Shown one piece after another: positions 1 to 64,000 of a stretch of DNA of 64,000 nucleotides (position 1 is its first letter; every line of letters starts with the position of its first letter). A model generated the notes under the pieces. The model made no database searches. It was not told where the DNA came from and saw nothing but the letters and a program-made list of their open reading frames with translations. Source of the DNA: Candidatus Moraniibacteriota bacterium (lineage in GTDB: Bacteria > Patescibacteriota > Minisyncoccia > Moranbacterales > UBA1568); assembly GCA_963743885.1 (NCBI GenBank), contig CAVURJ010000001.1, positions 204,949 to 268,948 of the forward strand, read 5' to 3'. The translations under genes were made by a program, and so were the position numbers.

Positions 1-102
1 CTCAATGAGATCAAAGAAGTTCTGGGTAATCTCGACTTGCATCTCGGGATGAAGCTTCCGTATGAGGCAGTCGCCGTCGTCTCAGCGATGTTCAAGGACT
101 AG
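1..102 (+). CDS. C-terminal fragment of an unknown protein that runs off the window start
   Basis: Frame-1 open from the window edge to TAG at 100-102, followed by a hairpin and a T8 terminator. No recognisable motif in the 33 aa. Confidence 0.25.
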   Translation, partial: LNEIKEVLGNLDLHLGMKLPYEAVAVVSAMFKD

Positions 103-122
103 ACCGACCCATCGCGCAGCAA

Positions 123-160
123 CCCCGTTTCTGGAACCTTCAGGAGCGGGTGTTTTTTTT
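123..160 (+). terminator. rho-independent terminator-like hairpin plus T-run
   Basis: The sequence ccccgtttctgg...caggagcggg is followed by tttttttt. Confidence 0.4.
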
Positions 161-185
161 ACATCCTGTTTATCGCTATGCTAAG

Positions 186-245
186 TGTGTCACATAAACA
201 ACGGCCGTCCGCCTTGCCGTCGAGGCAGGTGGTTTATATGACACG
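186..245. repeat. palindromic hairpin element, CACATAAAC...TTATATGACAC family (a related copy lies at 50905-50972)
   Basis: Imperfect inverted repeat GTGTCACATAAACAAC / GGTTTATATGACAC with a shared internal spacer ggccg(t/c)ccgccttgccgtcgag. A second copy is near 50.9 kb. Confidence 0.5.
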
Positions 246-247
246 GG

Positions 248-1120
248 TTACTTCTTCAGTTTCTTTGGCGGCTTTCTTTTTTCTAAGCCGAGGAAATTCT
301 TCTTGGTGCTGACGCGCTTGCTGGTTTTCGTTTCGATGTCTTTCCTCGTGCGGCCGGCTATGGCTCCGCCATCCTTGGCGTCTTTCTGTAATTTCGGGAA
401 ACCTTTTGAGTCCCGGTCTTGCGAGAGGCGCGTGGTGGCGGCTTCGCCGAGCATAGTGAGGATGAGCTCGATATCGTCCATGTGGTCGCGCAGATTCTCG
501 CGCTTCAGACCTTTGAATTTCTTGTATTCTTCGGCGGTCATATCGAATGTTCCGGCGAGGATATCGTTGGTGAGTATGGCATATTCGATGCCTTGCTTGG
601 CGCCGCGCTTCTGCCATTCGTTGGTCAGCGTCTCGCGGACTTCGATGCCGCGCATCCTTTTCTCGATCCAAGCTTCTGGATAGCCTTTGGCCCGATAGAT
701 TTCGCGGGCACGCTGCGCTGCCAGTTCCGGATTTTCTATTTCTTGCACTCGCTCATAGCCGACCTTGGCCAGCCAGCGCTTGAACGGCTCTGCCTTGGGC
801 GAGGGGATGGATTGAATAAGCCGGAACATTCCTTCTGTATTCCAGCAGTACATTTTTTGCTTACCTCCTAGGGTTTCTACTTCCAGCATAAGGGGTGGTA
901 CAAATTGTACCCCCCCTTGATCAACGAGTCTTGCAAGTTCAGCATCCCTCGTTTTAAGTCTTTTGAAGTATTGTGCTGGATCTTTCGAATCTGTGAGCGC
1001 TTCGATAACGTCGTTTACAACAAACCACCACTCGTTATTATGGAGCGCCTTGCGGATCTGTTTTCCTTCGAAAAGAGCGATTCTTGTGTTTTTCATAATT
1101 TCTTGTTTCTTAGTTGTCAT
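248..1120 (-). CDS. Bro-N / DinD-like (DNA-damage-inducible protein D family) protein
   Basis: N-terminus NEWWFVVNDVIEAL...KRLKTRD resembles a Bro-N domain. The C-terminal DAKDGGAIAGRTRKDIETKTSKRVSTKKNFL matches the DinD family tail. Confidence 0.55.
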   Translation of the reverse strand: MTTKKQEIMKNTRIALFEGKQIRKALHNNEWWFVVNDVIEALTDSKDPAQYFKRLKTRDAELARLVDQGGVQFVPPLMLEVETLGGKQKMYCWNTEGMFRLIQSIPSPKAEPFKRWLAKVGYERVQEIENPELAAQRAREIYRAKGYPEAWIEKRMRGIEVRETLTNEWQKRGAKQGIEYAILTNDILAGTFDMTAEEYKKFKGLKRENLRDHMDDIELILTMLGEAATTRLSQDRDSKGFPKLQKDAKDGGAIAGRTRKDIETKTSKRVSTKKNFLGLEKRKPPKKLKK

Positions 1121-1243
1121 TCCCGCCCGCCTAGACGTCGAGGCTGGCGTAGACGGGAATCCAGGTTTTTTTATGATAAGCCATACTTCTGGATCCCCGC
1201 CTGCGCGAGGATGACAGAAAAGAGAGTTTCGTAATTCAAAGTT
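1115..1243. repeat. two copies of a small palindromic element family (CTGGATYCCSGS-loop-SCSGGRATGACAGAA) plus a shared AGTTTCGTAATTSAA tail
   Basis: 1115-1164 reads tgtcattcccgc...gggaatccag in reverse orientation, and 1189-1219 reads ctggatccccgcctgcgcgaggatgacagaa. The ATGACA of the first copy supplies the start codon of the 248-1120 gene. Confidence 0.55.
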
Positions 1244-1349
1244 ATGTATGTCAATTGTACACCTGAAATTCGCTTTTCTACAACGAAAGAACGAGAATGG
1301 AGAGGTAGGATAAAATATGCTAAACTACTAAAGTTCTAGCAGATTTTTT

Positions 1350-1383
1350 CTGGATCCCGGGTCAGGCCCGGGATGACAGAATA
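1350..1383. repeat. palindromic element of the same family (ctggatcccggg tcag gcccgggatgacagaa) followed by a T-run
   Basis: Perfect 8-bp stem ATCCCGGG/CCCGGGAT with conserved CTGGAT and ATGACAGAA flanks, and ggattttttagg downstream. Confidence 0.55.
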
Positions 1384-1537
1384 GAAGGGATTTTTTAGGA
1401 TTTTTATATGCCCGGCAGTGAAACTTCGACCATGGCATTTGAGCGATTTTCGTGTTGATGAGGAATTTTCGAACAAGAGGGTTAATTTCGTATTTAGAGC
1501 ATCTTCGACGGAAAATGTCGAAGTTCTACTACCGGGC

Positions 1538-3781
1538 ATGAAATTCTGGGAACAAGGCCTCAATCCTGAGCAGTTGCGCGCGGTCCTCCAAACGGAAGGA
1601 CCGGTGCTTATCCTGGCCGGTGCCGGATCTGGCAAGACCAAGACACTGACGCACCGTATCGCCTACCTCATCGAGGAGAAGCAGGTGTCGCCGCAGCATA
1701 TCCTTGCGGTCACCTTTACCAATAAGGCGGCGCAGGAGATGCGCGAGCGTATCGAGAAGCTCCTGTCGCAGAGCGATGCGGCCGAGTATGGCGCCGTGGC
1801 GCTGCCACAGCATATCGGGACATTCCACAATATCTGCTGCCGCATCCTCCGGAGGGAGATTGAGGTTTTGGGGTATGGCAAGAGCTTCAATATCGTCGAT
1901 AGCCAGGATCAGGAGTCACTCGTCAAGAAGTCGATGCGTGAGCTCGAGATCGATCCGGATCAGGTGAAGCCGCGTGCTATCCTCGATGCCATCTCGCGCG
2001 CTAAGAACGCCTTCAAGAGCGAAGAGCAGTTCATGCTCGAAGCCGGCAGCTACTTTGAGGAGATCATCGCCAAGGTCTACGCGGCGTACCAGAAGGCGCT
2101 TCGTGCGGGCAATAGCTTGGACTTCGATGACCTCATCATGCTCACGGTCCGGCTCTTCCAGGAGCATCCGGAGGTGCTCGCGCGCTACCAGGAGACCTTT
2201 CGCTACGTCATGGTCGACGAGTATCAGGACACCAACTACCCGCAGTACCTCCTGGTGACGCTCCTCGCCGGCAAACACAAGAATCTCTTCGTCATCGGCG
2301 ACGACTACCAGTCGATCTATGGCTGGCGCCAGGCGGACATCCGCAACATCCTTAACTTCGAGAAGGACTACCCGGAAGCGGCGGTCATCACGCTTGATCA
2401 GAACTATCGCTCGACGCAGATTATCCTCGATGCGGCACATGGTGTCATTGAGCGCAACAAGAACCAGCGACACAAGAAGCTCTGGACGGAGATGAAGGGC
2501 GGCGAGCCGATCGCGCTCGTACCGGCCGAAGACGAGGAAGCAGAGGCGCGCTTCGTGGCGGAGACGATAGCCCGCGAACGGAAAGCCGGCAAGGGCTACA
2601 GCGACTTCGCTGTGCTCTACCGCACCAACGCTCAGTCCCGCATGATCGAAGAGATGTTCCTCCGCCATTCAGTGGAGTACCGTATCGTGGGCGGACTGAA
2701 GTTCTATCAGCGCAAGGAAGTGAAGGACATGGTCGCCTATGTGCGGCTCCTCGAGAACCCGCGCGACATGCTCGCGCTCGAGCGCATCATCAATGAGCCC
2801 AAGCGGGGCCTGGGCGACGCGACACTCGCACGTTGGACCAGTTTTGCTCGGACGAATGACCTGGATTTCTTTGACGCTGCATACAAGATGACGCCTGAGA
2901 CGAGCGACCTGCGCGAGGGCAAGATCAAGGCGATCCGCGAGTTCGCGGACATCTTTCTCAAGCTCCGCCTGGAGATGGGGGAGTATCCTGATCTCAAGCT
3001 GCCCGAGCTGCTCGACAAGATCGGCCGCGCGAGCGGCTATGTCGCGAGTCTCGATGACGGCACGGCAGAGGGCGAAGCGCGAGAGGAAAACGTGCGCGAA
3101 TTGCTTACCGTTGCCAAAAAGCACGACGACCTTCCGCTTGCTGAGGCACTCCATCTTTTCCTCGAGGAAGTGGCGCTCTCATCCGATACGGACGAGATCA
3201 GCCGCAATACCGATGCGGTGCATGTCATGACACTCCACAGCGCCAAGGGCCTCGAGTTTCCAATTGTCTTCATCCTCGGTCTCGAAGAGGGTATCTTCCC
3301 GCATTCGCGCGCGCAGCTTTCTCCGGCCGAGCTCGAAGAAGAACGCCGCCTCATGTATGTCGGTTTGACCCGTGCCAAAGAGCGCGTCTATCTCCTCTTC
3401 ACTGAGAGCCGCACTATTTATGGTTCGACGCAGGTCAACCCGCCGTCGCGCTTTATCGCGGAGATACCAGATCATCTCGTTGACGAGCAGGACCGTGTGA
3501 GCTCCGGTATGATGGGTAAGAAATATTTCCAGCGGTCGTTCCAGCGCTATCCGTCCGCGCCGAAGAAGAAGCTCACCGCTCCGGTAGCGAAATCCGAAGG
3601 TGCCGAGCCGCAGGGCACGCCGATCCAGCCGGGCGAGGTCCGGCCGGGGGATATGGTAGAGCATCCGCAGTTCGGCTCGGGTCTCATCGTCTCGATCGCG
3701 GGCACGCTCGCGACCATCGCCTTCAAGCGTTCTGGCGTGAAGAAGATGATGCTTGGCGTCGCACCACTTACGAAAGTATAA
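1538..3781 (+). CDS. pcrA: ATP-dependent DNA helicase PcrA/UvrD (superfamily 1)
   Basis: Walker A LAGAGSGKTKTLTHRIAYLI, VMVDEYQDTNYPQY, and a UvrD C-terminal tail. Start is taken at MKFWEQGLNPEQLRAV by analogy with the PcrA N-terminus; the ORF is open from 1418. Confidence 0.9.
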   Translation: MKFWEQGLNPEQLRAVLQTEGPVLILAGAGSGKTKTLTHRIAYLIEEKQVSPQHILAVTFTNKAAQEMRERIEKLLSQSDAAEYGAVALPQHIGTFHNICCRILRREIEVLGYGKSFNIVDSQDQESLVKKSMRELEIDPDQVKPRAILDAISRAKNAFKSEEQFMLEAGSYFEEIIAKVYAAYQKALRAGNSLDFDDLIMLTVRLFQEHPEVLARYQETFRYVMVDEYQDTNYPQYLLVTLLAGKHKNLFVIGDDYQSIYGWRQADIRNILNFEKDYPEAAVITLDQNYRSTQIILDAAHGVIERNKNQRHKKLWTEMKGGEPIALVPAEDEEAEARFVAETIARERKAGKGYSDFAVLYRTNAQSRMIEEMFLRHSVEYRIVGGLKFYQRKEVKDMVAYVRLLENPRDMLALERIINEPKRGLGDATLARWTSFARTNDLDFFDAAYKMTPETSDLREGKIKAIREFADIFLKLRLEMGEYPDLKLPELLDKIGRASGYVASLDDGTAEGEAREENVRELLTVAKKHDDLPLAEALHLFLEEVALSSDTDEISRNTDAVHVMTLHSAKGLEFPIVFILGLEEGIFPHSRAQLSPAELEEERRLMYVGLTRAKERVYLLFTESRTIYGSTQVNPPSRFIAEIPDHLVDEQDRVSSGMMGKKYFQRSFQRYPSAPKKKLTAPVAKSEGAEPQGTPIQPGEVRPGDMVEHPQFGSGLIVSIAGTLATIAFKRSGVKKMMLGVAPLTKV

Positions 3782-3858
3782 TAATCCGAACAAGTCTTAA
3801 AAAAGAGCTTTAATTAGAGCCCTTTTTTCTTTTAAACGACAGGAGAATAAGTAAAGTA

Positions 3859-3935
3859 TAGGTATAATTCAAGTATAATTAGACTGGTATTGACATAATG
3901 AGTCAAAATTAGGTATAATTCAAGTATAATTATAC
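3859..3935 (+). promoter_or_regulatory. promoter region with two 22-bp direct repeats (ggtataattcaagtataatta), each carrying two TATAAT boxes, plus TTGACA at about 3889
   Basis: Direct repeats at 3859-3881 and 3910-3932, in the AT-rich DNA upstream of the Fic gene. Confidence 0.4.
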
Positions 3936-3938
3936 TTA

Positions 3939-4029
3939 TTACCAAACGAAGTGAGTGAAACGAAAGTTAACTTTCGTTTCCGAGCGCAGTGCGGGTAAAA
4001 TCGGTAAATAACCGTTATTTTATAAATCG
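3939..4029 (+). repeat. structured two-hairpin element, copy 1 of 3 (TTACCAA..GTGAGYGAAA-stem-TTTCCGAGCGNAGYGC..GTAAAA-stem2); candidate small RNA or MITE
   Basis: Shared primary sequence with 32301-32460 and 46577-46665. Stem 1 is gaaacgaaag/ctttcgtttc and stem 2 is cggt/accg; both stems show compensatory changes across the copies. Confidence 0.55.
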
Positions 4030-4030
4030 T

Positions 4031-5386
4031 ATGCTTTTCAACTTAAAAAAGCCATCCGTGGCGCAAATGGATAATAGTCAAATGCTGGATCTTCTTTCTG
4101 AGAGGAGTTCGGAAATTTTTGATTTTGTAAAAAAGGTTTCTAACGCTGAGTATTTATATTGGGATAATTTTCGCCATAAGGAACCATCGCCAAAAAACAT
4201 TTCTAAAGAATCACTGTGGATGCTTACGAAATTCATCAGAAAGGCACAATCTATCAAAACACCTATTAAGGATAAGGGCGGCAGTGTTTTTACTTGGTCG
4301 AAGCTGCAGTATTTCGAGCAGTTTTTCCATGAGCTTGATATGAATACCGGCGGAGGATTATTTGTTGAAAGCTCGGAAGTAAATAAAGCCAATAAGCAGA
4401 AGCTTATTTCCAGGGGGATAATGGAAGAGGCTATCGCCTCTTCCCAATTGGAGGGAGCTGCTACAAGCCGGCAAGCAGCCAAGAAAATGCTACGTGAGGG
4501 AAGAAAGCCGAAAAATCGATCCGAACAGATGATCGTGAATTCGTATCTTTCCATGAAATCGATTGAGGAAAATTATAAGGATAGAAAAATGACGGTAGAT
4601 TTGCTATTGGAGATGCATAGCATGATTACGTCGGATACTCTTGATTTAGAAGGAGAAAGGCCAAGGTTAAGAGGAAAAAAAGATCCAATCGTTGTGTCGG
4701 ATGATGCGACTGGTATCGTATATCACGAAGGACCGAATATGGCCTTTGTAAAAAATGAGCTTGAACGATTGGTTGAATTCGCGAATGATGAATTGGACAG
4801 CGGAGAGTTTATTCATCCAGTCATCAAGGCTATCATGCTTCACTTTTGGATGGGATATCTCCACCCGTTTACTGATGGCAACGGGCGGTTGGCTCGCCTT
4901 TTGTTTTATTGGTATCTTATGAAAAAAGGATACTGGGCTTTTGCGTATTTGCCGATTTCTAAGGTAATCAAGCGTTCACCAAAGCAATATATTATGGCGT
5001 ATGTGTACAGCGAACAGGATGATAACGATCTCGCATATTTCATAAATTACAATATCCAGAAAATTAAGCTTGCTATGAGAGAGTTTTTGGAATATAGAGA
5101 AAAACAATCAACAATGAATGTCCAGATGCGCAAGATATATGGTGTTCGATATCATTTTAATGATAGGCAGATACATTTGCTCCAGTATCTTTATGGGGAT
5201 GCTGACGGAGAAACGACGTTGTTTTCCCATATGAATGTGAACCAGGTATCAAAGATGACCGCGAGCAATGATTTGAAGAACCTTGTGAAAAAAGGATTTC
5301 TTATCCGTTCTAAGCGAGGAAGAAACGTGTTTTATTCTGGAACAGAGAAGATCGAAGAATTGTTCGAAACAAGAAAGAATGGATGA
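4031..5386 (+). CDS. Fic family protein (putative AMPylase/toxin)
   Basis: Canonical Fic motif HPFTDGNGRLARLL. The gene sits in AT-rich DNA. Start is taken at the ATG after the structured element; the ORF is open from 3989. Confidence 0.85.
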   Translation: MLFNLKKPSVAQMDNSQMLDLLSERSSEIFDFVKKVSNAEYLYWDNFRHKEPSPKNISKESLWMLTKFIRKAQSIKTPIKDKGGSVFTWSKLQYFEQFFHELDMNTGGGLFVESSEVNKANKQKLISRGIMEEAIASSQLEGAATSRQAAKKMLREGRKPKNRSEQMIVNSYLSMKSIEENYKDRKMTVDLLLEMHSMITSDTLDLEGERPRLRGKKDPIVVSDDATGIVYHEGPNMAFVKNELERLVEFANDELDSGEFIHPVIKAIMLHFWMGYLHPFTDGNGRLARLLFYWYLMKKGYWAFAYLPISKVIKRSPKQYIMAYVYSEQDDNDLAYFINYNIQKIKLAMREFLEYREKQSTMNVQMRKIYGVRYHFNDRQIHLLQYLYGDADGETTLFSHMNVNQVSKMTASNDLKNLVKKGFLIRSKRGRNVFYSGTEKIEELFETRKNG

Positions 5387-5418
5387 TGCTTGGCGTCGCA
5401 CCACTTCGGAAGGTCTAG
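5382..5418 (+). repeat. relic duplicate of the last 12 codons of pcrA (MMLGVAPLRKV*), a direct repeat of 3745-3781
   Basis: gatgatgcttggcgtcgcaccactt is identical at 3745-3769 and 5382-5405. The downstream codons are near-identical and carry their own TAG stop. Confidence 0.7.
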
Positions 5419-5472
5419 GAGAGAAAAAGAAAAGGCGGCTTCGGGTGAAGCCGCCTGGAGGTTTTGCAGATG

Positions 5473-6786
5473 TTACTGCGTGTCGATGCCGATCTCTCTC
5501 GGGTCGGTGATGAGGGTATTGCCCCATGCGATGCCTTTGAATCGGGGCAGGCCTTGTGGGAATGTATCGCGCATACGCATGATGAGAGAGCTGACGCGTT
5601 TTCCGGCAAGCAGTTTTTCGAGCTTACCCTCGTTTGCTGTGGCCGGGTAGTCCTTGATACGCATAGGTTTCCCGTATTCCATGTCCACGATCCGGATATG
5701 GGTCGCTTGGTGCACATGCGAACTGACGAAGGCGACTCCGTTGATGCGAGTGAGCAAATAAGCGACGCGGTGGGCTTTTTTCGGCGGTGGAGCCATCCGG
5801 AGGTAGCAGCCGTATTCGGGGAAGTTGTGTGCTTCAAGTAGCAAGCCGATCTTTTCGACGGCTATCTGCTTGAGAACGGCGCCCATCTGGATGTTGCAGG
5901 GCGTGAGCACTTTCGCTTCTACGATGGCGGCGCTTCCGATCGGATATATCTTCAGGTCTTCCATGGCGATGACACCTTGCATGTCCTCGACTGTTTTTTT
6001 GACCGCCGACTTCAGATCATCGCCGAGACTCTTCTGGATGAGCACGGAGTATCCTTTTTCGCCGAGCTCGTAGGCTACTCGGAGGATGAGGATGCCGGCC
6101 GCCAATCCGAACGGGTATTCGATCCAGGGAGCCTGGAAAAAGTACTCGCCGGATATCCCGATGAGAGCAGCGCTCTCGATGATGCCGTCGCTTCGCGTCT
6201 CTTGGCCGTCGGCTACGATGGATGGCTTTTGATGCTTGTGGCCGACCGCCATTTGGATCCTTGAGGCGACGAACGAGAGGGCGATGCTTGTCAGCACGAT
6301 GCATGCCAATACCGGGTACCAGCCGTTGAAAATAGCCGGGTCGGTATGCGTTTCGGGGACGAGGACGGAAGGTAGTGCTGCGAAGGCAGCTTTGGGGATG
6401 GAGTCCGCGAAGAATGTCTGTGCGATCCCTATGCCCGAACTACAGAAGATGGAAAGCCCGATTCCTCCGAGCAGGAACCCGATCAGGAGGACGAAGATGC
6501 TTTCAAGATTGCGCCGTCCGAACGGGTAGTCGCTGTTGCCGGTATCGCGGGCCAGTGATACGACGAGTATCACGAGGCTGGCTTCGAAGATATCCGAAGT
6601 ATTGTGGATGCCGTCGGCCCCTACGACGAGGGAACCGGCGAGCAGTCCGCCGACACCGCCTTTCAGGACGACCTTGAAGATGTACATCGTGATGACCGCC
6701 AGCATTACGCCGTGTGGCGTGAAGAGCGGCGGGATCCTTTTTTCGAGCCAGCTGAGCCAGCCCGAAGCGTATGGATGCGTTGACAT
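5473..6786 (-). CDS. cation diffusion facilitator (CDF) family metal efflux transporter with an extra ~130-aa C-terminal domain
   Basis: TM region with LVVGADGIHNTSD and HKHQ..DG motifs, plus a CDF cytoplasmic domain (GVIAMEDLKIY...LEAHNF). The extra C-terminal domain is of unknown type. Confidence 0.65.
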   Translation of the reverse strand: MSTHPYASGWLSWLEKRIPPLFTPHGVMLAVITMYIFKVVLKGGVGGLLAGSLVVGADGIHNTSDIFEASLVILVVSLARDTGNSDYPFGRRNLESIFVLLIGFLLGGIGLSIFCSSGIGIAQTFFADSIPKAAFAALPSVLVPETHTDPAIFNGWYPVLACIVLTSIALSFVASRIQMAVGHKHQKPSIVADGQETRSDGIIESAALIGISGEYFFQAPWIEYPFGLAAGILILRVAYELGEKGYSVLIQKSLGDDLKSAVKKTVEDMQGVIAMEDLKIYPIGSAAIVEAKVLTPCNIQMGAVLKQIAVEKIGLLLEAHNFPEYGCYLRMAPPPKKAHRVAYLLTRINGVAFVSSHVHQATHIRIVDMEYGKPMRIKDYPATANEGKLEKLLAGKRVSSLIMRMRDTFPQGLPRFKGIAWGNTLITDPREIGIDTQ

Positions 6787-6794
6787 GGGTTCTC

Positions 6795-7589
6795 CTATTC
6801 CAGATGGTGGAAGGGAAGGATGAGCAATGGAACTGATCCGACGAGCAGCTCAGCCAATTGTTCGGCGTAATCACCGAGGACGACTTCCGGATCGCGTACG
6901 ACGATGATGAGGCTTGCGTCGGTCCGGAGAGCGGCTTCAGCTATCCCGCGGACAACCGTTTCGTCGGTACGGACCGTCGTCTTGATGACGATATCGAGGT
7001 CCTCACCGGCTTTTTCGGCTGCCTGGATGATGTCGAGCGCTTTCTGGCTGATGTGGTCGGTCGGTTGATCTTCTGATACGTCGGGCTTCTTCCAGGTAGT
7101 GTGATACAGCGTGACCTGTCCGAAGTGGGGCAGGAGACGTCTGGAGAGGAAAAGGCCGCGGCGATAGGTCAGCGTCGCGAGTTCGTTGTCACCGAGCGGC
7201 AGGAGGATGCCCGGCTTTCCTTGGCGGAAGAGCGAGGTTTCGTTCTGCGGCGCGAGAATCGCATGCGATCGGACGTCTGCGATATGTGCATTCGAAACGA
7301 TGAGATCGTTCGGCTGCAAGAGCGAGACGGCATGCTTGAGCGAACCGTCGTATCCGAGGATCTGGACCTGTTTCGGATGATAGCCGGACCTGTCCAGTAT
7401 TCGACGGACATCTACCAATATGGGGTAGTCGGTTTTCCGAAGCAGTCCTATCTTGGCAGCTGCTTGCGAGGCTTGTGACTGGCTCATCGTGAGAACGGTG
7501 AGTTCGACATCAAGCGTCATCGCGAGCGCTCCGGCGTAGGCGATTTCGCTTTCTTTCCCGTAGAGGGCGATGATGCGATCGATAGTCAT
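6795..7589 (-). CDS. hypothetical protein, possibly a tandem universal-stress-protein-like fold
   Basis: Co-directional with and 9 bp upstream of the CDF gene. The C-terminus LIIVVRDPEVVLGDYAEQLAELLVGSVPLLILP weakly resembles a UspA C-terminus. Confidence 0.3.
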   Translation of the reverse strand: MTIDRIIALYGKESEIAYAGALAMTLDVELTVLTMSQSQASQAAAKIGLLRKTDYPILVDVRRILDRSGYHPKQVQILGYDGSLKHAVSLLQPNDLIVSNAHIADVRSHAILAPQNETSLFRQGKPGILLPLGDNELATLTYRRGLFLSRRLLPHFGQVTLYHTTWKKPDVSEDQPTDHISQKALDIIQAAEKAGEDLDIVIKTTVRTDETVVRGIAEAALRTDASLIIVVRDPEVVLGDYAEQLAELLVGSVPLLILPFHHLE

Positions 7590-7889
7590 TTCTGACTCCT
7601 TTCTGATGGAGAGAGTAGGTTGGTAAAGGACTGCGTATCCTATCGGAAACGCAGGGGGGTGTCAATGCTCGGATCCTCAGAGTTTCATATCGAGACAGGC
7701 GCGTCTGGCGTGCTGACGAAAAAAATCGTCAATAATATGATTTTGTAGGTCGGATATTTCCGCTTAGAGAGGGGAATATCCGGCGGACCTATCCGGATGC
7801 GTATCAGAAATCAGCCCGGTGTGGCGCATCATGTGGGTATCGCCTCTACACTGACGGTGTGTTCGTTGACAACTGAAAAGGAGGGAATC

Positions 7890-9074
7890 ATGGAACGATA
7901 TCAGAACGGCCTCGTGGCATTGTCGGCGGACCCAATCACCTTCGGACACCTGGATCTCATCAGGCAGGCGAAGGAGCGATGTGAATCCGTCGTGGTGCTT
8001 ATCGCGAATAACGATCTGAAGAATGGGTCGTACCTCTTCTCTCTCGAGGAGCGGGTAGCGATCGCCATCCAGGCGGTCGCCTACTCCGGGATCGACGGTG
8101 TCCGAGTGATCGGTTCAGGCGGACTGCTCGTCGATACATACCTCCGCGAAGGATGTGATGCGGTCTTCCGCGGCATCCGCAATGCGAAGGATATCGAGTA
8201 TGAAGAGGAGCAGATGCGGCTGCATACGTTCATCCTTCCGGAGCTTGAGGGACGCATCGTGTTTCTTGAGTCGAGGGAGGAGTATCGCATCATCTCGTCA
8301 TCGCTTGTCAAAGCGTTCGTGCGGAGCCATATCGACGTATCGCGTTTCGTACCGGCCTTCGTGAAGCAGCTGCTCGAAGAACGGATCTGCCGGCAGTACA
8401 AGGTAGCCGTCACCGGTTGCCAGGCGAACGGCAAGACATTCGTAGCGGAGGCTCTCGCGAAGCGGTTGGAAGGACGTGGTATCCAGGTCCATACGATCAG
8501 CATCGATGTACTAGTGCGGCGCCTGTTTGAGGAGGATTCTCCCGGGGCGCAGTCGGTACGCGAGGCGATAGCGGAACTATTCGGAAGTCTGGTGCTGACA
8601 GGGGATCGGAAAGGCGTGGATCGGGCCGCTCTGAAGCGGGCGGTATTCGATCCGACGAACGATCCGGAAAAACGCGAAAAGCTGCATCGTCTGACGGAAC
8701 CGCATGTCGCACGCCTGTATCGGGAAGCGCTTTCGGGGAAGCAGGGGCTTGTCATCGTCGAATGGGCGCAGCTCGCAGAGATGGGCCTTTCGCACTGGAC
8801 CAATCATCAGGCGATTGTCGTCGCAGCGGCTGATGCGGAAGCATTTGCTGCAGCGCGGCTGATCAGTCCTGAAGAGCGGGAACGTGTCAGTCAGTTCCAG
8901 TGGAGCACGGAGCAGAAGGTGGAAGCGCTCTATCGCGCTGCCGATGAAGCGAAGCATGGGACGGTGGTCCAGTTCGTGAATCGGATCGGTGACGAAGCGT
9001 CTCTTGAGAGGCTCGCGGGCCAGATGCTCGAGCTCTTTCCGGATCTCAAAGGTTTCGAAAGGAGGAAGCCATGA
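7890..9074 (+). CDS. bifunctional phosphopantetheine adenylyltransferase / dephospho-CoA kinase (CoaD-CoaE fusion)
   Basis: N-terminal half is LSADPITFGHLDLIRQA...IISSSLVKAFVRSHIDVSRFVP (PPAT). C-terminal half has Walker A VAVTGCQANGKTF and a dephospho-CoA-kinase-like arrangement. RBS aaggaggg precedes ATG 7890. Confidence 0.75.
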   Translation: MERYQNGLVALSADPITFGHLDLIRQAKERCESVVVLIANNDLKNGSYLFSLEERVAIAIQAVAYSGIDGVRVIGSGGLLVDTYLREGCDAVFRGIRNAKDIEYEEEQMRLHTFILPELEGRIVFLESREEYRIISSSLVKAFVRSHIDVSRFVPAFVKQLLEERICRQYKVAVTGCQANGKTFVAEALAKRLEGRGIQVHTISIDVLVRRLFEEDSPGAQSVREAIAELFGSLVLTGDRKGVDRAALKRAVFDPTNDPEKREKLHRLTEPHVARLYREALSGKQGLVIVEWAQLAEMGLSHWTNHQAIVVAAADAEAFAAARLISPEERERVSQFQWSTEQKVEALYRAADEAKHGTVVQFVNRIGDEASLERLAGQMLELFPDLKGFERRKP

Positions 9075-9862
9075 ACATCGGCCAATACGAAGTGACAAGG
9101 AAGATCGGTGAGGGCAGCTTCGGGCGGACATTCGAAGGACGGCATCGGACGCTCGGCGTACCGGCCTGCATCAAGCAGGAGCGGACGGGCGACCCGACGT
9201 ACATGAGACTGTTCCGCGAAGAGGCATCCTTGCTGGCCAAGGTGCATCACGTCTCTCTTCCGGCGTTCCGCGACTATTACGAGCTTCCTGATTTTGGGCA
9301 AGTGATCGTGATGTCGTTCGTCGTCGGCGAGAACCTCAAGAAGAAGGTCGAGCGCGAAGGAGCGATCGATGATGAGCATATCGCATGGATCATCCAGCGG
9401 GCGCTTGATGCGCTGTCATACCTTCATTTCCAGGGCATCGTGCACTGTGATGTGAAGCCTGACAACCTCATCCTCCATCTGAAGGAACACAATGCGGTGC
9501 TCGTCGATTTCGGTCTTGGTGTGACGAACCCGGACGCAGCGACTCGGGCGAAGGGCGGTACAGAGATGTACATGCCGCCGGAATTCGGGAACGGCTTGCC
9601 GCCGATCCCGGCCTCCGATATCTATTCGCTCGGGAAGACGGCGCTCTTCCTTGCGGGAGGTAATCCACAGACAGGGGTGCCGCCGAAGGACATGCAGCCG
9701 CTTCTGGCGGAATGCATACGGGCGATGATCCGCAAGGATCCGCTTGCCCGGCCGCAGGATGCGCGCGGTATCAGCCGCGCCATCACAGAGATCCGTCGTC
9801 GGGCTTTCGGCCGGACGGAAACCGTTGAGTTGTTCAAACTACGCGAGAGGAGCATATCATGA
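9071..9862 (+). CDS. Hanks-type Ser/Thr protein kinase (minimal catalytic domain)
   Basis: IGEGSFGRTF glycine loop, HCDVKPDNLIL catalytic loop, and DFGLG. The start overlaps the stop of the CoaDE gene (ATGA). Confidence 0.85.
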   Translation: MNIGQYEVTRKIGEGSFGRTFEGRHRTLGVPACIKQERTGDPTYMRLFREEASLLAKVHHVSLPAFRDYYELPDFGQVIVMSFVVGENLKKKVEREGAIDDEHIAWIIQRALDALSYLHFQGIVHCDVKPDNLILHLKEHNAVLVDFGLGVTNPDAATRAKGGTEMYMPPEFGNGLPPIPASDIYSLGKTALFLAGGNPQTGVPPKDMQPLLAECIRAMIRKDPLARPQDARGISRAITEIRRRAFGRTETVELFKLRERSIS

Positions 9863-10896
9863 GCGGTGCATTCGGATGGGTGAAGGCGGATTCGGCTGGT
9901 GCCGGTACCAGGATCCATAGGCCGGACGATTTCGCAGGGGCGAAGGCGGCCTATGCTGGCGGTGCGAGGCGCGTCGATATCGGGTTTGATCCCAATGACG
10001 GGAAGAGCCGGAAGATCGATGCCTTCGCGACCAGGATGGGAGCGAGGGCGATCCCGGACGGAAAGTCGGCGTTTACCAGTACGGCAGCGAATGTCGTGAT
10101 GGTCGCGCTCGATGTGACGGGGTCGATGCAACAGTGGCCGCAGGAGATCTTCAAGCGGCTGCCGCTCCTCTACACTGATCTGGTCCGGTATTTCGGATCC
10201 GATGATGTGGAAGTACTCTTCGCCGCTTTCGGCGATGCGAGCGGTTCGGATCGGTATCCGATCCAGATCGGGCATTTCGCCAAAGGTCCGGATCTCGATC
10301 CGGTACTTGCCTCGCTCGAGCGTGAGGGCGGCGGAAACGGGCGCGGATCGCAGCGCGAATCGCATGAGCTCCTCGCCTACCATCTCGTCGAGCGAGTGGA
10401 TACCTCATCGGCACAGAATGTCTTCGCCTTCTTCATTACGGACGAGGCGGGATACGATGCGGTCGACGGGGGCCAGGTAGAGCGGTTGCTCGGCATCCCG
10501 ATGAATCGGGAGCTTGCGAAGACGAAGAATGTCTTCGCGAGCCTCTCGAGGAAAGCGGACGTCTATGCAATCGTCTGCGATACGGGGTCGTACAGCGACC
10601 CGATCGCTCATCGCTGGTGGCGTGAAACGCTCGATGCCGAGCGGGCGCTCAGTCTCGATGATGCGCGCCGGATCGTGGATGTGATGCTCGGAGTGATCGC
10701 GAGCAAGGTCGGCAAAGACGCTGAGTTCGATCTCGATCTCACCAGGCGTCAGGCCGGCACCAGATTCGGTCGAGCCAACATCGCGAATGTCGAAGAGACG
10801 CTCGCGATCGTCCGGAAGGGTGGAGTGACACGATTGCTCCCACCGCCGGATCGGTCAGGGCCTCTCGATGGAGAGACCCGGGCGCTGCTCGATTGA
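9859..10896 (+). CDS. von Willebrand factor A (vWA) domain protein
   Basis: MIDAS-like VVMVALDVTGSMQ. The start overlaps the kinase stop (ATGA), indicating translational coupling. Confidence 0.75.
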   Translation: MSGAFGWVKADSAGAGTRIHRPDDFAGAKAAYAGGARRVDIGFDPNDGKSRKIDAFATRMGARAIPDGKSAFTSTAANVVMVALDVTGSMQQWPQEIFKRLPLLYTDLVRYFGSDDVEVLFAAFGDASGSDRYPIQIGHFAKGPDLDPVLASLEREGGGNGRGSQRESHELLAYHLVERVDTSSAQNVFAFFITDEAGYDAVDGGQVERLLGIPMNRELAKTKNVFASLSRKADVYAIVCDTGSYSDPIAHRWWRETLDAERALSLDDARRIVDVMLGVIASKVGKDAEFDLDLTRRQAGTRFGRANIANVEETLAIVRKGGVTRLLPPPDRSGPLDGETRALLD

Positions 10897-10954
10897 AAGC
10901 GCAGAGATGAAAAAAGCGGCACACCCTGGAATTTCAGGGGTGCCGCCTTTCTTG

Positions 10955-11496
10955 TCAGCGTTTCTTGAACTCTTCGAGGCCGATGTTCCAGGCCGTGACG
11001 ACATCGTCGTAGATGAGCGGGTTGAGCATCCGCTTCAGCCTTCCGAACTGCCGATTAAGGAGCGCGTTCCGGACTTCGGTTGCCGAGACCTTTTTCGTCT
11101 TTCTGCCGGAGAACCGGTCGACGATATGGTGCGGCTTACGGCCTTCCTCGATGAGGACGGAGATCTCTTCCTGGCATCCGCCGAGAAATACGGTTTCCTT
11201 CGGGTTGAAGCCGGCGGCTTCCAAGAGATGGTCGAGAGCGGTCAGCCAGGCAGTGTTGCTTTCGTTGAAATCAGGAAGCGGCACGACTGTCAGTCCAGGG
11301 AAGACGCGCTTGATGAATCCTGCGCGTTCCGCATAGCCGAAGAAGTGCCGGAGCGAACGTTCGTGGTTGGCACTGCCGATGAAGAGGATGGAATGGTCAC
11401 TCATATCGAGCATCATCTGTATCATGGCCTCATGGCCGAGATGCTGCGGGTTGAAGCGGCCGACATAGGCCATCTCTGGATAGTGCGTCTGCTTCA
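10955..11496 (-). CDS. nadM: nicotinamide-nucleotide adenylyltransferase, archaeal/NadM type
   Basis: YVGRFNPQHLGHEAMI (H-x-GH), IGSANHER, and SATEVRNAL parallel archaeal NMNAT. RBS aggag precedes the ATG. The 409-aa ORF extending further 5' is treated as spurious. Confidence 0.75.
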
Positions 11497-11590
11497 TTAT
11501 AAAATCTCCTTTCTTTGGAGTGTGTGGGAAGGAACTGGAAGGAGCAGTGTATCGGAAAGCGGTTTTTCCGTCAACAGAAAGGAGTTTGAT

Positions 11591-12229
11591 ATGGAAGAGC
11601 AAAGACGATTGGAACAGCGGTTCAGCGCCTTCTGGAAGCGAGCTGGTTTGCGTGGCGATCCGACAGCGACTTTTTGGATGATCATGCGGCGCTATAGCGA
11701 AGCACATCGGCAGTATCATGCGCCGGCGCATCTCGAGAGTTGTTTCTGGGAGCTCGATCAGATCACTCGTCTGATCAGGGATCCGCTCGCGGTCGAGGGA
11801 GCGATCTGGTTCCACGACATCGTGTATGATCCGCGTCGGGCGGACAATGAAGAGCAGAGTGCGAAGCTCGCTCGGGGGTTGTTGGCTCGCGGAGGCGCGT
11901 CGAGGATGTTCGTCACGAAGGTGCGGCGGCTCATCCTGGCGACGCGGCATGCTGGTGCGACGCGGGATCGGGACACTGCGTTTCTGGTCGATATCGACCT
12001 CTCCATACTCGGGGCGGAACAGCCGCGATTCGATGAGTATGAGCGTGGGATCCGGAAGGAGTACATGTTCGTTCCGGAGGCGGAGTATCGTATCGGCAGG
12101 GGAGCGGTGCTTCGCAGGTTCCTTGATCGGAGAGCGATCTTTCAGACCGCTCCATTCAAGAGGCGCCTGGAACGTCAGGCGCACGAAAATCTTGAGCGCT
12201 CCATCGCGAGGCTTTTTGCCGCCGGGTAA
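11591..12229 (+). CDS. HD-domain metal-dependent phosphohydrolase
   Basis: YHAPAHL...IWFHDIVYD HD motif. RBS gaaaggag is upstream. The longer 10868-12229 ORF has a spurious N-terminus that is antisense to nadM. Confidence 0.6.
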   Translation: MEEQRRLEQRFSAFWKRAGLRGDPTATFWMIMRRYSEAHRQYHAPAHLESCFWELDQITRLIRDPLAVEGAIWFHDIVYDPRRADNEEQSAKLARGLLARGGASRMFVTKVRRLILATRHAGATRDRDTAFLVDIDLSILGAEQPRFDEYERGIRKEYMFVPEAEYRIGRGAVLRRFLDRRAIFQTAPFKRRLERQAHENLERSIARLFAAG

Positions 12230-12281
12230 TCCGGCGGTTTTTTCTTGATATTTCGGTTCGTGTACGCTAGGATGCAGGCAA

Positions 12282-13055
12282 TTGGCTATTGGTCATATGT
12301 TGAAAGAAATCAAGCATTCGCTCAAGAATCTCGGCTTCAGCAAGAATGAAGTCGCCGTCTATATCGCGCTCACGCAGCTCGGCGAGTCTCCTGCGGCCAA
12401 AATCGCCAAAAAGGCCGAGTTGCCGCGGACGACTGCCGCGAGCATCCTCCGGCAGATGGTTGAGCACGGCTATGTTTCTGCGCACCTTCATCGTGGCACG
12501 ACGTGGTATTGGATAGAGTCGCTCGATACGATGGAGCATATGCTCAAGAACCGGATCGCGGTCGCTCGCGAGCTGAAGGGGCTGCTTTCAAATTTCTACA
12601 GGAGCGAGGCCGATTTCCCAGAAGCGAAGATCTATGACACGCGGGAGGCCATCAAGACATTCATCGAGAAGACGCTGGTCACACTGAAGGATGGCACACT
12701 CATCCAGACGATGGATACGCCCGGTGCGGCGAATTATACGAAGATCTATTCGGAGAATTTTGATCTAGTGCTGCGCGATCTGAAGCGGAAAAAGAAGATC
12801 ATCACGCATACGCTCATTCCCGCCGGATCCGGCAGTGACATCGATCCGAAGAAGGTCATCAATCAGGGCATCACGCTCCGGGAGATGCCAGCTGGGCTGG
12901 AAGGGTTCCAGGCGTCGTTCTGGGTCATCGATGATTTGTTCGTGCAGTTTTCTGGGCGCTATCCGTTTATCGTCGCGGTGCGGCATAAGCTGATCTCAGA
13001 GAGCATGCGCGCGATATTTCAGTATCTCTGGTCGGTCTCTTCCCCGCTCAAATGA
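12282..13055 (+). CDS. TrmB/MarR-like winged-helix transcriptional regulator
   Basis: N-terminal HTH LKNLGFSKNEVAVYIALTQLGESPAAKIAKKAELPRTTAASILRQMVEHGYV. Confidence 0.55.
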   Translation: MAIGHMLKEIKHSLKNLGFSKNEVAVYIALTQLGESPAAKIAKKAELPRTTAASILRQMVEHGYVSAHLHRGTTWYWIESLDTMEHMLKNRIAVARELKGLLSNFYRSEADFPEAKIYDTREAIKTFIEKTLVTLKDGTLIQTMDTPGAANYTKIYSENFDLVLRDLKRKKKIITHTLIPAGSGSDIDPKKVINQGITLREMPAGLEGFQASFWVIDDLFVQFSGRYPFIVAVRHKLISESMRAIFQYLWSVSSPLK

Positions 13056-13167
13056 TGAGCGCGGCGATAGGGTGCGCATCATGCGAGAGGGGGCATGAAA
13101 GGACGGGCGGCAGGAATATCCTGTAGGCCCGTTTTTTGTCATCAGAGAGGGATTTTTCCGGAAATAC

Positions 13168-13305
13168 TTGACAGAATTTTAATAGTGTATATACTACACT
13201 TAGTACTTCGATAGAGCAGAGTGAACGAGGGGAGGGAAGGAGGAGAAAGAAGACAGGCGCCACGGGCGCTTTTCCACAGACTACTTAGTGTAGTATGTAC
13301 ACTAC
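13168..13305 (+). promoter_or_regulatory. sigma70-like promoter (TTGACA-16-TATACT) with an overlapping palindromic operator, plus a second operator copy
   Basis: Operators at 13183-13205 and 13284-13305 share an AGTGTA-N5-TACACT core. The same motif is found upstream of pncB and of pnuC-nadR. Confidence 0.5.
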
Positions 13306-13418
13306 AGAAACGAGAGGGATGCTGGCGGGACGCCTCTTCTCCGAAAGGGAGGGGAGACGCCTCGGAATCATCCGAGGAAGCAGTTCATTGACAATCAATC
13401 AAAGCAAAGGAGCTCATC

Positions 13419-14264
13419 ATGGCAGCCAAAGCGAATGCATACAAGGGCCTCAAGGTGCACCTCATCGTCATCGATCCGCAGAACGACTTCATGGACAGTC
13501 CAGAAGCAGCTCTGCCGGTGCTGGGCGCAAACGCGGATATGCAGCGGCTGGCTGCGCTGATCGATCGGATCGGCGGCCGGCTCGATGATATTCACGTGAC
13601 GCTCGACTCACACCGCGTCATCGACGTCGGACATCCGGGTATGTGGCGCGATTCGGACGGCAACGTCCCGAATCCGTTCACCATCATCTCGGCGGCCGAC
13701 ATCGAGAGCGGCATCTGGGCGCCGCGCAATCCGGGTTTCCGGGCACGTCTTCTGGACTACGCCCGCACGCTCGAGAAGAACGGCAACTACCCGCTCATGG
13801 TCTGGCCGGAGCACTGCATTATCGGGACCCCCGGGCACAATGTCCAGGCGGACCTGATGGCAGCGCTCAAGCGCTGGGAACGACGGGAGTTCGCCAACGT
13901 CGACTACGTGGTCAAGGGCACCAACACCTTCACTGAGCACTACGGTGCTCTCCAGGCGGAAGTCCCCGATCCCGCAGATCCGACGACCACTCTCAACACC
14001 GGTTTCCTCGATGTTCTCGCGCAAGCGGACATCGTGGCGATCGCTGGCGAGGCGCTGTCGCACTGCGTGAAATCGACGGTCTCCCAGATCGCCGACAACA
14101 TCGGTCCCGAGCAGATCAAGAAGTTCCATATCTTGACCGACTGTTCGAGTCCGGTGTCGGCGGTTCCGGGTGGTCCTGATTTCCCAGCCATCGCGCAAGC
14201 GTGGCTTCGGGAAATGGAAGGCCGCGGGATGAAACTCGTGACCTCTGCCGATTTCCTGGCCTGA
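13419..14264 (+). CDS. pncA: isochorismatase-family hydrolase, probable nicotinamidase
   Basis: LIVIDPQNDFMD and a catalytic Cys in ALSHCVKS. Preceded by the NAD-regulon operator and RBS aaaggag. Confidence 0.6.
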   Translation: MAAKANAYKGLKVHLIVIDPQNDFMDSPEAALPVLGANADMQRLAALIDRIGGRLDDIHVTLDSHRVIDVGHPGMWRDSDGNVPNPFTIISAADIESGIWAPRNPGFRARLLDYARTLEKNGNYPLMVWPEHCIIGTPGHNVQADLMAALKRWERREFANVDYVVKGTNTFTEHYGALQAEVPDPADPTTTLNTGFLDVLAQADIVAIAGEALSHCVKSTVSQIADNIGPEQIKKFHILTDCSSPVSAVPGGPDFPAIAQAWLREMEGRGMKLVTSADFLA

Positions 14265-14300
14265 TATTTCTGGCCACTCTACAACGAAAGGAGAAACATC

Positions 14301-15053
14301 ATGCCGAGACTCAATCAGGAAGAAGGGATGGGCAGCCATCGGATCGGCGGCGGGAACTTCACCTTTACCGGTGCCCGCATCGATCAGTTGGGGGCGACCG
14401 AGTATACGCTCGTGACGGTGGCAGTCGATGTCACCGGATCGACGGCGCGGTTTGCCGATGATCTGCGGGCGATGCTCGTGACGGCGGTGGAAGCCTGCAA
14501 GAAGTCGCCGCGTTCGGACAACCTGCTCCTGCGGGCCATCACGTTCTCGACGGCAGTCGGCGGCGTGAGCGAACTGCACGGCTTCAAGCCGCTGGCAGAA
14601 ATCGATCCGAACGCGTATCCGGTATTTTCTCCGGATGGGCTGACACCGCTCTACGACGCGGTCTACTCGTCGGTCGGAGCGATGACGGAATACGGCGAGC
14701 AGCTCATGCAGAATGACTATCTCGCCAACGCCATCGGCTTCATCATCACCGACGGGCTGAACAACGCCGGGACAGCGACGCCCAAGATGATCCGTGACGA
14801 GATCGGAAGTGTGGCGGCCAAGGAACGGCTCGAATCGCTCGTGACGATCTTGATCGGGATCAACGCGGCCGAGTATGAGCGGGAGCTCCGCGAGTTCCAG
14901 CACGAAGCCGGCATCGGGCAGTATATCGATGCGGGCGACGTGACCAAGGCGAAGCTTGCCAAGCTCGCTGACTTCGTTTCGCAGTCGGTATCCAGCCAGT
15001 CTCAAGCGTTGGGCACCGGCGGTCCGAGCCAGAATATCCAGGCCGTCATCTGA
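14301..15053 (+). CDS. vWA domain protein (TerY-like)
   Basis: MIDAS LVTVAVDVTGST. It is the first gene of a vWA / PP2C / kinase triad. Confidence 0.75.
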   Translation: MPRLNQEEGMGSHRIGGGNFTFTGARIDQLGATEYTLVTVAVDVTGSTARFADDLRAMLVTAVEACKKSPRSDNLLLRAITFSTAVGGVSELHGFKPLAEIDPNAYPVFSPDGLTPLYDAVYSSVGAMTEYGEQLMQNDYLANAIGFIITDGLNNAGTATPKMIRDEIGSVAAKERLESLVTILIGINAAEYERELREFQHEAGIGQYIDAGDVTKAKLAKLADFVSQSVSSQSQALGTGGPSQNIQAVI

Positions 15054-15131
15054 TGGTCCGGAGTACGGGGCGGCAGGAGATCTCTCCTTCCGCCCCTTTT
15101 TTTCTTCGAAGTGTATGAGAGGAGAGAAATC

Positions 15132-16052
15132 ATGGATATCAGGAATGCTGACCAGTATTTCCACATCGGATACTCGCATCTCATCGCGGGGAAACCGTGC
15201 GAGGACTACGCGCTCTCTGACATCTACGGAGAAGCGGCGGTAGCGATAGTGTCCGACGGCTGTTCGACCGGAGCCCATACCGACATCGGCTCGCGCATCG
15301 TGGCGCTCTCGATGGCGGGGGCGGTCCGCGATCAGTTGTCTGGCGGGAAGGGTTTGTCCGGCAGCCAGTCGGCGCGGGAGATCCGCAAGCGTCGCGGAGA
15401 GATCATCGCGGAGAGCAAGAGCATCCTTGGTCTCGAGGATCGGAATTTGCTCGCGACCTCTGTCGCCGCGGTATCTGCTTCACACGGCGCGATGGTCTTC
15501 GTGGACGGGGATGGCGTCGTCGCCTTCAAGTATCGCGATGGACAGTCTGTCCTCTGGCGATTCGAATGGGACGGCAACATGCCTTTCTACCCCGCGTACA
15601 GCGGAGAAGACCAGGAGCGTTTCGTGGCGGCGCATGGGGGCGATCCGGCAGTGGTCCGTTTTCGGCAGTCCGTCTGGGTATGCGGAAGCGATGGCACGCT
15701 CGAGGATAAAGGAGAGCGGTTGTGGACGCTTGCGGAAGGGATGGCGGGCATCACGCTCTTCGTCCCAGGCTCGCATCTGTCTGCCGAGCTGGAATACATC
15801 GCGGTCTTTACCGATGGTGTCACCCAGATTGCGGAGACGGATTGGAAGGACGCAGCACTCGGATTTCTGTCCTTCAAGAGTACGGCTGGCGAATTCGCGA
15901 AGCGCCGGATGATGAGCGGACTCCGGGATCTGCGCAAGGCGGGACGGGAGCCGCTCGACGACATCGCGTATGCGGTGCTTCACTTCAACTCTGACGAAAC
16001 CAAGGAGGCGGATCATGGCACAAGCGAAGAGCAATCTCAAGGTAACGCTTGA
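15132..16052 (+). CDS. PP2C-family Ser/Thr protein phosphatase
   Basis: AVAIVSDGCSTGAHTDIGS, VFVDGDGVVAF, and AVFTDGVTQ match PP2C metal-binding motifs. RBS aggaga precedes ATG 15132; the ORF is open from GTG 15111. Confidence 0.6.
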   Translation: MDIRNADQYFHIGYSHLIAGKPCEDYALSDIYGEAAVAIVSDGCSTGAHTDIGSRIVALSMAGAVRDQLSGGKGLSGSQSAREIRKRRGEIIAESKSILGLEDRNLLATSVAAVSASHGAMVFVDGDGVVAFKYRDGQSVLWRFEWDGNMPFYPAYSGEDQERFVAAHGGDPAVVRFRQSVWVCGSDGTLEDKGERLWTLAEGMAGITLFVPGSHLSAELEYIAVFTDGVTQIAETDWKDAALGFLSFKSTAGEFAKRRMMSGLRDLRKAGREPLDDIAYAVLHFNSDETKEADHGTSEEQSQGNA

Positions 16053-17748
16053 AGGCCGCGGGACGCTCGTCCTCCGGCCAAGCGATCACATCGCGACGGG
16101 CGGGGAGGGTTCGGTATACCGTGCCGGAGGCATGGTCGTGAAGGTCTACACCGATCCAGCACATATGCAGCGGGATGATATGGCCGGCAAGATCAGGCTG
16201 CTTTCTGGCCTGAAGCATCCGTCCATCGTCGCGCCGCACGGATTGGCGCTCGGCCAGAGCGGCGAGCCGATCGGGTACTACATGCCCTTCGTCCCGGGCG
16301 AGCCGCTGACACGCGCATTCACGAACGATTTCCGTATCCGCGAGGGTTTCGGTGATCGGGAGACGAGGCAGCTCGTCGATCGGATGCGCGAGACGGTTCG
16401 GTTCGCCCATGGAAGACAGGCTATCCTCGTCGATGCGAATGAGCTCAACTGGCTCGTGAAGCCGGGCAGCAAGAATGGTCCCGAGCCGTACGTCATCGAC
16501 GTCGATTCTTGGGCGGTCGGTCGGTGGCCAGCGAAGGTCATCATGCCATCCATCCGTGATTGGCAGTCAAAGGGATTCGACGAGGGGACGGACTGGTTCG
16601 CCTGGGGAGTTGTCACCTTTCAGGTGTTCTCAGGCATTCATCCGTACAAGGGCAGTCTGGATGGGTATAAGCGCGGTGATCTGGAAGGCCGGATGCGGGC
16701 GAAGGCTTCGGTCTTCACGCCAGGCATCGGGCTCAACCAGGCAGTGCGGGACTTCTCGTCCATTCCTGGGCCGCTCCTCAATTGGTATGAGGCGGCGTTT
16801 CAGGGGAGCGAGCGGTCAGAGCCGCCATCGCCGTTTCAGACCGGAGCACCGACAGCGAAATTGGCTCCGGTACGGCGAGCGGTCGCGACGGCCCAGGGAC
16901 TACTCGTCTACGACAAGTTGTTCGATGGCACGGGCGATCCGGCGATCAGAGTCTTCCCTTCCGGTGTCGTCATGACCAAGAAGGGGCGGCTCATCGACCT
17001 CTCCACGAAGCGTGAGATCGGGCAACCGCTCTCACGTGACGGCGAGGTCATCCGGGTGGAGGGCGGCTGGCTCAAGGCGGACTGGAAGGGCGGGCAGGCG
17101 GAGTACTCATTCGTCTCGAACACCCTTTCCGAAGAAGCCGTCTCGGTCCAAGCGAGCGTCTATCGCGTCGTGCGAAGTAGCAATCGGATGTTCGCAGTGA
17201 CGGACACGGGCCTCACCGAGCTCACCGTGCGTCTGTTCGCTCGCCCAGTGCTCTCGCTCGGACGGACATGGGGCGTCATGCGTCATGCTCTCCGGTGGTT
17301 CGACGGTGTGGGCGTGCAGGATGCTCTCGGGGCGATGTATCTCGTCGCACCGTTCGGCACCGAAAGCTGCGCGTACGTGCGGGTACCCGAGCTCGACGGG
17401 CTCCGGGTGATCGCTGCCAAGGCCGGGCATCGTTTCGTCTCAGCCATCGCGGCCGATGTGAACGGGATGTATCGGAAGCTCGAGTTCGCATTCGATAGCG
17501 AGTACCGGAGCTATACGCTGTGGCAGGGCGTGACGGATGATCCGGATCCCAATATCGCCATCCTGCCCAAGGGAGTGTGTGCCACGATTGTGGAGGACGG
17601 TGAGCTCGTCATCTTCGTCCCGGCGAACGGCCAGACGAACAAGGTGAAGGATCACCGCATCACGACCGCTCTCGCCCTCGCCAACTGGGAGGATCGAGTG
17701 GTCTACGTCTCCCAAGGCGAAGTGTGGCAGGTGCGACTCAAGCAGTAG
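16015..17748 (+). CDS. atypical protein-kinase-like protein with a ~300-aa beta-rich C-terminal domain
   Basis: GGEGSVYRA glycine loop, VKVY, HGRQAILVDANELNWLV catalytic-loop-like, IDVDSWAV, and DWFAWGVVTFQVFSGIHPY. RBS aaggagg precedes ATG 16015. The start overlaps the PP2C gene end. Confidence 0.6.
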   Translation: MAQAKSNLKVTLEGRGTLVLRPSDHIATGGEGSVYRAGGMVVKVYTDPAHMQRDDMAGKIRLLSGLKHPSIVAPHGLALGQSGEPIGYYMPFVPGEPLTRAFTNDFRIREGFGDRETRQLVDRMRETVRFAHGRQAILVDANELNWLVKPGSKNGPEPYVIDVDSWAVGRWPAKVIMPSIRDWQSKGFDEGTDWFAWGVVTFQVFSGIHPYKGSLDGYKRGDLEGRMRAKASVFTPGIGLNQAVRDFSSIPGPLLNWYEAAFQGSERSEPPSPFQTGAPTAKLAPVRRAVATAQGLLVYDKLFDGTGDPAIRVFPSGVVMTKKGRLIDLSTKREIGQPLSRDGEVIRVEGGWLKADWKGGQAEYSFVSNTLSEEAVSVQASVYRVVRSSNRMFAVTDTGLTELTVRLFARPVLSLGRTWGVMRHALRWFDGVGVQDALGAMYLVAPFGTESCAYVRVPELDGLRVIAAKAGHRFVSAIAADVNGMYRKLEFAFDSEYRSYTLWQGVTDDPDPNIAILPKGVCATIVEDGELVIFVPANGQTNKVKDHRITTALALANWEDRVVYVSQGEVWQVRLKQ

Positions 17749-17897
17749 CAGTATACCGGGGAATGGCTGAAACTAGCCTTCCCCGGATTTTTTTGTGACT
17801 ACGCGCTATTGACAGGATGGTATTTGCGTGATATTTTTATCCGTTATTTAAAAATTTTTACAACCACGCAGGATCCTTCAAGAAAGGGAGGAATGTC

Positions 17898-19052
17898 ATG
17901 GAAGTAGTGTACGCGAAAGAAAAGGCCCCGGAGGGGTATACGAAGTCGCTGTTCTTGGCTGGGCCGACCCCTCGCGATGCCTGGGTATCGTCTTGGAGGC
18001 CGGAAGCACTGGCAATCCTCGAAGCGAGCGGCTATGACGGCGTCGTCTTCGTTCCTGAAGCACGCGATGGCAAGTGGGCGAAGGGATACGAGGATCAGGT
18101 GGAATGGGAAGAGAAGCATCTCAACATGGCGGACTGCATTGTTTTCTGGGTTCCCCGGGAGATGAACACCATGCCGGCCCTGACCACCAACACCGAATGG
18201 GGCGTATGGCAGGATAGCGGCAAAGTCGTTTTCGGCGCCCCGGAGCATGCCGAGAAGGTCCGTTACCAGATCTATTACGCCAACCAGTTCAAGGTGTCCA
18301 TCAGTAGCAGCATCGAGGATACCATTCGGAGCGCGTTGTCGTTCATCGGCGAAGGCGTTTTGCGGTCTGGTGGCGAAAGAGATGTCCCTCTTTTCATCTG
18401 GAAGACGCCTCATTTCCAAGCGTGGTATTCCGCGCAGAAGAATGCGGGCAACAGGCTGGATGGTGCGAGGGTAGTCTGGACGTTCCGTGTAGGACCCAAC
18501 AGGAATTTCGTTTTCTTCTGGGCTCTCCACGTTGACGTCTTCATCGCCAGTGAGAACCGCAACAAGACCAACGAAGTCGTCCTTTCCAGGCCGGATATAG
18601 CGACTGTTGTGATGTATCGGCGAGCGGTGACGCTCGAAGAGACGACGGTCGTCTTGATCCGGGAATTCCGCAGTCCGGCGGCGACTGTCGACGGCTATGT
18701 CTGGGAAATACCAGGCGGGTCGTCATTCAAGCCGAAGGGCAATCCTCTGGAGTTGGCGGCGGCGGAATGCGAGGAGGAGACGGGACTGAGCGTGGATCCC
18801 ACACGGGTTTCTTTCCATAACGTACGCCAGCTCGTGGCGACGCTCTCTGCCCACAAGGCGCACGTATTTTCTGTCGAGATCACCTCGGAGGAAGTCGCTG
18901 CGCTTGAGGAGCAGAAAGGTATTCCGCACGGGGTACTGGAGGACACGGAAAGGACGTATGTGGAAGTCACGACCCTCGGCGAAATCCTCAAGCAGAACAA
19001 GGTCGACTGGTCCATGCTCGGGATGATCCTCTCCGTCATCAACCAGCGATAG
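17898..19052 (+). CDS. fusion of a nucleoside 2-deoxyribosyltransferase/DNPH1-like N-glycosidase domain and a Nudix hydrolase
   Basis: N-terminal flavodoxin-like region LFLAGP...YDGVVFVPE...EWEEKHLNMADCIVFWV...TEWGVWQDSGKVVFGAPE. C-terminal Nudix box GGSSFKPKGNPLELAAAECEEETGL. RBS aagggagg is upstream. Confidence 0.6.
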   Translation: MEVVYAKEKAPEGYTKSLFLAGPTPRDAWVSSWRPEALAILEASGYDGVVFVPEARDGKWAKGYEDQVEWEEKHLNMADCIVFWVPREMNTMPALTTNTEWGVWQDSGKVVFGAPEHAEKVRYQIYYANQFKVSISSSIEDTIRSALSFIGEGVLRSGGERDVPLFIWKTPHFQAWYSAQKNAGNRLDGARVVWTFRVGPNRNFVFFWALHVDVFIASENRNKTNEVVLSRPDIATVVMYRRAVTLEETTVVLIREFRSPAATVDGYVWEIPGGSSFKPKGNPLELAAAECEEETGLSVDPTRVSFHNVRQLVATLSAHKAHVFSVEITSEEVAALEEQKGIPHGVLEDTERTYVEVTTLGEILKQNKVDWSMLGMILSVINQR

Positions 19053-19077
19053 TTATCTGGCGAACTAGCCAGACGAA

Positions 19078-19116
19078 CCCCATAGGCTGCAAAGCTTATG
19101 GGGGATTTTTTTATGA
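19078..19116 (+). terminator. rho-independent terminator
   Basis: The sequence ccccataggctgcaaagcttatggggg is followed by attttttt. Confidence 0.55.
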
Positions 19117-19240
19117 AAATATTAGCGTACCTGGATCATGTGCGTTTTTTGTTTGGGAGGAATATACTTGGGGTAGAAGTAGAAAATGTGGTCACCCCCC
19201 ATCCATTAGGGGAAACTAGCTCTAAGGAATAAAGAAAGAC

Positions 19241-19927
19241 ATGGGAGTAAATCTAAACGAAAATAAACTCCGAAAAGCTGAAGTAGAGGCTTTCAAAAAT
19301 GGCATCAGGCTACATTTTGATGCCATTAAGCTTTTTGAGAATAAATCGTATCCCAGCGCCTATGCCCTATCGGTTTTATCTTTGGAGGAATTCGGAAAAC
19401 AACGTCTAATTGATGAAATACTCTTTCGTTACATTGAGCATAAGGGAGAATTTGAAAACGATAAACAGTTTACTGATTTTTGTAAGGATTTTGAAAACGG
19501 GATGTTAAGTCATTCTTTGAAACAGGGATTTGCTGTATCAGACGATTTTCCGTTCATGAGGGGACGTAACAGAATGCAGAGAGGATTTTTATATAAAATG
19601 TTTAATCACAAGAATGGAAGGAAATTGATTGATGGTTGGAAAATGAGATCAATTTATGTCGGGTTTGAACACAATAGCTTAAAAGGGAGAATACAAACAC
19701 CGCTAAGCTTTATTAAGAGAAAAAAAGCACAAGATCAAATAACCGCCATAAATGATTATTTAGTAAATTTTATAATTTACCTTAGACAAGGCAGATGGAC
19801 GCTCGATAATGAAAATCTTATGAGGTTTTATAACACCAATCTTTTGAATAAACTCGTTGATATTTGGAAGAACAGACATGAGGACACTAGAAGCAGGCTA
19901 GATACCTTTTTGAGTTCTCGGAAGTAA
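19241..19927 (+). CDS. AbiV-like abortive-infection protein (tentative)
   Basis: AIKLFENKSYPSAYALSVLSLEEFGKQ is reminiscent of the AbiV-family N-terminus. First gene of a low-GC island. Confidence 0.3.
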   Translation: MGVNLNENKLRKAEVEAFKNGIRLHFDAIKLFENKSYPSAYALSVLSLEEFGKQRLIDEILFRYIEHKGEFENDKQFTDFCKDFENGMLSHSLKQGFAVSDDFPFMRGRNRMQRGFLYKMFNHKNGRKLIDGWKMRSIYVGFEHNSLKGRIQTPLSFIKRKKAQDQITAINDYLVNFIIYLRQGRWTLDNENLMRFYNTNLLNKLVDIWKNRHEDTRSRLDTFLSSRK

Positions 19928-20050
19928 TAATTGGTTAATGATTTTTTTGCTAATTTTTTGTTTGAATTGATTGCGTGATATAGTAAAGGCAGTTGACAAA
20001 GGTAAGAGATTTTTATTATAGGTAGCTAATTAAGGCCATAAAATATTTTT

Positions 20051-20563
20051 ATGATAAATGTAAATAAAATAAACGATATATTAGGATTTTTTTCGGACAA
20101 TGTTTCGGATCTAACTGTTACTAAGATAATGAAGTTATTTTATTATGTTGATTTTGTTTCTTTTGCAGAAAAAAATACTTCTGTTACAAACGATGTTTAT
20201 TATAAGCTTCCTTACGGTCCAATTCCCTCTTTTATTAAAAACGAGATCAACACTCTGACTTTCAAAACCATGCTTGGAGCAGAGGCTGGAGATTTGCAAA
20301 TTTCAAAAAATTTCGGAGTGGAACAGAAAAAGATAGGCAAGTATGATGCTTATGTTGTTAAAAATAATGGAAAAAAGAGTTCTCTTGAGAACTTATCTGG
20401 TTATGAGGTAGAACTCATAAAAAGGATATTAAATAAGTTTGGAAAGAAAACGGCAAAGGAACTAACTGATCGTACTCACAAAGAGAAACCATATCTTTTG
20501 ACAAATGAAAATTCAATTATTGATTATAAACTTGCTAGTTTTCTTAATACCAGTTCTATTTAA
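20051..20563 (+). CDS. Panacea-domain (DUF4065, SocA-like) protein, a putative antitoxin
   Basis: TKIMKLFYYVDFVSFAEKNTSVTNDVYYKLPYGPIPSFI matches the Panacea/DUF4065 pattern. Confidence 0.55.
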   Translation: MINVNKINDILGFFSDNVSDLTVTKIMKLFYYVDFVSFAEKNTSVTNDVYYKLPYGPIPSFIKNEINTLTFKTMLGAEAGDLQISKNFGVEQKKIGKYDAYVVKNNGKKSSLENLSGYEVELIKRILNKFGKKTAKELTDRTHKEKPYLLTNENSIIDYKLASFLNTSSI

Positions 20564-20568
20564 CAAGT

Positions 20569-21117
20569 ATGGGAGACTACGGGTTTGGCGATGTTTATGA
20601 TTGCAGAAATGTTCCAGAAGTGGAACATTTTATTGTTATATTAGGATTTCAGGAAATTAAGGGGAAGAAGATTATATTTTATGAAAAAGTAACTTCACGA
20701 GTTTATAAAGCCTTCAAGAAACTCAGTGATTTTTTTGAGGGTAACTGTAATGGGCAATGCAAGAAGTTCAAGCATAATTTCAAAGATAAGACCCCCATTT
20801 TCCATTACGGGAAATTATGCTTTACGTTATTTTTAGATAAGGACGAAAACTATCTCAATGAAGATAGCATGGTTGTGATAAAGGGTGATCCAGAGAAGAC
20901 GGACGAAACTATTATGGAGCAATGGATTAAGGCCGGACTAGCTAAATCGAAAACGAGAATTTCAAATGTAGACATTTATAAGTTAATGGCTATATTAAAT
21001 AACTCGGATAATTTAAGTAGTCCAGTAATCCATCATATCCGTCTCGCCTTTAGTGGGGTTGATAAAATGATAAAGATGCAAAACCTTCAGAAGGCTAGTA
21101 AGAAAAAGAAGAAATAG
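20569..21117 (+). CDS. hypothetical protein, candidate toxin partner of the Panacea protein
   Basis: Starts 6 bp downstream of the Panacea gene on the same strand. No recognisable domain. Lys-rich tail. Confidence 0.4.
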   Translation: MGDYGFGDVYDCRNVPEVEHFIVILGFQEIKGKKIIFYEKVTSRVYKAFKKLSDFFEGNCNGQCKKFKHNFKDKTPIFHYGKLCFTLFLDKDENYLNEDSMVVIKGDPEKTDETIMEQWIKAGLAKSKTRISNVDIYKLMAILNNSDNLSSPVIHHIRLAFSGVDKMIKMQNLQKASKKKKK

Positions 21118-21158
21118 TGGTTTGTAAAAAGAAGAAAAGGGAGAAGAAAAGGGGTCAA

Positions 21159-21240
21159 GTACCTTTTTAAGAAAGAAATGACACACCCGAGGCGCGGGAA
21201 GAATCTTTCATGACGGATCGGTCCGGCCCGCAGCATCGCA
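21159..21240 (+). repeat. island repeat copy A (~100 bp) with an embedded SD plus mini-ORF MTHPRRGKNLS* (21178-21213)
   Basis: About 85% identical to 22326-22432 and 23258-23367. Followed by hairpin terminators at 21286-21320. Confidence 0.6.
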
Positions 21241-21491
21241 AGACTAGAGAATGGGTTAAGTAGAACAATTTCCCCACTACAAAAAGTAACACGAAATGAC
21301 GGCCGTCGTTTCGTGTAACATTTTTGTTTTGATTTACCCTGTGAAATCCGACTTTGTCGGTCCGCCTACTGGCGGAATTTCACAGGGTGAATATTGACCG
21401 GTTTTCATGGCTGGATGTATACTTATATATGTAAGTCATGTAAACATCTTGGTTACCTGAGAAGTTGGTAACGGGATGAGCAAAAACAATT

Positions 21492-22299
21492 ATGAAAAAG
21501 ATAGAAGTGCAGGGGATTGAGATAGCCATAGTCTCTCAAAAAGAGCATGACTATATCTCTTTGGCTGATATGCTGAGAGCGAAAGATGGGGATTTCTTCA
21601 TATCTGATTGGCTGAGAAATAGGAATACGGTCGAATTTTTAGGAATCTGGGAACGGATTAATAACCCGGATTTTAATTATGGCGAATTCGCCATAATTAA
21701 AAGCCAAGCAGGGCTCAATAGCTATAAAATCAGTGTTAAGGAATGGGTGAAGAAAACGAGGGCTAGGATTGAAATCAACAGCCGGACGATATGGCGGAAC
21801 TTTCGCTCATAAGGATATTGCCTTCGAATTTGGTATGTGGATATCGCCGGAATTCAAGTTGTACCTTATTAAGGAGTTCCAGCGACTGAAAGTTGAGGAA
21901 AATGAAAGACTGATACTAGGTTGGGACGTGAAGCGGATGCTGACGAAGATGAACTATAAGATTCATACGGATGCGATAAACGAGAACATTGTCATTCCAC
22001 AGAAACTGTCGCAGAAGGATGCGAATATGACGTATGCGAATGAGGCGGACGTTTTGAATATGGCGCTTTTTGGCATGACAGCGAAAGCCTGGAGAGATAA
22101 GAATAGGAAAAAGGAAGGGAACATGCGGGACTATGCTGATGTGACGCAGCTCGTGTGTCTCGCCAATCTTGAGGGGTTGAATGCGGAGTTCGTCAGGATG
22201 GGAATGACGCAAAAAGAACGATTGCTCAGGTTGAATGAGGCAGCGATAGCGCAGATGAAATCGCTTTCGGGAAACAAGAATATCCGGAAGTTTCTATAA
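21492..22299 (+). pseudogene. KilA-N domain protein interrupted by a frameshift (ORFs 21492-21812 and 21769-22299)
   Basis: N-part ISLADMLRAKDGDFFISDWLRNRNTVEFL and C-part GGTFAHKDIAFEFGMWISPEFKLYLIKEFQRL together form one KilA-N domain. The two frames overlap at 21769-21812. Confidence 0.55.
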
Positions 22300-22325
22300 G
22301 AATTGAGAAGATAAGGAATCGAACG

Positions 22326-22432
22326 CCTTTTCAAGGAAGAAATGATGCATCCGAGGCGTGGGAAGGATCTTCTGTGACGAATCGATCCGGTCCGCAGCAT
22401 CGCGGGAGCAGGGGAATCTGAATATCACCCAG
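22326..22432 (+). repeat. island repeat copy B with mini-ORF MMHPRRGKDLL* (22342-22377), followed by a terminator
   Basis: See copy A. Downstream aaaacagccctgtctagagctgtttttt is a terminator. Then comes the palindrome gttaactattgactatatagttaac. Confidence 0.6.
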
Positions 22433-22553
22433 TAAAACAGCCCTGTCTAGAGCTGTTTTTTGTATCGAGAAAGAAAGTCTTGTTAACTGCTGTAGTGTAA
22501 GTATTCTATTGTTAACTATTGACTATATAGTTAACATATGTTAACATAAGGAT

Positions 22554-22808
22554 ATGGAAAAACAATTCTATACAACCAAAGAGATTTCGGAGTTGCTTGG
22601 CGTTAGCCGAGTGACTGTTTTCAAACAGATCAAATCTGGAAAGATTAAGGCTCAGAAAGTCGGGCGTAACTATATCATCCTCAAAGAGGACATGCCGGAA
22701 ATGCTGAACAAATCGTTGAAAGAATTTGATAAATCGAATATTCAGGATGCAGTGAAAAAAGTGGTAGACGAGTACAGCGAGACCCTTAAGCTTCTTGGGA
22801 AGGAATGA
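22554..22808 (+). CDS. HTH (excisionase/MerR-type) DNA-binding protein, putative Phd-like antitoxin
   Basis: YTTKEISELLGVSRVTVFKQIKSGKIKAQKVGRNYII HTH. Its stop overlaps the start of the Doc gene. Confidence 0.6.
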   Translation: MEKQFYTTKEISELLGVSRVTVFKQIKSGKIKAQKVGRNYIILKEDMPEMLNKSLKEFDKSNIQDAVKKVVDEYSETLKLLGKE

Positions 22809-23269
22809 GAATAAAGCAGATCTCAATCGTAGAGGTGGAGTATGTGGCGCATCGTCTTGCGCAGGAGACGATGAAGTGGAGCGAGCCCATACCTGATTTC
22901 AGCACTCGTTATCCGAGAGTGCTTGAGAGCTGTCTCGCAGCTCCTTTTCAGACATTCAGTCGGAAAGTTTTGTATAAAGGTCTTCATGGAAAAGCCGCCA
23001 TGTTGTTTTATCTGATGGTGAAGAACCATCCTTTTGAGAATGGAAATAAGAGGATTGCGATGACAACACTTCTTTATTTCCTGTATAAGAACGGGAAATG
23101 GATCAAAGCGGATGAAATGGAGTTTTATAATTTCGCGAGATGGGTGGCTGAGAGCAGCCCGAAGTTCAAGGATGAGACTGTTGCGGCTGTTCGGAAATTC
23201 GTTACGACTAATATGATAGACGTCGCTACTCAAGCATTAGAAAAGAAAGAGGATCGAGTACCTTTTTAA
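22805..23269 (+). CDS. doc: Doc (death-on-curing) family toxin (Fic fold)
   Basis: Doc variant motif HPFENGNKRIAMTTLLYFLYKNG. Translationally coupled to the upstream HTH gene. Confidence 0.8.
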   Translation: MRIKQISIVEVEYVAHRLAQETMKWSEPIPDFSTRYPRVLESCLAAPFQTFSRKVLYKGLHGKAAMLFYLMVKNHPFENGNKRIAMTTLLYFLYKNGKWIKADEMEFYNFARWVAESSPKFKDETVAAVRKFVTTNMIDVATQALEKKEDRVPF

Positions 23270-23367
23270 GGAAGAAAAGATGCATCCGAGGCGCGGGAAG
23301 AATCTTCCATGATGGATCGGCCCAGTCCGCAGTATCGCGGGAGCAGGAGAATCTGAATATCACCCAG
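23258..23367 (+). repeat. island repeat copy C with mini-ORF MHPRRGKNLP* (23280-23312)
   Basis: The repeat begins inside the last codons of doc (RVPF*), which means it supplies the doc stop codon. Confidence 0.6.
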
Positions 23368-23469
23368 CAAAACAGCCTTCATTTGAGGATTGTTTTTTGT
23401 TCCCTGCAATGGATGTTCTGATTAGGTGCTTAAAAATGGCTTGATATAAGGACATTGTGCATATACTGG

Positions 23470-23579
23470 GAAAATATGTAAAAAGTAGTGAATATTGTTA
23501 TATTTATGAGTAAATTCACTAAATATTGACAAAAAGTAGTGAATATACTACAATTAACGCATACTATTCACTAAAAAAT
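23470..23579 (+). promoter_or_regulatory. promoter (TTGACA 23526-23531, TACAAT 23549-23554) flanked by AGTAGTGAATAT / ATTCACTAAA inverted and direct repeats
   Basis: aaaaagtagtgaatat occurs twice, and attcactaaa occurs twice in inverted orientation to it. This looks like an operator architecture upstream of the Fic gene. Confidence 0.45.
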
Positions 23580-24461
23580 ATGGCAATCACTCAACCGATT
23601 AAGAATCGTATCCAAGCGTTGAAGAAGGAGTTTGATGCCTTGAAAAAAGGAAGGGAATCGCTTTTGGTGCTGCTTGATGAAGCCGAGATTCCGGAAAGCG
23701 TCTATAATTCCAACGCTATTGAGAATTCGACGCTTACGCTCAAGGAGACGGAGAAGATCCTACTTGATGTATCGGTGTCGCGCGACGTATCGGTGCGGGA
23801 AGTTTTTGAGACGAAGAATCTCGCTCGCGTCATCAACTATATCCGCACGAAATCCCAAGGAAAAGAGATCGATAGGGAAATGGTCCTGCTGTTGCACCAG
23901 ATGCTCATCGGGGGCATCAAAGATGAAATCGCGGGACGCTTCCGGACAAAAGGGGAGTATGTCCGGGTAGGAACATATATTGCTCCGGCACCGGAGCATG
24001 TAGAGCTGATGATCGCTTCAATCTTTTCTGGATACGAAAGCGAGCATGATTCGTATTTTCTCGATAAGATGGCAAAGTTCCATCTGGACTTTGAGAATAT
24101 CCATCCATTCTGCGATGGCAACGGCCGCATCGGTCGGGTGCTTGCCTGTTACCAATTGCTTCGATTGGGATTTCCTTTGATTATCATTCGGGACAAGGAA
24201 AAGGAAATGTACTACCAGGCATTTGCTGATTATCGCGATGGAAAGAATACGAAGACGATGGAAAAGGTGTTTTCGCTGGCACTTACGGAATCACTGTATA
24301 AACGCATTACGTATTTGAAGGGAGAAAAAATCATGACACTCGCTGACTATGTGAAGAAACACAAAAAATCAGCCGCTGCCATGTCGAATGCTGCTCGTCG
24401 TCAGAACATACCAGCTTTCCGCGAAAAGGGCGTTTGGAAGATCGGGGAGAAGTTTAGATGA
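23580..24461 (+). CDS. Fic family protein
   Basis: HPFCDGNGRIGRVLACYQL. Start is taken at MAITQPIKN; the TTG at 23526 in the ORF track is the -35 box. Confidence 0.85.
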   Translation: MAITQPIKNRIQALKKEFDALKKGRESLLVLLDEAEIPESVYNSNAIENSTLTLKETEKILLDVSVSRDVSVREVFETKNLARVINYIRTKSQGKEIDREMVLLLHQMLIGGIKDEIAGRFRTKGEYVRVGTYIAPAPEHVELMIASIFSGYESEHDSYFLDKMAKFHLDFENIHPFCDGNGRIGRVLACYQLLRLGFPLIIIRDKEKEMYYQAFADYRDGKNTKTMEKVFSLALTESLYKRITYLKGEKIMTLADYVKKHKKSAAAMSNAARRQNIPAFREKGVWKIGEKFR

Positions 24462-24483
24462 AATTAAGAGTCGGAGCGTCCAG

Positions 24484-24520
24484 CAAAACAGTCCTCATCC
24501 GGGGGGGGGCTGTTTTTTTG
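24484..24520 (+). terminator. rho-independent terminator at the right edge of the low-GC island
   Basis: The sequence aaaacagtcctcatccgggggggggctgttttttt. Confidence 0.55.
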
Positions 24521-24607
24521 TCTGAAGCGTTTGTCATTGACCGCGGTGGGCATCTGATGTAGGCTGTTCTTTCGAAGTTCTTTGATTACGATAGTGGAGG
24601 ATGAGTC

Positions 24608-25276
24608 ATGAAAGCAGCGATTCTGACCGGTTTTGAGGTCTTTGGGAAGTACGCGGTCAATCCGACGGAGATCCTGGCGAGGTCTCTGGCAGGGGAGGTC
24701 GTCTCCGGGCACCTCATCCGTTCGATGGTTTTTCCTACGACGGTGCTTGTGCCGCATGGAGCGAGAGATGCTGGAACCCTGATCGTCGACGAAGCTTTTC
24801 TGGTCGACGCTTCGGTGATCATTTCTCTGGGCATAGACTCTGGAGCCAGGGGCGTGCGTATCGAAAGGACTTGCATCAATTGGGTGGAAAACGCGAAGTA
24901 CTGCACCCAATACGAGAATCAGAAGCCTCTCTCCGACGCGCATGATCCCAAGGAGAGGCTGCCGATGCCACTTCAATCATGGGATTTCGCAGGGTTGTCC
25001 GAGAGGTTGGCCCTAGCCGGCATTCCTTTGGAGACATCGGAAGATGCGGGCAGCTACTGTTGCAACGCGCTGATGTACAGGACACGCCGGTCCATGAAGG
25101 AGTGCTCGCTCGAGATACCGTTCATCTTCGTCCACGTTCCTTGCACCGAGGAAGCGGTGGCGGATATGCCCGATTTCGATCGCGCAAGCAAGGTTCTGTT
25201 CCACCAAGAGGATCTGGCAACGGTAGTGGAGAGCCTTCTCGAGTCGTACCTTCCGAATCCGCGAGTCGAGGACTGA
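24608..25276 (+). CDS. pcp: pyrrolidone-carboxylate (pyroglutamyl) peptidase I family
   Basis: MKAAILTGFEVFGKYAVNPTE N-terminus and a catalytic Cys in DAGSYCCNALMY. Confidence 0.7.
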   Translation: MKAAILTGFEVFGKYAVNPTEILARSLAGEVVSGHLIRSMVFPTTVLVPHGARDAGTLIVDEAFLVDASVIISLGIDSGARGVRIERTCINWVENAKYCTQYENQKPLSDAHDPKERLPMPLQSWDFAGLSERLALAGIPLETSEDAGSYCCNALMYRTRRSMKECSLEIPFIFVHVPCTEEAVADMPDFDRASKVLFHQEDLATVVESLLESYLPNPRVED

Positions 25277-25362
25277 AAGAATCAAGCAGCAGAGCCGCAG
25301 GGTATTACCCAGCGGCCTTTTTCTTTTAAAACAGCCCTTATTTGATTGATTTTTTCGGGTAC

Positions 25363-25401
25363 TTGACAGGAAACTATATAGTGTATATACTACACTTAGT
25401 A
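25363..25401 (+). promoter_or_regulatory. promoter TTGACA-17-TATACT with overlapping operator atagtgtatatactacacttagta
   Basis: Same motif as upstream of pncA-like and of pnuC. Confidence 0.5.
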
Positions 25402-25490
25402 ATGAGATAGGGAAGTTCTTTGTCAAACGAGGCATTTCAGGGGAGGCCGGGGTCCGGCTTCATGGATATCATCGATACGAGGAGGCGATC

Positions 25491-26741
25491 ATGGAAACGC
25501 TCAAGAGATTGTGGGGCAAGGACGAGCCGGTGGTCAGCAGCTTGCTCGAGACGGATGTCTACAAGATCCTCATGTTGTATTTCATCTGGCGGTATTTCCC
25601 GAGCTTGCGAGTGAAGTTCGGATTCACCAATCGTACCCGCACGGTGCGCTTGGCCGAATCACTCGACATCGGGCTGCTCCGAGAGAACATCGAGCACGTG
25701 AAGACGCTCCGGTTCTCGGATGCGGATATTGCGTACATCCGGTCGTGGCAGATGATGCCGGAGGAATTCCTTCTGGCACTTCGGGACCTGCAGCTCTCGG
25801 ACATTGCGGTCGAGAAGACGCGTGATGGACAGCTCCGCATCGAGCCCAGCGGGCTCTGGTTCAATAGCACGCTGTGGGAACTCTTTATCCTGCCGATGAT
25901 CACGGAACTACGAGCGCGCCAAGCGATCGGCGAAAGCGATGCCGCGCACGAAGCAGTGATCAAAGACGGAGAAGAGCGCCTGCTTGTCAAGATCCCGACG
26001 CTCAAGAGTCTGCACTGGAAGATCGCGCTGTTCGATCTCCGTCGCCGGCTGACGGGACGCTGGGAGCGGCATACGTCGCGTATCCTCTACGAGGAGATCC
26101 CGGAGCGGCTCTCTGGCATCTCGAACGTCGCTCTGGCGCGCGAGATGGGAGTCGAGCCGATGGGGACCAATGCGCACGAACTGCCGATGGCACTGGTCGC
26201 GCTGCGTTCCCACGAGGGGCCGGAAGCGATGCGGGCGGCGCTCTACGAGGTGCTCGAGAAGTGGCAGAGTCTCTTCGGCCACAAGGCGCTCATCATGCTG
26301 CCGGATACGTTCGGAAGCGACTACTTCTTCCGCAACCTGCCGAGCAGATACCTTCGGGACTTCCGCGGTTCGCGGCAGGACTCGGGTGATCCGCTCGCCT
26401 ACGGGGAGGCTCGCATCCGCGACTATCGCGAAGCTGGCATCGATCCGACGCAGAAGCTCGTGCTGTTCTCAGACGGGCTCACGCCGGAGAAGATGCAGGA
26501 GCTCGAGATGCATCTCTCCGGAAGGATCGGCGGCGGCTTTGGTTGGGGGACCAACAAGAGCCATGATGTCGCTGCGCTTCCGCCCATGTCGATCGTGATG
26601 AAGCTCATCGAAGCGGCAGGCAATCCGGCGGTCAAGCTGTCCGATAACATCGACAAAGCGACCGGATTTGAGCCAGGCGTGGTCGAAGCCAAGCGGGTCT
26701 TCGGATACCGCGCGGAGTTTCGCGAAGCGCCGATCTACTGA
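25491..26741 (+). CDS. pncB: nicotinate phosphoribosyltransferase
   Basis: LETDVYKILM, MGTNAHELPMAL, FRGSRQDSGDP...IDPTQKLVLFSDGL, and IVMKLIEAAGNPAVKLSD are collinear with PncB. Confidence 0.85.
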   Translation: METLKRLWGKDEPVVSSLLETDVYKILMLYFIWRYFPSLRVKFGFTNRTRTVRLAESLDIGLLRENIEHVKTLRFSDADIAYIRSWQMMPEEFLLALRDLQLSDIAVEKTRDGQLRIEPSGLWFNSTLWELFILPMITELRARQAIGESDAAHEAVIKDGEERLLVKIPTLKSLHWKIALFDLRRRLTGRWERHTSRILYEEIPERLSGISNVALAREMGVEPMGTNAHELPMALVALRSHEGPEAMRAALYEVLEKWQSLFGHKALIMLPDTFGSDYFFRNLPSRYLRDFRGSRQDSGDPLAYGEARIRDYREAGIDPTQKLVLFSDGLTPEKMQELEMHLSGRIGGGFGWGTNKSHDVAALPPMSIVMKLIEAAGNPAVKLSDNIDKATGFEPGVVEAKRVFGYRAEFREAPIY

Positions 26742-26860
26742 AACGCCAACCTGTGGGAATATCTCGGAACATCGAGGTATCCCCACTCTTTTTCGGACCA
26801 TCATGTGTGGTGATCCGAAAGAGGGATATTTCAAGCAAGATCTTTAACAAGGAGACCGAT

Positions 26861-28516
26861 ATGAAAATCATCGCATGCTCTACCAATCCGATTCCTGGTG
26901 ATGTCGCCGGAAACCTGAAACAGGTCCTGGCGGCATATCAAGGGGCGGCGGATCAGCAGGTTGATCTCGTCGTGTTTCCAGAGTTCGCACTTTTGGGATA
27001 TCCGATCGATGATCTCATCCGCTATGCGGACGTGCTGGCGGCAGAGGAAGCTGCGATCGAAGAGCTTCGCCGCCAAGTCGGCAGCATTGGCATCGTGATC
27101 GGCGTGGCAGAACGCAATCAGGGAGCAGGGAAGCCTTTCTTCAATAGCGCTCTCGTCATCCGCAATCACGCGATCGTGCATCGAGTCCGCAAGGCGAATC
27201 TGCCGACGTACGGGGAGTTTGATGAGTCGCGCTGGTTCGAGCCAGGGGCCGATGCGGCCGCAGTCTTCGACTATGACGGGCAGCGGATCGGCATCATCAT
27301 CTGCGAGGATATCTGGGTGTACGCCAATCGGGACGAGAAAGGTCGGGCCCTCTATCACCGCAACGTGGTCGAGGAGATGGCTCGGCTCAATCCTGATATC
27401 GTCATCTCGATCAATGCCTCGCCCTACTGGTGTGGCAAGCGCGATGTGCGGCTGGAAGTCGTCCGTGAGGCGGCGCAGGCGATGGGCTCTCCAATCGTCG
27501 TGTACGTCAATCGTTTCGGCGGACAGGATGAGCTGGTGTTCGATGGCGCGAATTTCGCTCTCGGATGCAAGGGGCAAGTCATCGCTTCGGCCATGCCGTT
27601 TCAGGGGGATGATCTGCTGGTCGTCGATACGGAGTGTTCGGATGAAGTTCCGTTCCGTTCTGATACGGGAAGTGCCGAGGATCAGTATGATGCCTTGGTG
27701 CTCGCGACGCGAGACTATGCTCGGAAGAGCGGGTTCTCGCAGGCGGTGCTCGGACTCTCCGGTGGGATCGATTCGGCGCTGACACTTGCGATCGCAGCCG
27801 ATGCACTCGGTGCCGGGAACGTGCAGGCGGTTATGATGCCGTTCCGATATACATCGGTGATGAGCCGGGAAGACGCGGCGGCAGAAGCGGAAGCGCTCGG
27901 TGTCCGGTATTCCGTCATCGCGATCGAGCCGCTCTACGATGCGTTCGCGGCGGCGCTTGCTCCGGAGTTCGCGGGCAGGGCAGCGGATGTGACCGAAGAG
28001 AATCTGCAGGCCCGTATCCGGGGGACTATCCTCATGTCGCTCTCGAACAAGTTTCGATCGTTCGTCCTGACGACCGGCAACAAGAGCGAGATGGCGGTGG
28101 GGTATGCGACGCTCTATGGCGATATGGCCGGCGGCTTCGCAGTCCTCAAGGATGTGCCGAAGACCGATGTCTATGCGCTGGCGCGGTATCGCAACGGTAT
28201 CAGCCGAGTCATCCCTGACAGCGTGATCACACGTGCGCCATCAGCCGAGCTCGCCCCTGGGCAGGTCGATCAGGATTCTCTGCCGGCGTACGATATCCTC
28301 GACGCGATAGTCGATCGGTACGTGGTCGATGGATCGTCTGCGGATGAGATCGTCGCGGCCGGATACGATGCCGGTACGGTGGAGCGAGTGATCGGCATGG
28401 TGCGCCGGGCCGAGTACAAGCGCCGACAAGCGCCGCCTGGTCCGAAGGTGACCAAGCGGGGGCTTTCTCCTGATGCTGGTCGGCGTGTACCGATCACGTA
28501 TCGCCATGGTTCCTGA
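26861..28516 (+). CDS. nadE: glutamine-dependent NAD+ synthetase (nitrilase domain plus NAD synthetase domain)
   Basis: N-terminal CN-hydrolase domain and PP-loop LGLSGGIDSALT. RBS aaggag precedes ATG 26861; the ORF is open from 26753. Confidence 0.85.
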   Translation: MKIIACSTNPIPGDVAGNLKQVLAAYQGAADQQVDLVVFPEFALLGYPIDDLIRYADVLAAEEAAIEELRRQVGSIGIVIGVAERNQGAGKPFFNSALVIRNHAIVHRVRKANLPTYGEFDESRWFEPGADAAAVFDYDGQRIGIIICEDIWVYANRDEKGRALYHRNVVEEMARLNPDIVISINASPYWCGKRDVRLEVVREAAQAMGSPIVVYVNRFGGQDELVFDGANFALGCKGQVIASAMPFQGDDLLVVDTECSDEVPFRSDTGSAEDQYDALVLATRDYARKSGFSQAVLGLSGGIDSALTLAIAADALGAGNVQAVMMPFRYTSVMSREDAAAEAEALGVRYSVIAIEPLYDAFAAALAPEFAGRAADVTEENLQARIRGTILMSLSNKFRSFVLTTGNKSEMAVGYATLYGDMAGGFAVLKDVPKTDVYALARYRNGISRVIPDSVITRAPSAELAPGQVDQDSLPAYDILDAIVDRYVVDGSSADEIVAAGYDAGTVERVIGMVRRAEYKRRQAPPGPKVTKRGLSPDAGRRVPITYRHGS

Positions 28517-28602
28517 GTCGGAGGACGGCCTTTCACGGGTGTGGATACGATGTATCCCACCCGTTTTTTCTTTGCATGAATTTGACCCCGCACCGCTTGA
28601 GC

Positions 28603-28642
28603 TTGACAAGAATATTTAAAGGTGTATACTATACACTAAGTA
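28603..28642 (+). promoter_or_regulatory. promoter TTGACA-16-TATACT with overlapping operator ggtgtatactatacactaagta
   Basis: GGTGTA-N5-TACACT half-sites. Lies upstream of pnuC-nadR. Confidence 0.5.
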
Positions 28643-28766
28643 AGGAAGTGGCTCGTGGTCGACGCGTCTCTCTCGTACGGTAATAGTGTAATAAGTACAA
28701 TAACTAAATACGGTAGGAGGGAAAGGACGGGAAGAGGGAGTGTAACCAGTAATATCACATACGACT

Positions 28767-29486
28767 ATGATAGCTTCATTCTTCGATATCAATAACGTGT
28801 TCTTCACGCTCTGGGACTATCCTATGAGCTACCTCGAGTTCTTCGGGACGATATTCAATATCCTCTGCGTCTGGCTGACGACCCGGAAGAGCATCTGGAA
28901 CTGGCCGGTCGGCATCGCTGCGGTCATCCTCTTCGGCGTGCTGTTCTACCAGATTCAGCTGTACTCGGATTTCATCGAGCAGGTCTACTATCTCGCGACG
29001 GGCATCTGGGGTTGGATCGTCTGGAGCCGCGTACGTGAGCAGTCGGCCAAGAAGGGCAGACTGGCGTCTGATGTGAAGCCTGCGACTGCCGCGCAGTGGG
29101 CGATCGTGGGAGTGGTGCTCCTCTTCGGGACGCTCGCGCTCGGGGGACTGATGGCGCGGATCGATACCATATTTCCCGAGTGGTTCCCGGAAGCGGCTTC
29201 TTTCCCGTATCTCGATGCTTTCACGACGGTGGCGTCGTTCGCGGCGCAGGTACTGCTCATCCTCAAGGTCGTCGAGAACTGGTACCTCTGGATCGCGGTC
29301 GATATCATCGGCGTGTGGCTCTACTATGAGAAGGAAGTGAAATTCGTCTCCGTGCTCTATTTCATCTTCCTCATCCTGGCAACTAAGGGGCTGCTCTCGT
29401 GGAAGAAGGAGTCCAAGCAATCGGAAAGCGGGGAATCGGCGCCTGTTCTGGGTGAGCCAGAAAGAGAGGGGGTGCCGGCCATATGA
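28767..29486 (+). CDS. pnuC: nicotinamide riboside / NMN transporter PnuC
   Basis: Multi-TM protein with a PnuC-like N-terminus NNVFFTLWDYPMSYLEFFGTIFNILCVWL...W..VGI. Confidence 0.75.
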   Translation: MIASFFDINNVFFTLWDYPMSYLEFFGTIFNILCVWLTTRKSIWNWPVGIAAVILFGVLFYQIQLYSDFIEQVYYLATGIWGWIVWSRVREQSAKKGRLASDVKPATAAQWAIVGVVLLFGTLALGGLMARIDTIFPEWFPEAASFPYLDAFTTVASFAAQVLLILKVVENWYLWIAVDIIGVWLYYEKEVKFVSVLYFIFLILATKGLLSWKKESKQSESGESAPVLGEPEREGVPAI

Positions 29487-30484
29487 AGCGAGGCATCGTT
29501 GTCGGGAAATTCTACCCGTTTCATACCGGGCATGCCTACCTCATTGAGGCGGCGCTCAAGGGGAGCGACCAGGTGACGGTGCTCGTCTGCGATCGCTCTG
29601 ACCAGGTCTTTCCAGGAGAGACGCGGGCGGAGTGGATCCGCGAGGTATTTCCCGGTATCGAGGTCCGCGTGATCCGCGATATCGGGCACGACGATGATTC
29701 CGAACTTTGGGCGCGCTATACGCTCGAGTTCCTGGGATATCGTCCGGATCTCGTGTTCACGTCCGAAGACTACGGTCCGGCGTATGCGAAGTTTCTTGGA
29801 GCGGAGCATGTCTCGGTCGATAGGCAACGAACGGTTGTCCCGATCTCGGGGACGGAGATTCGCAAGAATCCATATGCTGCTTGGGAGTACATGAGTGCGC
29901 CGGTACGGGCGAGTCTGGTCCGCCGCGTCGCGCTTGTCGGAGCGGAATCGACCGGTACTACGACGCTGTCACGGGCGCTCGCGGAGCACTTCCAGACTGC
30001 CTGGGTGCCGGAGTTTGGACGCTTCTATACTGAGGGCAAGCAGCTGTCAGGGACGCCATGGCAGACAGGAGAGTTCACCTTTATTGCTGATACGCAGAAC
30101 CGCATGGAAGAAGCGTATGCTCGGCAGGCGGACAGGGTCCTCTTCTGCGATACCAATGCCTGGGCGACGCGACTGTGGCATGAGCGCTACATGGGATCGC
30201 TTGATCCGTCGGTCGACGCACTCGCTCGAGGTCGCCGCTATGATTTGGTTATCCTGACTGGCGATGAGATCCCCTTCGTGGATGATGGCATGCGCGACGG
30301 CGAGCATATCCGCCATGCGATGCAGGCGCGTTTTCGCGAGATGCTTGAGCAGGAAGGCATACAGTATATAGAAGTATCCGGCAGTATTGAGGAGCGCCTA
30401 GCACAGGCGATCCCGGCGTGCGAGCAGCTCCTCTCGGATGGAAGCGATGTCTTCGCGGGGCTGCCGAGGATCGCGGGTGTATGA
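29483..30484 (+). CDS. nadR: NadR-type bifunctional NMN adenylyltransferase / ribosylnicotinamide kinase (no N-terminal HTH)
   Basis: IVVGKFYPFHTGHAYLIEAA (NMNAT) and VALVGAESTGTTTLSRALAEHF (RNK P-loop). Its start overlaps the pnuC stop. Confidence 0.8.
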   Translation: MKRGIVVGKFYPFHTGHAYLIEAALKGSDQVTVLVCDRSDQVFPGETRAEWIREVFPGIEVRVIRDIGHDDDSELWARYTLEFLGYRPDLVFTSEDYGPAYAKFLGAEHVSVDRQRTVVPISGTEIRKNPYAAWEYMSAPVRASLVRRVALVGAESTGTTTLSRALAEHFQTAWVPEFGRFYTEGKQLSGTPWQTGEFTFIADTQNRMEEAYARQADRVLFCDTNAWATRLWHERYMGSLDPSVDALARGRRYDLVILTGDEIPFVDDGMRDGEHIRHAMQARFREMLEQEGIQYIEVSGSIEERLAQAIPACEQLLSDGSDVFAGLPRIAGV

Positions 30485-30543
30485 TTGACACTTATAGCTG
30501 CGGGCGTATACTGGAAGCGGACAATTCATCAAACTTCTCTCCT

Positions 30544-31230
30544 ATGGCAATACGCAAACAGTCGCCTATCGTAAAGATCGTTAGCCCGGCCGTCGCGGTG
30601 GACACACTTATCTTTTCTGTCATCCGCGGCAAGCTGCGCGTGCTTCTGATCCAGATCGCCACGGGGCCGTATACCAAGAAGTGGGCGCTGCCGGGTGGGC
30701 TGGTCATGATGAATGAGTCGCTCGAAGAGGCAGCCGAGCGCGTGCTCTCTGAGAAGGCGGGCGTCGACGGTATCTATCTTGAGCAGCTCGCGACCTTCGG
30801 TGACCCGGAGCGCGATATGCGCGTTCGGAGCATCGCCGTGGCCTATTCGGCCTTGGTGAATAGCGACGAGTTCGCGCCTAAGACGAATGAATACTATTCT
30901 GATATCGCCTGGCACGATGTTGACCATCTGCCGCCGCTCGCCTTTGACCATCGCGAGATCATCGCGTACGGACGCCGCCGTCTCGAGAACAAGCTCGGCT
31001 ATTCCAACATCGCCTACGCGCTCCTGCCGAAGGAGTTCACCCTCTCCGAGCTCCAGACAGTCTACGAGACCATCCTCGGCCGGACCATCGACAAGCGCAA
31101 TTTCCGCAAAAAGATCAGCGATATCAAGCTGGTCAAGGAGACCGGCAAGGTGCGGCGCGACGGCCCGAGCCGCCCGGCCAAGCTCTACACTTTCTCCGAC
31201 CGCAAGCTCAAGATCGTTGACGTGCTCTGA
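30544..31230 (+). CDS. nrtR: Nudix-related transcriptional regulator NrtR candidate (Nudix plus C-terminal winged HTH)
   Basis: Nudix box LPGGLVMMNESLEEAAERVLSEKAGV, then a C-terminal DNA-binding-like domain. Located directly downstream of nadR. ATG taken at 30544; the ORF is open from 30418. Confidence 0.6.
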   Translation: MAIRKQSPIVKIVSPAVAVDTLIFSVIRGKLRVLLIQIATGPYTKKWALPGGLVMMNESLEEAAERVLSEKAGVDGIYLEQLATFGDPERDMRVRSIAVAYSALVNSDEFAPKTNEYYSDIAWHDVDHLPPLAFDHREIIAYGRRRLENKLGYSNIAYALLPKEFTLSELQTVYETILGRTIDKRNFRKKISDIKLVKETGKVRRDGPSRPAKLYTFSDRKLKIVDVL

Positions 31231-31243
31231 AAGAATAGAGAGA

Positions 31244-31272
31244 AAAAACGAGGCAGATTGCCTCGTTTTTTG
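31244..31272. terminator. bidirectional terminator between nrtR and xer
   Basis: The sequence aaaaaacgaggcagattgcctcgtttttt. Confidence 0.6.
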
Positions 31273-31291
31273 TTTCTTTATCCTGTACCCC

Positions 31292-32275
31292 TTACTCCTT
31301 ATCCTCTTGTTTTCGTTTCCCGTGGAAGCTCTTGTGGATCTCCTTGAGTCGTTCGTTGGTGATGTGGGTGTAGATCTGGGTGGTGGTGATGGAGGCGTGG
31401 CCGAGCATGGACTGGACCGATCGGATATCCGCACCGTTGACGAGGAGGTCGGTCGCGAAGGAATGGCGGAGTGTGTGCGGGTGCACGTCCTTTACAATGC
31501 CGGCTTTCTTGGCGTAGTGCTTCACGATGCGGGCGATGCTCCGCGGCGTGAGGCGGAGTGATTCGCGCTTGGCGTTCTTTTTGTTGACCAGTCCTTTCTT
31601 GCCGTGCGAGACGAAGAGCGCTGGATCGACATCCTGGCGCTGGTTGAGGTAGGCGGAGAGGGCGGCCTTGGCGGACGCCGAGATGAAGACGATGCGGAGT
31701 TTGGAGCCTTTGCCGCGGACGCTGAACTCCTCCTTGTCGAGGTTGAGGTGGGCACGGTCGAGCCCGGTCAGCTCGGAGACGCGGAGGCCAGCAGAGAAGA
31801 GAAGCTCGAGGATGGCCCGGTCACGGAGCGCTTTGACGGTATTGCCTTCTGTTGCGGTCATGAGGCGCTCGACCTCGTCGTATTCGAGGAAGTCTACCTG
31901 TCGATCCGGCATCTTGCCGACCTCGACCTTCTCGGCGGCTAGGGTCTTCACATCCTGCTTGGCCAGGTACTTGAGGAAGGTGCGGATGACGATGGCGTGG
32001 TAGGCCTGAGTGTTCTTTTTGAGGGTAGTGCCAAAGCGGGTGGGCTTGCGGTTGAGGTGGATGCGGTATTCCCGGACCCGGTCGGCCGTAATATCAGACG
32101 GTGTGGTGAGTGGGCCCCAGTCAAAAAAGAATCGGAGCGCCTGGCCGTAGCTCGCGAGCGTCCGCGGGGAGCGGGAAAGCTCGATCTCGAGGTGCTCGAG
32201 GAAGCGCTTGGCGTATTCTTCAAGCTCGTTCTTCGGTTTTTCGAATGGGGGCATAGCGGCTACATTATGAGACAT
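31292..32275 (-). CDS. tyrosine site-specific recombinase XerC/XerD family
   Basis: C-terminus HTLRHSFATDLLVNGADIRSVQSMLGHASITTTQIYTH with a catalytic Tyr. Confidence 0.85.
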   Translation of the reverse strand: MSHNVAAMPPFEKPKNELEEYAKRFLEHLEIELSRSPRTLASYGQALRFFFDWGPLTTPSDITADRVREYRIHLNRKPTRFGTTLKKNTQAYHAIVIRTFLKYLAKQDVKTLAAEKVEVGKMPDRQVDFLEYDEVERLMTATEGNTVKALRDRAILELLFSAGLRVSELTGLDRAHLNLDKEEFSVRGKGSKLRIVFISASAKAALSAYLNQRQDVDPALFVSHGKKGLVNKKNAKRESLRLTPRSIARIVKHYAKKAGIVKDVHPHTLRHSFATDLLVNGADIRSVQSMLGHASITTTQIYTHITNERLKEIHKSFHGKRKQEDKE

Positions 32276-32300
32276 TAGAATTGTAACATACCCTTTTTTA

Positions 32301-32460
32301 TTACTAAACGTAGCGAGCGAAATGAGAGCTTGTTCTCATTTCCGAGCGCAGTGCAAGTAAAAACAGGTGCTCCCCGAGGCTGGCCTCGGAACAGGCAAGC
32401 TTTGCTTGTTTGTGCTGCGGAATCCCCGCAGCTGGACACCTGTTATACACAAAAATAAAG
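32301..32460 (+). repeat. structured two-hairpin element, copy 2 of 3 (longer second hairpin acaggtg...cacctgt)
   Basis: ttactaaacgtagcgagcgaaatgagagcttgttctcatttccgagcgcagtgcaagtaaaa. Stem 1 gaaatgaga/tctcatttc covaries with copies 1 and 3. Confidence 0.55.
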
Positions 32461-32503
32461 GCTTTTTTTAGGCAAAATAATTGGAAAATCACCATTTTTA
32501 TGA

Positions 32504-32532
32504 TTGACGGAAAGGTTGGCCCGCGCTATACT
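32504..32532 (+). promoter_or_regulatory. sigma70-like promoter TTGACG-17-TATACT
   Basis: ttgacggaaaggttggcccgcgctatact. The TTG at 32504 listed as an ORF start is the -35 box. Confidence 0.5.
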
Positions 32533-32824
32533 GACCTTTGTAAAAATTAGGGCAAAGACCCCATGGGTGTTTCCAGGAGCCTGGCTCGCAGGCGGAACTC
32601 CCCAGGGCTTTGACCGATTGAAAGGCGAGAGTCTTATAGACACTCAACCGACATTCTTCCAGAAGATCGCCGCTCGGGTGCGTTCGCGCTTCGTCTGTGC
32701 TGCGGGATCTGAAGAAAAGAGGAGTCTTGCGTGCCGATTGCATGATCTGCACACCCGGATTCACCATATCCAGAGCCAGACCCTCCAGTTCATCAAGGAA
32801 GCTTCTGGATACCGCGTCGTACGC

Positions 32825-33895
32825 GTGTTCCGCAGCTACTCCGCTTTCTCCATAGTCGCGTCGAGTGCCCTCCTGGTCTCCGCGAGTAACTTTTCGCAGG
32901 AAAACGGCGCCCCTGGGTTGCTTTCCGGCTACGCCGACGGCGCCCAAGCCGCCGAAGCGCCGGTCAAGCATCGTATCGCTGCCCAGGTCAGTCGCAAGGA
33001 CAACCTCTCTTTCGTGCCGCTCGCGAGCGCGACCAATGCCGTCGATCCGGAAGCCAAGGATGAGTCGACCCTCTTCGATATCCAGAGCCCCGCTTCGCTT
33101 GATCCGCTCGCTCTTTCGGCCTGGTCGGGCAGCTATCCGAAGGATGGTGAGGACAGCAATGATGTGAAGATCTATACCGTCGTCTCGGGCGATACCGTCT
33201 CGGGCGTCGCGACGAAGTTTGGGATTACGGTCAATACCATCCTCTGGGCGAACGACATCGATAATGTTGATTCTATCAAGCCGGGCGATCAGATATTCAT
33301 CCTGCCGGTGGCTGGCCTTTCGCATACCATATCATCTGGCGATACGATCGATAGTATCGCGACCAAGTACAAGGCGGACAAAGAAAAGATTATTTCCTTC
33401 AATGGCTTGCCGGCCAACGGTGAGCTGCGCGTGGGCGACAGCATCATGATTCCGGATGGCAAGAAGGATGAGCTGGTCCGGACGATCGCTCCGGCAGCTG
33501 GCCTCGAGCGGCGCCAGTATGCTACCTCGACCGGTGGTACCGCGTCCGATGTCTCTGGTTACAAGAAGCTCGACGGCAGAGCGGGCACAGGCCATCGCTT
33601 CCCGTTCGGCTGGTGTACGTGGTACGTGGCGCAGAAGCGTTATGTGCCGTGGGGCGGCAATGCTGGTACCTGGCTCTATCATGCCAAGTCTATGGGTTAC
33701 AAGACGGGCCGCGCTCCAGCTGTCGGTGCTATTATGGTGACGACCGAGGATCGTCGCTATGGTCATGTCGCGCTCGTTGAGAAGGTGAGTGGTGATACGA
33801 TCACTGTGAGTGAGATGAACTATGTGAAGTGGGGCAAGGTCAATCGCCGCACGCTTTCGGCTTCGAGCCGGGCAATCAAGGGATTCATTTACTAG
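32825..33895 (+). CDS. secreted peptidoglycan hydrolase with two LysM domains and a C-terminal CHAP domain
   Basis: LysM YTVVSGDTVSGVATKFGITVNTILWANDI and HTISSGDTIDSIATKY. CHAP GWCTWYVAQKR...GHVALVEKV. No in-frame ATG exists, so start is taken at GTG 32825, which gives a signal-peptide-like MFRSYSAFSIVASSALLVSA. The frame is open from 32504, so the start is uncertain. Confidence 0.65.
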   Translation: MFRSYSAFSIVASSALLVSASNFSQENGAPGLLSGYADGAQAAEAPVKHRIAAQVSRKDNLSFVPLASATNAVDPEAKDESTLFDIQSPASLDPLALSAWSGSYPKDGEDSNDVKIYTVVSGDTVSGVATKFGITVNTILWANDIDNVDSIKPGDQIFILPVAGLSHTISSGDTIDSIATKYKADKEKIISFNGLPANGELRVGDSIMIPDGKKDELVRTIAPAAGLERRQYATSTGGTASDVSGYKKLDGRAGTGHRFPFGWCTWYVAQKRYVPWGGNAGTWLYHAKSMGYKTGRAPAVGAIMVTTEDRRYGHVALVEKVSGDTITVSEMNYVKWGKVNRRTLSASSRAIKGFIY

Positions 33896-33937
33896 CTGGT
33901 AGCTTGTTAGCTTCCCTAGCTTCGTTAGCATGAAAGG

Positions 33938-33963
33938 ACAGGTTCGGAAGAGCCTGTTTTTTG
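33938..33963 (+). terminator. terminator hairpin acaggttcggaagagcctgttttttg (copy 1 of 2)
   Basis: An identical 26-mer is present at 34939-34964. Confidence 0.6.
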
Positions 33964-34014
33964 CTTGTAAAAAATGAAAAAATGTGCTATATTGGCAGTA
34001 TATCCAAGAAAAAT

Positions 34015-34284
34015 ATGGCTCAAATAAGCGCTCTCAATCAGTTTATCCAGTCTCGTCCGTACCTCGTATGGTATGTGAAGGATGTGGAGAATATTTCGGA
34101 GGATTCCGTTGTTGAACACGTGCTCAATTATGGCGATTGGAAGGATTTCCAAGAGTTGATTCGTATCATCGGCATCGAACGCGTCGCGCGGGACTTCCGG
34201 CAGCGGGCCGATGTGCCGCGGACGAATTATCGTCCAGAGATCAAAAATCTCTTCCAGCTGTATTTTGATCGCTATGCTGCATAA
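34015..34284 (+). CDS. hypothetical small protein, candidate cognate antitoxin of the AbiEii-like toxin
   Basis: Its stop overlaps the start of the nucleotidyltransferase gene. Promoter-like TTGCTT...TGCTATATT lies at 33961-33996. No recognisable domain. Confidence 0.35.
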   Translation: MAQISALNQFIQSRPYLVWYVKDVENISEDSVVEHVLNYGDWKDFQELIRIIGIERVARDFRQRADVPRTNYRPEIKNLFQLYFDRYAA

Positions 34285-34891
34285 AGAAATCCTCTCTCAG
34301 GCTCAAGAGAGGCTACTACCGCTTGTGAGGGGCGTTGGCCAGGGGTTTGCGCTCTGTGGTGGTACGTCAATCGCGCTTCATATCGGACATCGTGCGTCTA
34401 TTGATTTTGATTTGTTCACTTCTGAAGAGCTCAATATCAACACGCTTCGCCGGAAACTTTCTGAAGCCGACAAAAACTTCGCTGTTCTCGTGAAGAGTGA
34501 AGACGAATATACGGTAGCGGTGAAGGGCGTCAAGATTACTTTTCTTCGCTACCCGTTTCCATTTGAAGGATCTATGTGGCTAGATGACGTCATTCAAGTA
34601 CCAGATTTGCTTTCTTTGGCGGCGATGAAGGCGTATGCGCTTGGTCGGCGTTCAAAATGGAAGGACTACGTCGACCTATATTTCATACTTTCTAAATACC
34701 ATTCTTTACGGGAAGTGGCGGACAGAGCCGCCCAGATGTTTGGTAACGAATTCAACGAAAAGATTTTTCGGGCGGCGTTGGCGTATTTTGATGATATCGA
34801 TTATTCGGAAGCGGTCATCTTTCAGTCAGGATTTGAGGTTAGCGATGAAGCGGTTCGCGCGGCACTCAAAGACGTGAGTACAGGGGAGTAG
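34274..34891 (+). CDS. AbiEii/AbiGii-family nucleotidyltransferase toxin (DUF1814-like minimal NTase)
   Basis: NTase motif ALCGGTSIALHIGHRASIDFDLF. Start is taken at MLHKEILSQ; the ORF is open from 34211. Confidence 0.65.
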   Translation: MLHKEILSQAQERLLPLVRGVGQGFALCGGTSIALHIGHRASIDFDLFTSEELNINTLRRKLSEADKNFAVLVKSEDEYTVAVKGVKITFLRYPFPFEGSMWLDDVIQVPDLLSLAAMKAYALGRRSKWKDYVDLYFILSKYHSLREVADRAAQMFGNEFNEKIFRAALAYFDDIDYSEAVIFQSGFEVSDEAVRAALKDVSTGE

Positions 34892-34938
34892 CCATGAGGA
34901 GAAGATGTAAGAGGAAAGACGCAAGAGACAAGAGAAGA

Positions 34939-34964
34939 ACAGGTTCGGAAGAGCCTGTTTTTTG
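34939..34964 (+). terminator. terminator hairpin, identical copy 2 of acaggttcggaagagcctgttttttg
   Basis: Direct repeat of 33938-33963. The pair flanks the AbiE-like two-gene cassette. Confidence 0.6.
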
Positions 34965-34995
34965 ATTTATATAAGCCAAAATATAATAAATACCC

Positions 34996-35024
34996 TTGAC
35001 AAAAACGGGAAAAAGGAGTATGAT
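34996..35024 (+). promoter_or_regulatory. sigma70 consensus promoter TTGACA-17-TATGAT
   Basis: cccttgacaaaaacgggaaaaaggagtatgatgg. The TTG ORF start at 34996 is the -35 box. Confidence 0.55.
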
Positions 35025-35094
35025 GGTGGTAGAAGTGGTTTTGTTAACAATCTGGAATTTTCCAACTTTCCGGCCAATGGCCAAGGAGCGCATC

Positions 35095-35490
35095 ATGAAA
35101 AACGTCATCAGCATGCTCATTGCGGCTCTGGCGGCCGCTTTCATCGCTTTTCCTGTTTCGGCTGGTGAGTCACAGTACGATGGGCTCAGCAAGGAGGAAT
35201 ACGTCGCCAAATACCATCCGAATAACGCGTACTGCGGCGGCCTGTCGCAACGTCTCAGGCAGACGTATGGGAACAATATCCCGTCCGGCCAGCAGGAGAT
35301 GTTGGCAAAGTGCGCCAAGGCGAAGCAGCTTTATGCACAACAGCAAACGCTTCGAGTGCAGAAGGTGTCGGATCAGAAGGATCCGGGGTATGCTGCTAGG
35401 CTTGAAGAGGCTCGCAAGATTCAATGTGCATTGACTGAGGATTTTCGCAAAATGTACCATGTCAACTCCCGTGGATGTAAAGGGCTTTGA
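35095..35490 (+). CDS. small secreted protein with a signal peptide
   Basis: MKNVISMLIAALAAAFIAFPVSAGE signal peptide. RBS aaggag is upstream. Confidence 0.55.
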   Translation: MKNVISMLIAALAAAFIAFPVSAGESQYDGLSKEEYVAKYHPNNAYCGGLSQRLRQTYGNNIPSGQQEMLAKCAKAKQLYAQQQTLRVQKVSDQKDPGYAARLEEARKIQCALTEDFRKMYHVNSRGCKGL

Positions 35491-35677
35491 TCATGAGCGG
35501 TTGACGGGCATTCCAGGATGGAGTGCCCGTTTTTTCATGCGTCAAATACAGCGCGAGTATATGGACTGGTACTAGAGCACAGCTTGTCTGGAGGGGGCAG
35601 CTGTTTTTTTTATCGCTTCATGGTATACTGCATATCGTATGCATCCATTATGACTCCTTTTACGGAGCCATAGCTCT

Positions 35678-37669
35678 ATGGTACGGAAAACAGGCACCAA
35701 CACGACAGCATCCTTCGGCATGCGCGCGGCTGCGCTGTTCTTTTTCGTACTGCTTCTTTCTGGGATGGCGGGGACTGTCCAGGCCGCGCCATTTACTTTC
35801 GGGGACATGTTGACTGGCGGGGCAGATACTACATCGATGTTCAGTGATGTCGGCGACGGATTGCTGACAGCGTTCAAGTGGTTGATCTACGGCGTCTTCT
35901 CTTTCTGCGGGCTCCTCGTCGGTGCTGCTATGACCATTTTTGGTCTGCTTACCCGCCCAGAGCTCTTCCAGGTCTTGAATGGCAGTGGTATCTATCAGAT
36001 GTGGCAGTTCATCCGCGACTTCTTCAACCTCTTCTTCATCCTGACCCTGCTTTATATCGCCTTTACGATCATCTTCCAGGTGGCCAAGGATTACAAGAAG
36101 GCGCTGCTCAATCTGGTGATCATGGCGCTTCTCGTCAACTTCAGTTTTCCTATCTCGCGCTTCCTCATCGATGCGGGCAATGTGCCGATGTATTTCTTCG
36201 CTAGCCAGATCAGCGATCGCGGTCCGGCTGTGGGGATGGCTGCTATTTTTAGTTCGACCAAGCTGCAGAATATCCTTATTCGCGGCAAAGCGGGTGATAC
36301 CGAGGTGACGTTCGACGATGTCAAGGGGGGCGAGGTGACGCGCCTCATCGCGGCGACGGTCTTCCTCTTCCTGCTTGCTATCACGCTTCTCGTCCTTGCG
36401 GTCATGTTCATCATCCGCTTCGCTGTACTTGTCATTCTTGTCATCTTTTCTCCGGTCGGTTTTGCTGGGACAGTCATTCCTGGTATGCAGAAGTACGCGA
36501 GTCAGTGGTGGGAGAGTTTCACTCAGTATGTGGTCTACGGCCCGGCGGCCATGCTCATGGTGTTGGTCGCGATCCGGTTCTTTTCGGCATTGTCGGCAGA
36601 AAGCGGATTCGAAGTGTTGGTACAAGAATCGGCTAGCGCAACAAATGTCGGAGGTATGACTGGTTTCATATCTTCTGTCGCGACGTTTTCTATTCCAATC
36701 GTCGTGCTCTGGATCGCAATCGGGCTCTCGAACAAGATGTCGATGTTCGGTTCGGCCGCGGTCGTCGGTGCAGGACTTGGCGCTGTCGCTTGGACGAAGA
36801 AGAAGGCGATCGGCGGTGCCAAGTGGGCAGCATACAGGAATCCAGTCGCTCGTGGCGTAGGATCTGGCGTAAAGGATCGTTTCAATTCCACTTGGCTTGG
36901 CAAGACGCTGAAGAGTCCGAGTTGGACGGAGGCTGCTGCGAAGGGCGCCGTCCTTAAGGGCAAGGGCACCATCCAGGGCGAGCTTGATGGCCGGCATAAG
37001 AAGATGGTGGCTGATCGCGTGGCTGAGGATAAGAAGAATGGCGTCAGCAATTCGGCGCACAGAGAGAACCTCAAGACGATGTCCAATGATCCGGTCACAC
37101 GCGAGGCGTCTGCACTCGCGCTCGCGAGCGAGAAGGAGCTCCGCTCATCTGAAGACCTCTTGCTTGCGGCTCAGGTGCTCGCTAAGAACCCGGACGGGCT
37201 CATCAAGGCGATCGAAAATGCTCGGCCAGAGACGGTCGGCAAGATGGATCAGAAAACCTATGGCGAGATGCTCAAGTCTGTCTCTGCCAATCCTGATGCC
37301 GTGGCTGCGCTTGATGGCAGGATGAAGAAGGAGGGCAATATCAAAGTGAAGATGGATTATGAGATAGCTGCTGCTGGTGGCGATGGCCAGAAGATAGCTG
37401 GAGTCTATGAGAAGAATCTCGGTATGAACGCTGATGACTTTGCCAAGCAGGGCAGTATCCATGAAGCTATCGGGAAGGATGCTGGCCTGACGGAGTATCT
37501 GAAGAAGCGTGTCGGCGATGATAAGGATTTCTATCAGGAAGCGCTCAAGAAGATGAAGACAGGCGAGGGCCGCGAGAAGATGAGAACGCTTGTGGGAGCG
37601 GGTTCTAGCCAGGGATCGGCGGGCGTCCGTGACAAGATGAAACAGGTGAAGAGTGAAAATGCCCGATAG
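35678..37669 (+). CDS. VirB6/TrbL-like polytopic membrane protein of a T4SS-like system
   Basis: Signal peptide, then at least 6 TM helices, then a ~300-aa hydrophilic C-terminus. It sits in a locus with VirB4. Homology is inferred from architecture only. Confidence 0.45.
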   Translation: MVRKTGTNTTASFGMRAAALFFFVLLLSGMAGTVQAAPFTFGDMLTGGADTTSMFSDVGDGLLTAFKWLIYGVFSFCGLLVGAAMTIFGLLTRPELFQVLNGSGIYQMWQFIRDFFNLFFILTLLYIAFTIIFQVAKDYKKALLNLVIMALLVNFSFPISRFLIDAGNVPMYFFASQISDRGPAVGMAAIFSSTKLQNILIRGKAGDTEVTFDDVKGGEVTRLIAATVFLFLLAITLLVLAVMFIIRFAVLVILVIFSPVGFAGTVIPGMQKYASQWWESFTQYVVYGPAAMLMVLVAIRFFSALSAESGFEVLVQESASATNVGGMTGFISSVATFSIPIVVLWIAIGLSNKMSMFGSAAVVGAGLGAVAWTKKKAIGGAKWAAYRNPVARGVGSGVKDRFNSTWLGKTLKSPSWTEAAAKGAVLKGKGTIQGELDGRHKKMVADRVAEDKKNGVSNSAHRENLKTMSNDPVTREASALALASEKELRSSEDLLLAAQVLAKNPDGLIKAIENARPETVGKMDQKTYGEMLKSVSANPDAVAALDGRMKKEGNIKVKMDYEIAAAGGDGQKIAGVYEKNLGMNADDFAKQGSIHEAIGKDAGLTEYLKKRVGDDKDFYQEALKKMKTGEGREKMRTLVGAGSSQGSAGVRDKMKQVKSENAR

Positions 37670-38753
37670 GTACAGTATGGAAAACAAAATCAACAATCCG
37701 ATATACTATCCGCTGCTTGCCTCCGAGGAGATCAATGGTGGAGTGATGCCAGAGGAGGAATTTCGGAGCGTCTGGAGTGCTTTTGACAAACTACCTGACG
37801 ACAGGAAAAATATCCTGACGAGCGATGCGATGCCGCAGAAGATCAAGCTCGCGCAGCAGACATTTGGTCTCGATGATGGTGTGACGGAGGGTGTGAGCGT
37901 CCTCGTGCGCTGGTTGTTTTTCGGGCAGGTGGACCAGGGCGGATTCCAGCGTGGGCTCCAGTCGGTGCTTTCTGGTTTCAATCCCGGACAAATCGAGCAG
38001 ATACAAAAGTTTGTCCAGACGGGGATCTTGACGGTGAAGCCGCAGATGAAGGCTGTGTCTCATGATGATATATCGGCGGCGCTGGTGACGGAGAGTCTGC
38101 CGCTCCTCCAGGCCATCACCAAGTACGAGAAGCTTTCGCAGCAGGCAATCACAACGGAAAAGATTAAGCTCAAGGCATCGTCAGAGCTGGTACGCCCTTC
38201 GCTCGTCAACTGGATCAAGTGCTATCGCGATGAGCTCGGAGTTGGCTTCCATGATAGTGTGCAGCGTGGCACCTTTCTCTTTCGTTCTGAGAACTGCAAA
38301 CGGCTTACGCCGCCTGAGCGTGAGCGCGTCAACTTGATCCTCAAGTCTATTGAGGAGAGCTATCCGCTTCCAATCGATACGGTCAAATCCGAGGTTTTCT
38401 TTCCGGAATATGCGGCGCTTCGTCCGCAGGCGGAAACCTCGGCCGTGCAGTCTCGAGCGTCTTCTGAGGAAAAGAAAGACAAGAATCCTGCCCTTAGCGA
38501 GTCATACCTTGGAGGCCGACTCAGTATTTTCAAGCCTGTTAGGCAGGAGATTGCCGCTTCTGGGGACGAGAAAGCTATTAGTTTCTCATCAAACCATGTC
38601 TTTCCGGCCGAGAAGGAAAGTATCGCTGTTCCTGAGCCTCCGCAGGCGCCATTGAAACCCAAGCAGCCAACCCCTGCTCCGCGACCGCTTAATCCGTTCC
38701 GTATCAATCCTGTGAGTCAGGTCGATAAGAAGATAGACCGGTATTCCCAATGA
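37653..38753 (+). CDS. hypothetical protein in the T4SS-like locus
   Basis: Co-directional and overlaps neighbouring genes. No recognisable domain. Confidence 0.4.
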   Translation: MKMPDRYSMENKINNPIYYPLLASEEINGGVMPEEEFRSVWSAFDKLPDDRKNILTSDAMPQKIKLAQQTFGLDDGVTEGVSVLVRWLFFGQVDQGGFQRGLQSVLSGFNPGQIEQIQKFVQTGILTVKPQMKAVSHDDISAALVTESLPLLQAITKYEKLSQQAITTEKIKLKASSELVRPSLVNWIKCYRDELGVGFHDSVQRGTFLFRSENCKRLTPPERERVNLILKSIEESYPLPIDTVKSEVFFPEYAALRPQAETSAVQSRASSEEKKDKNPALSESYLGGRLSIFKPVRQEIAASGDEKAISFSSNHVFPAEKESIAVPEPPQAPLKPKQPTPAPRPLNPFRINPVSQVDKKIDRYSQ

Positions 38754-38768
38754 CGTTTTTCGCTCGTT

Positions 38769-39170
38769 ATGATGTTCAGTGTACCCCAATTCATCGATGT
38801 CGAGGACAAGATTGCCGGGCCGCTCACGTGGCGGCAGCTTCTTTGGATGATCGGCATGGGAGCCGTGCTACTCCTCATGTTCAGCGTCTTCGATGCTCAG
38901 CTTTTTTTCGTGATAGCGATACCGGTCGTCATGCTTTTCATCGCTCTCGCTTTTTATCGGCCCAATGGTATTCCGCTCGCGATCTTCATATTCCATTCTA
39001 TTCTGTTCCTTTTTCGTCCGAAGATAGCCGTATGGGAACGTCCGGTGCGTGTCCAGGCGATACCGAAAAAAGAGACGGCTGCCCCGGTCGTTCCAGTCGT
39101 TAGACAGCAGCCGCTGACTCAGGAGAGACTCTCGGAGTTGGCACGGATGGTGGATAGGCATAGCAAATGA
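38769..39170 (+). CDS. PrgI/VirB3-like small membrane protein
   Basis: FIDVEDKIAGPLTWRQLLWM followed by two TM helices, which is typical of Gram-positive T4SS PrgI-like proteins. Confidence 0.45.
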   Translation: MMFSVPQFIDVEDKIAGPLTWRQLLWMIGMGAVLLLMFSVFDAQLFFVIAIPVVMLFIALAFYRPNGIPLAIFIFHSILFLFRPKIAVWERPVRVQAIPKKETAAPVVPVVRQQPLTQERLSELARMVDRHSK

Positions 39171-39206
39171 TGGTAGAATGAATCGTATCGTTTTGGAAAC
39201 TTCGTA

Positions 39207-39887
39207 ATGGAAACGCTCAAAAGGAAAAATGGGTCAAACGGGTCCAGCACTCAGAAATATGTCGATGTTGAGGAAATCCGCGACGGGACTATCGTTTTGA
39301 AGAATGGCGCGCTTCGGGCCGTGTTGCTCGTTTCGTCTGTCAATTTCGATCTCAAGTCGACGCAGGAGCAGGATGCTATCATCGCGCAATATCAGAACTT
39401 CCTGAACTCGGTCGATTTTCCGGTACAGATTGTCGTAAGCTCCCGACGGTTCAATATAGATCCCTATATCGCGCTTCTTGAAGATCAGGAAAAGCAGCAG
39501 GAAAATGAACTTTTGCGTTTTCAGATATCGGAGTACCGCAATTTCGTCAGGAATCTGACTGAAGTATCGAATATCATGTCAAAATTCTTCTATGTCGTCG
39601 TACCGTTTGCTCCTTCCGAGGATCAGAAGAGCGGTCTTCTCGGAAAGCTGACAGGTATTTTCCAGCCGAAGAAGGCTTCGAAGCTGTCCGATATTTCGTT
39701 TGATACGTATCGGAGCCAGCTATTGCAGCGGGTGGACCATGTATCTGCATCGTTGTCTGCTGCCGGACTACGCGTGACGCAGCTCAGCACCGAGGATATC
39801 ATAGAATTGCTTTACAATGCTTACAATCCGTCGCTCTTTACGACGACGGTGGTAAGGAATGTGGAGTCGATGGAGCTCTCGAAGTGA
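39207..39887 (+). CDS. VirB4-like N-terminal domain (separate ORF or frameshifted 5' part of virB4)
   Basis: YVDVEEIRDGTIVLKNGALRAVLLVSSVNFDLKSTQEQDAIIAQYQNFLNSV resembles the N-domain of PrgJ/TcpF-type VirB4. Confidence 0.55.
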   Translation: METLKRKNGSNGSSTQKYVDVEEIRDGTIVLKNGALRAVLLVSSVNFDLKSTQEQDAIIAQYQNFLNSVDFPVQIVVSSRRFNIDPYIALLEDQEKQQENELLRFQISEYRNFVRNLTEVSNIMSKFFYVVVPFAPSEDQKSGLLGKLTGIFQPKKASKLSDISFDTYRSQLLQRVDHVSASLSAAGLRVTQLSTEDIIELLYNAYNPSLFTTTVVRNVESMELSK

Positions 39888-41781
39888 GAGTCGGAATAAT
39901 CAGAAATGCAATGAATACATGTCTTCGGAAATAATCCTTGAAGAAAAGAGCAATACCAAGAAAGTCAGCCCTCATGGGGGCGGTGTTTTTGCTGGTGCTC
40001 GTTCTGCTGGCATGTCTGAAGGCGAGCGTCTTTATGAGCAGGGCATCGCGACAATTCGGGACCTTATCGCGCCGCCTGCCGTCCGCCTGACGCCCAATGT
40101 CATGCAGGTGGGCGATGTCCTTTCCAGGACCTATTTTGTCGTGGCGTATCCGAGGTATCTTTCGACCAATTGGTTCTCGCCGATCATCAATATGGACTTC
40201 GCGATGGATACCGCGCTTTTTATCCATCCGATTGATACGGCGGAGATATTGAAGAATCTCCGGAAATCGGCTACTCAGGTGCAATCGCAGATCCATATCG
40301 AGGCTGAAGATGGGAAGATCCGCGACCCCGTGCTCGAGACAGCGCTCGAGGATATCGAGGGGCTGCGTGATCGTTTGCAGCAGGGGGTCGAGAAATTCTT
40401 CCGTTTCGGTCTTTATATCACGCTGTATGGCGCTGATGATCAGGATTTGAACGAAAGATGTCGTACGGTAGAATCCGTTCTTGAGGCTCAGCTCGTGTAT
40501 GTGAAGCCGGCCGTATTGCGCATGGATCAGGGTTTTGCAGCGACACGCCCGCTTGCGACCGATACGCTTGATGTAGCCAATAATCTCAATACGGAGCCGC
40601 TTTCGACGACGTTTCCGTTTGTCTCATCTGATCTCTCTTCGAATGATGGCATCCTTTATGGCATCAATCGGCACAACAATTCCTTGGTACTCTTCGATCG
40701 TTTCAAGCTGGAGAATGCTAATATGGTGGTCTTCGCGAAGTCTGGTGCAGGTAAGAGCTACACTATCAAGCTTGAGGTGCTCCGTTCCATGATGTTCGGT
40801 ACGAGTGTCATCATCATCGACCCGGAAAACGAGTATAAGCATCTCTGTGAGGCGGTTGGTGGCAGCTTTATGAAGATATCGCTCGATTCCGATGTTCATC
40901 TCAATCCGTTCGATCTTCCTAAGGGTTCTGAAGACGAAGAAAATCTCGGTATTTTCCGCAATACTGTTGCGAATATCGTCGGGTTGCTCCATCTCATGCT
41001 CGGTTCGGTGACGCCTGAGGAAGATTCCATTCTCGACCAGGCGATTCGAGAGACGTATGCTATTCGCGATATTACCGAGACTTCGGACTTTTCTTCTCTT
41101 TCCACGTCTTCATTTCCGACGATGTCCGATTTGTATGCTGTCCTTGAGAATATGGAGGGGGCAGAATCGCTTGCAGCGCGTCTCGAGCGCTATACGGAGG
41201 GTATTTTCGGAGGATTTCTCAATAAGCAGACGAGTATCGATCTCGGCAGCCAGCTTGTCGTCTTCAATATTCGTGATCTGGAGGATGAACTCCGGCCGAT
41301 TGCCATGTATATCGTGCTCCAATTCATCTGGAAGGAGATTCGGGCGAATATGAAGCGTCGGTTGGTCGTGGTCGATGAGGCCTGGATCATGATGCAGCAC
41401 GAGGATGCGGCCGCTTTCCTCTTCGGTATCGCCAAGCGCTGCCGGAAATATTATACCGGTCTGACGACGATCACGCAGGATATCGCTGATTTTATGTCAT
41501 CACGTCATGGCAAACCGATTATCACGAACTCGTCGCTCCAGCTCCTGCTTCGGCAGTCGCCGTCTTCGATTGATCTGATCGCCGAGACGTTCTACCTGAC
41601 CGATCATGAGAAGTTTCTCCTGCTCGAATCGAACGTCGGTGAAGGTATTTTCTTTGCGGGCACCAAGCATGCCGCCATCAAGGTCGTCGCTTCCTATAGT
41701 GAAGATCAGCTCATTACGTCCGATCCGCGTCAGCTGCTCGAGATTGAGGAGGCTAAACGTGAATTAAGTAACGCATCCTGA
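39859..41781 (+). CDS. virB4: VirB4/TraE/PrgJ-family T4SS ATPase
   Basis: Walker A VVFAKSGAGKSYTIKL, Walker B RRLVVVDEAWIMM, and IAPPAVRLTPNVMQVGDVLSRTYFVVAYPRY. Confidence 0.8.
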   Translation: MWSRWSSRSESRNNQKCNEYMSSEIILEEKSNTKKVSPHGGGVFAGARSAGMSEGERLYEQGIATIRDLIAPPAVRLTPNVMQVGDVLSRTYFVVAYPRYLSTNWFSPIINMDFAMDTALFIHPIDTAEILKNLRKSATQVQSQIHIEAEDGKIRDPVLETALEDIEGLRDRLQQGVEKFFRFGLYITLYGADDQDLNERCRTVESVLEAQLVYVKPAVLRMDQGFAATRPLATDTLDVANNLNTEPLSTTFPFVSSDLSSNDGILYGINRHNNSLVLFDRFKLENANMVVFAKSGAGKSYTIKLEVLRSMMFGTSVIIIDPENEYKHLCEAVGGSFMKISLDSDVHLNPFDLPKGSEDEENLGIFRNTVANIVGLLHLMLGSVTPEEDSILDQAIRETYAIRDITETSDFSSLSTSSFPTMSDLYAVLENMEGAESLAARLERYTEGIFGGFLNKQTSIDLGSQLVVFNIRDLEDELRPIAMYIVLQFIWKEIRANMKRRLVVVDEAWIMMQHEDAAAFLFGIAKRCRKYYTGLTTITQDIADFMSSRHGKPIITNSSLQLLLRQSPSSIDLIAETFYLTDHEKFLLLESNVGEGIFFAGTKHAAIKVVASYSEDQLITSDPRQLLEIEEAKRELSNAS

Positions 41782-41792
41782 CACTTTTACGT

Positions 41793-42491
41793 ATGGTAGT
41801 CCAAGTCATCGCTGCTGCCGGACGAGCTGCTTCTGTCGCTGCGAAAACCGGCTCTAAGGCCGCTAAGCTCAGTGCGCAGGGCGCTAAAGCTGGGACAAAA
41901 GCCGTCCAGTCCGGTGCTAGCGCTGCCAATACAGGCGGACGTTATGCTGTTTCGACCGAACGGACGCCGACTGGTGGCGTAATCAATCGGACGACGGCAA
42001 AGGAAGGGACTTTGAGTAAGGAATTCGAGGAATACGCGCGCCGTCAGCGCGAGATTCGGAAAAAATGGGATAAGGAGAAGCAGAAGTTCTTTCATCAGGA
42101 TGAAGAGAATCAGTCGGGCGGAGCCAGTATGATGGCATATGCGGCACCGTTGGTCATAGCTGGCCTTAAAGACCTGCTTGATTTCGCAGTTATCGGTTCG
42201 TTCCCGGGTATCGGGATGATCGTTACCGGCTGTTTCGGTGCACTGATTGTGTTGCTGCTCGCTGTTACGCCGGGGGCGACGTCGAGGAACCGCGCCTCTT
42301 TTATGGTAGCTGCCGGGCTGACGATGATGGGAGGCTCAATTGTGGAGGGGGTCGCTTTTGGGCTCAATTTCATGCCACTGATGACGATTGCTGTCGTCAG
42401 CATCTATATTCGTGAAAAGAACGGTTCTGCCCATGGAGGAGTGCTGCTCGGCAAGATCAATGATATCCGAAAGAGAACATTACCCGTATGA
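41793..42491 (+). CDS. membrane protein of the T4SS-like locus
   Basis: Ala/Lys-rich N-terminus and 3-4 C-terminal TM helices. Confidence 0.4.
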   Translation: MVVQVIAAAGRAASVAAKTGSKAAKLSAQGAKAGTKAVQSGASAANTGGRYAVSTERTPTGGVINRTTAKEGTLSKEFEEYARRQREIRKKWDKEKQKFFHQDEENQSGGASMMAYAAPLVIAGLKDLLDFAVIGSFPGIGMIVTGCFGALIVLLLAVTPGATSRNRASFMVAAGLTMMGGSIVEGVAFGLNFMPLMTIAVVSIYIREKNGSAHGGVLLGKINDIRKRTLPV

Positions 42492-43156
42492 TACCGGCTG
42501 CGACAACATATCATGTAAGTGATCGGAAGCGATTCGTCATTACGGGTCTACTCGTTTCGTTCTCGCTCTGGTTCGTGTTGTTTTTTAAGGAGTCTGAAAC
42601 GCTCAGTATGGCGATTCAGGGCTTTATCGTCTGCGGCATGTTTTTTTTGTTGATTCCGATACTGTATAGTAGAATAATACTCAGGGAGTCCCTAGGAAGC
42701 ATTGGCTGGCAAAGCGGCCGCTCAGTGACGGGTACGATCATTTCGATCGTCGCGATTTCGATCGGCATCGTTTCCATGTCCATGCTTATCAGGTTTTCGC
42801 CATTCGGAGAAGAGTATGCTCTTCCGGGTCTCGCCGCGTCGGATTTCCGATGGTTCATCTTGTACGAAGCGGTGATTGTTCCGGTAGTACTCCTTTTGTA
42901 TGAGACGTTCTTTCGCGGTTTGGTGCAGCTTATGTGGCTCCGTGATTTCCCTGTCATCGGGGTGTTTGCACAGACAGCGATCTTCTACCTCTTCTCTTTT
43001 CTTGTTGGTGGTGTTGTCTGGCAGAATGCACCTCTTCTCATATTCGCACCATTCTCTGGAATTATCGCCTGGAAGTCACAGTCAGTATGGTATTCTTTTG
43101 CAGCAAGCTGGGTATTCTTTTTCATGACAGACGTGCTCGTTCTTGTCTTCGGCTGA
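42488..43156 (+). CDS. CPBP-family (CAAX protease / Abi) intramembrane metalloprotease
   Basis: Motif 1 LYETFFRGLVQ (EExxxR-like), multiple TM helices, and FSFLVGG. Confidence 0.6.
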   Translation: MIPAATTYHVSDRKRFVITGLLVSFSLWFVLFFKESETLSMAIQGFIVCGMFFLLIPILYSRIILRESLGSIGWQSGRSVTGTIISIVAISIGIVSMSMLIRFSPFGEEYALPGLAASDFRWFILYEAVIVPVVLLLYETFFRGLVQLMWLRDFPVIGVFAQTAIFYLFSFLVGGVVWQNAPLLIFAPFSGIIAWKSQSVWYSFAASWVFFFMTDVLVLVFG

Positions 43157-43266
43157 CCGGTTATGGTGTCGGACAGCTGGTTGAGGTCGCGCGCGTATAA
43201 GGCAGTATTAATCTGAAGCTTCAGCGGGATGCCAAGGCAGGCTAGCGGAGGCTTTATCCATCGAGT

Positions 43267-46008
43267 ATGCGTCTATCACAATGCAAAAAAGCGATGTTCG
43301 GCGGGCTGCTCGTCTTGGAGCTGTTTGTCGTGTCGGTGACGCCGGCTTCTGCTGGTCTGTTCGGCGGTGGCGGCGGTGGAGTAAGCTTGCCTTCAGCGCC
43401 TGAGGTGGCTTCGCAACTCGAGCGTCGATACCATCTCAATCTTGGGAGTATCCAGAATCAGGGAGAGATGTTCAATGTGGCTGACAACAAGAAGATGATT
43501 CCTGAAGTCACCCTCTTCTTTACGCCTACTGATCCAAAAGAGGGTCAGAAGCTGACGGCGCAGGCATTTCCGGCGTACTTCGCGTCGGATGAGAAATCCC
43601 TTTATTACACCTGGTATCTGAATCGTGCGGACTGTACAGCTGCTTCATGCGATTATGATGGTGATGGCGATTATGACGGGACGGACTGGAAGATCGAAGC
43701 CGCCCGCATCATCGCTCGTGGCGGATATGATCCAGAAGCGGCGCCGGCCGGCTCTGACGATGACGGATATCGGGCGAAGTTCGGCGGTGATGGAAAGGTT
43801 GGTATGCCGAATCATTGCTATATCCATGAGCCATCCAACGGTGTCAATTATGAGATGACCGATAGGATTTCCGGGTTTTCGACCGCGTGTTCTGGTACGC
43901 TCGCCTGTCTTGTCGGGTCTGGGAATATCAATCCGTCATCGCTTGTGCTCGGTAGCGGAGACGCATTCTCTTTTAGTGATAATGATCAATGCTATGTTGC
44001 CGGATACCCGTCGTGTTCTGGCGGGGCGCTGCATTGCGATACTGGTACGGTGAGCTGTTTGGCGTCGTCTCCGTCGTCATCTGTCATTTCGTGTCCGGGC
44101 AGTCCGGCGCTCGCTGATCTTTCCTGTTCGGTATCCAGCAAGGGATCAGCCAATCCGGTCTGTCGGCATCTTTTTCCGAATGCTCCTGGGCATACGACTG
44201 GGGATGGTGCATTCGGCGCTGCAGAGGAGAATTTTTGGGGGACTGATCCGAATGATCCGAGCACCGCGAATAATGGCAACAAGGATGAAGCGAATGTCTC
44301 TGGACTCGGTAGGACGACATTTTCATGGAATTATGTCGCCGGAGACAAGGTCGGTGTGGCGGTAGAGGGTATTTCCATGGTAGCGACGAAGCATGATGAT
44401 GCTTCATATATGATCATGTGGGCGTTTCCGAAAAAAGATTGTTCAGCACTCAGTCTCGCGGATTCTTCAGGATCATACTATACCAATATCAGGGGGTATT
44501 CCGTAGCCATACCTTCCGTTACTGGCGTGGATATGAATCGGTGTCTCAGCCGAAATCTTGTCGATCCAACAGAATCCGTTTCTAACTCTGATCTCGATGT
44601 ATCCGTTGTTGTTTCTCCGGAGGTCCCGACGAATGATGCGACTGGAGAAAACGGCGGCGATACGGTGACAGCTCAGGCGAGTATCAGCAATAGCAGTCGT
44701 GGCCTGACAGCAACATCGTTCGAGTGGGAGGTTTATGTAAGTAATAACTCGAGGTTCAATGATGGAGGTGCCGGAAACAAGGTGGCGAATGTTACCGATA
44801 CGCTCCGCGCAATGGGATTGTTGAGCAGCACGAAGGGTAATGCGCTTGATGCGGTATCGCTCAGGCTGAATATACCAAAAATCACTTTGCAGGACCCGGG
44901 TATTTTCAATGGTGCGATCCCAGACCCGGTCTATATTAGGTTCAATGTCAAAGCGACCGAAAATGTTTCTGGCACTATCGTGCGTCGCGGCCGCGGGTCG
45001 GCTATGGCGAAATTCACGTCGACAGACAGGAAGATGCAGGTGTATCCGTCGTCAGTCGTCATGGATGCCGGACGTTCCTATGCTGATATCGCTGCTGCTA
45101 CGATTTGTGATGGGGCGGCAGCGGATCCGCTCGATCGACGGCTTTGCCGCGTTATAAAGAATGAAATTATTGGCCTTCGCGTCGTGCCGGATGCTGGCCT
45201 GAGTGATTTTTCATGGACCATTAATGGTGTGCCGTTAAATTGTTCAAAGAGTGTTTCTAATCGGTGTGCCGTGTCTTCTCAGAATCAGTACAATTTCTTT
45301 CCGGTCACTGGAAATCCTGGTGATTCTTATACCGTGACAGTCAATGCGAATGATGTCGTTACTGGAAAACAGGTCACCCTTTCTAGGGCGTTCCATGTTG
45401 TTGATCCGGAAGTAGTAATCGTGTCGAGCGATAAGAGTGTCGTATGGCCGAAGCTTCTCGGTCAGTACCGGGATATCACTGGTGCGGCGGAGGGCTGCCC
45501 GGATGGCCTATGCAATGATTATAGCCAGAATCTATTCCGCGGTCTTGCTGGCGCATCGTTGCCGCTTCGTGCTGAATTCATCCCGTCGTTTATCGGCACG
45601 TTGACGACTCGTGCATGGACGGTCGATAGCGCGCCGATGAAAGAGACCGTTCCTGGCGAGGTGTCTGTGTCTGGAGGCAAGACACCCGGATCAGTCCTGA
45701 ATGTTTCATTGGAAGCGGTTTATGAGCAGTCTTTGGCGGTTCGTAAGGCATTGTATGATATTTGGAATATCTCGCCGCTTGATTCTCCTGAACATCGGTT
45801 TTCCTCGTCTGTACAGATAGAGCTGGAGGATGCTGATTCTGTCGTTGAAAAGTCGGCGCCGAGGAAGTATCTTGCCGCTATTATCTCTTATCTCCCAGCG
45901 TCGGTTATATTCGCTTTCCGGATGGCGCTTGTCGCGGCCCTTGTCCTTTTTGCAGCCGGTTTTCTCTTCGCGCTTGTGCCGGAGAATGGCTCCCGTCGCC
46001 GTGACTGA
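43267..46008 (+). CDS. large (913-aa) Cys-rich extracellular protein with a signal peptide and a C-terminal TM anchor
   Basis: N-terminus MFGGLLVLELFVVSVTPASA followed by a G-run. More than 30 Cys residues. C-terminus YLAAIISYLPASVIFAFRMALVAALVLFAAGFLF. Confidence 0.6.
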   Translation: MRLSQCKKAMFGGLLVLELFVVSVTPASAGLFGGGGGGVSLPSAPEVASQLERRYHLNLGSIQNQGEMFNVADNKKMIPEVTLFFTPTDPKEGQKLTAQAFPAYFASDEKSLYYTWYLNRADCTAASCDYDGDGDYDGTDWKIEAARIIARGGYDPEAAPAGSDDDGYRAKFGGDGKVGMPNHCYIHEPSNGVNYEMTDRISGFSTACSGTLACLVGSGNINPSSLVLGSGDAFSFSDNDQCYVAGYPSCSGGALHCDTGTVSCLASSPSSSVISCPGSPALADLSCSVSSKGSANPVCRHLFPNAPGHTTGDGAFGAAEENFWGTDPNDPSTANNGNKDEANVSGLGRTTFSWNYVAGDKVGVAVEGISMVATKHDDASYMIMWAFPKKDCSALSLADSSGSYYTNIRGYSVAIPSVTGVDMNRCLSRNLVDPTESVSNSDLDVSVVVSPEVPTNDATGENGGDTVTAQASISNSSRGLTATSFEWEVYVSNNSRFNDGGAGNKVANVTDTLRAMGLLSSTKGNALDAVSLRLNIPKITLQDPGIFNGAIPDPVYIRFNVKATENVSGTIVRRGRGSAMAKFTSTDRKMQVYPSSVVMDAGRSYADIAAATICDGAAADPLDRRLCRVIKNEIIGLRVVPDAGLSDFSWTINGVPLNCSKSVSNRCAVSSQNQYNFFPVTGNPGDSYTVTVNANDVVTGKQVTLSRAFHVVDPEVVIVSSDKSVVWPKLLGQYRDITGAAEGCPDGLCNDYSQNLFRGLAGASLPLRAEFIPSFIGTLTTRAWTVDSAPMKETVPGEVSVSGGKTPGSVLNVSLEAVYEQSLAVRKALYDIWNISPLDSPEHRFSSSVQIELEDADSVVEKSAPRKYLAAIISYLPASVIFAFRMALVAALVLFAAGFLFALVPENGSRRRD

Positions 46009-46029
46009 CATCCTTTGTGGATAAAACGA

Positions 46030-46063
46030 AAAACAGCCCTGACGTATGTCGGGGCTGTTTTTG
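46030..46063 (+). terminator. rho-independent terminator
   Basis: The sequence aaaacagccctgacgtatgtcggggctgttttt. Confidence 0.6.
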
Positions 46064-46160
46064 TATTTGTGTGGGCAGGGAGACCCGCCCGCATGACTCG
46101 CGTCAGCGTGTCGGGCGGGGACTCGCCAGTCAAAGGCTGGGCCGCCTTTGGCGGAAACTC

Positions 46161-46246
46161 TGGTGCCGGGGAGAGGACTTGAACCTCCATGAGATTGCTC
46201 TCGTCAGGTCCTAAACCTGATGCGTCTACCATTTCGCCACCCCGGC
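46161..46246 (-). tRNA. tRNA-Leu (anticodon TAG), CCA encoded
   Basis: Reverse complement reads GCCGGGGTGGCGAAATGGTAGACGCATCAGGTTTAGGACCTGA...GGAGGTTCAAGTCCTCTCCCCGGCACCA. The anticodon loop is TTTAGGA and there is a long variable arm. Confidence 0.8.
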
Positions 46247-46255
46247 GATATGCTT

Positions 46256-46567
46256 TTAAATGATCCGCGCTTTTTCTCCGAAAATACCAATAAGGCGATC
46301 TGTCTCGTCCTTTACTGGTCCCTCATTCTCATATTCTCCGTGATGACGGGTCGTCTCACCGTACGTATGCTTTTTCTGGTCGAGGTGGAGACTGAGATGA
46401 AGTGAGACTTTTTCGATTTTTGCGTAGCAATGGAAACGGGGGTAACCAGCACGTGCGAGCGGGCGGACGAAACTCATTTCATCCCCATCTTTGTGCTGAA
46501 AAGCATATCCGGCCCGCCTGAGAAGCGAGACTGGATTTTCTGTAATGGCTTCGACGAGGATGCGCAT
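46256..46567 (-). CDS. hypothetical protein
   Basis: 103-aa ORF. No confident domain assignment. Confidence 0.35.
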   Translation of the reverse strand: MRILVEAITENPVSLLRRAGYAFQHKDGDEMSFVRPLARAGYPRFHCYAKIEKVSLHLSLHLDQKKHTYGETTRHHGEYENEGPVKDETDRLIGIFGEKARII

Positions 46568-46576
46568 AGGAGTTTA

Positions 46577-46665
46577 TTACCAAGTGTAGTGAGCGAAACG
46601 AGAACTCGCTCTCGTTTCCGAGCGGAGCGCAGGTAAAATCGGGTTGAATACCCGTTATAAAGTCT
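46577..46665 (+). repeat. structured two-hairpin element, copy 3 of 3
   Basis: ttaccaagtgtagtgagcgaaacgagaactcgctctcgtttccgagcggagcgcaggtaaaatcgggttgaatacccgttataaag. Stem 1 is gaaacgaga/tctcgtttc and stem 2 is cggg/cccg. Confidence 0.55.
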
Positions 46666-46897
46666 ATAAAGTTCCTAAAGTCTTTAAAGTCAAGAAGGAG
46701 CCATAAGGCAATAACTTTGCTTTATGAACTTTATAACTTTTAACTTTATGAACTCGAATGGTCGGAGTGCCGAGAATCCCCTTCGGGCCGGGGTTTCTCT
46801 GCGAGACAGAGAAACCCTTCTCTTCCCGTCGCAAGCCAAGCCCTGCCTGCCGGTAGGCAAGAGTTGGCTTGCTTCACTTCTCCTTCGCGTTGCTCAG

Positions 46898-46968
46898 TCG
46901 GAGTGCCGGGAATCGAACCCGGGTTACACGCACCCGAAGCGTGCGTAATGCCACTATACCACACTCCG
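46898..46968 (-). tRNA. tRNA-Pro (anticodon CGG), CCA not encoded
   Basis: Reverse complement reads CGGAGTG TG GTA TAGTGGCAT TAC G CACGC TTCGGGT GCGTG TAAC CCGGG TTCGATT CCCGG CACTCCG A. Confidence 0.6.
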
Positions 46969-47045
46969 ATTTAGGGATTCTTGATTTAAGAAGAGATGCA
47001 AGCGCATTCATTCATAAATCGTAAATCTAAAATCTTAAATCATCT

Positions 47046-48602
47046 TCATTCTACCCAATGGGATTTCTTGATCTTCTCTACGTCTTCTTCGCGCTTCTCT
47101 TCGATCCGCTCTTTCGCGAGATCGCGGAGCTTCTCGAGATCATGGTTTTTGAGCTCGGCGGCCCGTTTGAGGAGTAGAGCTCGGTCGTTCTTGCTGGAGT
47201 CTTCGATGACTTCGGCAAGGAGGACGTCGAGGATGGCGCCAATCTTCGGTCCGGCCGGAATCGCGAGCGTTTCCATGAGATCCGTCCCTTTGAGGGGGAG
47301 CATCTTTACGGAAACAGGGTCTCTTGAGACCTTGTCGATCATGTATTCCAGATGGCGGAGCTTATAAGGCTTGCCTTTCGGGACGCCGGATCCCAGTCTA
47401 TCACCAATCCGGACATCCATCAAGTCATGCATGTTTTCGAGTCCGACGCGCTTGATAAGCCTCCGGACCGAGGCCTCGGTCACTTCGTCGACATTGTAGT
47501 AGAAGAGATGGTTGTCGACAAGGAGGGTGGCGTGCTCTACGATGGCCTTTGAAAAGCGCAGGCGCGTGAGTATAGCCCGCGTCATGCGGGCGCCGACGTG
47601 GTCATGGTTGTAGAACGTCGAGCGATAGCCATCGCCACGTTTGGTACGGGGTTTGCCGACATCGTGGAGGAGCGCTGCGAGGCGGACGGAGAGCTTCTTC
47701 GATGGGCAGGTCGCGAGCGCGCGCAGGTTGTGTTCCCAGACGGTATAGATGTGGTGGAGGTTTTGGGAAACATCGATGCCTTCTCTGAGTTCTGGCATGA
47801 TGAAGCGGAGCAGTCCGGCTTCTTCGAGCATCGTGATGCCTTCGGATGGGCTATCTGAGAGGATGATCTTTGAGAGTTCATCGCGGACGCGCTCTTTTGA
47901 GATGGCTTCGAGATGAGCCGAGAGCTTTTTGATTGCTTGAAATGTCGCATCTTCGATGTGCCAGCTGTGCGAGGTCTTGGTTTCGGATGGGTCACGGAGC
48001 TCGGCGTAGAATCGGATGGCGCGCATGAGACGGAGAGCGTCTTCACCGAAGCGCTCTTCTGGATCGCCTACGGTGCGGATGACGCGCTTTTCTAGATCCT
48101 TCCGACCCTCGAACGGATCGATGAATCCCCAACTTTCACCGGATTCCTCAGAGCCTGTATCTTGTTTCCCTGTCCGTCCGGCAGGCGGGTTGTATCTTGC
48201 ATCTTTTCCATATGCAATAGCATTGACGGTGAAGTCGCGGCGGGCAAGATCTTCTTCGAGCGACTGCGTGAAGAACACTTCTTTCGGTCGGCGCCGGTCC
48301 TCGTATGCCGATTCGATCCGGTAGGTAGTGACTTCGATGACATCATGTTCTTTGTCTTCTGGCGTCGTCGTGAGGAAGCGAGGGACCTTTACTCCTACGG
48401 TGCCGAAATCGTTCTCGTAGAAGCTCTCAGGGAAGAGCTCCAGAACCTTTTCTGGCAGGGCATCGGTCGTCACATCCCAGTCTTTCGGGGCACGTCCGAG
48501 CAATGTATCGCGCACACAACCGCCGACCGCGAACGCCTCAAAACCGGCCTTGTTTAGGCTCCCGATGATTTCCGTGACCGGTTGTGGGATGACGTGTTTC
48601 AT
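47046..48602 (-). CDS. cca: CCA-adding tRNA nucleotidyltransferase with an HD domain
   Basis: GGCVRDTLLGRAPKDWDVTT (polymerase-beta NTase) and LLHDVGKPRTK (HD). Confidence 0.85.
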   Translation of the reverse strand: MKHVIPQPVTEIIGSLNKAGFEAFAVGGCVRDTLLGRAPKDWDVTTDALPEKVLELFPESFYENDFGTVGVKVPRFLTTTPEDKEHDVIEVTTYRIESAYEDRRRPKEVFFTQSLEEDLARRDFTVNAIAYGKDARYNPPAGRTGKQDTGSEESGESWGFIDPFEGRKDLEKRVIRTVGDPEERFGEDALRLMRAIRFYAELRDPSETKTSHSWHIEDATFQAIKKLSAHLEAISKERVRDELSKIILSDSPSEGITMLEEAGLLRFIMPELREGIDVSQNLHHIYTVWEHNLRALATCPSKKLSVRLAALLHDVGKPRTKRGDGYRSTFYNHDHVGARMTRAILTRLRFSKAIVEHATLLVDNHLFYYNVDEVTEASVRRLIKRVGLENMHDLMDVRIGDRLGSGVPKGKPYKLRHLEYMIDKVSRDPVSVKMLPLKGTDLMETLAIPAGPKIGAILDVLLAEVIEDSSKNDRALLLKRAAELKNHDLEKLRDLAKERIEEKREEDVEKIKKSHWVE

Positions 48603-48741
48603 ACACTACACTCTAGCAATCTTTCCCGTCCCTGCCAATGCTTCTTCGAAGCGTTGTTTGGATTACCGTATTGAATCGTTGTCTCGGATAGCTTTTTACA
48701 GGATCGCACTCAATCAGCATTTGAACACCTAATATTTTGAT

Positions 48742-48778
48742 ATATCACATGATTGACGACCGTCATTTATGTGATATA
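48742..48778. promoter_or_regulatory. near-perfect 18-bp inverted repeat atatcacatgattgacg/ccgtcatttatgtgatat
   Basis: A second, similar inverted repeat sits at 49437-49474. The two flank the PaaX-like regulator gene. Confidence 0.5.
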
Positions 48779-49377
48779 TCTGAAATACGTATTTTGTCGG
48801 CATCGACGCTATCAGCGTTTGGTTTCGAAAAGAAATATTTCTTGAGCTCTTTTTTGTTATCAATATCCTGAATAGTGATAATGCGGACGTAGCGTGAGGC
48901 GTTGTAGAGATCGGTGAGGCAAGCAATCTCTTTTTCACAGGGAAAGGGGAAGATAAGAGCACTCTTCTGGAGTTCGACGAACCCGATTGTTTTGAGATGG
49001 TCGCGCAGGATGTTGCGGAACATGCGCTTCTTCTCTGGAATATCGAAAAGGACCAGTCTCCACAGCCCGTCCCATTTTTTTGGCCGCTTGATCTTTATCG
49101 TGCTGCCGAAAAGGCTGGCGTACTTTGCCCATCGCTTGCCTTGTTCTGTCAGGCGGAGCACGATGGTCCCGTCGGGATGTTGCGTCTCCTTGAGGAGCTT
49201 CTGTTGGCAGAGTGAACGGAGCGAGCGGTTGAGATTCTGTCGGTCGATATATCTCCAGTCTTTCCGGATGCCTTTCAGGATGCGTGGGAAAGCGCCTTGC
49301 GATCCGGAGATGCTGAGGGCTGCTCCGCCGAGGAGGATGAGGAGGATTTTCTGCTGTACCGAACCTATCTTGAGCAT
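48763..49377 (-). CDS. PaaX-like transcriptional regulator (wHTH N-terminus plus WDGxW C-terminal domain)
   Basis: WDGLWRLVLFDIPEKKRMFRNILRDHLKTIGFVELQKSALIFP resembles the PaaX WDGKW region. Confidence 0.45.
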   Translation of the reverse strand: MLKIGSVQQKILLILLGGAALSISGSQGAFPRILKGIRKDWRYIDRQNLNRSLRSLCQQKLLKETQHPDGTIVLRLTEQGKRWAKYASLFGSTIKIKRPKKWDGLWRLVLFDIPEKKRMFRNILRDHLKTIGFVELQKSALIFPFPCEKEIACLTDLYNASRYVRIITIQDIDNKKELKKYFFSKPNADSVDADKIRISDISHK

Positions 49378-49436
49378 ATTTTTAGAGTTTTCTGATATCT
49401 ATTATTGCATTAGTAGGTATTTTTTTCCTATCTCCA

Positions 49437-49474
49437 ATATATCATATGAATGACGGTCGTCAATTATGTGATAT
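49437..49474. promoter_or_regulatory. inverted repeat atatcatatgaatgacgg/cgtcaattatgtgatat upstream of the PaaX-like gene
   Basis: Sister of 48742-48778. Candidate auto-operator. Confidence 0.5.
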
Positions 49475-49482
49475 GTCTGGGA

Positions 49483-49700
49483 AAGATGGGAGGGGGGGGT
49501 AGAGGGAAAATAAGAGAAAAACAGGAAGGAAACAGAGGGAAGAAAGGAGGAAACAGAGGGAAAATGAAAGACGCGGATGGAAGATGAAAGACAGGGAGGA
49601 GAATGCGAGGAGAAAATCGTGGTTTGACAGGGGTATCGGGGGGGGTGGTGATAATAGGGAAAGAGAGCGGAGAAGCACTCCTTTTTCTTTGGTTTTGGTA
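49483..49700 (+). repeat. ~200-nt homopurine (GA-rich) tract with extreme strand asymmetry
   Basis: The plus strand is almost exclusively G/A: gggaaagatgggagggggggg...gaaggaaacagagggaag... Confidence 0.7.
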
Positions 49701-49722
49701 ATCTAATCTGATCTTAATCCCT

Positions 49723-50826
49723 ATGGACTTCGAAAAGCAGGCTGGTGCGGCGTCGAGAGAGGACTTTGCGAGCAATGAGGAACAGGTCGCAGCGAAGAAG
49801 GCGGCGATCGCCGAAGCGGCGGCGGCCGGAGACTATGACAAGGTAGCGGAATTGGCTCAGGCAGCCAAAGGGCTGGAAACAAGCAAGAACGAGATGATGA
49901 GTAATACGGAGGATGCTGCGAGAGCGGAGAACGCCGAGCGGGACGCGGCGGCCAAAAAGGAAGGCGACCATGTGGAAGCGCTGGAGATGAACAAGGCGTT
50001 CGATGAGAGCCAGGCCGCCGAGAAGGCAGCTCAGGAACGGGCCAAGATTGCTGAGGCGGACAAATTGAGTGCGGAAGCGGATGCAGCGGCGGCAGCCAAG
50101 CTTGCGGAGCAGATTAAGAGCGGGAATGTTGGAGTGGAAGTGCAGTCGGCTGAAGTGGTACAGGACAAACCGATTGGAAATACATTTGAGGCACCAAAGA
50201 ATGAGACGTTTGAGAAGTATGGGGAGAAGATGCGTGGAGCCGCGGCAGAATTGGTGAATGTGAAAAAACAGATGCAGGCGAATGAAAAAATCATGTATTC
50301 GAAAGAGCTTGATATGGCAGAGCGGTTGAAAGCACAGGATGAAAATAAAGCATTGAATGAGACAAGGAATAAGCTGAGGGAGGATGCTTTATTCGGGGCT
50401 GAGTTTCGTAGGCAAAAAACAGGAGAATCATATAGCGAGTATTCTGACTATCAAAGAAAAACTCTTGATGAGTATCGTGATGCTGCGATGCAAGACCCTC
50501 AGACTGTTCTAAGTATGTTGGAGTCAGGTGAATTGGGAAATGGATATCGTGAGGGCGAGGGAGTTGGACAGATCAGTGAGGAGCTTCGAGAAAATCCGGA
50601 GTTTATGGCAAAAGCACTTGAACTTTTGCCGAATGGTAGGGCAGCAGAAAATTTCTGGGTTCATGTTAAAGGAGAGGCAAGAAACAATTCTGAGCTGTAT
50701 ATTGCAGCGGTGAAAAAGAATCATTTGAATTACCAGTGGGGTTCGAAGGAATGGAAAACGGATCCGGAGATACAGAAAATCGCATTGGAAAGCGGTCTGG
50801 ACCCGATGTATTTGCAGCAGAATTGA
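49723..50826 (+). CDS. hypothetical protein with an Ala/Glu/Lys-rich low-complexity N-half
   Basis: 367-aa ORF whose C-terminal third lies in AT-rich DNA. No recognisable domain. Confidence 0.4.
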   Translation: MDFEKQAGAASREDFASNEEQVAAKKAAIAEAAAAGDYDKVAELAQAAKGLETSKNEMMSNTEDAARAENAERDAAAKKEGDHVEALEMNKAFDESQAAEKAAQERAKIAEADKLSAEADAAAAAKLAEQIKSGNVGVEVQSAEVVQDKPIGNTFEAPKNETFEKYGEKMRGAAAELVNVKKQMQANEKIMYSKELDMAERLKAQDENKALNETRNKLREDALFGAEFRRQKTGESYSEYSDYQRKTLDEYRDAAMQDPQTVLSMLESGELGNGYREGEGVGQISEELRENPEFMAKALELLPNGRAAENFWVHVKGEARNNSELYIAAVKKNHLNYQWGSKEWKTDPEIQKIALESGLDPMYLQQN

Positions 50827-50904
50827 GACACCTGGTTTTTTGAAAAAAGTATCGCTAGGTATATTAGTAAAAACAGCGGTTAAACCGCTGTTTTTGTCTG
50901 TCTA

Positions 50905-50972
50905 TATATGTAGCACATAAACCACGGCCGCCCGCCTTGCCGTCGAGTCAGGTCAATTATGTGATATGTGTA
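50905..50972. repeat. palindromic hairpin element related to 186-245
   Basis: gtagcacataaaccacggccgcccgccttgccgtcgagtcaggtcaattatgtgatatgtg. Confidence 0.5.
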
Positions 50973-51094
50973 GGAATGGACTAGGGAGAAGTTGGAGCTG
51001 ATTTTTCATATGATACCCCTTAGTTTCGCAGACGAAACAGCTCCCCTTGGAAAGGGGAGCTAGAGAAATATACGAGAGACTTTTTATGCGAAGC

Positions 51095-51151
51095 CTGGAT
51101 CCTGGGTCCCTCCATAGGCGGGCAGACATGCCCGGGATGACAGAAAATGAG
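51095..51151. repeat. palindromic element of the CTGGATCC...CCCGGGATGACAGAA family
   Basis: ctggatcctgggtccctccataggcgggcagacatgcccgggatgacagaaaatgag. Confidence 0.5.
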
Positions 51152-51293
51152 AATACTTCGAGCTACTGTTTTTGATACCCCTCAGTTTGGCAAGCTTCCT
51201 TAAAACCTCCCCTCAGTCCCCTCCTTGGAAAGCTTGCCTGTCCGGTAAGCAGGGAGGGGAGGTAAAAGAGTAGTGGGGAGCAGGAAGAAACTG

Positions 51294-53072
51294 TTAGAGG
51301 CTGCGCTTCCTCGACTCTTCTTTGTAGCAGATGAGGATGTCGCCTGATTCGATTTTCACGTTGCCTTCGAAGACGACGCCGCATTCGTTGCCCTGGCCGA
51401 CTTCGTCGGCGTTCTCCTTGTTGCGCTGGAGATTGAGCATCCGACCTGAGCCGACGATCTCATCGCCGCGCTTCACCTCGATCTGCGAGCCGCGGAGCAT
51501 CTTGCCTTCGGCGACGCGGCCGCCGACGATCATATCGCGCTTGCCGGTCTTGAAGATGGCGAGGACGGAGAGCTGGCCGGAATCGGTGCGGACGATCTCA
51601 GGCGGGAGCATTGAGGCGAGACGGTCTTTCACAGCTTCGACGAGTTTGTAGATGATATCGTAGGTCTCGATCTCGATCTTGGCATTCTCAGCCATGCGCT
51701 TGGCGACTGGAGTTGGGATACTATTGAAGCCCAAGATGAGCGCGTGGGCGCTCTCAGCCATGCGGACATCGGATTCGGTGATGGAGCCGACGCCCTGGTC
51801 GATCATCTCAAGCGCAACCTCATCAGACTGGATGGAGGAAGAAAGGATCTGCTCGATGGCTTCGAGCGAGCCCTGTACATCGGCCTTGAGGATGACCGGG
51901 AGCCGCTTGATGCCTTCCTCACCTTCTTGCTGGATGCGGCCGAGCTTGCTCTTCGCGCCGCCGGCTTCTTTGGAGCGCAGGCGCGCGAGGCTCTTGCCGG
52001 AGACGACTTCTACGACGTCGTTGACCTGCGGGGCGCTATTGAAGCCGTAGAGTGTGGCTGGAACTGACGGGCCGGCGGAGGTGACGTTCTTGCCGGCGAA
52101 ATCCTCGATGCGACGGATGCGTCCGAAGGCGCCGCCTGCGACGACATCCTGGCCGACCTTCAGTGTACCGGTGCGGACGAGCACGGTCGCGACCGGACCC
52201 TTCTGTGGATCGAGGTGTGCTTCGAGGACAACAGCGAGGCCATCACGTTTTGCATCGGCGCGAAAATCCTCGACTTCGGCAACGAGGAGGATGCTGTCTA
52301 AGAGCTTGTCGATATTGATATTGTTCTTGGCACTGATCTCATTGCACATGACGTCGCCGCCCCATTCTTCAAAGAGGATGCCATGCTCAGCGAGCTCCTG
52401 CTTCACGCGTTCTGGCTTGGCTTCCGGTTTGTCGATCTTGTTGATGGCGACGATGACTGGGAGTTTGTGCTCCTTCAGGTATGCGATGACCTCCTTGGTC
52501 TGCGGGCGGACGCCATCGTCGGCCGCGACAACGAGAATAGCGATGTCGGCGATAGAAAGACCGCGCTTGCGCATAGCAGCGAACGCCTCGTGGCCCGGAG
52601 TGTCGACGAACGTGATGAGCTGTTTGTGCTTCTTGGCCTGGTAGGCGCTGATGTGCTGGGTGATGCCACCCGCTTCGCCGGCTGCGACGCTCGCCTTGCG
52701 AATGGTGTCGAGAAGCGTAGTCTTGCCGTGATCGACGTGACCGAGGATGGTGACAATCGGTGCGCGTGGGGAGAGGTTCTTGCCGGATGCTTTCTCTTCG
52801 ATCAGGGCCTTGCCGAGACCTTCGAGGGTCATCTGGCCTTCTTTGGCGGCTTCGGTCGCTTCGGTCGCCTCGAAGCCGAGGCCAAGTGCGATGATGCTTG
52901 CAGTATCATAGTCAATCTCCTCGTTGATGGTCGCCAAGATGCCGTTCTTCATGAGCTCGGTGATGACGGCGGCCACAGGCAAATCAAGGAGCTCGGAGAG
53001 CTTCTTTACGGTGACCGATGACGGGAGGGCGACGGCCTTGATTTTTGCTTCGATTTCCTGCTCTTGATCCAT
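51294..53072 (-). CDS. infB: translation initiation factor IF-2 (short form, 592 aa)
   Basis: [28 protein letters not shown], plus IF-2 C-terminal domains. Confidence 0.9.
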   Translation of the reverse strand: MDQEQEIEAKIKAVALPSSVTVKKLSELLDLPVAAVITELMKNGILATINEEIDYDTASIIALGLGFEATEATEAAKEGQMTLEGLGKALIEEKASGKNLSPRAPIVTILGHVDHGKTTLLDTIRKASVAAGEAGGITQHISAYQAKKHKQLITFVDTPGHEAFAAMRKRGLSIADIAILVVAADDGVRPQTKEVIAYLKEHKLPVIVAINKIDKPEAKPERVKQELAEHGILFEEWGGDVMCNEISAKNNINIDKLLDSILLVAEVEDFRADAKRDGLAVVLEAHLDPQKGPVATVLVRTGTLKVGQDVVAGGAFGRIRRIEDFAGKNVTSAGPSVPATLYGFNSAPQVNDVVEVVSGKSLARLRSKEAGGAKSKLGRIQQEGEEGIKRLPVILKADVQGSLEAIEQILSSSIQSDEVALEMIDQGVGSITESDVRMAESAHALILGFNSIPTPVAKRMAENAKIEIETYDIIYKLVEAVKDRLASMLPPEIVRTDSGQLSVLAIFKTGKRDMIVGGRVAEGKMLRGSQIEVKRGDEIVGSGRMLNLQRNKENADEVGQGNECGVVFEGNVKIESGDILICYKEESRKRSL

Positions 53073-53173
53073 AGGGAGTCTGTAAAGTTTACCTTGTGAA
53101 ATTCCGTCGGAGCGGACCAGCGAAGCTGGATTTCACGGGGTAAGTTAAGTTTTGAAAATTGATTATGGAATAT

Positions 53174-53692
53174 TTATACGGTTTTCGGCTTGCCACTTAT
53201 GGCTTCTTGGATTGCCGCCTTCTCTTCCTCGGTGAAGGGGAATCCGTCTGGCTCGCCCAAGACAACGGGCTTGGCGTAGACACGGGTGCCTTCACGGGTA
53301 TGGAGCGAAGAAAGCACGGCGCCTGAGTTCTTGCCGTCGAGGAGCGCTACCGAAAAGCTCTGATTGCCGCCGACTTCCTTGAAAGGATTGAAGCGCAGTA
53401 CGGCGGTCTTATGGACGCTTTTGAGGCAGAGGTCGCGGAGGCGGTTCGATATCTCGAAGAGTTCCTGAATCTCTGAGTCGAGCTCCTTGGTGTTTTCGAG
53501 CTGTTCACGGAGGACCGATTCCAATTCTTTGGCGTCTTTGCCAGAAAAAAAGGTCTGAAGCGATCGCTCTATACGCCGCTGTTTCGCGAAGATGATGCCG
53601 ATGACCGCCAGAGCGGCGAGCACGGCGAGTATAAGGAACGTGAGGCTCCCGTAGATGATCGGCGCTGAAAATGTCTGGAGGAAAGATGGCAT
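53174..53692 (-). CDS. DUF4446-like membrane-anchored protein
   Basis: N-terminal TM helix plus ELESVLREQLENTKELDSEIQELFE. Family assignment is from memory and is tentative. Confidence 0.35.
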   Translation of the reverse strand: MPSFLQTFSAPIIYGSLTFLILAVLAALAVIGIIFAKQRRIERSLQTFFSGKDAKELESVLREQLENTKELDSEIQELFEISNRLRDLCLKSVHKTAVLRFNPFKEVGGNQSFSVALLDGKNSGAVLSSLHTREGTRVYAKPVVLGEPDGFPFTEEEKAAIQEAISGKPKTV

Positions 53693-53769
53693 AGACGCGC
53701 ATGATATCCGGTATTGACTACAGTATCACGCTTTTTCCTTTTTGTCTAGCCAAAAAACGTATATTCCCT

Positions 53770-54093
53770 TCAAGAAAGGTGCTTCTCGGCGTAGGCACGC
53801 ATTTTCCTGATGATTGGCAGCATATCGGCGCCCTGGCGGGTGAGCGAGTAGCTGACGGAGAGCTTGTCGAGGGTCTTTTCTTCGCGGCTGATGAAACCGA
53901 GCTTCTCGAGCTTCCTCAGGCGTCCAGAAAGCGTGACCGGACAGATATCCGGTATGGACCGCTCGAGTTCGGAAAAGCGCTTTGATTCGCTTCCGAGCGC
54001 ATCGATGATAAAGAGTGTCCAGGCATCGCCGAAGACCCAGAGGGCGGCTGCGGCGGGGCAGGCGGAGAGTTCTTTAGGGGAGGCTTGACGCAT
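53770..54093 (-). CDS. HxlR-family winged-helix transcriptional regulator
   Basis: CPAAAALWVFGDAWTLFIIDAL...RFSELERSIPDICPVTLSGRLRKLEKLGFISR. Confidence 0.75.
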   Translation of the reverse strand: MRQASPKELSACPAAAALWVFGDAWTLFIIDALGSESKRFSELERSIPDICPVTLSGRLRKLEKLGFISREEKTLDKLSVSYSLTRQGADMLPIIRKMRAYAEKHLS

Positions 54094-54181
54094 AGGCTTT
54101 CATTATACTATAATTCATATACCACTACATAATATATAGTGAATAACGGGAGGTAACTAATACAGTAATGATACCACAAGT

Positions 54182-54817
54182 ATGAAAGAAGCTATCATGA
54201 AGGCGCTCTCGTGGCGCTATGCGACCCAGGTATTTGATCCGGAGCGGAAGCTGCCGGAGGATACGCTCCGCACGATCCTTGAGAGCGGGCGGCTGGCGCC
54301 GAGCTCGTTCGGCGTTGAGCCGTGGAAATTCATCGTCGTCACGGATCGGGATCTGCGGGCGAAGCTTCGCGAGGCGAGCTATGGGCAGCCGAAAGTGACG
54401 GATGCATCGCATCTTGTCGTGATCGCCAGACGGACGGATGTCAGGGAGAATATCTCGCGCGAGCTGATTGAGCGTATTTCTGCGGCGACTGGGGCGACAG
54501 CGGATGACCTTGGCGGATTGAGGCAGATGGTGGATGGCGCGGTTGCTTCGCGATCCGATGCAGCGCTTGATGCCTGGGCGGCGGCGCAGACCTATATACC
54601 GCTCGGGATAATGATCGAGACGGCGGCGCTCCTCGGGGTGGATGCCGGTCCGATGGAGGGCTTCGTACCGGATCAGGCAGATGAGATCCTCGGACTCAAG
54701 GCGAAACATCTTTCAGCCACTACCATGCTCGCACTCGGTTATCGCGGCGAGGATGTGGCAGCTGCGCGGCCGAAGGTCCGGCGTGGCTTTGATGAGGCGG
54801 TCGAGTTCATCGGATAG
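54182..54817 (+). CDS. NAD(P)H nitroreductase family protein
   Basis: LSWRYATQVFDPERKLPEDTLRTILESGRLAPSSFGVEPWKFIVV. Divergent from the HxlR regulator gene, which is a classic pairing. Confidence 0.75.
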   Translation: MKEAIMKALSWRYATQVFDPERKLPEDTLRTILESGRLAPSSFGVEPWKFIVVTDRDLRAKLREASYGQPKVTDASHLVVIARRTDVRENISRELIERISAATGATADDLGGLRQMVDGAVASRSDAALDAWAAAQTYIPLGIMIETAALLGVDAGPMEGFVPDQADEILGLKAKHLSATTMLALGYRGEDVAAARPKVRRGFDEAVEFIG

Positions 54818-55019
54818 CATTCAAAACGAAGCGGAAAGGGAGACCTGTCTGCCGGCAGGCAGGGATTCGGTCAGGGATAATCCTGTCGCCGATGCGCCGG
54901 GATTTCCACGACCCTGTCTCGCGGTCAGACGTAGTCGTCTGACATCGCTCTGACTTTCTCATCCTCACGAAAGTGCCGCAGGGCACTTTCTCCTTTCTTC
55001 GCCTCACTTTGTTATGCTG

Positions 55020-55114
55020 CGGAAAGGGAGAGATTCGAACTCTCGATACCGTTTCTGGTATGCCGCTTTTCGAGAGCGGTGCTCCGCCAAAGGCGGATAA
55101 ACTTCAACCTTTAC
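55020..55114 (-). tRNA. tRNA-like sequence: degenerate paralog of the adjacent tRNA-Ser with an aberrant D-arm region
   Basis: Its anticodon arm (CCGCT CTCGAAA AGCGG), variable arm, and T-arm (GAGAG TTCGAAT CTCTC) resemble tRNA-Ser(CGA). The D-arm is replaced by a ccgcctttggcgg hairpin, and the acceptor stem has one mismatch. Confidence 0.4.
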
Positions 55115-55143
55115 CCGCCTTTGGCGGGACTCGGCATATGTTG

Positions 55144-55230
55144 CGGAAGCGGGAGGATTCGAACCTCCGATACGGTTACCCGTATACCGCATTTCGAGTG
55201 CGGCCTATTCAACCTCTCTAGCACGCTTCC
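55144..55230 (-). tRNA. tRNA-Ser (anticodon CGA), CCA not encoded
   Basis: Reverse complement reads GGAAGCG TG CTA GAGAGGTTGAA TAG G CCGCA CTCGAAA TGCGG TATACGGGTAACCGTAT CGGAGG TTCGAAT CCTCC CGCTTCC G. Confidence 0.8.
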
Positions 55231-55341
55231 ATATCCTACATGTTCTGTTGTACAGGAAAAATCCTGAATAATCAAGGGTGAATCCTTCCATTCATCAAGA
55301 TTTTGTTTTATAGTTGCATGGAAGTGTGGTAATAATCGCAT

Positions 55342-56451
55342 ATGTTTCAGAAAGAGTGTTTTCTCAGGGAAAAACTTCCCGTAGTTGTTGCGTATTGGGC
55401 TGTATATGGAACGGCGATCGCGGCGTTTTCGACCATCCCGTATTATGTTTCGCTGTTCCGTACGGAGGCTGCGATAAGGATGATGGGAGTCTCTATACAG
55501 CAGATAATGCTCCTCCTGTTATCGGGATTTAGTCTAATGACGCTCTTATCTCCGCGTTGTGTCGCATTCCGCGAGACCAGAATTTTTTCTACATTAGTAG
55601 CGATCCGTCTTTTTGCGGCAGGCGTGTTTCTTCGTGGCTCTATACCCGTACTCCCGCAGAGGGAAAAAGTGTCGCTTCTTCTCCTTTTGGTCAAGCTGGT
55701 CTTTGTCCCTCTCATGGCGGCGTTCCTTTTTGGGAATGCTGTGGCGTCTATTCATCTGATTGGCAAACTGTTTTCTTCCCCAATGCTATTTTCCGCTGAG
55801 ATGATCTTGAATGTTGTCTATCCGTTCCTGCTCAGCTTCATATTGGCGATTGACGTTTCTGTATTTTTAGCCGGATATCTCATTGAGTCGCCAGCGTGCG
55901 ACAATGTCGTAAGATCGGTTGAGGATACGGCTCTGGGCTGGCTGTTCGCGTTGGCGTGCTACCCGCCTTTCAATAACGTCACGGAGAAGCTTTTTGGTTG
56001 GCACGCTGGTCATTCCGAGAGTTTCGGCCATGTAGGTGTGGATGTCGTTATGGGCGGAGCAGCGGTCGCTTTTATGGCCGTGTATGTTTGGTCGTCTGTC
56101 ACGCTCGGCTTGAAAGCGTCCAACCTGACGAATCGCGGCATTGTAAGCAATGGGCCGTATCGGCTGGTTCGCCACCCGGCGTATATAGCCAAAAACCTCT
56201 CGTGGTTCATCGTTTGTTTGCCAGCGATCCTCTTCTCTTTTTTCGATCTTTGTTCGATCCGGCTTTCAGACGGATTGCCAGAGTTTTTTCATTATTTCCT
56301 CATTTTTGTAGCATCGCTCGCCACTCCCGCGATATGGGGTTTCATCTATTACATGCGGGCCGTTACGGAAGAAAGGCATCTTATGCGCGATCCGGAGTAC
56401 CAGACATATGCTGAGCGTGTGAAGTGGAGGTTTTTACCTGGATTGTTGTGA
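55342..56451 (+). CDS. polytopic membrane protein with a C-terminal isoprenylcysteine carboxyl methyltransferase (ICMT/PEMT) family domain
   Basis: NGPYRLVRHPAYIAKNLSWFIVCLP is a signature of ICMT-family methyltransferases. More than 8 TM helices. Confidence 0.6.
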   Translation: MFQKECFLREKLPVVVAYWAVYGTAIAAFSTIPYYVSLFRTEAAIRMMGVSIQQIMLLLLSGFSLMTLLSPRCVAFRETRIFSTLVAIRLFAAGVFLRGSIPVLPQREKVSLLLLLVKLVFVPLMAAFLFGNAVASIHLIGKLFSSPMLFSAEMILNVVYPFLLSFILAIDVSVFLAGYLIESPACDNVVRSVEDTALGWLFALACYPPFNNVTEKLFGWHAGHSESFGHVGVDVVMGGAAVAFMAVYVWSSVTLGLKASNLTNRGIVSNGPYRLVRHPAYIAKNLSWFIVCLPAILFSFFDLCSIRLSDGLPEFFHYFLIFVASLATPAIWGFIYYMRAVTEERHLMRDPEYQTYAERVKWRFLPGLL

Positions 56452-56526
56452 ATGTTTTTCGAGAGGGGTGGATTCCGCCAAGGCGGCTTTTGTTGTACAA
56501 TGAAGCTGTCGATATAAAATACATCT

Positions 56527-57075
56527 ATGAATATTCCAGCGGCGCTCATGTTCGTTGATCCAGAAACGATTGTTCGCGAGCTCCCTATTGAATCAGGTGA
56601 TCAGGCGGCCGATTTCGGCTGCGGTTCAGGATACTTTTCCATAGAATTCGCCAAACGCGTCGGATCGGATGGTACGGTGTATTCGTTCGATGTGCTCCCG
56701 TCGGCGCTCGAAGCGGTGGCGAGTCGCGCCAAGTCGCTCGGTCTTTCCAATATCCTGACTCGTCGTGTGAATCTGGAGACCGAAAAGGGGACCGGGCTGG
56801 ATGCTTCTGCTGTCGACTGGGTCGTCATCAAAGACATGCTGTTTCAGAATCAGCGCAAAGGAGCGATTCTTAAGGAAGCAGCGCGTGTTCTCAGGCCTGG
56901 CGGCCGGGCATTCATTATGGAATGGCATCCCAATCAGTCGCTTGTCGGACCAGAAAGGGATATCAGGGTGTCGCCGGATGAGCTTCAGTCGCTAATCAGC
57001 CAGTCCGGGCTCGTGTTTGAAAAAGAGGTGCGGACAGGAGGATTCCACTACGCTGTTCTCGTGAAGAAACCATAG
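56527..57075 (+). CDS. class I SAM-dependent methyltransferase
   Basis: Motif I ADFGCGSGYFSIEFA, plus VLRPGGRAFIMEW. Confidence 0.75.
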   Translation: MNIPAALMFVDPETIVRELPIESGDQAADFGCGSGYFSIEFAKRVGSDGTVYSFDVLPSALEAVASRAKSLGLSNILTRRVNLETEKGTGLDASAVDWVVIKDMLFQNQRKGAILKEAARVLRPGGRAFIMEWHPNQSLVGPERDIRVSPDELQSLISQSGLVFEKEVRTGGFHYAVLVKKP

Positions 57076-57076
57076 T

Positions 57077-58474
57077 ATGTCTCGCTATATGCGCAAAGCC
57101 GTCGCTGCTTGTTCGGTTCTCTTCGCATCTTTCATGTTGTCTGGATGTGGTTTTAGGGACTCTGCTCCTGAAGGATATGCGGTTGATCTTGAGATTTGGG
57201 GGGTATTCGATGATAGCGACGCGTATACTGATGTTTTCAATGCATATCGCCAACTGAATCCATATGTACGTGATCTGCATTATCGCAAGATGCCGGCTGA
57301 GACGTACAAGGAGGATCTGCTTGACGCGCTCGCTTCCGGCAAGGGGCCGGATATCTTCATGATTCGAAATTCATGGCGCAAATCCTTCGAGGATAAGACT
57401 GTGCCTGCCCCAGAGGGATTGTTGACGGAGAAGCGTTTCCGGGATGCGTTAGTAGATACTGCCGCGGATGATTTTGTCGGGAGCGATGGGAAGATCTACG
57501 GTCTGCCGGTATCAGTCGATTCGCTTGCGTTGTATTACAATAAGGATATCTTGAACGCTGCCGGCATCACTCAGCCTCCGGCTACATGGGAAGAGGTTTT
57601 GTCGGCTGCTAAGAAGATAAGCCGCGTCGATGATTATGGGAATGTCATCAGATCGGGAATCGCCATCGGGACAGCGTATAATATCAACCGCTCGACAGAC
57701 ATTCTTGCGGCAATGATGATGCAGCTCGGCAGCCCGATGATAAATAAGCAGAGCGGAATGGCGGAATTTTCTGATGAAAAGGGCCGAAAAGCACTCGAGT
57801 TCTATCTCCAGTTTGCGAATGCTGGATCAGGATCGTACTCCTGGAACCCATTCATGCACTATTCTATCGATGCCTTCTACGAAGGAACGCTTGGCATGAT
57901 GGTCAATTATTCCTGGCAGTACGCGACGCTCAAGCAGAAGAATGCCAAGCTTAATATCGGTGTGGCACCGTTGCCGCAGTTCGTCGGCACCCAACCGGTC
58001 AATATCGCTAACTATTGGGGTTATGCGGTTGCGAAGAATAAGCAGTATCAGGCACCGATCGGTCAAGAGAATGCTCCCGTCAATCTGGCGCAGTGGGATT
58101 ATCTCCGTATCCATGAAGCATGGCAATTCCTTTCGTATTTTGCGTTACCGCATGAAAATAATACCATGACGTTCGTCAATGGATTGGCGGGGACATCCAA
58201 GCCGCTTATCCTTCAGTCTGATCCTGCCGGTGTTTATCTCAAGAAAACTGGTAAGCCAGCTGCTCGTCGCGATCTCATTGAGACCCAGAAGGATGATCTG
58301 GTATTGGCGCCGTTCGCTGAGGGGAATCTTATTGCGAAGAATTGGTATCAGGGGAATACCGAAGCCGTTGAGGGGATCATGGCTGAAATGATAGATACGC
58401 TAAACCGTGGTGCGAGCGGCGTGTACGAGGCTTTGTCTGTTGCTATCAATCGAATAAATCTTCTCAGACGCTGA
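57077..58474 (+). CDS. ABC transporter substrate-binding lipoprotein (carbohydrate-type SBP)
   Basis: Lipobox FMLSGCG, then a family-1 solute-binding domain (PDIFMIRNSW, GKIYGLP). Confidence 0.7.
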   Translation: MSRYMRKAVAACSVLFASFMLSGCGFRDSAPEGYAVDLEIWGVFDDSDAYTDVFNAYRQLNPYVRDLHYRKMPAETYKEDLLDALASGKGPDIFMIRNSWRKSFEDKTVPAPEGLLTEKRFRDALVDTAADDFVGSDGKIYGLPVSVDSLALYYNKDILNAAGITQPPATWEEVLSAAKKISRVDDYGNVIRSGIAIGTAYNINRSTDILAAMMMQLGSPMINKQSGMAEFSDEKGRKALEFYLQFANAGSGSYSWNPFMHYSIDAFYEGTLGMMVNYSWQYATLKQKNAKLNIGVAPLPQFVGTQPVNIANYWGYAVAKNKQYQAPIGQENAPVNLAQWDYLRIHEAWQFLSYFALPHENNTMTFVNGLAGTSKPLILQSDPAGVYLKKTGKPAARRDLIETQKDDLVLAPFAEGNLIAKNWYQGNTEAVEGIMAEMIDTLNRGASGVYEALSVAINRINLLRR

Positions 58475-58656
58475 CAGATCCTTTCTCTTGACGATAGCCA
58501 CTAGATAGGGTATGATTTTGTAACCCTGATCAAGGCGTTCCCGCGCCTTTTTTGGTTCCGAATAGGAATCATCCTGTTATCGACTCCGAGGTCGTTGAGA
58601 TTCGAGGAAAGCTTGTCGAAGGGCTCTAAATTTTTTGAACTGTATTTAGTTAGAAT

Positions 58657-58746
58657 ATGGAAATTAGGAATATCGCTATTATTGCGCACCCCAGCACTAC
58701 AACGCTTTGCGTTGAGTGCGGGGCAGGCGTCTTTTATTGCTACTAA
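58657..58746 (+). CDS. 29-codon upstream ORF whose first 11 codons mimic the bipA start ([11 protein letters not shown]...), ending 5 nt before the bipA ATG
   Basis: atggaaattaggaatatcgctattattgcgcac differs from atggagattagaaacattgcaattattgctcat (58752-) only at synonymous positions. Stop TAA at 58744-58746. Confidence 0.35.
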   Translation: MEIRNIAIIAHPSTTTLCVECGAGVFYCY

Positions 58747-58751
58747 ATATA

Positions 58752-60538
58752 TGGAGATTAGAAACATTGCAATTATTGCTCATGTAGATCATGGGAAGAC
58801 CACGCTAACTGATGCTTTGATGCGCCAGACTGGTATGGTGACCGCTGAGGGTGTGTCGATGGATTCGAACGCGCTCGAGCGTGAGCGTGGCATCACGATC
58901 TACGCCAAGAACGCCTCGCTCAATTACAAGGATACGAAGATCAATATCGTCGATACCCCGGGACACGCCGACTTCGGATCGGAAGTGGAACGTGTGCTTC
59001 GCTCGATCGACTCGGTCGTGCTCGTCGTTGATGCGCAGGAAGGCCCGATGCCACAGACCCGCTTCGTGCTCAAGAAGTCGCTTGAGCTTGGACTCCGACC
59101 AATGGTCGTGATCAACAAGATCGACAAGCCGGCGGCCCGCCCGGAAGAGGTGAAGGAGATGGTGTTTGAACTTTTCCTCGATCTCGGTGCGACCGATGAG
59201 CAGCTTGATTTCAAGGTGGTCTATGCGATCGCCCGCCAGGGTATCGCGAAACTCACGCTTGAGGAAGAGGGGAAAGATCTGTCGCCGCTTCTTGATACGA
59301 TCCTTGAATGCGTGCCGGCTGCAGCGCATGATATTGAAGCGCCGCTCCGCGCTCAGCCGTTCAACCTCGGCTATGACAATTTCGTCGGTCGTCTGGCCAT
59401 CGCGCGCATCTACGAGGGGAAGATGAGGGTGAATGATCAGGTGCTGATTCGTCATATCTCAGGGAAAAGCGAATCCGGCCGCATCGTGAAACTTTTCACA
59501 TTCCGCGGACTGGAACGCGTCGAGACGGAAGAGGTGCAGGCGGGCGACATCGCGATGATCGCGGGTCTCACCGGCATCGAGATCGGCGATACGATTTGCG
59601 TGTCTCCAGAGCAGGAACTCCTGCCGGTGATCGCGATCGATGAGCCGACTATTTCCCTCAATTTCGTCGTCAATGACTCGCCGTTCGCCGGGCGCGAGGG
59701 CAAGTTCGTCACCAACAAGCAGCTTCGCGAGCGGCTTGAAAAGGAGCTTGAGATCAATGTCGGCCTCAAGATCGATTTTTCTGATGATCATTACAAGGTC
59801 TATGGCCGCGGCGAGTTGCATGTCGCTATCCTCCTCGAGAATATGCGCCGCGAAGGATATGAAGTCCAGGTCTCCCAGCCGCAGGTCATCATCAAGGATA
59901 TCGACGGCGTGAAGTCGGAACCGTTCGAGGAAGTGACGGTCGAGTGCCCGATGGAGGTCTCCGGTACGGTCATTGAGAAGATGGGCAAAAGGAAGGGTAT
60001 CATGATGGAGATGAAAGAAGGCTCCGGCGGCTATACTCGCCTCATCTTCGAGGTGCCGACCCGCGGGCTCCTCGGTTATCGTGGCGAGTTCATGGTGGAC
60101 ACCCGCGGCGAGGGGACGCTCTATACCCGCGTGCTCGGTTTCCGGCCGTATGCCGGCGAGGTCAAGAAGCGCGATACCGGATCAATGGTCTCGATGGCGA
60201 CCGGCAAGGCGCTCGCCTTTTCTCTCAACAATCTCCAGGAGCGCGGTGTGCTCTATGTCGCTCCTTCGACGGAAGTCTATGAAGGTATGGTGGTTGGCAA
60301 TGTGACCAAGGGGACCGATATGTCGGTCAATCCGATCAAGGGTAAGGCGATGAGCAACATGCGTTCGTCGGGCGCGGATGAAGCCATCAAGCTCGTGCCG
60401 CCGATCGAGATCACTATCGAGCGTGGTCTCGAGATCATGCTCGAAGACGAATACTTGGAGATTACTCCGCACAACGTCCGCCTGAGAAAACAGCTTCTTA
60501 CCGAGACTGACCGAGTGAAATCAGCTCGTAAGAAATGA
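58752..60538 (+). CDS. typA: translational GTPase TypA/BipA
   Basis: [37 protein letters not shown], and EF-G-like domains. Confidence 0.9.
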
Positions 60539-60592
60539 ACGGGCAGCTTCCCGCCCGTATCGCTACGCGAAGCGTGGCGGGCGGGCTTACTG

Positions 60593-60631
60593 AAACCGAC
60601 CGCGTGAAGGCGGGCCGGAAGAAATGAGGTA
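60593..60631 (+). repeat. relic copy of the last 13 codons of bipA ([13 protein letters not shown])
   Basis: cttactgaaaccgaccgcgtgaaggcgggccggaagaaatga compared with the gene end cttaccgagactgaccgagtgaaatcagctcgtaagaaatga. Confidence 0.55.
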
Positions 60632-60679
60632 AGAGACAAGAGGCATGAGTATCGTGCCGCGTCCCCAGAAGGGGCGCGG

Positions 60680-60717
<38 letters not shown>

Positions 60718-60842
60718 CTTATCTCTTATGTCTTACCTCTTGCTTCTTCTTTTAATCTTACCTCATACCCCATCTCCAATCCCGTGGTATACTAAAAACA
60801 TATCATCATAGCTAAGAAATTTTTGGTTACGAACTTTCTTTT

Positions 60843-60949
60843 CTGTCATCCCCGCGAAGGCGGGGATCCAGAAGAATGCCTTATTATGAGGAACTTGGAT
60901 TCCCGCCTTCGCGGGAATGACAACTACAAACGTAGTTTCGTAATTGAAG
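60843..60949. repeat. two palindromic elements of the GGATCC...ATGACA family plus an AGTTTCGTAATTGAA tail
   Basis: ctgtcatccccgcgaaggcggggatccag and ggattcccgccttcgcgggaatgacaactacaaacgtagtttcgtaattgaa. Perfect stems with covarying sequence. Confidence 0.55.
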
Positions 60950-60966
60950 CAGGAAAACAATAGAAT

Positions 60967-61248
60967 ATGGAAAGCCTATCCTTCGTGGCAGTCGTGCATG
61001 CTGGATCAATCAGCGATGCGCCGAGAGTAGTGACGCTTTTCGGTAACGTCCTTGACTTTCTGTTGTCGATTGCCGGCATCATTGGTATAATTGCGTTGGT
61101 AGTCGCCGGCAGTCTCTATCTTACTGCGGGCGGGGACGTGCGCCGCATCGCGCTTGCCAAGCGAGCTGCTGTTGCGGCAATTGTTGGTGTTGCTGTTGTT
61201 TTTAGCGCGTGGATTATCATCGGTCAGATAGTGGCATTCTTCGTTTAG
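60967..61248 (+). CDS. T4SS pilin-like protein (TrbC/VirB2-like, CPR type)
   Basis: Two TM helices flanking YLTAGGDVRRIALAKRA. Confidence 0.55.
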   Translation: MESLSFVAVVHAGSISDAPRVVTLFGNVLDFLLSIAGIIGIIALVVAGSLYLTAGGDVRRIALAKRAAVAAIVGVAVVFSAWIIIGQIVAFFV

Positions 61249-61291
61249 AAGATGTCCGATAACATACAAAACGAGAAAGGAGGTGAGAACT

Positions 61292-61660
61292 ATGAATTAT
61301 TTCAAGAACGCTCTCTACACGGCTTTCTCAGTCGCTTTGGCCGCCGTTCCGGCAGTCGCGAGCGCTCAGTGGGGCATTGGCAAAAGCAATGCAGCCGCTT
61401 CCGGACTGCCTGATGATACCATCTACGGGATCATCAATAGGACTATGAACTGGCTCCTCATGATCCTCGGTTTCATCGGCATCATCGGCTTCGTCATCGC
61501 TGGCATCCTGTATCTCACCGCCGCCGGAGACGAAGATCAGATTGGCAAGGCGAAGACTGCCATGATGTATTCCATCATCGGCATCATCGTCGCTCTCATG
61601 GGTTTCGTCATCATCAGAGCTGTCGAAAGCTGGCTCTCTGCAGGCGCATTCACTTTCTAG
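61292..61660 (+). CDS. T4SS pilin-like protein, paralog 2
   Basis: Signal peptide MNYFKNALYTAFSVALAAVPAVASA, then GILYLTAAGDEDQIGKAKTAMMYSIIGIIVAL. RBS aaggagg is upstream. Confidence 0.6.
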   Translation: MNYFKNALYTAFSVALAAVPAVASAQWGIGKSNAAASGLPDDTIYGIINRTMNWLLMILGFIGIIGFVIAGILYLTAAGDEDQIGKAKTAMMYSIIGIIVALMGFVIIRAVESWLSAGAFTF

Positions 61661-61736
61661 TACAGGAAGTCTCTGTGAAAGCTCTCCCGCCCTTTCGGGC
61701 GGGATTGTTTTTTGTCTTAGAAAGGGGTATCCTGAA
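61415..61736 (+). repeat. 322-bp segment identical to 61927-62248 (3' two-thirds of the pilin gene plus its terminator)
   Basis: Exact identity at a 512-bp offset. The N-terminal-encoding parts of the two pilin genes are about 80% identical. Confidence 0.85.
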
Positions 61737-61803
61737 GAGAGGAATCTTAATGGGGTGTTTCGACACGCCGGATAAAATACAAACCGGAAAGGAGGTGAGA
61801 AGT

Positions 61804-62172
61804 ATGAACTTCATCAAGAACGCCATGTACGCTGCTTTTGCAGCTGCTTTGGCTGTCACTCCATCCGTAGCGGGTGCACAGTGGGCCGCTGGAAAGGCCA
61901 ACGCGGCCGCTTCCGGACTCCCGAACGATACCATCTACGGGATCATCAATAGGACTATGAACTGGCTCCTCATGATCCTCGGTTTCATCGGCATCATCGG
62001 CTTCGTCATCGCTGGCATCCTGTATCTCACCGCCGCCGGAGACGAAGATCAGATTGGCAAGGCGAAGACTGCCATGATGTATTCCATCATCGGCATCATC
62101 GTCGCTCTCATGGGTTTCGTCATCATCAGAGCTGTCGAAAGCTGGCTCTCTGCAGGCGCATTCACTTTCTAG
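61804..62172 (+). CDS. T4SS pilin-like protein, paralog 3 (C-terminal 2/3 identical to paralog 2)
   Basis: MNFIKNAMYAAFAAALAVTPSVAGA signal peptide. RBS aaggagg is upstream. Confidence 0.6.
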   Translation: MNFIKNAMYAAFAAALAVTPSVAGAQWAAGKANAAASGLPNDTIYGIINRTMNWLLMILGFIGIIGFVIAGILYLTAAGDEDQIGKAKTAMMYSIIGIIVALMGFVIIRAVESWLSAGAFTF

Positions 62173-62282
62173 TACAGGAAGTCTCTGTGAAAGCTCTCCC
62201 GCCCTTTCGGGCGGGATTGTTTTTTGTCTTAGAAAGGGGTATCCTGAAAGAAATGGGGGTAGGTATATTTATATAAAAAATA

Positions 62283-63113
62283 ATGTCTATGGCGCGCGCT
62301 TTTCGCATGTCGGCATTTTTGGCAGTTTTGTCGCTAGCGGGTTTTCCGTTGTCGTTGGTATCCGCTCAGCAGCCAGGAGGGACTTCTGGGGAAGATTGTA
62401 CGGGTATGGGGACAGGGTATTTCTGTACCCCGATGCTTACATGCAATGGTACCAATGAGATAAAATCAGTGAGCGGATGTTCCAAATCTGAAGATGCATG
62501 CTGCGGACCAAAAGCAAGCGGAGGCACCGACTCGGGATCTTCATCGAGCGGTGGTTCATCTTCGTCATCCTCTGGTGCTTCTAGTGGAGGGGTGGCTTGC
62601 ACGGTTGCTCCGTATGGGAAAGTCGGCATATGTGGCGGTTCGACGTGCGCCGGTATCGCGGCGGCTGACGCTGTATGTGGTGCGTGGCCGGCGAATAAAT
62701 GTTGTTATATCGCTAGCTCCGGAGGCGCTTCTTCAGGAGGCGCTCTTGGTGGCGGAGCTTCCAGCTCCGGAGGAGGTGCCGCCGCCGCAGGAGTCGATTG
62801 TCCTGGCGGCATCATCAAGGGTGGCGTGTGTTTTCCTGGTGGTACCGGGCTGCCTGATCCGGTGGGCGGGATAGGCGAAGTGCTGATGAACCTTATGGAT
62901 TGGTTGCTCGGTATCTTCGGCATGCTCGCTGTCATCGCGTTTGTCATTTCGGGCATTCAGTATCTTCTTGCAGCCGGTGACGAACGTCAGGCCGAGACGG
63001 CGAAGCGAAATATGAAGTATTCCATCATCGGTATCGCGGTGGCGCTTTCGGCATATATCATCATCGACGCGATCAGCTGCATGTTCGGTTCCGGAGGATT
63101 CTTTATCTGTTGA
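62283..63113 (+). CDS. pilin-like protein with a long Cys/Gly/Ser-rich N-terminal extension
   Basis: Signal peptide, about 180 aa rich in C, G and S, then a pilin domain FGMLAVIAFVISGIQYLLAAGDERQAETAKRNMKYSIIGIAVAL. Confidence 0.55.
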   Translation: MSMARAFRMSAFLAVLSLAGFPLSLVSAQQPGGTSGEDCTGMGTGYFCTPMLTCNGTNEIKSVSGCSKSEDACCGPKASGGTDSGSSSSGGSSSSSSGASSGGVACTVAPYGKVGICGGSTCAGIAAADAVCGAWPANKCCYIASSGGASSGGALGGGASSSGGGAAAAGVDCPGGIIKGGVCFPGGTGLPDPVGGIGEVLMNLMDWLLGIFGMLAVIAFVISGIQYLLAAGDERQAETAKRNMKYSIIGIAVALSAYIIIDAISCMFGSGGFFIC

Positions 63114-63126
63114 ATCTCGGATTCTT

Positions 63127-63756
63127 ATGGCAATAGCGCGATATAGCCGCATCGTACTCGTCTTTGCTGCAGGGCTCCTTTTCCTCGGGATGGTTCTGTC
63201 GGCTATGCCGGTTGGCGCGCAGATATCCGGCAGCTCGACGACGATTAGTTTCGGTAAGCCAATAACAAGCGAGTCTATCGAGGATGCGACGAGTACTGTG
63301 CTTTCGACGATACGTGCCGTCATCGTCGTTCTCGCGGTCGTTTTCATCGTTATCGGCGCCGTGTTGTATGTTACTTCCGCTGGCAATGAGGACCGTATGA
63401 GGACCGCCAAGGGCGCGATTACTGCCGCTATGGTCGGTCTTGCGCTCGGTCTGGCAGCCCCGTCTTTCCTTAAGGAAATCGGCGGAGCGCTCGGCTGGAG
63501 CGGTGCTATTGTAAGCGACCCAAGCGTTCGGACGCTTTCCGATATCGCGCGGAGCACACTCAACTTTTTCCTCTCTATCGTAGGTATCCTTTCGGTTATC
63601 ATGCTTGTCGTCGGCGGGGCGGCATATCTTACTGCTGCCGGAGATGAGAGCCGGGCTGAGACAGCCAAGAAGATTGTCAAATGGGCGATTGTCGGTATCG
63701 CGGTCACATTCGCTTCGCTCACTATTGTCACCCAGGTGGCGATGTTGCTCGTCTAG
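63127..63756 (+). CDS. protein with two tandem pilin-like domains
   Basis: YVTSAGNEDRMRTAKGAI and YLTAAGDESRAETAKKIV, each flanked by TM helices. Confidence 0.55.
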   Translation: MAIARYSRIVLVFAAGLLFLGMVLSAMPVGAQISGSSTTISFGKPITSESIEDATSTVLSTIRAVIVVLAVVFIVIGAVLYVTSAGNEDRMRTAKGAITAAMVGLALGLAAPSFLKEIGGALGWSGAIVSDPSVRTLSDIARSTLNFFLSIVGILSVIMLVVGGAAYLTAAGDESRAETAKKIVKWAIVGIAVTFASLTIVTQVAMLLV

Positions 63757-63780
63757 GAGCTGTCGGTTTGTAGAGAAAAA

Positions 63781-63823
63781 AGAAAGCGGGCGGCTACGAT
63801 GTTCCGTAGCGCCCGCTTGTCGT
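63781..63823. terminator. bidirectional terminator hairpin
   Basis: agaaagcgggcggctacgatgttccgtagcgcccgcttgtcg. Confidence 0.55.
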
Positions 63824-63830
63824 TTGCTGC

Positions 63831-64000
63831 TTACTGCCGCAACCGTTCGATGTCGGCTGTGACCATCCCACGACTTCCGTTGAGGTAGGCCTTGTTCGGC
63901 GGGAGGTTGATCCCGCACGGACGAACCCGTTCGGTTTTCGTCAGCGTGAACGTCTCGCCTTTCCACGACTCCACGATGATTCCGGTGCCGACCCGCGTGA
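63831..64000 (-). CDS. 3' end of a convergent gene (partial, runs off the window)
   Basis: The minus-strand frame reads ...GIIVESWKGETFTLTKTERVRPCGINLPPNKAYLNGSRGMVTADIERLRQ*, with stop TAA at 63831-63833. Confidence 0.35.
   Translation of the reverse strand, partial: TRVGTGIIVESWKGETFTLTKTERVRPCGINLPPNKAYLNGSRGMVTADIERLRQ

Follow-up and report, generated by a model that had tools for sequence, protein, structure and literature searches.

An NDT-like–Nudix fusion protein of CPR bacteria and huge phages that recurs beside NAD salvage genes

The pairing of a Nudix hydrolase with a second enzyme of NAD metabolism is known from the NadM-Nudix proteins of Synechocystis, Francisella and phages, which are NMN adenylyltransferases and ADP-ribose pyrophosphatases at once (PMC2330246; PMC9503650). 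Hydrolysis of NAD+ by a nucleoside deoxyribosyltransferase (NDT)-like domain is known from the effector of retron Ec86 (PMC13276650). NADases and ARCs of the DrHyd superfamily have also been described, and gp334 of phage G (AEO93593.1) has been listed as a viral DrHyd protein and predicted to be an ADP-ribosyl cyclase acting on NAD (PMC9503650). The TerY-P triad is a modular switch that is joined to varied effectors and also acts as a stand-alone defence system (PMC11090510).

Here we analyse a gene from a 64,000-nucleotide stretch of a Candidatus Moraniibacteriota genome (the window) whose product fuses an NDT-like half to a Nudix half. It resembles NadM-Nudix in that an ADP-ribose-type Nudix domain is joined to what would be a second NAD-metabolic enzyme, in its occurrence in NAD salvage clusters that can be under NrtR control, and in its presence in jumbo phages; the partner domain, however, has the NDT-like fold of PF15891 and not that of a HIGH nucleotidyltransferase, and the Nudix box lacks the E7 and R15 residues. 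With the retron Ec86 (Eco1) and DrHyd/ARC effectors it shares an NDT-superfamily domain, which in those proteins works on the nicotinamide–ribose bond, the activity that we propose for the fusion. Unlike them, it has no PADLOC match, is accompanied by no retron or sensor fusion, and is joined to a Nudix domain and encoded in NAD biosynthesis operons. As its usual neighbours are NAD recycling genes, the fusion most likely dismantles NAD-derived nucleotides; that it does so as a self-contained bifunctional enzyme is a reading to which we assign a probability of about one half.

Domain architecture and conserved residues

The open reading frame at 17898..19052 of the forward strand, present in the ORF list and matched by Pfam, is a real gene that encodes a two-domain protein of 384 amino acids; a ribosome-binding site (GGGAGG) lies 5 nt upstream. 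The first-pass annotation had described a single polypeptide composed of an N-glycosidase-like half of the NDT/DNPH1 superfamily and a Nudix half, and Pfam and fold comparison agree on this: a Pfam search, of the kind which that annotation had suggested, identified PF15891 in the N-terminal half and PF00293 in the C-terminal one. The boundary had been placed too far downstream. In the AF2 model (pLDDT 81.9, pTM 0.70), the NDT-like fold does not extend over about 190 residues but stops near residue 150 and is followed by a helical linker (residues 150–185), while residues 186–241 already belong to the Nudix half as its N-terminal β subdomain. Full-length relatives are 57–74% identical to the protein. 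A search of NCBIfam returned nothing meaningful and one of PHROGs returned generic Nudix families only.

The N-terminal half (residues 1–150, 17898..18347, forward strand) is an NDT-like Rossmannoid domain of the PF15891 family in the ‘DrHyd’ superfamily. The Pfam match (Nuc_deoxyri_tr2) spans residues 16–117 and profile positions 2–104 of 105, with an E-value of 5.4e-12 and a score of 46.4 bits (cutoff 30). In Foldseek comparisons, this half superimposes on chains of the putative NDT 4mcj with a target-normalised TM score of 0.71–0.77 and an rmsd of 2.6–3.3 Å, and the family profile matches the same entry (E 1.8e-7) with Glu100 aligned to a glutamate of 4mcj. Glu100 (codon 18195–18197, forward strand), which is part of a TTNxEWG motif in the helix after strand 4, is by analogy with the family the putative nucleophile. 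It is invariant, together with E71, R87 and T96–N98, in fused and stand-alone N domains. An acidic patch and a glycine-rich segment had been pointed out when the gene was first annotated; both are present, and across 26 relatives E71, D79 and W84 of the former and T96, T97, N98, E100, G102, W104, S107, G108, G113 and P115 of the latter do not vary.

DNPH1/Rcl, the NDTs of PF05014 and 4mcj (BDI_0649) share with this domain the Rossmannoid fold, an acidic residue before strand 3 and a T-x-x-E-x-G nucleophile motif. The fusion, however, scores with PF15891 and not with PF05014, and its genomic context points to pyridine nucleotides over deoxynucleotides. The family profile search gave no DNPH1 or NDT entry at E ≤ 10, the best 50 Foldseek matches included no CD38 or ARC structure, and no characterised PF15891 member was found in profile and literature searches.

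The C-terminal half (residues 186–384, 18453..19049, forward strand) is matched by the Pfam NUDIX profile over residues 246–346 (PF00293) with an E-value of 1.2e-4 and a score of 22.5 bits, the cutoff being 21.1, and Foldseek matches it with a probability of 1.00 to many structures of the Nudix fold (α/β/α sandwich). Foldseek matches are the ADP-ribose and NDP-sugar enzymes 9b21, 3o61 (YffH), 1viu and NUDT14, with an E-value of 7e-9 for the ADP-ribose diphosphatase 9b21 and alignments of about 204–225 columns for 9b21, 9drd, 3o61 and NUDT14. Sequence matches in the PDB obtained with phmmer and profiles are mostly ADPRase, NUDT5 and NudK with the FRxP arginine aligned, although the similarity to these ADP-sugar enzymes is marginal (E about 1e-3 to 1e-4) and the best profile match, 1sjy, is an exception annotated as a ‘MutT/nudix family protein’. 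Subdomain layout and nearest relatives thus suggest that this half is a Nudix domain of the ADP-ribose/ADP-sugar pyrophosphatase subgroup.

These assignments bear on a role in nucleotide-pool sanitising or dNMP catabolism that would have nothing to do with NAD, in which a MutT-like half would convert non-canonical (d)NTPs to (d)NMPs and a DNPH1-like half would remove the base. The superfamily that the N-terminal half shares with DNPH1 and NDT, the annotation of some relatives as ‘8-oxo-dGTP pyrophosphatase MutT’ and the cytidylate or thymidylate kinase genes near the fusion at some loci would suit such a role. We nevertheless consider it very doubtful: the Nudix half has the two-subdomain layout of ADP-sugar enzymes and matches mainly ADPRase, NUDT5, NUDT14 and YffH (1sjy excepted), the neighbours that recur across phyla are NAD genes and not genes of dNTP metabolism, and the kinase genes are scattered housekeeping genes.

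The Nudix box itself, which had been called perfect, is a variant. The segment GSSFKPKGNPLELAAAECEEETGL (residues 274–297, 18717..18788, forward strand) reads G274-x6-G281-x7-A289-E290-C-x-E293-E294-x-G296-L, which is one residue longer than the canonical GX5EX7REUXEEXGU and has glycine in place of the first glutamate and alanine in place of the arginine. A regular expression for the canonical box matched 0 of 26 family members, and the E7 and R15 positions vary across the family. The metal-binding glutamates E290, E293 and E294 and the box glycine G296, by contrast, are invariant in these 26 sequences from several phyla. So are R310, Q311, T315, S317 and H319. These residues belong to a loop that AF2 models with low confidence and that corresponds in the alignment to the stretch after the Nudix box of Thermus thermophilus ADPRase. 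In Ndx4, the ‘TDE’ motif of ADPRases places a catalytic glutamate on the loop after the Nudix box; in the HMMER alignment to 1v8i, the invariant His319 takes the place of this glutamate.

NudF, Ndx4, NUDT5, NUDT14 and YffH/NudK accordingly resemble the C-terminal half in their two subdomains, FRxP arginine, EUxEE metal site and flexible loop after the box, and differ from it in that the fusion has a box one residue longer, no E7 or R15, and an invariant histidine at the ‘TDE’ glutamate. The missing E7 and R15 and the position of His319 set this half apart from characterised ADPRases and count against an enzyme of NAD-derived nucleotides. Another reading is that the Nudix half is a non-catalytic, NrtR-like sensor of ADP-ribose that would switch the N-glycosidase half allosterically, which would agree with the absence of the canonical first glutamate and arginine from all members, with a Pfam NUDIX score barely over the threshold and with NrtR-type Nudix sensors in the same neighbourhoods. 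Invariance of the three metal-binding glutamates, the box glycine and the loop residues across phyla is nonetheless typical of an active site, and on plasmids a catalytic HIT hydrolase holds the position of the Nudix domain, which makes a mere sensor highly improbable.

The gene and its surroundings in the window

At this locus the fusion has a promoter of its own, a TG-extended, σ70-like TTGACA-17-TATTTT element at 17809..17837 of the forward strand. A terminator hairpin with a U-run (17756..17786, forward strand; −23 kcal/mol, z = −5.1) follows the upstream kinase-like gene and thereby separates the kinase-like operon from the fusion gene, and a second such terminator (19078..19103, forward strand; −20.1 kcal/mol, z = −5.1) follows the fusion gene itself. 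The gene is thus cut off from both neighbours. No NrtR-type operator was found within 160 bp upstream of it (the best site has 5 mismatches in 12), which, like this isolation, counts against the NAD-nucleotide reading. Rfam shows no riboswitch or other RNA close to the gene.

Immediately upstream are four genes that, together with the fusion, make up a set of nicotinamidase-like, vWA-like, PP2C, kinase-like and NDT–Nudix proteins spanning 13419..19052. The first (13419..14264, forward strand) encodes a long nicotinamidase-like cysteine hydrolase of 281 amino acids, which matches nicotinamidases of the PDB by profile (2h0r, E 6.8e-5), has conserved D19/K166/C216 and WPxHC motifs, and is 49% identical to a Variovorax ‘cysteine hydrolase’ and 46% identical to a huge-phage copy. 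An assignment of this gene as a vWA protein was rejected, given its nicotinamidase-like identity. The second (14301..15053, forward strand; 250 amino acids, 52% identical to a Variovorax copy and 47% to a phage copy) carries a MIDAS-like DVTGST...T...TDG motif; it has no Pfam, PDB-profile or PADLOC match and its single-sequence AF2 model is useless (pLDDT 35.5), so the vWA call is by this motif only. The third (15111..16052, forward strand) is a PP2C-family phosphatase (PF13672, E 2.2e-14), whose gene is conserved in the module. The fourth (15970..17748, forward strand; 592 amino acids, or 577 from an alternative annotated start at 16015) has an N-terminal region that is weakly Pkinase-like (E 0.014) and a C-terminal domain of roughly 350 amino acids; it is matched by the module HMM and is 30% identical over 585 amino acids to a huge-phage copy.

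A kinase/phosphatase/vWA triad directly upstream of the fusion had been part of the original description. The phosphatase is established by Pfam and the recurrence of the set makes the link of the fusion to these genes real, whereas the vWA assignment is that of a motif and the kinase assignment that of a match at E 0.014. The three-part architecture of vWA, PP2C and kinase directly 5′ of the fusion, with which it travels, resembles that of TerY-P (a TerY-like vWA protein, PP2C and a Ser/Thr kinase). The kinase-like protein, however, has a large C-terminal domain with no recognised zinc ribbon or OB fold, and the operon is headed by the nicotinamidase-like gene, with a putative NAD-regulon operator in its promoter. 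In PADLOC (PADLOC-DB 2.0), the fusion protein matched 0 families at E ≤ 1, and the four upstream partners gave no match at E ≤ 0.01 save a marginal one of the kinase-like protein to mad6 (E 0.0099), a model other than those of TerY-P.

The same putative operator links this operon to NAD salvage genes located downstream. The palindrome AGTGTA-N5-TACACT occurs seven times in the window against 0.54 expected. Two of these putative NrtR operators (13184–13200 and 13287–13303) lie 5′ of the nicotinamidase-like operon, the former overlapping the −10 element of a promoter at 13168–13195, and another (25380..25396) lies in the promoter of pncB. The salvage genes, all on the forward strand, are pncB (25491–26741), nadE (26753–28516), pnuC (28767–29486) and nadR (29483–30484), identified by Pfam, followed by nrtR (about 30547–31230), identified by its match to PDB entry 3gz5 (E 9.5e-34); further putative operators were found among them at 28621, 28685 and 30476. 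The nicotinamidase-like operon, pncB and pnuC therefore bear one common putative operator.

Between the fusion gene and pncB is an island (19241..24461, forward strand) of an AbiV-like HEPN gene, SocA/Panacea, KilA-N and two Fic genes, recognised by Pfam and PADLOC, with a GC content of 0.29–0.45 against 0.57–0.62 in its flanks. The fusion gene had been placed at the edge of a defence island, but this adjacency is incidental: the gene (GC 0.574), like the NAD genes (0.57–0.61), has the composition of the backbone, and pncB or nadE directly adjoins the fusion gene in relatives. The island is an insertion between fusion and pncB and does not belong to the system. That the window might itself be a phage was rejected, given its genes for IF-2, TypA, a CCA-adding enzyme and XerC-like proteins.

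Distribution and recurrent neighbourhoods

A survey of the fusion and its neighbours, as proposed with the first annotation, shows a fixed architecture with recurrent NAD-gene and five-gene-set neighbours. Relatives in genome contigs were collected by an alignment-based scan, a single-sequence scan of these contigs having given none, and open reading frames in high-GC actinomycete loci were called with a GC3 filter. At E ≤ 1e-30 the family comprises 507 clusters at 50% identity, nearly all of 380–400 amino acids and matched in a single stretch; among relatives with extra domains, one RapZ-C fusion and one duplicated NDT domain stand out, the others being uninformative. The bacterial members come from CPR bacteria, actinomycetes, myxobacteria and cyanobacteria; relatives are also encoded on 138 viral contigs, and of the 80 loci kept, no fewer than 29 lie on contigs of more than 200 kb. 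The protein gp334 of Bacillus phage G (AEO93593.1) belongs to the family. The spread is sporadic over phyla and mobile elements, as in horizontal gene transfer, with identities of 47–74% across phyla. On conjugative and linear plasmids of actinomycetes, the N domain occurs alone in RapZ-C-like/HIT/NDT mini-operons, directly 3′ of a HIT nucleotide hydrolase. In these, HIT replaces Nudix as the partner that cleaves a phosphoanhydride, which argues that both halves act on one substrate chain.

Roughly one CPR locus in four has the fusion inside an NAD salvage operon (PncA, PncB, NadD, NadE, NAD kinase, Prs, NrtR). Among 70 genome loci, 13 have NAD genes no more than 13 genes away on either side; most of these genes are within ±5, and many directly adjoin the fusion and point the same way. 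Roughly three quarters of genome loci have none nearby, which weighs against the NAD-nucleotide reading. Gene orders are NadD-PncA-x-NADK-PncB-[fusion]-HisPhos-rSAM-ARG-Prs-NadE at L012, NrtR-[fusion]-NadE at L006 and L013, and NADK-x-PncB-[fusion]-...NadE at L083 and L094, which come from independent metagenomes; at L094 the stop codon of the fusion overlaps the start of nadE. The L083 operon also contains a separate Nudix gene of the YffH/AdpP type, so plain hydrolysis of ADP-ribose may be redundant there. In huge phages, the fusion lies beside NrtR, NadR, NadD and nicotinamidase-like genes. The actinomycete chromosomal neighbourhoods that we examined contain unrelated housekeeping genes (cmk/der/tyrA, GH10, aldo-keto reductase, FUSC) and carry no functional signal, which likewise counts against the NAD-nucleotide reading.

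The AGTGTA-N5-TACACT operator is present 5′ of NrtR-[fusion] at L006 and of rSAM-[fusion] at L044. Over 176 loci, however, it is not enriched directly 5′ of the fusion (3 observed against about 1.7 expected), and the idea that the fusion is everywhere a direct target of NrtR was rejected on this count, which is also a point against the NAD-nucleotide reading.

The five-gene set recurs at L012, L013, L015, L028, L083 and L094, in the huge phage LR745208 (L098/L100) and in the viral loci L137, L158, L109 and L178. A Variovorax megaplasmid has part of it, in the order nicotinamidase-like (49% identity), vWA-like (52%), x, NDT-only (42%) and NAD kinase, with two Nudix genes and a Macro gene alongside. 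Conservation of the set in CPR genomes, huge phages and in part on a megaplasmid, its TerY-P-like architecture, the NDT-like NADase effector of retron Ec86 and the sporadic spread of the family would all suit a TerY-P-like conflict system in which the vWA/PP2C/kinase switch unleashes an NAD-destroying effector upon infection or stress. Such an effector would convert NAD+ to nicotinamide and ADP-ribose and the latter to AMP and ribose-5-phosphate, with the nicotinamidase-like enzyme clearing nicotinamide; bacteria would thereby abort infections or turn dormant, or huge phages would exclude competitors. Against this, PADLOC models, those of TerY-P included, match none of the five proteins, the family is strongly conserved (47–74% identity across phyla) and not fast-evolving, and the fusion stands alone at most loci and in NAD operons without the triad at L006, L025, L039, L042, L044 and L067. 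In the window, moreover, the triad operon shares its operator with pncB and pnuC, which looks like metabolic regulation, and the fusion gene is transcribed separately. We regard this scenario as improbable.

A second role in conflict, that of a counter-defence enzyme of mobile elements, appears distinctly unlikely. The fusion would then degrade immune signals or toxins made from ADP-ribose, such as cADPR isomers and ADPR conjugates, by cutting both the diphosphate and a glycosidic bond, and CPR copies would derive from phages. The 138 viral contigs with a relative, the 29 or more of 80 kept loci on contigs exceeding 200 kb, the membership of phage G gp334 and the N-domain-only versions in plasmid mini-operons of actinomycetes are in line with this, as are phage Nudix, Macro and SLOG enzymes predicted to target soluble ADPr derivatives (PMC9503650). 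Cellular copies, however, are wired into NAD biosynthesis operons by pncB or nadE and not into anti-defence islands, the phage partners (NrtR, NadR, NadD and nicotinamidase-like genes) belong to NAD supply and not to signal degradation, and there is no direct evidence of a signal substrate.

A proposed role in NAD turnover

The first-pass annotation had considered the protein suited to dismantling NAD, ADP-ribose or a nucleotide-derived signal. The NAD-gene context, in CPR operons, in huge phages and on the Variovorax plasmid, fits NAD, ADP-ribose or a related nucleotide and is the strongest evidence found; cleavage of the two bonds by the two halves is predicted. Combining these findings, we propose that the fusion is a bifunctional enzyme of NAD-derived nucleotides that would work as follows. 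The ADP-sugar-type Nudix half would break the diphosphate linkage in ADP-ribose (or in NAD+ or NaAD) by means of a metal site formed by Glu290, Glu293 and Glu294, and the N-terminal half would cut or exchange the bond between pyridine base and ribose in NAD+ or NMN via a ribosyl-Glu100 intermediate. Overall, the enzyme would release nicotinamide, AMP and ribose-5-phosphate, just the compounds that the neighbouring enzymes use: nicotinamidase or its homologue would convert nicotinamide to nicotinate, PncB, NadD and NadE would rebuild NAD, and Prs would turn ribose-5-phosphate into PRPP. We infer the substrates, the order of the steps and the choice between salvage and controlled depletion from the domain identities, conserved catalytic-type residues, architecture and neighbourhoods described above. 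Unless it were regulated or specific for by-products, an NAD+-degrading enzyme encoded among salvage genes would run a futile cycle, which is a further point against the proposal.

The fusion would also be a piece of a mobile set, often accompanied by NrtR, which CPR bacteria share with huge phages and of which the Variovorax megaplasmid has a part; this shared set suggests that NAD turnover by the enzyme is tied both to the sensing of ADP-ribose and to a switch by phosphorylation. Taken further, the five genes, often with NrtR, could be a previously undescribed system of CPR bacteria and huge phages for control of the NAD pool, gated by phosphorylation and ADP-ribose, which once switched on would strip NAD+, ADP-ribose and nicotinamide together. 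We consider this unlikely; if true, the system would deny phages the precursors for NAD reconstitution while sparing nicotinate for its owner’s PncB–NadD–NadE route. In an alternative of the same kind, the NDT-like half might exchange pyridine bases.

Literature searches on PF15891, on NMN nucleosidase with Nudix and on NrtR with deoxyribosyltransferase gave no description of the family’s function, and no enzymology was found in searchable papers; this is a large family (over 500 clusters at 50% identity), of which apparently no member has been assayed. Should the NAD prediction hold, it would supply a gene and a structure for an N-glycosidic step of pyridine-nucleotide recycling, in which organisms dependent on the nicotinate route would cleave NMN or NAD to give nicotinamide. 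A vWA/PP2C/kinase switch tied to NAD enzymes offers a lead on what such triads control. Depletion and reconstitution of NAD are now central to the conflict between phages and bacteria, and huge phages and CPR bacteria would, if the prediction is correct, share a dedicated and regulated module of NAD turnover.

Domain architecture and conserved residues of the fusion

The open reading frame at 17898..19052 on the + strand encodes a protein of 384 amino acids, in which Pfam detects a Nuc_deoxyri_tr2 domain (PF15891, residues 16-117, E = 5.4e-12, above threshold) and a NUDIX domain (residues 246-346, E = 1.2e-4; score 22.5 bits, cutoff 21.1). An AlphaFold2 model computed with 26 relatives as input (pLDDT 81.9, pTM 0.70) contains an N domain of Rossmannoid fold (residues 1 to about 150), which a helical linker (about 150-185) joins to a C-terminal half made up of a β subdomain (186-241) and the Nudix core. 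In a Foldseek comparison with the PDB, the two halves had separate matches: the N domain matched 4mcj, an uncharacterised 'putative nucleoside deoxyribosyltransferase' (target-normalised TM up to 0.77), and the C-terminal half matched the ADP-ribose diphosphatase 9b21 (E = 7e-9), YffH/NudK 3o61, 1viu, and NUDT14. The Pfam domains, the model and the separate matches of the two halves show that the fusion of nucleoside deoxyribosyltransferase (NDT)-like and Nudix domains proposed in the first-pass annotation is real. The top viral fold match in BFVD is a 412-residue 'Nudix hydrolase' of Klosneuvirus KNV1 (A0A1V0SJZ7, E = 3e-12); judging by the alignment of 442 columns, a similar two-domain layout may exist in this giant eukaryotic virus.

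Both N-terminal segments singled out in that annotation, an acidic patch and a glycine-rich stretch, are present and contain residues that are invariant among the 26 relatives (E71, D79, W84, T96-N98, E100, G102, W104, S107, G108, G113, P115). E100 is the conserved glutamate at the nucleophile position of the NDT superfamily, and E71 is a second invariant acidic residue of this domain. The Nudix box, described earlier as perfect, is not so: it reads G274-x6-G-x7-A-E-C-x-E-E-x-G-L, and the canonical GX5EX7REUXEEXGU pattern fits none of the 26 family members. The first glutamate (E7) and the arginine (R15) of the box are lost, both positions being variable family-wide, and E290, E293 and E294 are invariant in the same set. 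The Nudix half is of the ADP-sugar type with its metal-binding glutamates intact, its FRxP arginine aligns with NUDT5, and a flexible loop (residues 310-319, pLDDT 42) is rich in invariant residues. A reading of this half as a simple ADP-ribose pyrophosphatase (ADPRase) is opposed by the absence of E7 and R15, by the alignment of His319 to the glutamate of the ADPRase 'TDE' motif, and by a separate YffH-type Nudix in the operon of metagenome contig L083.

Transcription unit and NAD-linked surroundings in the window

The fusion gene has a ribosome-binding site (GGGAGG) 5 nt before its ATG and a sigma-70-like promoter motif at 17809-17837. Because predicted hairpins with U-runs lie on both of its flanks (17756-17786 upstream, −23 kcal/mol, z = −5.1; 19078-19103 downstream, −20.1 kcal/mol, z = −5.1), the gene is a monocistronic unit in this genome. 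It is preceded on the + strand by four genes with which it forms a five-gene set. The first encodes a divergent nicotinamidase (13419..14264, 281 aa) that carries Asp/Lys/Cys and WPxHC motifs and whose profile hits PDB nicotinamidases (E = 6.8e-5). The second encodes a vWA-like protein (14301..15053, 250 aa) with a MIDAS-like DVTGST...T...TDG pattern, for which profile searches gave no match anywhere. A PP2C phosphatase recognised by Pfam (15111..16052, 313 aa) and a kinase-like protein (15970..17748, 592 aa, Pkinase E = 0.014 at best) follow. The longest kinase-like reading frame shares 83 nt (15970-16052) with the 3′ terminus of the PP2C gene, and its start is uncertain, being placed at 16015 (577 aa) in another public annotation.

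The edge of a defence island, which had been taken as the setting of the fusion gene, is not its native context. The island (19241-24461), encoding an AbiV-like HEPN protein, a SocA/Panacea-domain protein, KilA-N and two Fic/DOC proteins, has a GC content of 0.29-0.45 versus 0.574 for the fusion gene (GC3 0.72) and 0.57-0.62 for the NAD genes; this composition marks it as a foreign insertion, which now lies between the fusion gene and pncB. Downstream of it lie pncB (25491), nadE (26753), pnuC (28767) and nadR (29483), and the cluster ends with an NrtR-family regulator (about 30547-31230; PDB 3gz5, E = 9.5e-34). A 17-bp palindrome, AGTGTA-N5-TACACT, is present seven times in the window, where 0.54 occurrences would be expected. 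Two sites precede the nicotinamidase-like operon (13184-13200, 13287-13303), one lies in the promoter of pncB-nadE (25380-25396), two precede pnuC-nadR-nrtR (28621-28637, 28685-28701), and a weaker one is found before nrtR (30476-30492). The palindrome overlaps the −10 elements of consensus promoters, and we read it as a putative NrtR operator. It is absent from the fusion gene's own promoter, where the best site has 5/12 mismatches.

Two other gene groups are found in the window. The first (7797-12229), which also recurs near the fusion, encodes a NadR-like protein (cytidylyltransferase-like and CoaE-like kinase domains), a Ser/Thr kinase matching the PADLOC PD-T4-6/mad6 kinases (E about 1e-36) and an uncharacterised 345-aa protein; the latter two are paired again at L006 (10707-12877) and L096 (13771-18003). 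The second is a co-directional run (35678-46008) that encodes, together with several multi-pass membrane proteins, a VirB4-like ATPase (39859-41781) and a secreted protein of 913 aa; it resembles the type IV secretion or pilus-like clusters common in CPR bacteria. The window is itself cellular, its products including IF-2, TypA, a CCA-adding enzyme and XerC-like proteins, and its closest relatives come from CPR bacteria.

Spread of the family and its recurrent partners

The family is large and its architecture is fixed. A word-indexed search at E ≤ 1e-3 found 2170 proteins; its 120 best hits are full-length throughout and, the exact query copy aside, 57-74% identical. When representatives at 50% identity were searched exhaustively, clusters numbered 1710 at E ≤ 1e-3, 1287 at E ≤ 1e-10 and 507 at E ≤ 1e-30; almost every one of the top 150 has a length of 380-400 aa and matches in a single stretch. 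Among species genomes, relatives are encoded on 105 contig stretches from Saccharibacteria and many other CPR lineages, actinomycetes (Glycomyces, Actinomadura, Spirillospora, Amycolatopsis), Myxococcota, Cyanobacteria, Planctomycetota and one Shimazuella. Full-length copies are also encoded on three Streptomyces plasmids and, at about 51% identity, by Bacillus phage G (gp334, AEO93593.1) and an uncultured phage of 485 kb. IMG/VR contains 138 viral contigs with a relative, and at least 29 of the 80 loci retained lie on contigs longer than 200 kb.

In 80 genome loci, open reading frames were called and clustered, and the clusters were labelled by Pfam and NCBIfam. Neighbours were mostly unique to their locus, and the actinomycete chromosomal neighbourhoods examined contained unrelated housekeeping genes. 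NAD genes, often adjoining and co-directional, were found near the fusion in 13 of the 70 loci with the gene called, for example NadD-PncA-x-NAD kinase-PncB-[fusion]-His phosphatase (CobC-like)-radical SAM-ADP-ribosylglycohydrolase-Prs-NadE in L012; NrtR-[fusion]-NadE in L006 and L013; radical SAM-[fusion]-PncA-PncB in L039 and L044; and NADK, NadE, NrtR, radical SAM, PncA, PncB, [fusion], NadA and NadD in L067. Independent metagenome contigs repeated the NAD context in two of seven cases (L083, L094), the fusion stop overlapping the nadE start in L094. In other CPR loci the window's operator precedes NAD genes (L006, L039, L044 and L067), standing upstream of NrtR-[fusion] (L006), radical SAM-[fusion] (L044), PncA and NadE. 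Immediately upstream of the fusion it is not enriched (3/176 loci, about 1.7 expected). A radical SAM protein, weakly MoaA/viperin-like, recurrently adjoins the fusion (L012, 12135-13094; L039, L044, L015, L042, L067; viral L155 and L156), and a CobC-like histidine phosphatase flanks it in L012, L015 and L028.

HMMs of the four genes that precede the fusion in the window matched near the fusion in L012, L013, L015, L028, L083 and L094. In the 485-kb phage LR745208 all five genes are co-directional within 11.5 kb (identities: nicotinamidase-like 46%, vWA-like 47%, PP2C 26%, kinase-like 30% over 585 aa, fusion 51%), and a search over 25 kb found no gene for NAD biosynthesis. At least one partner lies within 10 kb of the fusion in 33 of the 80 IMG/VR loci: vWA-like in 13, NrtR-like (E about 1e-60) in 12, NadR-like in nine, PP2C and kinase-like in seven each, and nicotinamidase-like in five. 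Viral locus L137 reads [fusion]-NrtR-nicotinamidase-like-vWA-PP2C-kinase, and L158 keeps this order with the N domain only in place of the fusion. This recurrence in CPR genomes and phages bears out the earlier proposal that the fusion belongs with the phosphatase, kinase and vWA genes. The vWA/PP2C/kinase architecture is similar to that of the TerY-P triad (PMC11090510), among the nearest known systems. No protein of the set matched PADLOC defence models, TerY-P included. The set begins with a nicotinamidase homologue, has NAD genes as companions and, in the window, carries the NAD-regulon operator.

A partial module on a Variovorax megaplasmid (L090, NZ_LR594667.1, 375-7395) reads nicotinamidase-like (49% identity)-vWA-like (52%)-x-NDT-only (42%)-NAD kinase; beside it lie two Nudix genes, RecX, a Macro gene and AlkB, which suggests a wider ADP-ribose or repair-linked island. 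The N domain alone is found on many actinomycete and Variovorax plasmids. On the actinomycete plasmids it retains the invariant residues of the fusion and directly follows a nucleotide hydrolase of the HIT family, and in some cases a RapZ-C-like protein comes first, as in mini-operons on conjugative and linear plasmids (L092, 5166-6504; L089, 5564-6492; L093, 5424-6492); a metagenomic relative, P0161, joins RapZ-C, NDT and Nudix in one protein. That a HIT hydrolase takes the place of the Nudix partner argues for an N-glycosidase acting in series with an enzyme that cuts nucleotide phosphoanhydrides, which implies that the two halves of the fusion act on one substrate chain.

A possible role in NAD turnover

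We rate the protein as a putative bifunctional NAD/ADP-ribose-processing Nudix fusion. The Nudix half would hydrolyse ADP-ribose (or NAD+/NaAD), and the NDT-like half would act on NAD+ or NMN by cleaving or exchanging their pyridine base; nicotinamide, AMP and ribose-5-phosphate would result and pass to PncA(-like) enzymes, PncB-NadD-NadE and Prs. The enzyme could serve to salvage by-products, namely the NMN that ligase produces and the ADP-ribose left by NAD-consuming enzymes, or to break down the NAD pool in a controlled way. An NDT-like domain cuts NAD+ in the retron Ec86 effector (PMC13276650), and DrHyd NADases and cyclases (PMC9503650) provide further precedent. In the latter paper, AEO93593.1 of phage G, a member of the fusion family, is cited as a viral DrHyd and predicted ADP-ribosyl cyclase; the passages covered here make no mention of the Nudix fusion or of the gene set. 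Besides the TerY-P triad, the nearest known counterparts are DNPH1, NDT and PF15891 structures, NDT-like NADase effectors, ADP-sugar pyrophosphatases and NadM-Nudix, which likewise couples an NAD enzyme to an ADPRase but has a different partner domain. The family is already in databases under generic names, with one member mentioned in passing in print; the literature searched yielded neither a functional study of it nor an account of the five-gene set or its NAD-operon context. Should the set exert phosphorylation-gated control of NAD, the fusion would be of greater significance.

Follow-up and report, generated by a model that had tools for sequence, protein, structure and literature searches.

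A probable mosaic accessory island of toxin and abortive-infection modules in a Moraniibacteriota-like chromosome

How does a compact, AT-rich run of toxin and abortive-infection genes come to lie on the chromosome of a Moraniibacteriota-like CPR bacterium (Patescibacteria): as a single mobile element, as the remains of a phage, as an artefact of metagenome assembly, or as genes that arrived separately? Having analyzed a 64,000-nucleotide stretch of this chromosome (hereafter, the window), we propose, with a probability of about 80%, that the ~5.4-kb locus is a mosaic accessory island of five independent modules occupying a variable spot. We regard the island as genuine, though of a fairly common sort; PanAT, Doc, AbiV and Fic are kinds already known, and the new details are a rare MazF-shaped toxin and a repeat at the module junctions.

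Composition, borders and assembly

The five modules, all on the plus strand, are flanked on one side by a conserved kinase/phosphatase gene cluster and on the other by NAD-salvage genes. The GC content of positions 19104–24484 is 39.5%, compared to 54.3% for the remaining window (1-kb windows: s.d. 4.5%, minimum 40%) and 55–64% for the adjacent flanks. A sequence-only reading had described a sharp drop, to ~33–38% from ~58% in the flanks; the drop was confirmed, with these revised figures. In 400-nt windows, GC falls from 0.52–0.65 (14.0–19.2 kb) to 0.28–0.48 (19.2–24.4 kb) and returns to 0.53–0.65 beyond, and codon usage shifts as well, with GC3 of 25–58% in island genes and 68–79% in flanking genes. 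Composition is also uneven within the island, at 29–35% GC in AbiV and the Panacea pair and 40–47% in KilA-N, HTH-Doc and Fic.

The terminators noted earlier at both ends were found again as T-run hairpins at 19078–19103 and 24485–24516. The left-edge terminator (19078–19116, plus strand; 11-bp stem and T-run) belongs to the upstream native gene, encoding a 384-aa deoxyribosyltransferase-like/NUDIX protein, and GC falls right after it. We found no recombinase, att duplication or tRNA at the borders, and aligning the two junctions locally gave a score of 17, compared to 16.7 on average for shuffles, leaving no detectable att repeat. The earlier statement that no integrase or tRNA anchor is present holds for the borders but not for the neighbourhood, where a Xer-type tyrosine recombinase of native GC is encoded 6.8 kb downstream (31292–32275, minus strand), parted from the island by five native NAD-salvage genes.

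The island is absent from all three syntenic relatives (L001–L003: two Moraniibacteriota MAGs and one MAG labelled Micavibrio), all of which are distant (46–71% NAPRTase identity). In these genomes the conserved 281/250/PP2C/592-aa cluster is followed by the NAPRTase gene after 1.0–2.8 kb, compared to 7.7 kb in the window, and the gap holds only a small cytidylyltransferase-like gene, plus DHDPS in L003.

The metagenomic source of the genome, the abrupt GC change and the resemblance of the modules to those of other CPR bacteria might suggest an assembly chimera, in which a low-GC fragment of another Patescibacteria population was wrongly joined to the MAG contig. However, two contigs of the Logan assembly (ERR12035942), which may share reads with the MAG, cross the junctions: one, of 17.7 kb, leads from native genes through AbiV and PanAT into KilA-N, and the other, of 6.4 kb, from KilA-N through Doc and Fic to Peptidase_C15, NAPRTase and the next gene. 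Because an independent assembly thus spans both junctions, and because a host-type element lies inside the island, we consider a chimera extremely unlikely. This element is a very stable Y-shaped hairpin (21332–21392, plus strand; MFE −38.3 kcal/mol, z = −9.0) in which an outer 11–16-bp stem encloses two GC-rich hairpins; its second copy (53079–53142, minus strand) carries compensatory changes in inner stem 1.

Modules of the island

Every gene call of the sequence-only reading was reproduced, with one correction, to the type of the HTH protein, and PADLOC models matched AbiV, KilA-N (PDC-S22) and Fic (PDC-S04 and SoFic). AbiV, Panacea, KilA-N, HTH_17, Doc and Fic all have domain matches that exceed curated cut-offs. 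The first module is the gene read as AbiV-like (19241–19927, plus strand; GC 34.6%), whose product scores above the cut-offs of both Pfam HEPN_AbiV (2.4e-17, 64 bits; cut-off 27.1) and TIGR04498 (61.5 bits; cut-off 27). It resembles lactococcal AbiV in family, in size and in being a single gene, but a PADLOC AbiV match of only 1.1e-5 suggests a distant member. We expect it to act as a single-gene abortive-infection module.

The second module pairs a 170-aa PanA-type antitoxin (20051–20563, plus strand) consisting of a Panacea/DUF4065 domain only (Pfam SocA_Panacea 3.5e-18), as read before, with a 182-aa protein (20569–21117, plus strand) that had been left as an unknown partner. The partner indeed has no match in Pfam (even at E = 5, including the PemK and PemK_toxin profiles), PADLOC or NCBIfam, but its AlphaFold2 model (pLDDT 91.5) has a MazF/Kid/CcdB fold with a C-terminal lysine-rich helix, and we assign it as a MazF-fold, PanT-like toxin, presumably an endoribonuclease, although the catalytic residues of MazF could not be located in it. 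Kurata et al. 2022 (PNAS; PMC8832971) reported verified PanAT pairs in which the toxin is a distant MazF/PemK-like RNase that no domain database recognizes, including PanT toxins of MazF/PemK-like structure from Pseudomonas moraviensis and Bifidobacterium ruminantium. The island pair shares with these systems a Panacea gene immediately upstream of, and nearly abutting, a small toxin gene, a toxin recognizable by its predicted structure rather than by domain databases, and a pairing kept across unrelated mobile contexts: in all partner homologues examined a 169–170-aa Panacea gene lies directly upstream, and the neighbourhoods include restriction-modification, primase, ERF/YqaJ and serine-recombinase genes. 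Unlike the verified PanT toxins, it forms a separate family by sequence and carries a ~50-residue helical, lysine-rich C-terminal extension; unlike MazF/Kid/PemK of the CcdB/MazF superfamily, with which it shares only 6–20% identity, it is 182 rather than about 110 aa long and is paired with Panacea instead of MazE/Kis. Only 29 clusters at 50% identity make up this very rare, unannotated toxin family, and its sole source-named member is from Candidatus Moranbacteria. By analogy, the Panacea antitoxin would bind and neutralize the toxin as a type II PanA-PanT pair.

The KilA-N gene (21492–22299, plus strand) is a pseudogene, as the earlier reading of a frameshift implied: a 2-nt deletion near 21766, evident in comparison with the relatives L017 and L020, divides it into ORFs 21492–21812 and 21769–22299, which cover positions 5–98 and 101–272 of PADLOC model PDC-S22. 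After repair, the protein matches intact 270-aa proteins at 83% identity over 99–100% of its length. PDC-S22 is a PADLOC candidate, and this copy of it is a dead gene.

In the fourth module, a small DNA-binding protein (22554–22808, plus strand) precedes a 154-aa Doc toxin (22805–23269, plus strand). Doc was called correctly (Pfam Fic/DOC 4.6e-11; TIGR01550 51.7 bits, cut-off 38.65), whereas the protein taken for a Phd-like HTH is of the HTH_17/excisionase type (Pfam HTH_17 3.1e-11; TIGR01764 42.2 bits, cut-off 28.8). As in Phd-Doc of phage P1, Doc bears the kinase-type motif HxFx(D/N)(A/G)NKR (here HPFENGNKR) and its translation is probably coupled to that of a small antitoxin gene just upstream, whose stop overlaps the Doc start (ATGA); unlike in P1, the upstream protein is HTH_17/excisionase (MerR-like) rather than Phd/YefM, and the Doc frame continues into a junction repeat, R3. 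An 86-aa HTH_17 gene also precedes Doc in the two related contigs examined, L015 and L016. A predicted promoter/operator (22507–22553, plus strand; promoter-like site 22519–22547) contains three GTTAAC-containing palindromic sites; DNA homology to L015 starts at 22507, includes the identical stretch ATTGTTAACTATTGACTATATAGTTAACATATGTTAACATA and stops at 23220, and the last few Doc codons come from R3. Doc homologues are mostly 138–142 aa long, spanning about 90% of the island protein. We presume that the HTH_17 protein is the Doc antitoxin and an autorepressor, acting on its own operon at the GTTAAC operators; Doc would stop translation by phosphorylating EF-Tu whenever the labile HTH protein does not bind it.

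The last module is a 293-aa class-II Fic protein (23580–24461, plus strand; Pfam Fic 7.9e-20), in agreement with the earlier reading, with its ATG start at 23580 called identically in the Logan contig. It matches PADLOC PDC-S04 (6.1e-36), which is a candidate defence gene only, and SoFic (4.5e-27). Its translation has the active site HPFCDGNGRIGR and the N-terminal inhibitory motif SNAIEN; it shares the HPFxDGNGRxxR core and (S/T)xxxE(G/N) helix with SoFic and other class-II Fic AMP-transferases, but it falls far under the SoFic equivalog cut-off (35 bits compared to 550). The presumed AMP-transferase would be held off by its own inhibitory helix. The region upstream (23480–23579, plus strand) contains a predicted promoter at 23526–23554 (TTGACA-17-TACAAT, 11 of 12 matches) flanked by two copies of the direct repeat AAAAAGTAGTGAATAT, which is likely an operator.

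We propose that the modules are self-promoted, as suggested by the promoter-like sites of HTH-Doc and Fic and by the conserved region upstream of the Panacea pair (19951–20050, plus strand), which blastn finds kept with the genes in other contigs; for the other modules self-promotion is assumed. Judging from what is known of these families, the net effect of the activities described above would be post-segregational stabilization and/or abortive infection on phage attack.

Origin of the modules

Three modules have DNA relatives (blastn) whose match limits coincide with single modules: the Panacea pair at 73–76% identity (19951–21117; in contigs L009–L014 homology begins at 19951–19970 and stops at 21026–21117), KilA-N at 76% (21491–22302) and HTH-Doc at 85% (22507–23220). 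These relatives occur singly, scattered in different contexts on contigs of 30–49% GC, and source-named protein relatives of the three are mostly Patescibacteria (Moranbacteria, Wolfebacteria, Yanofskybacteria and others). Because the closest relatives lie in different contexts and the two halves of the island differ in GC, we conclude that the modules were acquired separately rather than as one element. The earlier proposal of a horizontally acquired island is supported by composition, absence in relatives and scattered homologues, but the acquisition was piecemeal instead of in one block. We regard the case for horizontal, piecemeal acquisition within the CPR gene pool as strong; the modules would have been gathered singly from mobile genes circulating among lower-GC Patescibacteria.

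Phages commonly carry genes of the KilA-N, excisionase-type HTH, Doc ('prophage maintenance killer'), AbiV and Fic families, and the island could be what survives of a decayed prophage or phage satellite, its genes being morons or maintenance genes. The KilA-N pseudogene and the ERF/YqaJ recombination, primase and serine-recombinase genes that adjoin PanAT homologues fit such an origin. The island, however, has no structural, replication or integrase genes; with no detectable att repeat and with the unrelated contexts and differing GC just described, we find this origin quite unlikely.

Junction repeats

Three direct repeats, ~120–160 nt long and 79–83% alike, lie in the right half of the island: R1 (21141–21316; core 21141–21260, copy 21141–21297), R2 (22305–22461) and R3 (23240–23396), all on the plus strand. 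Three boundary repeats had been described before, at ~100 bp; the number and placement hold, the length does not. None lies between the AbiV and PanAT modules. Two core motifs occur exactly three times each in the 64 kb, compared to 0.00–0.01 expected by chance. Each repeat follows a module at a distance of 0–25 nt and finishes in a terminator hairpin: R1 in its own strong terminator, a T-run hairpin at 21289–21316, R2 in an A/U-rich hairpin at 22434–22461, and R3 in a hairpin at 23368–23397. No Rfam family matched the repeats, none of the homologous contexts of the modules contains them, and we found no other genome with them.

This layout recalls integron arrays and the pdif modules of Acinetobacter, in which copies of a single short sequence separate small, independent modules rich in toxin-antitoxin genes, the array itself holding no recombinase. 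Toxin-antitoxin cargo is typical of chromosomal integrons, and a cassette array, with module plus trailing repeat as the cassette, attC-type repeats and a tyrosine recombinase as mover, would explain the periodic ORF-then-repeat order of co-oriented modules and the repeats that begin at or just after stop codons and even provide the Doc stop; the downstream recombinase also scores above the threshold of the NCBIfam 'XerA / integron integrase' model (228 bits, cut-off 220). The repeat ends, however, lack a conserved R''/R' core (RYYYAAC ... GTTRRRY) and the element has no overall dyad symmetry. As single-stranded DNA on either strand, the copies fold differently from one another, with stabilities not significantly above those of shuffles (z between −1.9 and 0), and invariant alignment columns do not cluster. 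The recombinase falls below integron-integrase models (116 bits compared to 265, and 79 compared to 435) and is separated by native genes; no integron integrase is present, and HTH-Doc and Fic, at least, have their own promoter-like sites. Nor was a dif-like 11-6-11 site seen in the repeats. We therefore judge an integron-like array very unlikely.

The repeats might instead be cis-regulatory leaders in which an SD-like sequence, a 10–11-codon micro-ORF (M-x-HPRRGK-x-L-x) and a terminator attenuate read-through to the module that follows. AAGGAAG (AAGAAAG in R1) lies a few nucleotides upstream of the ATG; the frame and TGA stop are common to all three copies (R1, 21178–21213, MTHPRRGKNLS; R2, 22342–22377, MMHPRRGKDLL; R3, 23280–23312, MHPRRGKNLP); among the few substitutions, two are silent (CAC/CAT, CGC/CGT); and the terminator follows the micro-ORF by 50–110 nt. 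We nevertheless think this reading unlikely: the repeat exists in three copies only, the position of the start codon varies among them by one codon, the synonymous changes equally fit G-C/G-U pairs of a predicted hairpin, Rfam offers no match, and the HTH-Doc and Fic promoter-like sites lie past the terminator, leaving little for attenuation to control.

Tentatively, well short of confidence and as the least certain part of our reading, we favour shared 3' tails for the repeats, whose terminators would insulate neighbouring modules of the mosaic island and whose homology would permit modules to be added or swapped. The right-edge terminator (24477–24520, plus strand) looks like a partial fourth copy, because its 5' half, CCAGCAAAACAGTCCTCAT, and the R3 terminator have 17 of 19 positions in common.

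Composition and chromosomal setting of the island

In 400-nt windows, GC content was 0.52–0.65 between 14.0 and 19.2 kb, 0.28–0.48 between 19.2 and 24.4 kb, and 0.53–0.65 beyond, and the GC content of third codon positions (GC3) followed the same pattern (25–58% in island genes versus 68–79% in flanking genes). Both measures agree with the sharp fall in GC between two terminators that had been noticed in the sequence-only reading. The island proper (19104–24484) has 39.5% GC versus 54.3% in the remainder of the window, and its two halves are themselves unlike (29–35% versus 40–47%). All island genes lie on the plus strand, and terminator-like hairpins with T-runs are found at 19078–19103, 21289–21316 and 24485–24516.

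The nearest genomes retrieved by way of the NAPRTase gene were two Candidatus Moraniibacteriota metagenome-assembled genomes (MAGs) and one labelled Micavibrio (71%, 46% and 47% identity). In all three, a cluster encoding 281-aa, 250-aa, PP2C and 592-aa proteins is followed 1.0–2.8 kb on by NAPRTase, and the gap holds a small cytidylyltransferase-like gene and, in one relative (L003), also DHDPS and an unassigned 218-aa ORF. The same interval in the window spans 7.7 kb and contains a deoxyribosyltransferase-like/NUDIX gene, the island, and a pyroglutamyl peptidase gene, the two host genes being of native GC. Given this difference in length, the chromosomal spot is variable, and the island is missing from the three relatives. 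Together with the shift in GC and GC3, this syntenic comparison sustains the earlier claim of horizontal acquisition. The island also breaks up what appears to be a single large NAD/nucleotide-related neighbourhood (7797–17748 and 25491–31230), with a cytidylyltransferase+CoaE fusion, a protein kinase, TrmB, PP2C, the 592-aa protein and the deoxyribosyltransferase-like/NUDIX fusion upstream, and NAPRTase, NAD synthase, PnuC, a NadR-like gene and NrtR downstream; MAGs bearing the labels Moraniibacteriota and Micavibrio conserve the 281/250/PP2C/592-aa block beside NAPRTase. It is unlikely that the island was joined to this neighbourhood by chimeric assembly, since two contigs of a second assembly, Logan ERR12035942, possibly built from the same reads as the MAG, cross from native genes into the island, covering both sides.

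The island does not have the make-up of an integrative genomic island with an integrase, a tRNA or tmRNA target and flanking direct repeats. No tRNA gene lies within 21 kb, no recombinase was found among the island genes in their translations or with Pfam, and comparison of one junction with the other gave no bracketing direct repeats exceeding shuffle level; the absence of an integrase and of a tRNA anchor had already been remarked upon. The window does encode a Xer-like tyrosine recombinase (31292–32275, minus strand, 327 aa; XerD 244 bits) of native GC, 6.8 kb from the island and separated from it by the NAPRTase, NAD synthase, PnuC, NadR-like and NrtR-like genes. It scores 228 bits against a cut-off of 220 with the XerA/integron-integrase family model and fails both integron-integrase models (TIGR02249, 116 versus 265; PRK15417, 79 versus 435). 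An integron or an integrase-less attC cluster was rejected, there being neither attC cores or fold nor an adjacent IntI. About 2 kb past the recombinase, in a patch of 45–48% GC, is a gene for an AbiEii-type nucleotidyltransferase toxin (34211–34891, plus strand; Pfam AbiEii 1.7e-14); the two ORFs in between (32498–33325 and 33332–33931, minus strand) match no family.

A Panacea antitoxin paired with a predicted MazF-fold toxin

Annotation with Pfam, NCBIfam and PADLOC upheld the defence-type cargo of the island, namely the AbiV, Panacea, KilA-N, Doc and Fic gene calls, and the identity of two partner proteins was refined. One of these is the partner of the Panacea protein: the pair itself stands, and the partner, which had been left without identity, can now be assigned a fold by structural modelling. 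PanA (20051–20563, plus strand, 170 aa) is a Panacea-only protein (Pfam SocA_Panacea 3.5e-18; 67 bits versus a cut-off of 25.7, residues 26–148). The PanT-like partner (20569–21117, plus strand) begins 5 nt past it and had no match in Pfam, PADLOC or NCBIfam.

A word-indexed search recovered a partner family of 12 proteins, one of them named (Candidatus Moranbacteria), and 29 clusters, 170–210 aa in length apart from a few fragments, emerged when 1.84 billion representatives were searched exhaustively with a profile. A Panacea gene of 169–170 aa ends 5–7 nt 5′ of every partner homologue examined (10 loci in 6 contexts), and the neighbours of these pairs elsewhere are DpnII-type restriction-modification, primase, serine recombinase and ERF/YqaJ recombination genes, or ordinary genes. 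Sequence alignment of the family shows conserved columns at G7, D8, H20, S43 (in TSR), D99-S100, P108 and D135. The Pfam PemK_toxin profile matched 0 of 12 family members, even at E = 5, and a profile search of the PDB with the family gave chance matches only (E ≥ 0.09).

The fold was resolved only with an alignment of 35 sequences: a first model built from 12 sequences (pLDDT 70.5) gave weak SH3/Tudor-like matches only, and the second (pLDDT 91.5, pTM 0.84) has the SH3-like barrel of CcdB/MazF. From this second model, the partner is therefore predicted to be a MazF-fold toxin with an additional C-terminal lysine-rich helix. PanAT pairs have been verified experimentally (Kurata et al. 2022; PMC8832971), and the verified PanT toxins include proteins without a domain-database match that are predicted to be MazF/PemK-like RNases (PMC8832971). 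The partner described here resembles them in both respects, lacking a domain-database match and having a predicted MazF-like fold, and it constitutes a new, rare family within a known kind of Panacea partner. We infer its RNase activity, its toxicity and its neutralisation by PanA.

AbiV, KilA-N, HTH_17–Doc and Fic modules

The first island gene (19241–19927, plus strand) encodes an AbiV family protein, with Pfam HEPN_AbiV (64 bits versus a cut-off of 27.1) and TIGR04498 (61.5 versus 27) both above cut-off. The KilA-N gene, described as frameshifted from the sequence, is split into two plus-strand ORFs (21492–21812 and 21769–22299) that cover positions 5–98 and 101–272 of a single PADLOC model, PDC-S22. 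Alignment with intact KilA-N genes of two other loci (L017 and L020) attributes the split to a 2-nt deletion near 21766, and the same split was called in a Logan contig; with the intact ~270-aa frame absent, the gene is dead. When repaired, it is 83% identical over its full length to ~270-aa KilA-N proteins, the named ones mostly from Patescibacteria. In the MAG that is the closest relative genome (L001), KilA-N is located elsewhere, adjoining the ribosomal-protein/SecY operon. The coding sequence contains a 38-nt palindrome, GGATTTTAATTATGGCGAATTCGCCATAATTAAAAGCC (21668–21705, plus strand), that is kept in KilA-N genes of other genomes and near which the Logan ERR12035942 assembly splits into two contigs.

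Doc (22805–23269, plus strand; TIGR01550 51.7 bits versus 38.65) carries the motif HPFENGNKR in its translation, conforming to the kinase-type motif HxFx(D/N)(A/G)NKR. Its partner, read earlier as a Phd-like HTH protein, is indeed an HTH protein and is not Phd: the 84-aa product of 22554–22808 (plus strand), whose stop codon overlaps the Doc start, matches the HTH_17/excisionase type and has no Phd/YefM match. HTH_17–Doc pairing is documented, and it recurs in the related loci examined. Relatives of Doc number more than 3,500, the closest being 90% identical, and the named ones span many Patescibacteria lineages. The closest Doc locus (L015, 47% GC) shares a GTTAAC-rich candidate operator region that is identical to that of the window. 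The HTH–Doc module of L015 lies directly downstream of an apparent tRNA gene that a group I intron interrupts (770–1095 of that locus); the intron (797–1044) matches Rfam Intron_gpI at E = 1.7e-7, under the gathering score, and ARAGORN calls no tRNA.

The last module is a 293-aa Fic protein (23580–24461, plus strand; Pfam Fic 7.9e-20). Its translation contains the active-site motif HPFCDGNGRIGR (consensus HPFx(D/E)GNGRxxR) and, near the N-terminus of the same chain, SNAIEN, which corresponds to the inhibitory motif (S/T)xxxE(G/N); on the strength of these two motifs it is a class-II, self-inhibited Fic protein. Among PADLOC models it matched PDC-S04 (6e-36) and SoFic (4.5e-27); equivalence to SoFic was rejected at 35.2 bits against the NF046030 cut-off of 550, and no Fic relatives were found in viral contigs. 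A second low-GC patch (40–44% GC), at 3.5–5.4 kb of the window, carries a further accessory gene of the Fic family ~14 kb upstream of the island; its product is a 465-aa Fic-domain protein (3989–5386, plus strand; Pfam Fic 1.4e-15).

Homology at the DNA level follows the modules. It extends at 73–76% identity over 19951–21117 for PanA–PanT, covering both genes and ~100 nt upstream and halting at the stop codon; at 76% over 21491–22302, and no further, for KilA-N; and at 85% over 22507–23220 for HTH_17–Doc in L015. The relatives of each of the three traced modules sit in separate loci, and each module thus has its own history. These separate histories, with the GC difference between the two halves, indicate that the island arose by piecemeal accretion and not by a single transfer.

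Direct repeats at module junctions

Three copies of a direct repeat (R1, 21141–21297; R2, 22305–22461; R3, 23240–23396) were located at gene boundaries, as the sequence-only reading had reported. Two core motifs of the repeat each occur exactly 3 times in the 64 kb (0.00–0.01 expected), and the 100-nt cores are 79–83% identical for every pair; the invariant columns do not cluster in a way that would hint at constraint. R1 begins 24 nt beyond the stop codon of PanT and R2 3 nt beyond the end of KilA-N homology, and R3 starts at about the stop-codon position of Doc relatives; because of the latter, the Doc frame continues into R3, where it terminates at a TAA. No Doc homologue with a long C-terminus had a tail like that encoded by R3. 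A terminator hairpin closes each copy. The R2 and R3 terminators are alike and also resemble the post-Fic terminator (17/19 positions), which looks like part of a fourth copy.

The repeats carry an SD-like AAGGAAG followed by a 10–11-codon ORF (M-x-HPRRGK-x-L-x), whose few substitutions are equally compatible with coding and with base-pairing. Folded as RNA or as single-stranded DNA on both strands, they did no better than shuffles (z = −1.9 to 0 for single-stranded DNA, with structures inconsistent among copies), and the consensus fold of the three is a hairpin, long but imperfect, in which one or two pairs are compensatory, too few to count. Rfam contained no family for them at gathering thresholds or at E ≤ 5. 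Two specific identities were rejected: attC sites, as RYYYAAC/GTTRRRY is not conserved at the ends and the fold is not stable, and tRNA fragments, there being no tRNA-like match at E ≤ 5. No dif-like 11-6-11 site was seen by eye, and overall these analyses did not favour a structured or a site-specific function of the repeats.

Searches for further copies covered several collections. Three exact patterns gave 0, 0 and 1 matches in IMG/VR, the one falling within coding sequence by chance; JGI metagenomes gave 5 matches, all chance 21-mers without extended similarity; blastn against phage and plasmid collections gave none; and an nhmmer profile run on the window and all fetched loci returned the three known copies only. 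Homologous modules in other contigs are without the repeat, which is therefore a property of this array or of a donor array rather than of the modules.

Judging by position alone, we favour the view that the repeats are shared 3′ tails, which would end transcripts and would have supplied homology for the addition or swapping of modules. The three full copies and the partial fourth might instead be recombination sites of an undescribed Patescibacteria cassette system, in which promoter-bearing toxin/defence modules, each with a terminator-containing site of ~150 nt at its tail, would be captured serially by a host recombinase, perhaps of Xer type. If true, such a system would be integron-like in function, though its sites would be unrelated and it would have no integrase of its own; we consider this improbable.

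Putative roles of the island

We regard the region as a genuine, horizontally assembled toxin–antitoxin/abortive-infection island, a familiar object in a less familiar host, in which the new pieces are the rare MazF-fold PanT family and the orphan junction repeat. From what is known of the families, AbiV would come into play during phage infection, and the MazF-fold toxin would be neutralised through binding by PanA. The HTH_17 protein would have two tasks, binding Doc and, at the GTTAAC sites, repressing the operon; EF-Tu would be phosphorylated by Doc that is free, and Fic would stay off through its own inhibitory helix until triggered. By the same analogy, the modules may jointly stabilise the locus, abort phage infection, or both.

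Bacteria of the candidate phyla radiation (CPR) have genomes well under 1 Mb. Despite this small genome size, 5.4 kb is given here to five addiction/defence modules, and the window holds two more such genes, the additional Fic protein and the AbiEii protein. The locus shows that the modules move one by one among CPR-type genomes of lower GC and pile up at a variable chromosomal spot, and a rare MazF-fold toxin family joins the known partners of Panacea antitoxins. These findings leave current concepts unchanged; their worth lies in annotation and in candidate toxin–antitoxin pairs from an uncultured lineage.

Other structured elements in the window

A very stable Y-shaped hairpin, with an outer stem GTGAAAT...ATTTCAC around two short GC-rich hairpins, occurs in two copies. 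The first (21332–21392, plus strand; MFE −38.3 kcal/mol, z = −9) is situated within the island, 100 nt 5′ of KilA-N, and the second (53079–53142, minus strand; z = −3.1) in native DNA, just 5′ of an IF-2-like gene. The two copies differ by compensatory changes in inner stem 1 (CCGAC/GTCGG versus CCAGC/GCTGG), and no match to the element was found in Rfam or viral contigs. Possible readings are a structured element specific to the host and a cis-regulator. A long near-perfect hairpin at 60844–60922 (plus strand; MFE −54.5 kcal/mol, z = −9.4) has 27-nt arms that are 93% complementary and are themselves palindromic (CCCCGCGAAGGCGGGG).

Follow-up and report, generated by a model that had tools for sequence, protein, structure and literature searches.

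The window, the whole stretch of DNA that was analysed, is 64 kb long and contains two adjoining genes for a Panacea protein (PanA) and a 182-aa partner (PanT). These genes and the features on either side of them are listed below in order of position.

19241-19927, + strand: AbiV, a HEPN protein (PF18728, E = 2.4e-17)
19993..20022, + strand: possible promoter, TTGACA, 18 nt, TATAGG, inside the 123-nt AbiV-panA spacer; a weak candidate
20051..20563, + strand: panA, 170 aa, ATG start; a standalone Panacea protein (SocA-like, DUF4065) and predicted antitoxin
20564..20568, + strand: panA-panT spacer, 5 nt, an operon-type junction read from the sequence
20569..21117, + strand: panT, 182 aa, ATG start; a sequence orphan with a predicted MazF/PemK-like barrel and predicted toxin
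21141..21262, + strand: copy 1 of a direct repeat of about 115 nt, following the module; one of three copies
21289..21316, + strand: terminator-like hairpin and T-run with a 12-bp stem, a 4-nt loop and a T-rich tail

The stop codon of panA is a TAA at 20561-20563, and the ATG of panT begins five bases on, at 20569. An earlier note on this DNA had the partner ORF starting 6 bp on, which agrees with a start at the end of panA plus 6 and a gap of 5 nt. The Lys-rich tail that it described is also present, the panT product ending in QKASKKKKK. The two genes would be co-transcribed across the 5-nt gap. A consensus promoter scan did not report the site at 19993..20022, and shuffled sequences are at least as rich in promoter-like sites as the region itself. 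The hairpin at 21289..21316 is the first terminator-like site on the + strand past panT. Terminator-like sites number 6, against 1.7 expected.

PanA matches the Pfam family PF13274 (SocA_Panacea), named after SocA, with an E-value of 3.5e-18. The earlier note had named failure of the Panacea assignment in a profile search as one of two results that would refute its reading; at 67 bits the match lies above the gathering cut-off of 25.7, and the assignment holds. It spans PanA residues 26-148 and profile positions 1-112 of 113. PHROG 1281 and PHROG 10390 likewise match PanA. The protein has a single domain and no additional N-terminal domain, and is classed here as a standalone Panacea. Its pI is 9.2, and it is basic, unlike most type II antitoxins.

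The 182-aa protein has no match in Pfam (E ≤ 0.1), NCBIfam or PADLOC, and its single match in PHROGs is at chance level (E = 0.097). The description of this ORF as lacking a recognisable domain is thus correct as regards profile searches. A search against PDB sequences gave nothing significant and no match to MazF.

An island between conserved genes

GC content at 19000-24500 is 30-47%, against about 55-64% for the genome, and that of the panA-panT module is 0.32, against about 0.6 in the flanking genome. The inserted stretch encodes a nucleoside-deoxyribosyltransferase-like/NUDIX fusion, AbiV, PanA-PanT, a KilA-N protein split as two overlapping ORFs, an HTH_17/Doc pair, a 311-aa Fic protein and a pyroglutamyl peptidase. 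A search based on NAPRT led to a Candidatus Moraniibacteriota MAG as the genome with the closest locus (71% identity). The upstream four-gene block (two unknowns, a PP2C and a 592-aa kinase-like protein) is conserved in this MAG and in two others that are less closely related. The kinase-NAPRT distance is 1-2.8 kb in these three relatives and 7.7 kb in the window. The module sits in a 7.7-kb insertion between conserved genes of a probable Candidatus Moraniibacteriota (CPR) genome, in a low-GC stretch of defence and toxin-antitoxin (TA) genes.

Across all loci the module has a GC content of 26-36% regardless of the GC of the contig, and it was therefore acquired horizontally, into a variable hotspot. 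The flanks vary among loci: neighbours include genes for primase-helicase, the DnaG zinc-ribbon and recombination (ERF, YqaJ), for restriction-modification (DpnII, Dam/N6_N4) and for Mrr, or ordinary metabolic genes. The restriction-modification, primase-helicase and recombinase genes among these neighbours, and the GC of about 30% that it keeps wherever it occurs, mark the PanAT module as mobile.

The position of AbiV raises the question of a three-gene system in the window genome, with this HEPN protein as a functional third component. AbiV lies 123 nt upstream of panA on the same strand with no terminator-like site between them, and the island repeat found after other cassettes is missing at this junction. 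Such a system is nevertheless highly improbable. In the other loci the genes upstream of PanA vary throughout and none is AbiV-like; AbiV is described as an abortive-infection system of a single gene. A role for AbiV as a conserved third gene is not supported, given neighbours that change from locus to locus.

The direct repeat of about 115 nt has three copies that are 75-82% identical (nhmmer E-values of 1e-34 to 1e-36), with one after each of three successive island cassettes. No copy was found elsewhere in the window, and Rfam gave no match. The repeat is absent from genome and viral collections, and five metagenome matches cover a 21-nt seed only. The repeats were compared with attC sites, which are recognised by an imperfect hairpin, RYYYAAC and GTTRRRY cores, single-strand stability and a nearby IntI integrase. 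On both strands their fold energies are no better than those of shuffled sequences (z between -0.6 and +0.8), the GTTRRRY core is visible in one copy only, and no integrase is present among the ten flanking ORFs scanned. The integron/attC reading was rejected.

Distribution of the PanT family and its linkage to PanA

When 5.8 billion proteins were searched by word index, the 182-aa protein had only 12 relatives, which are 60-100% identical. Among 1.84 billion cluster representatives, an exhaustive profile search gave 29 PanT-family clusters (E ≤ 1e-3), and almost every full-length member is 167-212 aa long. Judged by these searches, the family is rare, compact and undescribed at the sequence level. 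It was seen only in metagenomic or CPR-type contigs, and one homologue belongs to a Candidatus Moranbacteria MAG. No PanT-family toxin was found in GenBank phages, PLSDB plasmids or IMG/VR contigs.

None of 35 PanT-family members matches PF02452 (PemK_toxin), even at E ≤ 5, and each weak Pfam match in the family is confined to one member. Two other candidate features were discarded. A cysteine zinc site was considered from residues C12, C60, C64 and C84, which are invariant in 12 close homologues and are not conserved across the wider family. A bromodomain was considered from the best PDB sequence match, to p300/CBP (E of about 0.1), which is a 23-residue chance match at the TSRVYK helix.

The encoding contigs were examined for nine members. 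Five of these (P0012, P0007, P0005, P0010 and P0004) are 60-80% identical to the window PanT and three (P0017, P0027 and P0034) are 31-37% identical; the contig of the ninth, P0013, was left out of the adjacency count as its upstream DNA is too short. The count covers loci L001-L009 and L011-L014, with eight partner proteins 31-100% identical to that of the window. A PanA gene or its remnant lies directly upstream of PanT on the same strand in 12 of the 12 loci with sufficient upstream DNA. The upstream Panacea genes encode 169-176 aa, with the exception of locus L013, which holds a 73-aa remnant with a faint Panacea match. The gap between the two genes is 5-8 nt in the nine loci measured.

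The PanA orthologues upstream of each partner homologue examined are 48-78% identical to that of the window. Identities of both proteins to their window counterparts are given below by locus.

L007 (P0004): PanA 78%, PanT 80%
L005 (P0005): PanA 73%, PanT 74%
L004 (P0007): PanA 78%, PanT 69%
L006 (P0010): PanA 63%, PanT 63%
L001 (P0012): PanA 65%, PanT 60%
L011 (P0017): PanA 52%, PanT 37%
L012 (P0027): PanA 48%, PanT 33%
L014 (P0034): PanA 51%, PanT 31%

By these sequence identities PanA and PanT diverge in parallel, and in distant pairs PanA is more conserved than its partner. Synonymous differences are saturated in both genes (pS of 0.62-0.88) and nonsynonymous differences are low (pN of 0.11-0.45; for PanA, 0.12-0.35 against pS of 0.62-0.88). 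Both panA and panT therefore encode expressed proteins under purifying selection. With these values, and with an adjacency that recurs in unrelated contigs, chance ORFs are excluded for both genes.

The pair is a co-inherited module. The in-silico criteria of Kurata et al. 2022 for PanAT pairs are a distance of at most 100 nt, conservation in at least two species and no longer operon (PMC8832971). The same-strand distance in the window is 5 nt, well inside that limit. The PanA-PanT architecture proposed in the earlier note is supported computationally by the Panacea domain, the short same-strand gap, the PanA gene upstream in all 12 loci and the parallel divergence.

Predicted fold and candidate active-site residues of PanT

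Two AlphaFold2 runs were made for PanT, of which the one with 12 sequences failed and the one with 35 succeeded. The first run, with the 12 close homologues, gave a pLDDT of 70.5 with residues 59-101 below 50. Its model showed weak partial matches to Tudor/chromo structures in the PDB and none to MazF, and was set aside as uninformative. The second run used alignment A5, in which distant members were added to the close homologues for a total of 35 sequences. It gave a pLDDT of 91.5 and a pTM of 0.84. The five A5-based models span pLDDT 83.5-91.5, and no segment falls below 50.

Foldseek matches of the A5 model in the PDB are MazF/EndoA/YdcE/MoxT endoribonucleases at every rank from 1 to 46. 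They include the proteins of S. aureus, B. subtilis (EndoA/YdcE), B. anthracis (MoxT), M. tuberculosis (MazF-mt1 and -mt3) and E. coli. The best matches have a probability of about 1.0; TM-scores by target are 0.42-0.72, and E-values begin at 2e-3, with none at or below 1e-3. CcdB is absent from the top 50 PDB matches. A search of viral structures in BFVD gave nothing informative for PanT.

The model contains strands at residues 8-12, 20-30, 33-42, 86-89, 100-103, 109-112 and 126-130, and a helix at 133-144. This predicted order of secondary structure is the same as that of MazF, and the model includes both the MazF/Kid barrel and its C-terminal helix. PanT has three elements in addition to those of MazF: a helical insertion of about 40 residues (approximately 44-85), a short helix at 113-121 and a long basic C-terminal helix at 151-181. 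On the strength of the model, the fold of PanT is very likely MazF-like. The suggestion in the earlier note that the toxin may be novel stands in part. The sequence family is undescribed and very rare; the predicted structure, on the other hand, puts PanT in the MazF/PemK fold, a class known to pair with PanA.

The predicted fold was compared with MazF at the sequence level. Among the matches listed in a homologue search with B. subtilis MazF, all were at least 94% identical, and PDB-verified sequences were used instead. Alignment A6 consists of five such MazF/Kid sequences (4me7, 4of1, 3nfc, 1m1f and 5hk0) and three Bacillus homologues. With single sequences, hhalign of PanT against MazF from B. 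subtilis or E. coli was of no use. With A5 against A6 it gave a 53-column local alignment at low hhalign probabilities, with a score of 20.6 and P = 0.015. Column-shuffled A5 scores 10.0 ± 2.1, and a score of 20.6 was reached by 1 of 150 shuffles.

This alignment pairs TLFLDKDENY..LNEDSMVVI..PEKTD of PanT with THVEIDAKRY.GFERDSVILL.IRTID of MazF, and the helix NVDIYKLMAILNNS with DDEMMDKVDEALQIS. PanT D99-S100 corresponds to MazF D72-S73, and the C-terminal helices of the two proteins correspond as well. Over the N-terminal halves the alignment is weak (P of 0.02-0.05) and colinear with the fold. In this weak alignment GDVY pairs with GDVY, and P16 with P15. H20-F21 pairs with MazF R25-P26 past a 6-residue deletion in the β1-β2 loop, VT42S43R pairs with IT48AQ, and K47 with K53. 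Each of these signals is marginal, yet all fall in the register that the predicted fold would require. The link to MazF is drawn from the predicted structure together with these weak sequence signals.

Across the 35 sequences G7, H20, S43, F88 and S100 are invariant, and D8, G26, Y46, F49, F67, F71, L83, D99, P108, D135 and S146 are nearly so. No Arg is invariant across the family. MazF has its catalytic Arg where strand 2 begins (Arg25 in B. subtilis, Arg29 in E. coli), and the weakly aligned position in PanT is occupied by the invariant His20. The catalytic Thr of MazF closes strand 3 (Thr48 in B. subtilis); in the weak alignment it is paired with T42, which adjoins the invariant S43. In B. 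subtilis and B. cereus numbering, Arg25 is the proposed general acid/base of MazF and Thr48 stabilises the transition state, and mutating either residue severely reduces activity (PMC7354611). Natural variants at the catalytic residues include a Lys in M. tuberculosis MazF4 and, at the position of the Thr, a Ser in MazF7 (PMC7354611). The placement of His20 and Ser43 in a putative active site follows from the alignments with P of 0.02-0.05.

MazF, Kid and CcdB share one fold. It is conceivable that PanT has this barrel without RNase activity and poisons another target, such as DNA gyrase, which CcdB attacks, or, through its basic C-terminal helix, the ribosome or the membrane, with PanA still acting as the antitoxin. 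The catalytic Arg of MazF is absent from PanT, and the insertion of about 40 residues and the 30-residue basic helix are foreign to MazF. In Dataset S1 of Kurata et al., moreover, CcdB comes after MazF among the HHpred matches of cluster T5 (PMC8832971). The best 46 structural matches are nonetheless all MazF-type RNases, with CcdB outside the top 50, and the alignment sets the family's conserved TS(R/K) and DS motifs against the MazF catalytic Thr and DS strand. The C-terminus of PanT is, moreover, unlike that of CcdB, whose Trp-Gly-Ile end binds gyrase. A barrel that is not an RNase is unlikely on this evidence, and PanT may well be an RNase.

Proposed action and relation to known systems

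The pair can be regarded with good confidence as a genuine TA-type pair. It is reasonably probable that the pair is, more specifically, a type II PanA-PanT module of two genes whose toxin is a highly divergent RNase of the MazF fold. Counting against this reading, the panel of Kurata et al. included 8 of 25 predicted PanTs that showed no toxicity in E. coli and five that were toxic and not rescued (PMC8832971).

A conserved pair without TA function is an improbable alternative. PanT would then be a non-toxic nucleic-acid-binding or regulatory partner, or a phage-only effector, and PanA a sensor or regulator. In its favour, about one in three of the PanTs in that panel were non-toxic in E. coli (PMC8832971), Ernits et al. 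see sensing as the main task of Panacea (PMC10440598), the module lies among defence genes (AbiV, restriction-modification systems and Mrr), and PanA is the better conserved partner in distant pairs. This alternative is set against the strict two-gene co-inheritance with its 5-8 nt junction and a predicted fold that is that of a classical toxin. By alignment, the invariant polar residues of the family would also occupy MazF active-site positions.

In the preferred TA reading, PanT would most likely be a metal-independent endoribonuclease that cuts cellular RNA and brings about translation arrest. RNA transesterification could proceed with His20 as the general acid/base at the position of the MazF Arg. 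Ser43, beside Thr42 at the end of strand 3, would take the position of the Thr that stabilises the transition state in MazF. Mutagenesis has shown that standalone Panacea proteins neutralise their toxin directly, whereas multidomain PanAs use their extra domains (Ernits et al., PMC10440598). As the PanA of the window is standalone, direct toxin binding is the default expectation, and PanA would neutralise PanT through direct protein-protein binding. The module would most likely serve in island stabilisation, in abortive-infection defence or in both.

Kurata et al. 2022 describe 88 PanT clusters, several of which (T5, T6) are MazF-like by HHpred only (PMC8832971). PanATs of P. moraviensis and B. 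ruminantium with such HHpred-only MazF-like toxins were validated experimentally as TA systems (PMC8832971), and few toxin folds are commoner than MazF/PemK in the NetFlax network (PMC10440598). The window module resembles the MazF-type PanATs of T5 and T6 in being a two-gene operon with the antitoxin first, as a standalone Panacea directly upstream of the toxin. In both cases the toxin has no domain-profile match (in CDD for T5 and T6, in Pfam and NCBIfam here) and is MazF-like by sensitive methods only. The T5 and T6 toxins reach an HHpred probability of 99% to MazF, whereas the window family gives marginal signals and needed structure prediction. Compared with T5 and T6 by description only, the window family differs in its insertion of about 40 residues, its basic C-terminal helix and its His in place of Arg. 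No CPR taxa are present in the part of the Kurata dataset examined (PMC8832971).

The predicted fold and strand order are those of MazEF, PemIK and Kis-Kid, with a GD(V/I)Y first strand, a Thr/Ser ending strand 3, a DS strand and a C-terminal helix. PanT probably shares the mRNA interferase action of MazF. It differs from these toxins in the lack of a PF02452 match among the 35 members, the invariant His for Arg and the short β1-β2 loop, and is about 70 residues longer than MazF/PemK toxins. The antitoxins differ as well, being a Panacea protein in the window and AbrB- or RHH-type in MazE, PemI and Kis.

SocAB of Caulobacter crescentus, the founding Panacea/DUF4065 pair, has an antitoxin-side protein with the same domain as PanA. 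SocB targets the DNA-polymerase sliding clamp and SocA is a ClpXP adaptor, not a tight inhibitor; the toxin of the window is unrelated to SocB. CcdAB is similar in that CcdB shares the MazF/Kid barrel, and differs in the absence of CcdB from the top 50 structural matches, in its C-terminal region and in its antitoxin.

A PanA paired with a cryptic MazF-fold toxin is an already documented type (PMC8832971), and PanT is no new kind of toxin. What appears to be new is the sequence family, the predicted insertion and C-terminal helix, the Arg-to-His change in the weak alignment, and the CPR and metagenomic distribution. A bolder view sees in the PanT family a branch of the MazF fold that is new in catalysis or function, with its His for Arg, insertion and basic helix giving it a substrate or mode of action that known MazF toxins lack, and in the unusually conserved standalone PanA an infection sensor in CPR mobile elements. 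This view is rather doubtful.

No long-standing question is opened or closed by this finding. The Panacea network gains one more toxin cluster, and a fold and candidate active-site residues can be named for a family that all annotation pipelines call hypothetical. For other PanA partners that seem to have no domain, a deep family alignment and a structure search should come before the toxin is called new. The Arg-to-His change, as suggested by alignment, would be a natural variant of the MazF active site that is open to mutagenesis. To our knowledge, the TA and defence biology of ultra-small CPR bacteria is almost unexplored, and the pair offers a tractable TA or defence candidate from the Candidate Phyla Radiation.

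Genes around panA and panT

Genes on both sides of panA and panT in the island carry the following domains.

17898-19052, forward strand, nucleoside 2-deoxyribosyltransferase-like and NUDIX domain fusion, 384 aa
19241-19927, forward strand, AbiV, HEPN abortive-infection gene (PF18728, E=2.4e-17; TIGR04498, E=1.1e-16)
21492-21812 and 21769-22299, forward strand, KilA-N domain across two overlapping ORFs
22554-22808, forward strand, HTH_17 (excisionase-type) gene
22805-23269, forward strand, Fic/Doc gene, 154 aa
23526-24461, forward strand, separate Fic protein, 311 aa, 3’ of the two preceding genes

The fusion gene marks the edge of the island where GC is high. Relatives lack it at their syntenic loci, and it may serve in defence by targeting nucleotides. 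AbiV is located 123 nucleotides 5’ of panA, and the interval contains no terminator-like site. The linkage of AbiV with PanA-PanT was not found in any other locus. Positions 2-59 of the KilA-N profile match the first ORF and positions 67-105 match the second; the split probably reflects a frameshift, a pseudogene or a sequencing error. The HTH_17 and 154-aa Fic/Doc genes overlap by 4 nucleotides and are probably a second toxin-antitoxin pair of the island.

A direct repeat and its mini-ORF

A direct repeat of approximately 115 nucleotides is present in three copies, each followed by a hairpin with a T-run and each containing one mini-ORF of 10-11 codons.

21141-21262, forward strand, repeat copy; mini-ORF 21178-21213 (MTHPRRGKNLS*); hairpin and T-run 21289-21316
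22305-22420, forward strand, repeat copy; mini-ORF 22342-22377 (MMHPRRGKDLL*); hairpin and T-run 22433-22461
23240-23355, forward strand, repeat copy; mini-ORF 23280-23312 (MHPRRGKNLP*); hairpin and T-run 23368-23396

The copies share 75-82% identity and have a GC content of about 0.5, whereas the DNA around them is low in GC. Each lies directly 3’ of the gene that closes a cassette (PanT, KilA-N, and Doc, respectively). No further copies exist elsewhere in the window, Rfam gave no match, and the fold energy is not better than that of shuffled sequences. The 21-nucleotide core was not found in genome and viral collections. Matches in metagenomes were rejected as chance seed matches, and an attC identity was also rejected.

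A purine-rich stretch (AAGGAAG or AAGAAAG) is located 5’ of each mini-ORF, and two of the differences within the shared HPRRGK core are synonymous. The mini-ORF could encode a conserved micropeptide. Nucleotide conservation alone is the other option, because conservation extends beyond the stop codon.

Divergence and duplication of the pair

In the distant pairs of two alignments (A5, 35 sequences of the PanT family, and A7), identity to the window proteins is 48-52% for PanA versus 31-37% for PanT. The antitoxin is thus more conserved than the toxin in these pairs, whereas type II systems usually show the opposite. The window PanA is basic, with a pI of 9.2.

Locus L008, on another contig, contains a tandem duplication at 4415-7789, composed of two successive sets of a DpnII fragment, PanA and PanT (left to right). 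The PanT of the first set has 182 aa, and that of the second is a variant of 227 aa. Over 171 residues this variant shares 81% identity with the window PanT, and its C-terminus differs. The duplication is either an assembly artefact or genuine.

The island as a variable hotspot

The block preceding the island was compared with three related MAG loci (L015, L016, and L017).

13419-17748, forward strand, four-gene block: two proteins without a Pfam match, a PP2C phosphatase, and a 592-aa protein

The 592-aa protein shows only faint kinase similarity. The gene order of this block is kept beside NAPRT in all three loci. One of the compared MAGs is a Candidatus Moraniibacteriota, with a NAPRT 71% identical to that of the window, and the host probably belongs to a high-GC lineage of the Moraniibacteriota (CPR). 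In the three MAG loci, 1-2.8 kb lie between the kinase-like gene and NAPRT. In the window the distance is 7.7 kb (17749-25490), occupied by defence and toxin-antitoxin genes that are mostly low in GC. This segment is a variable hotspot.
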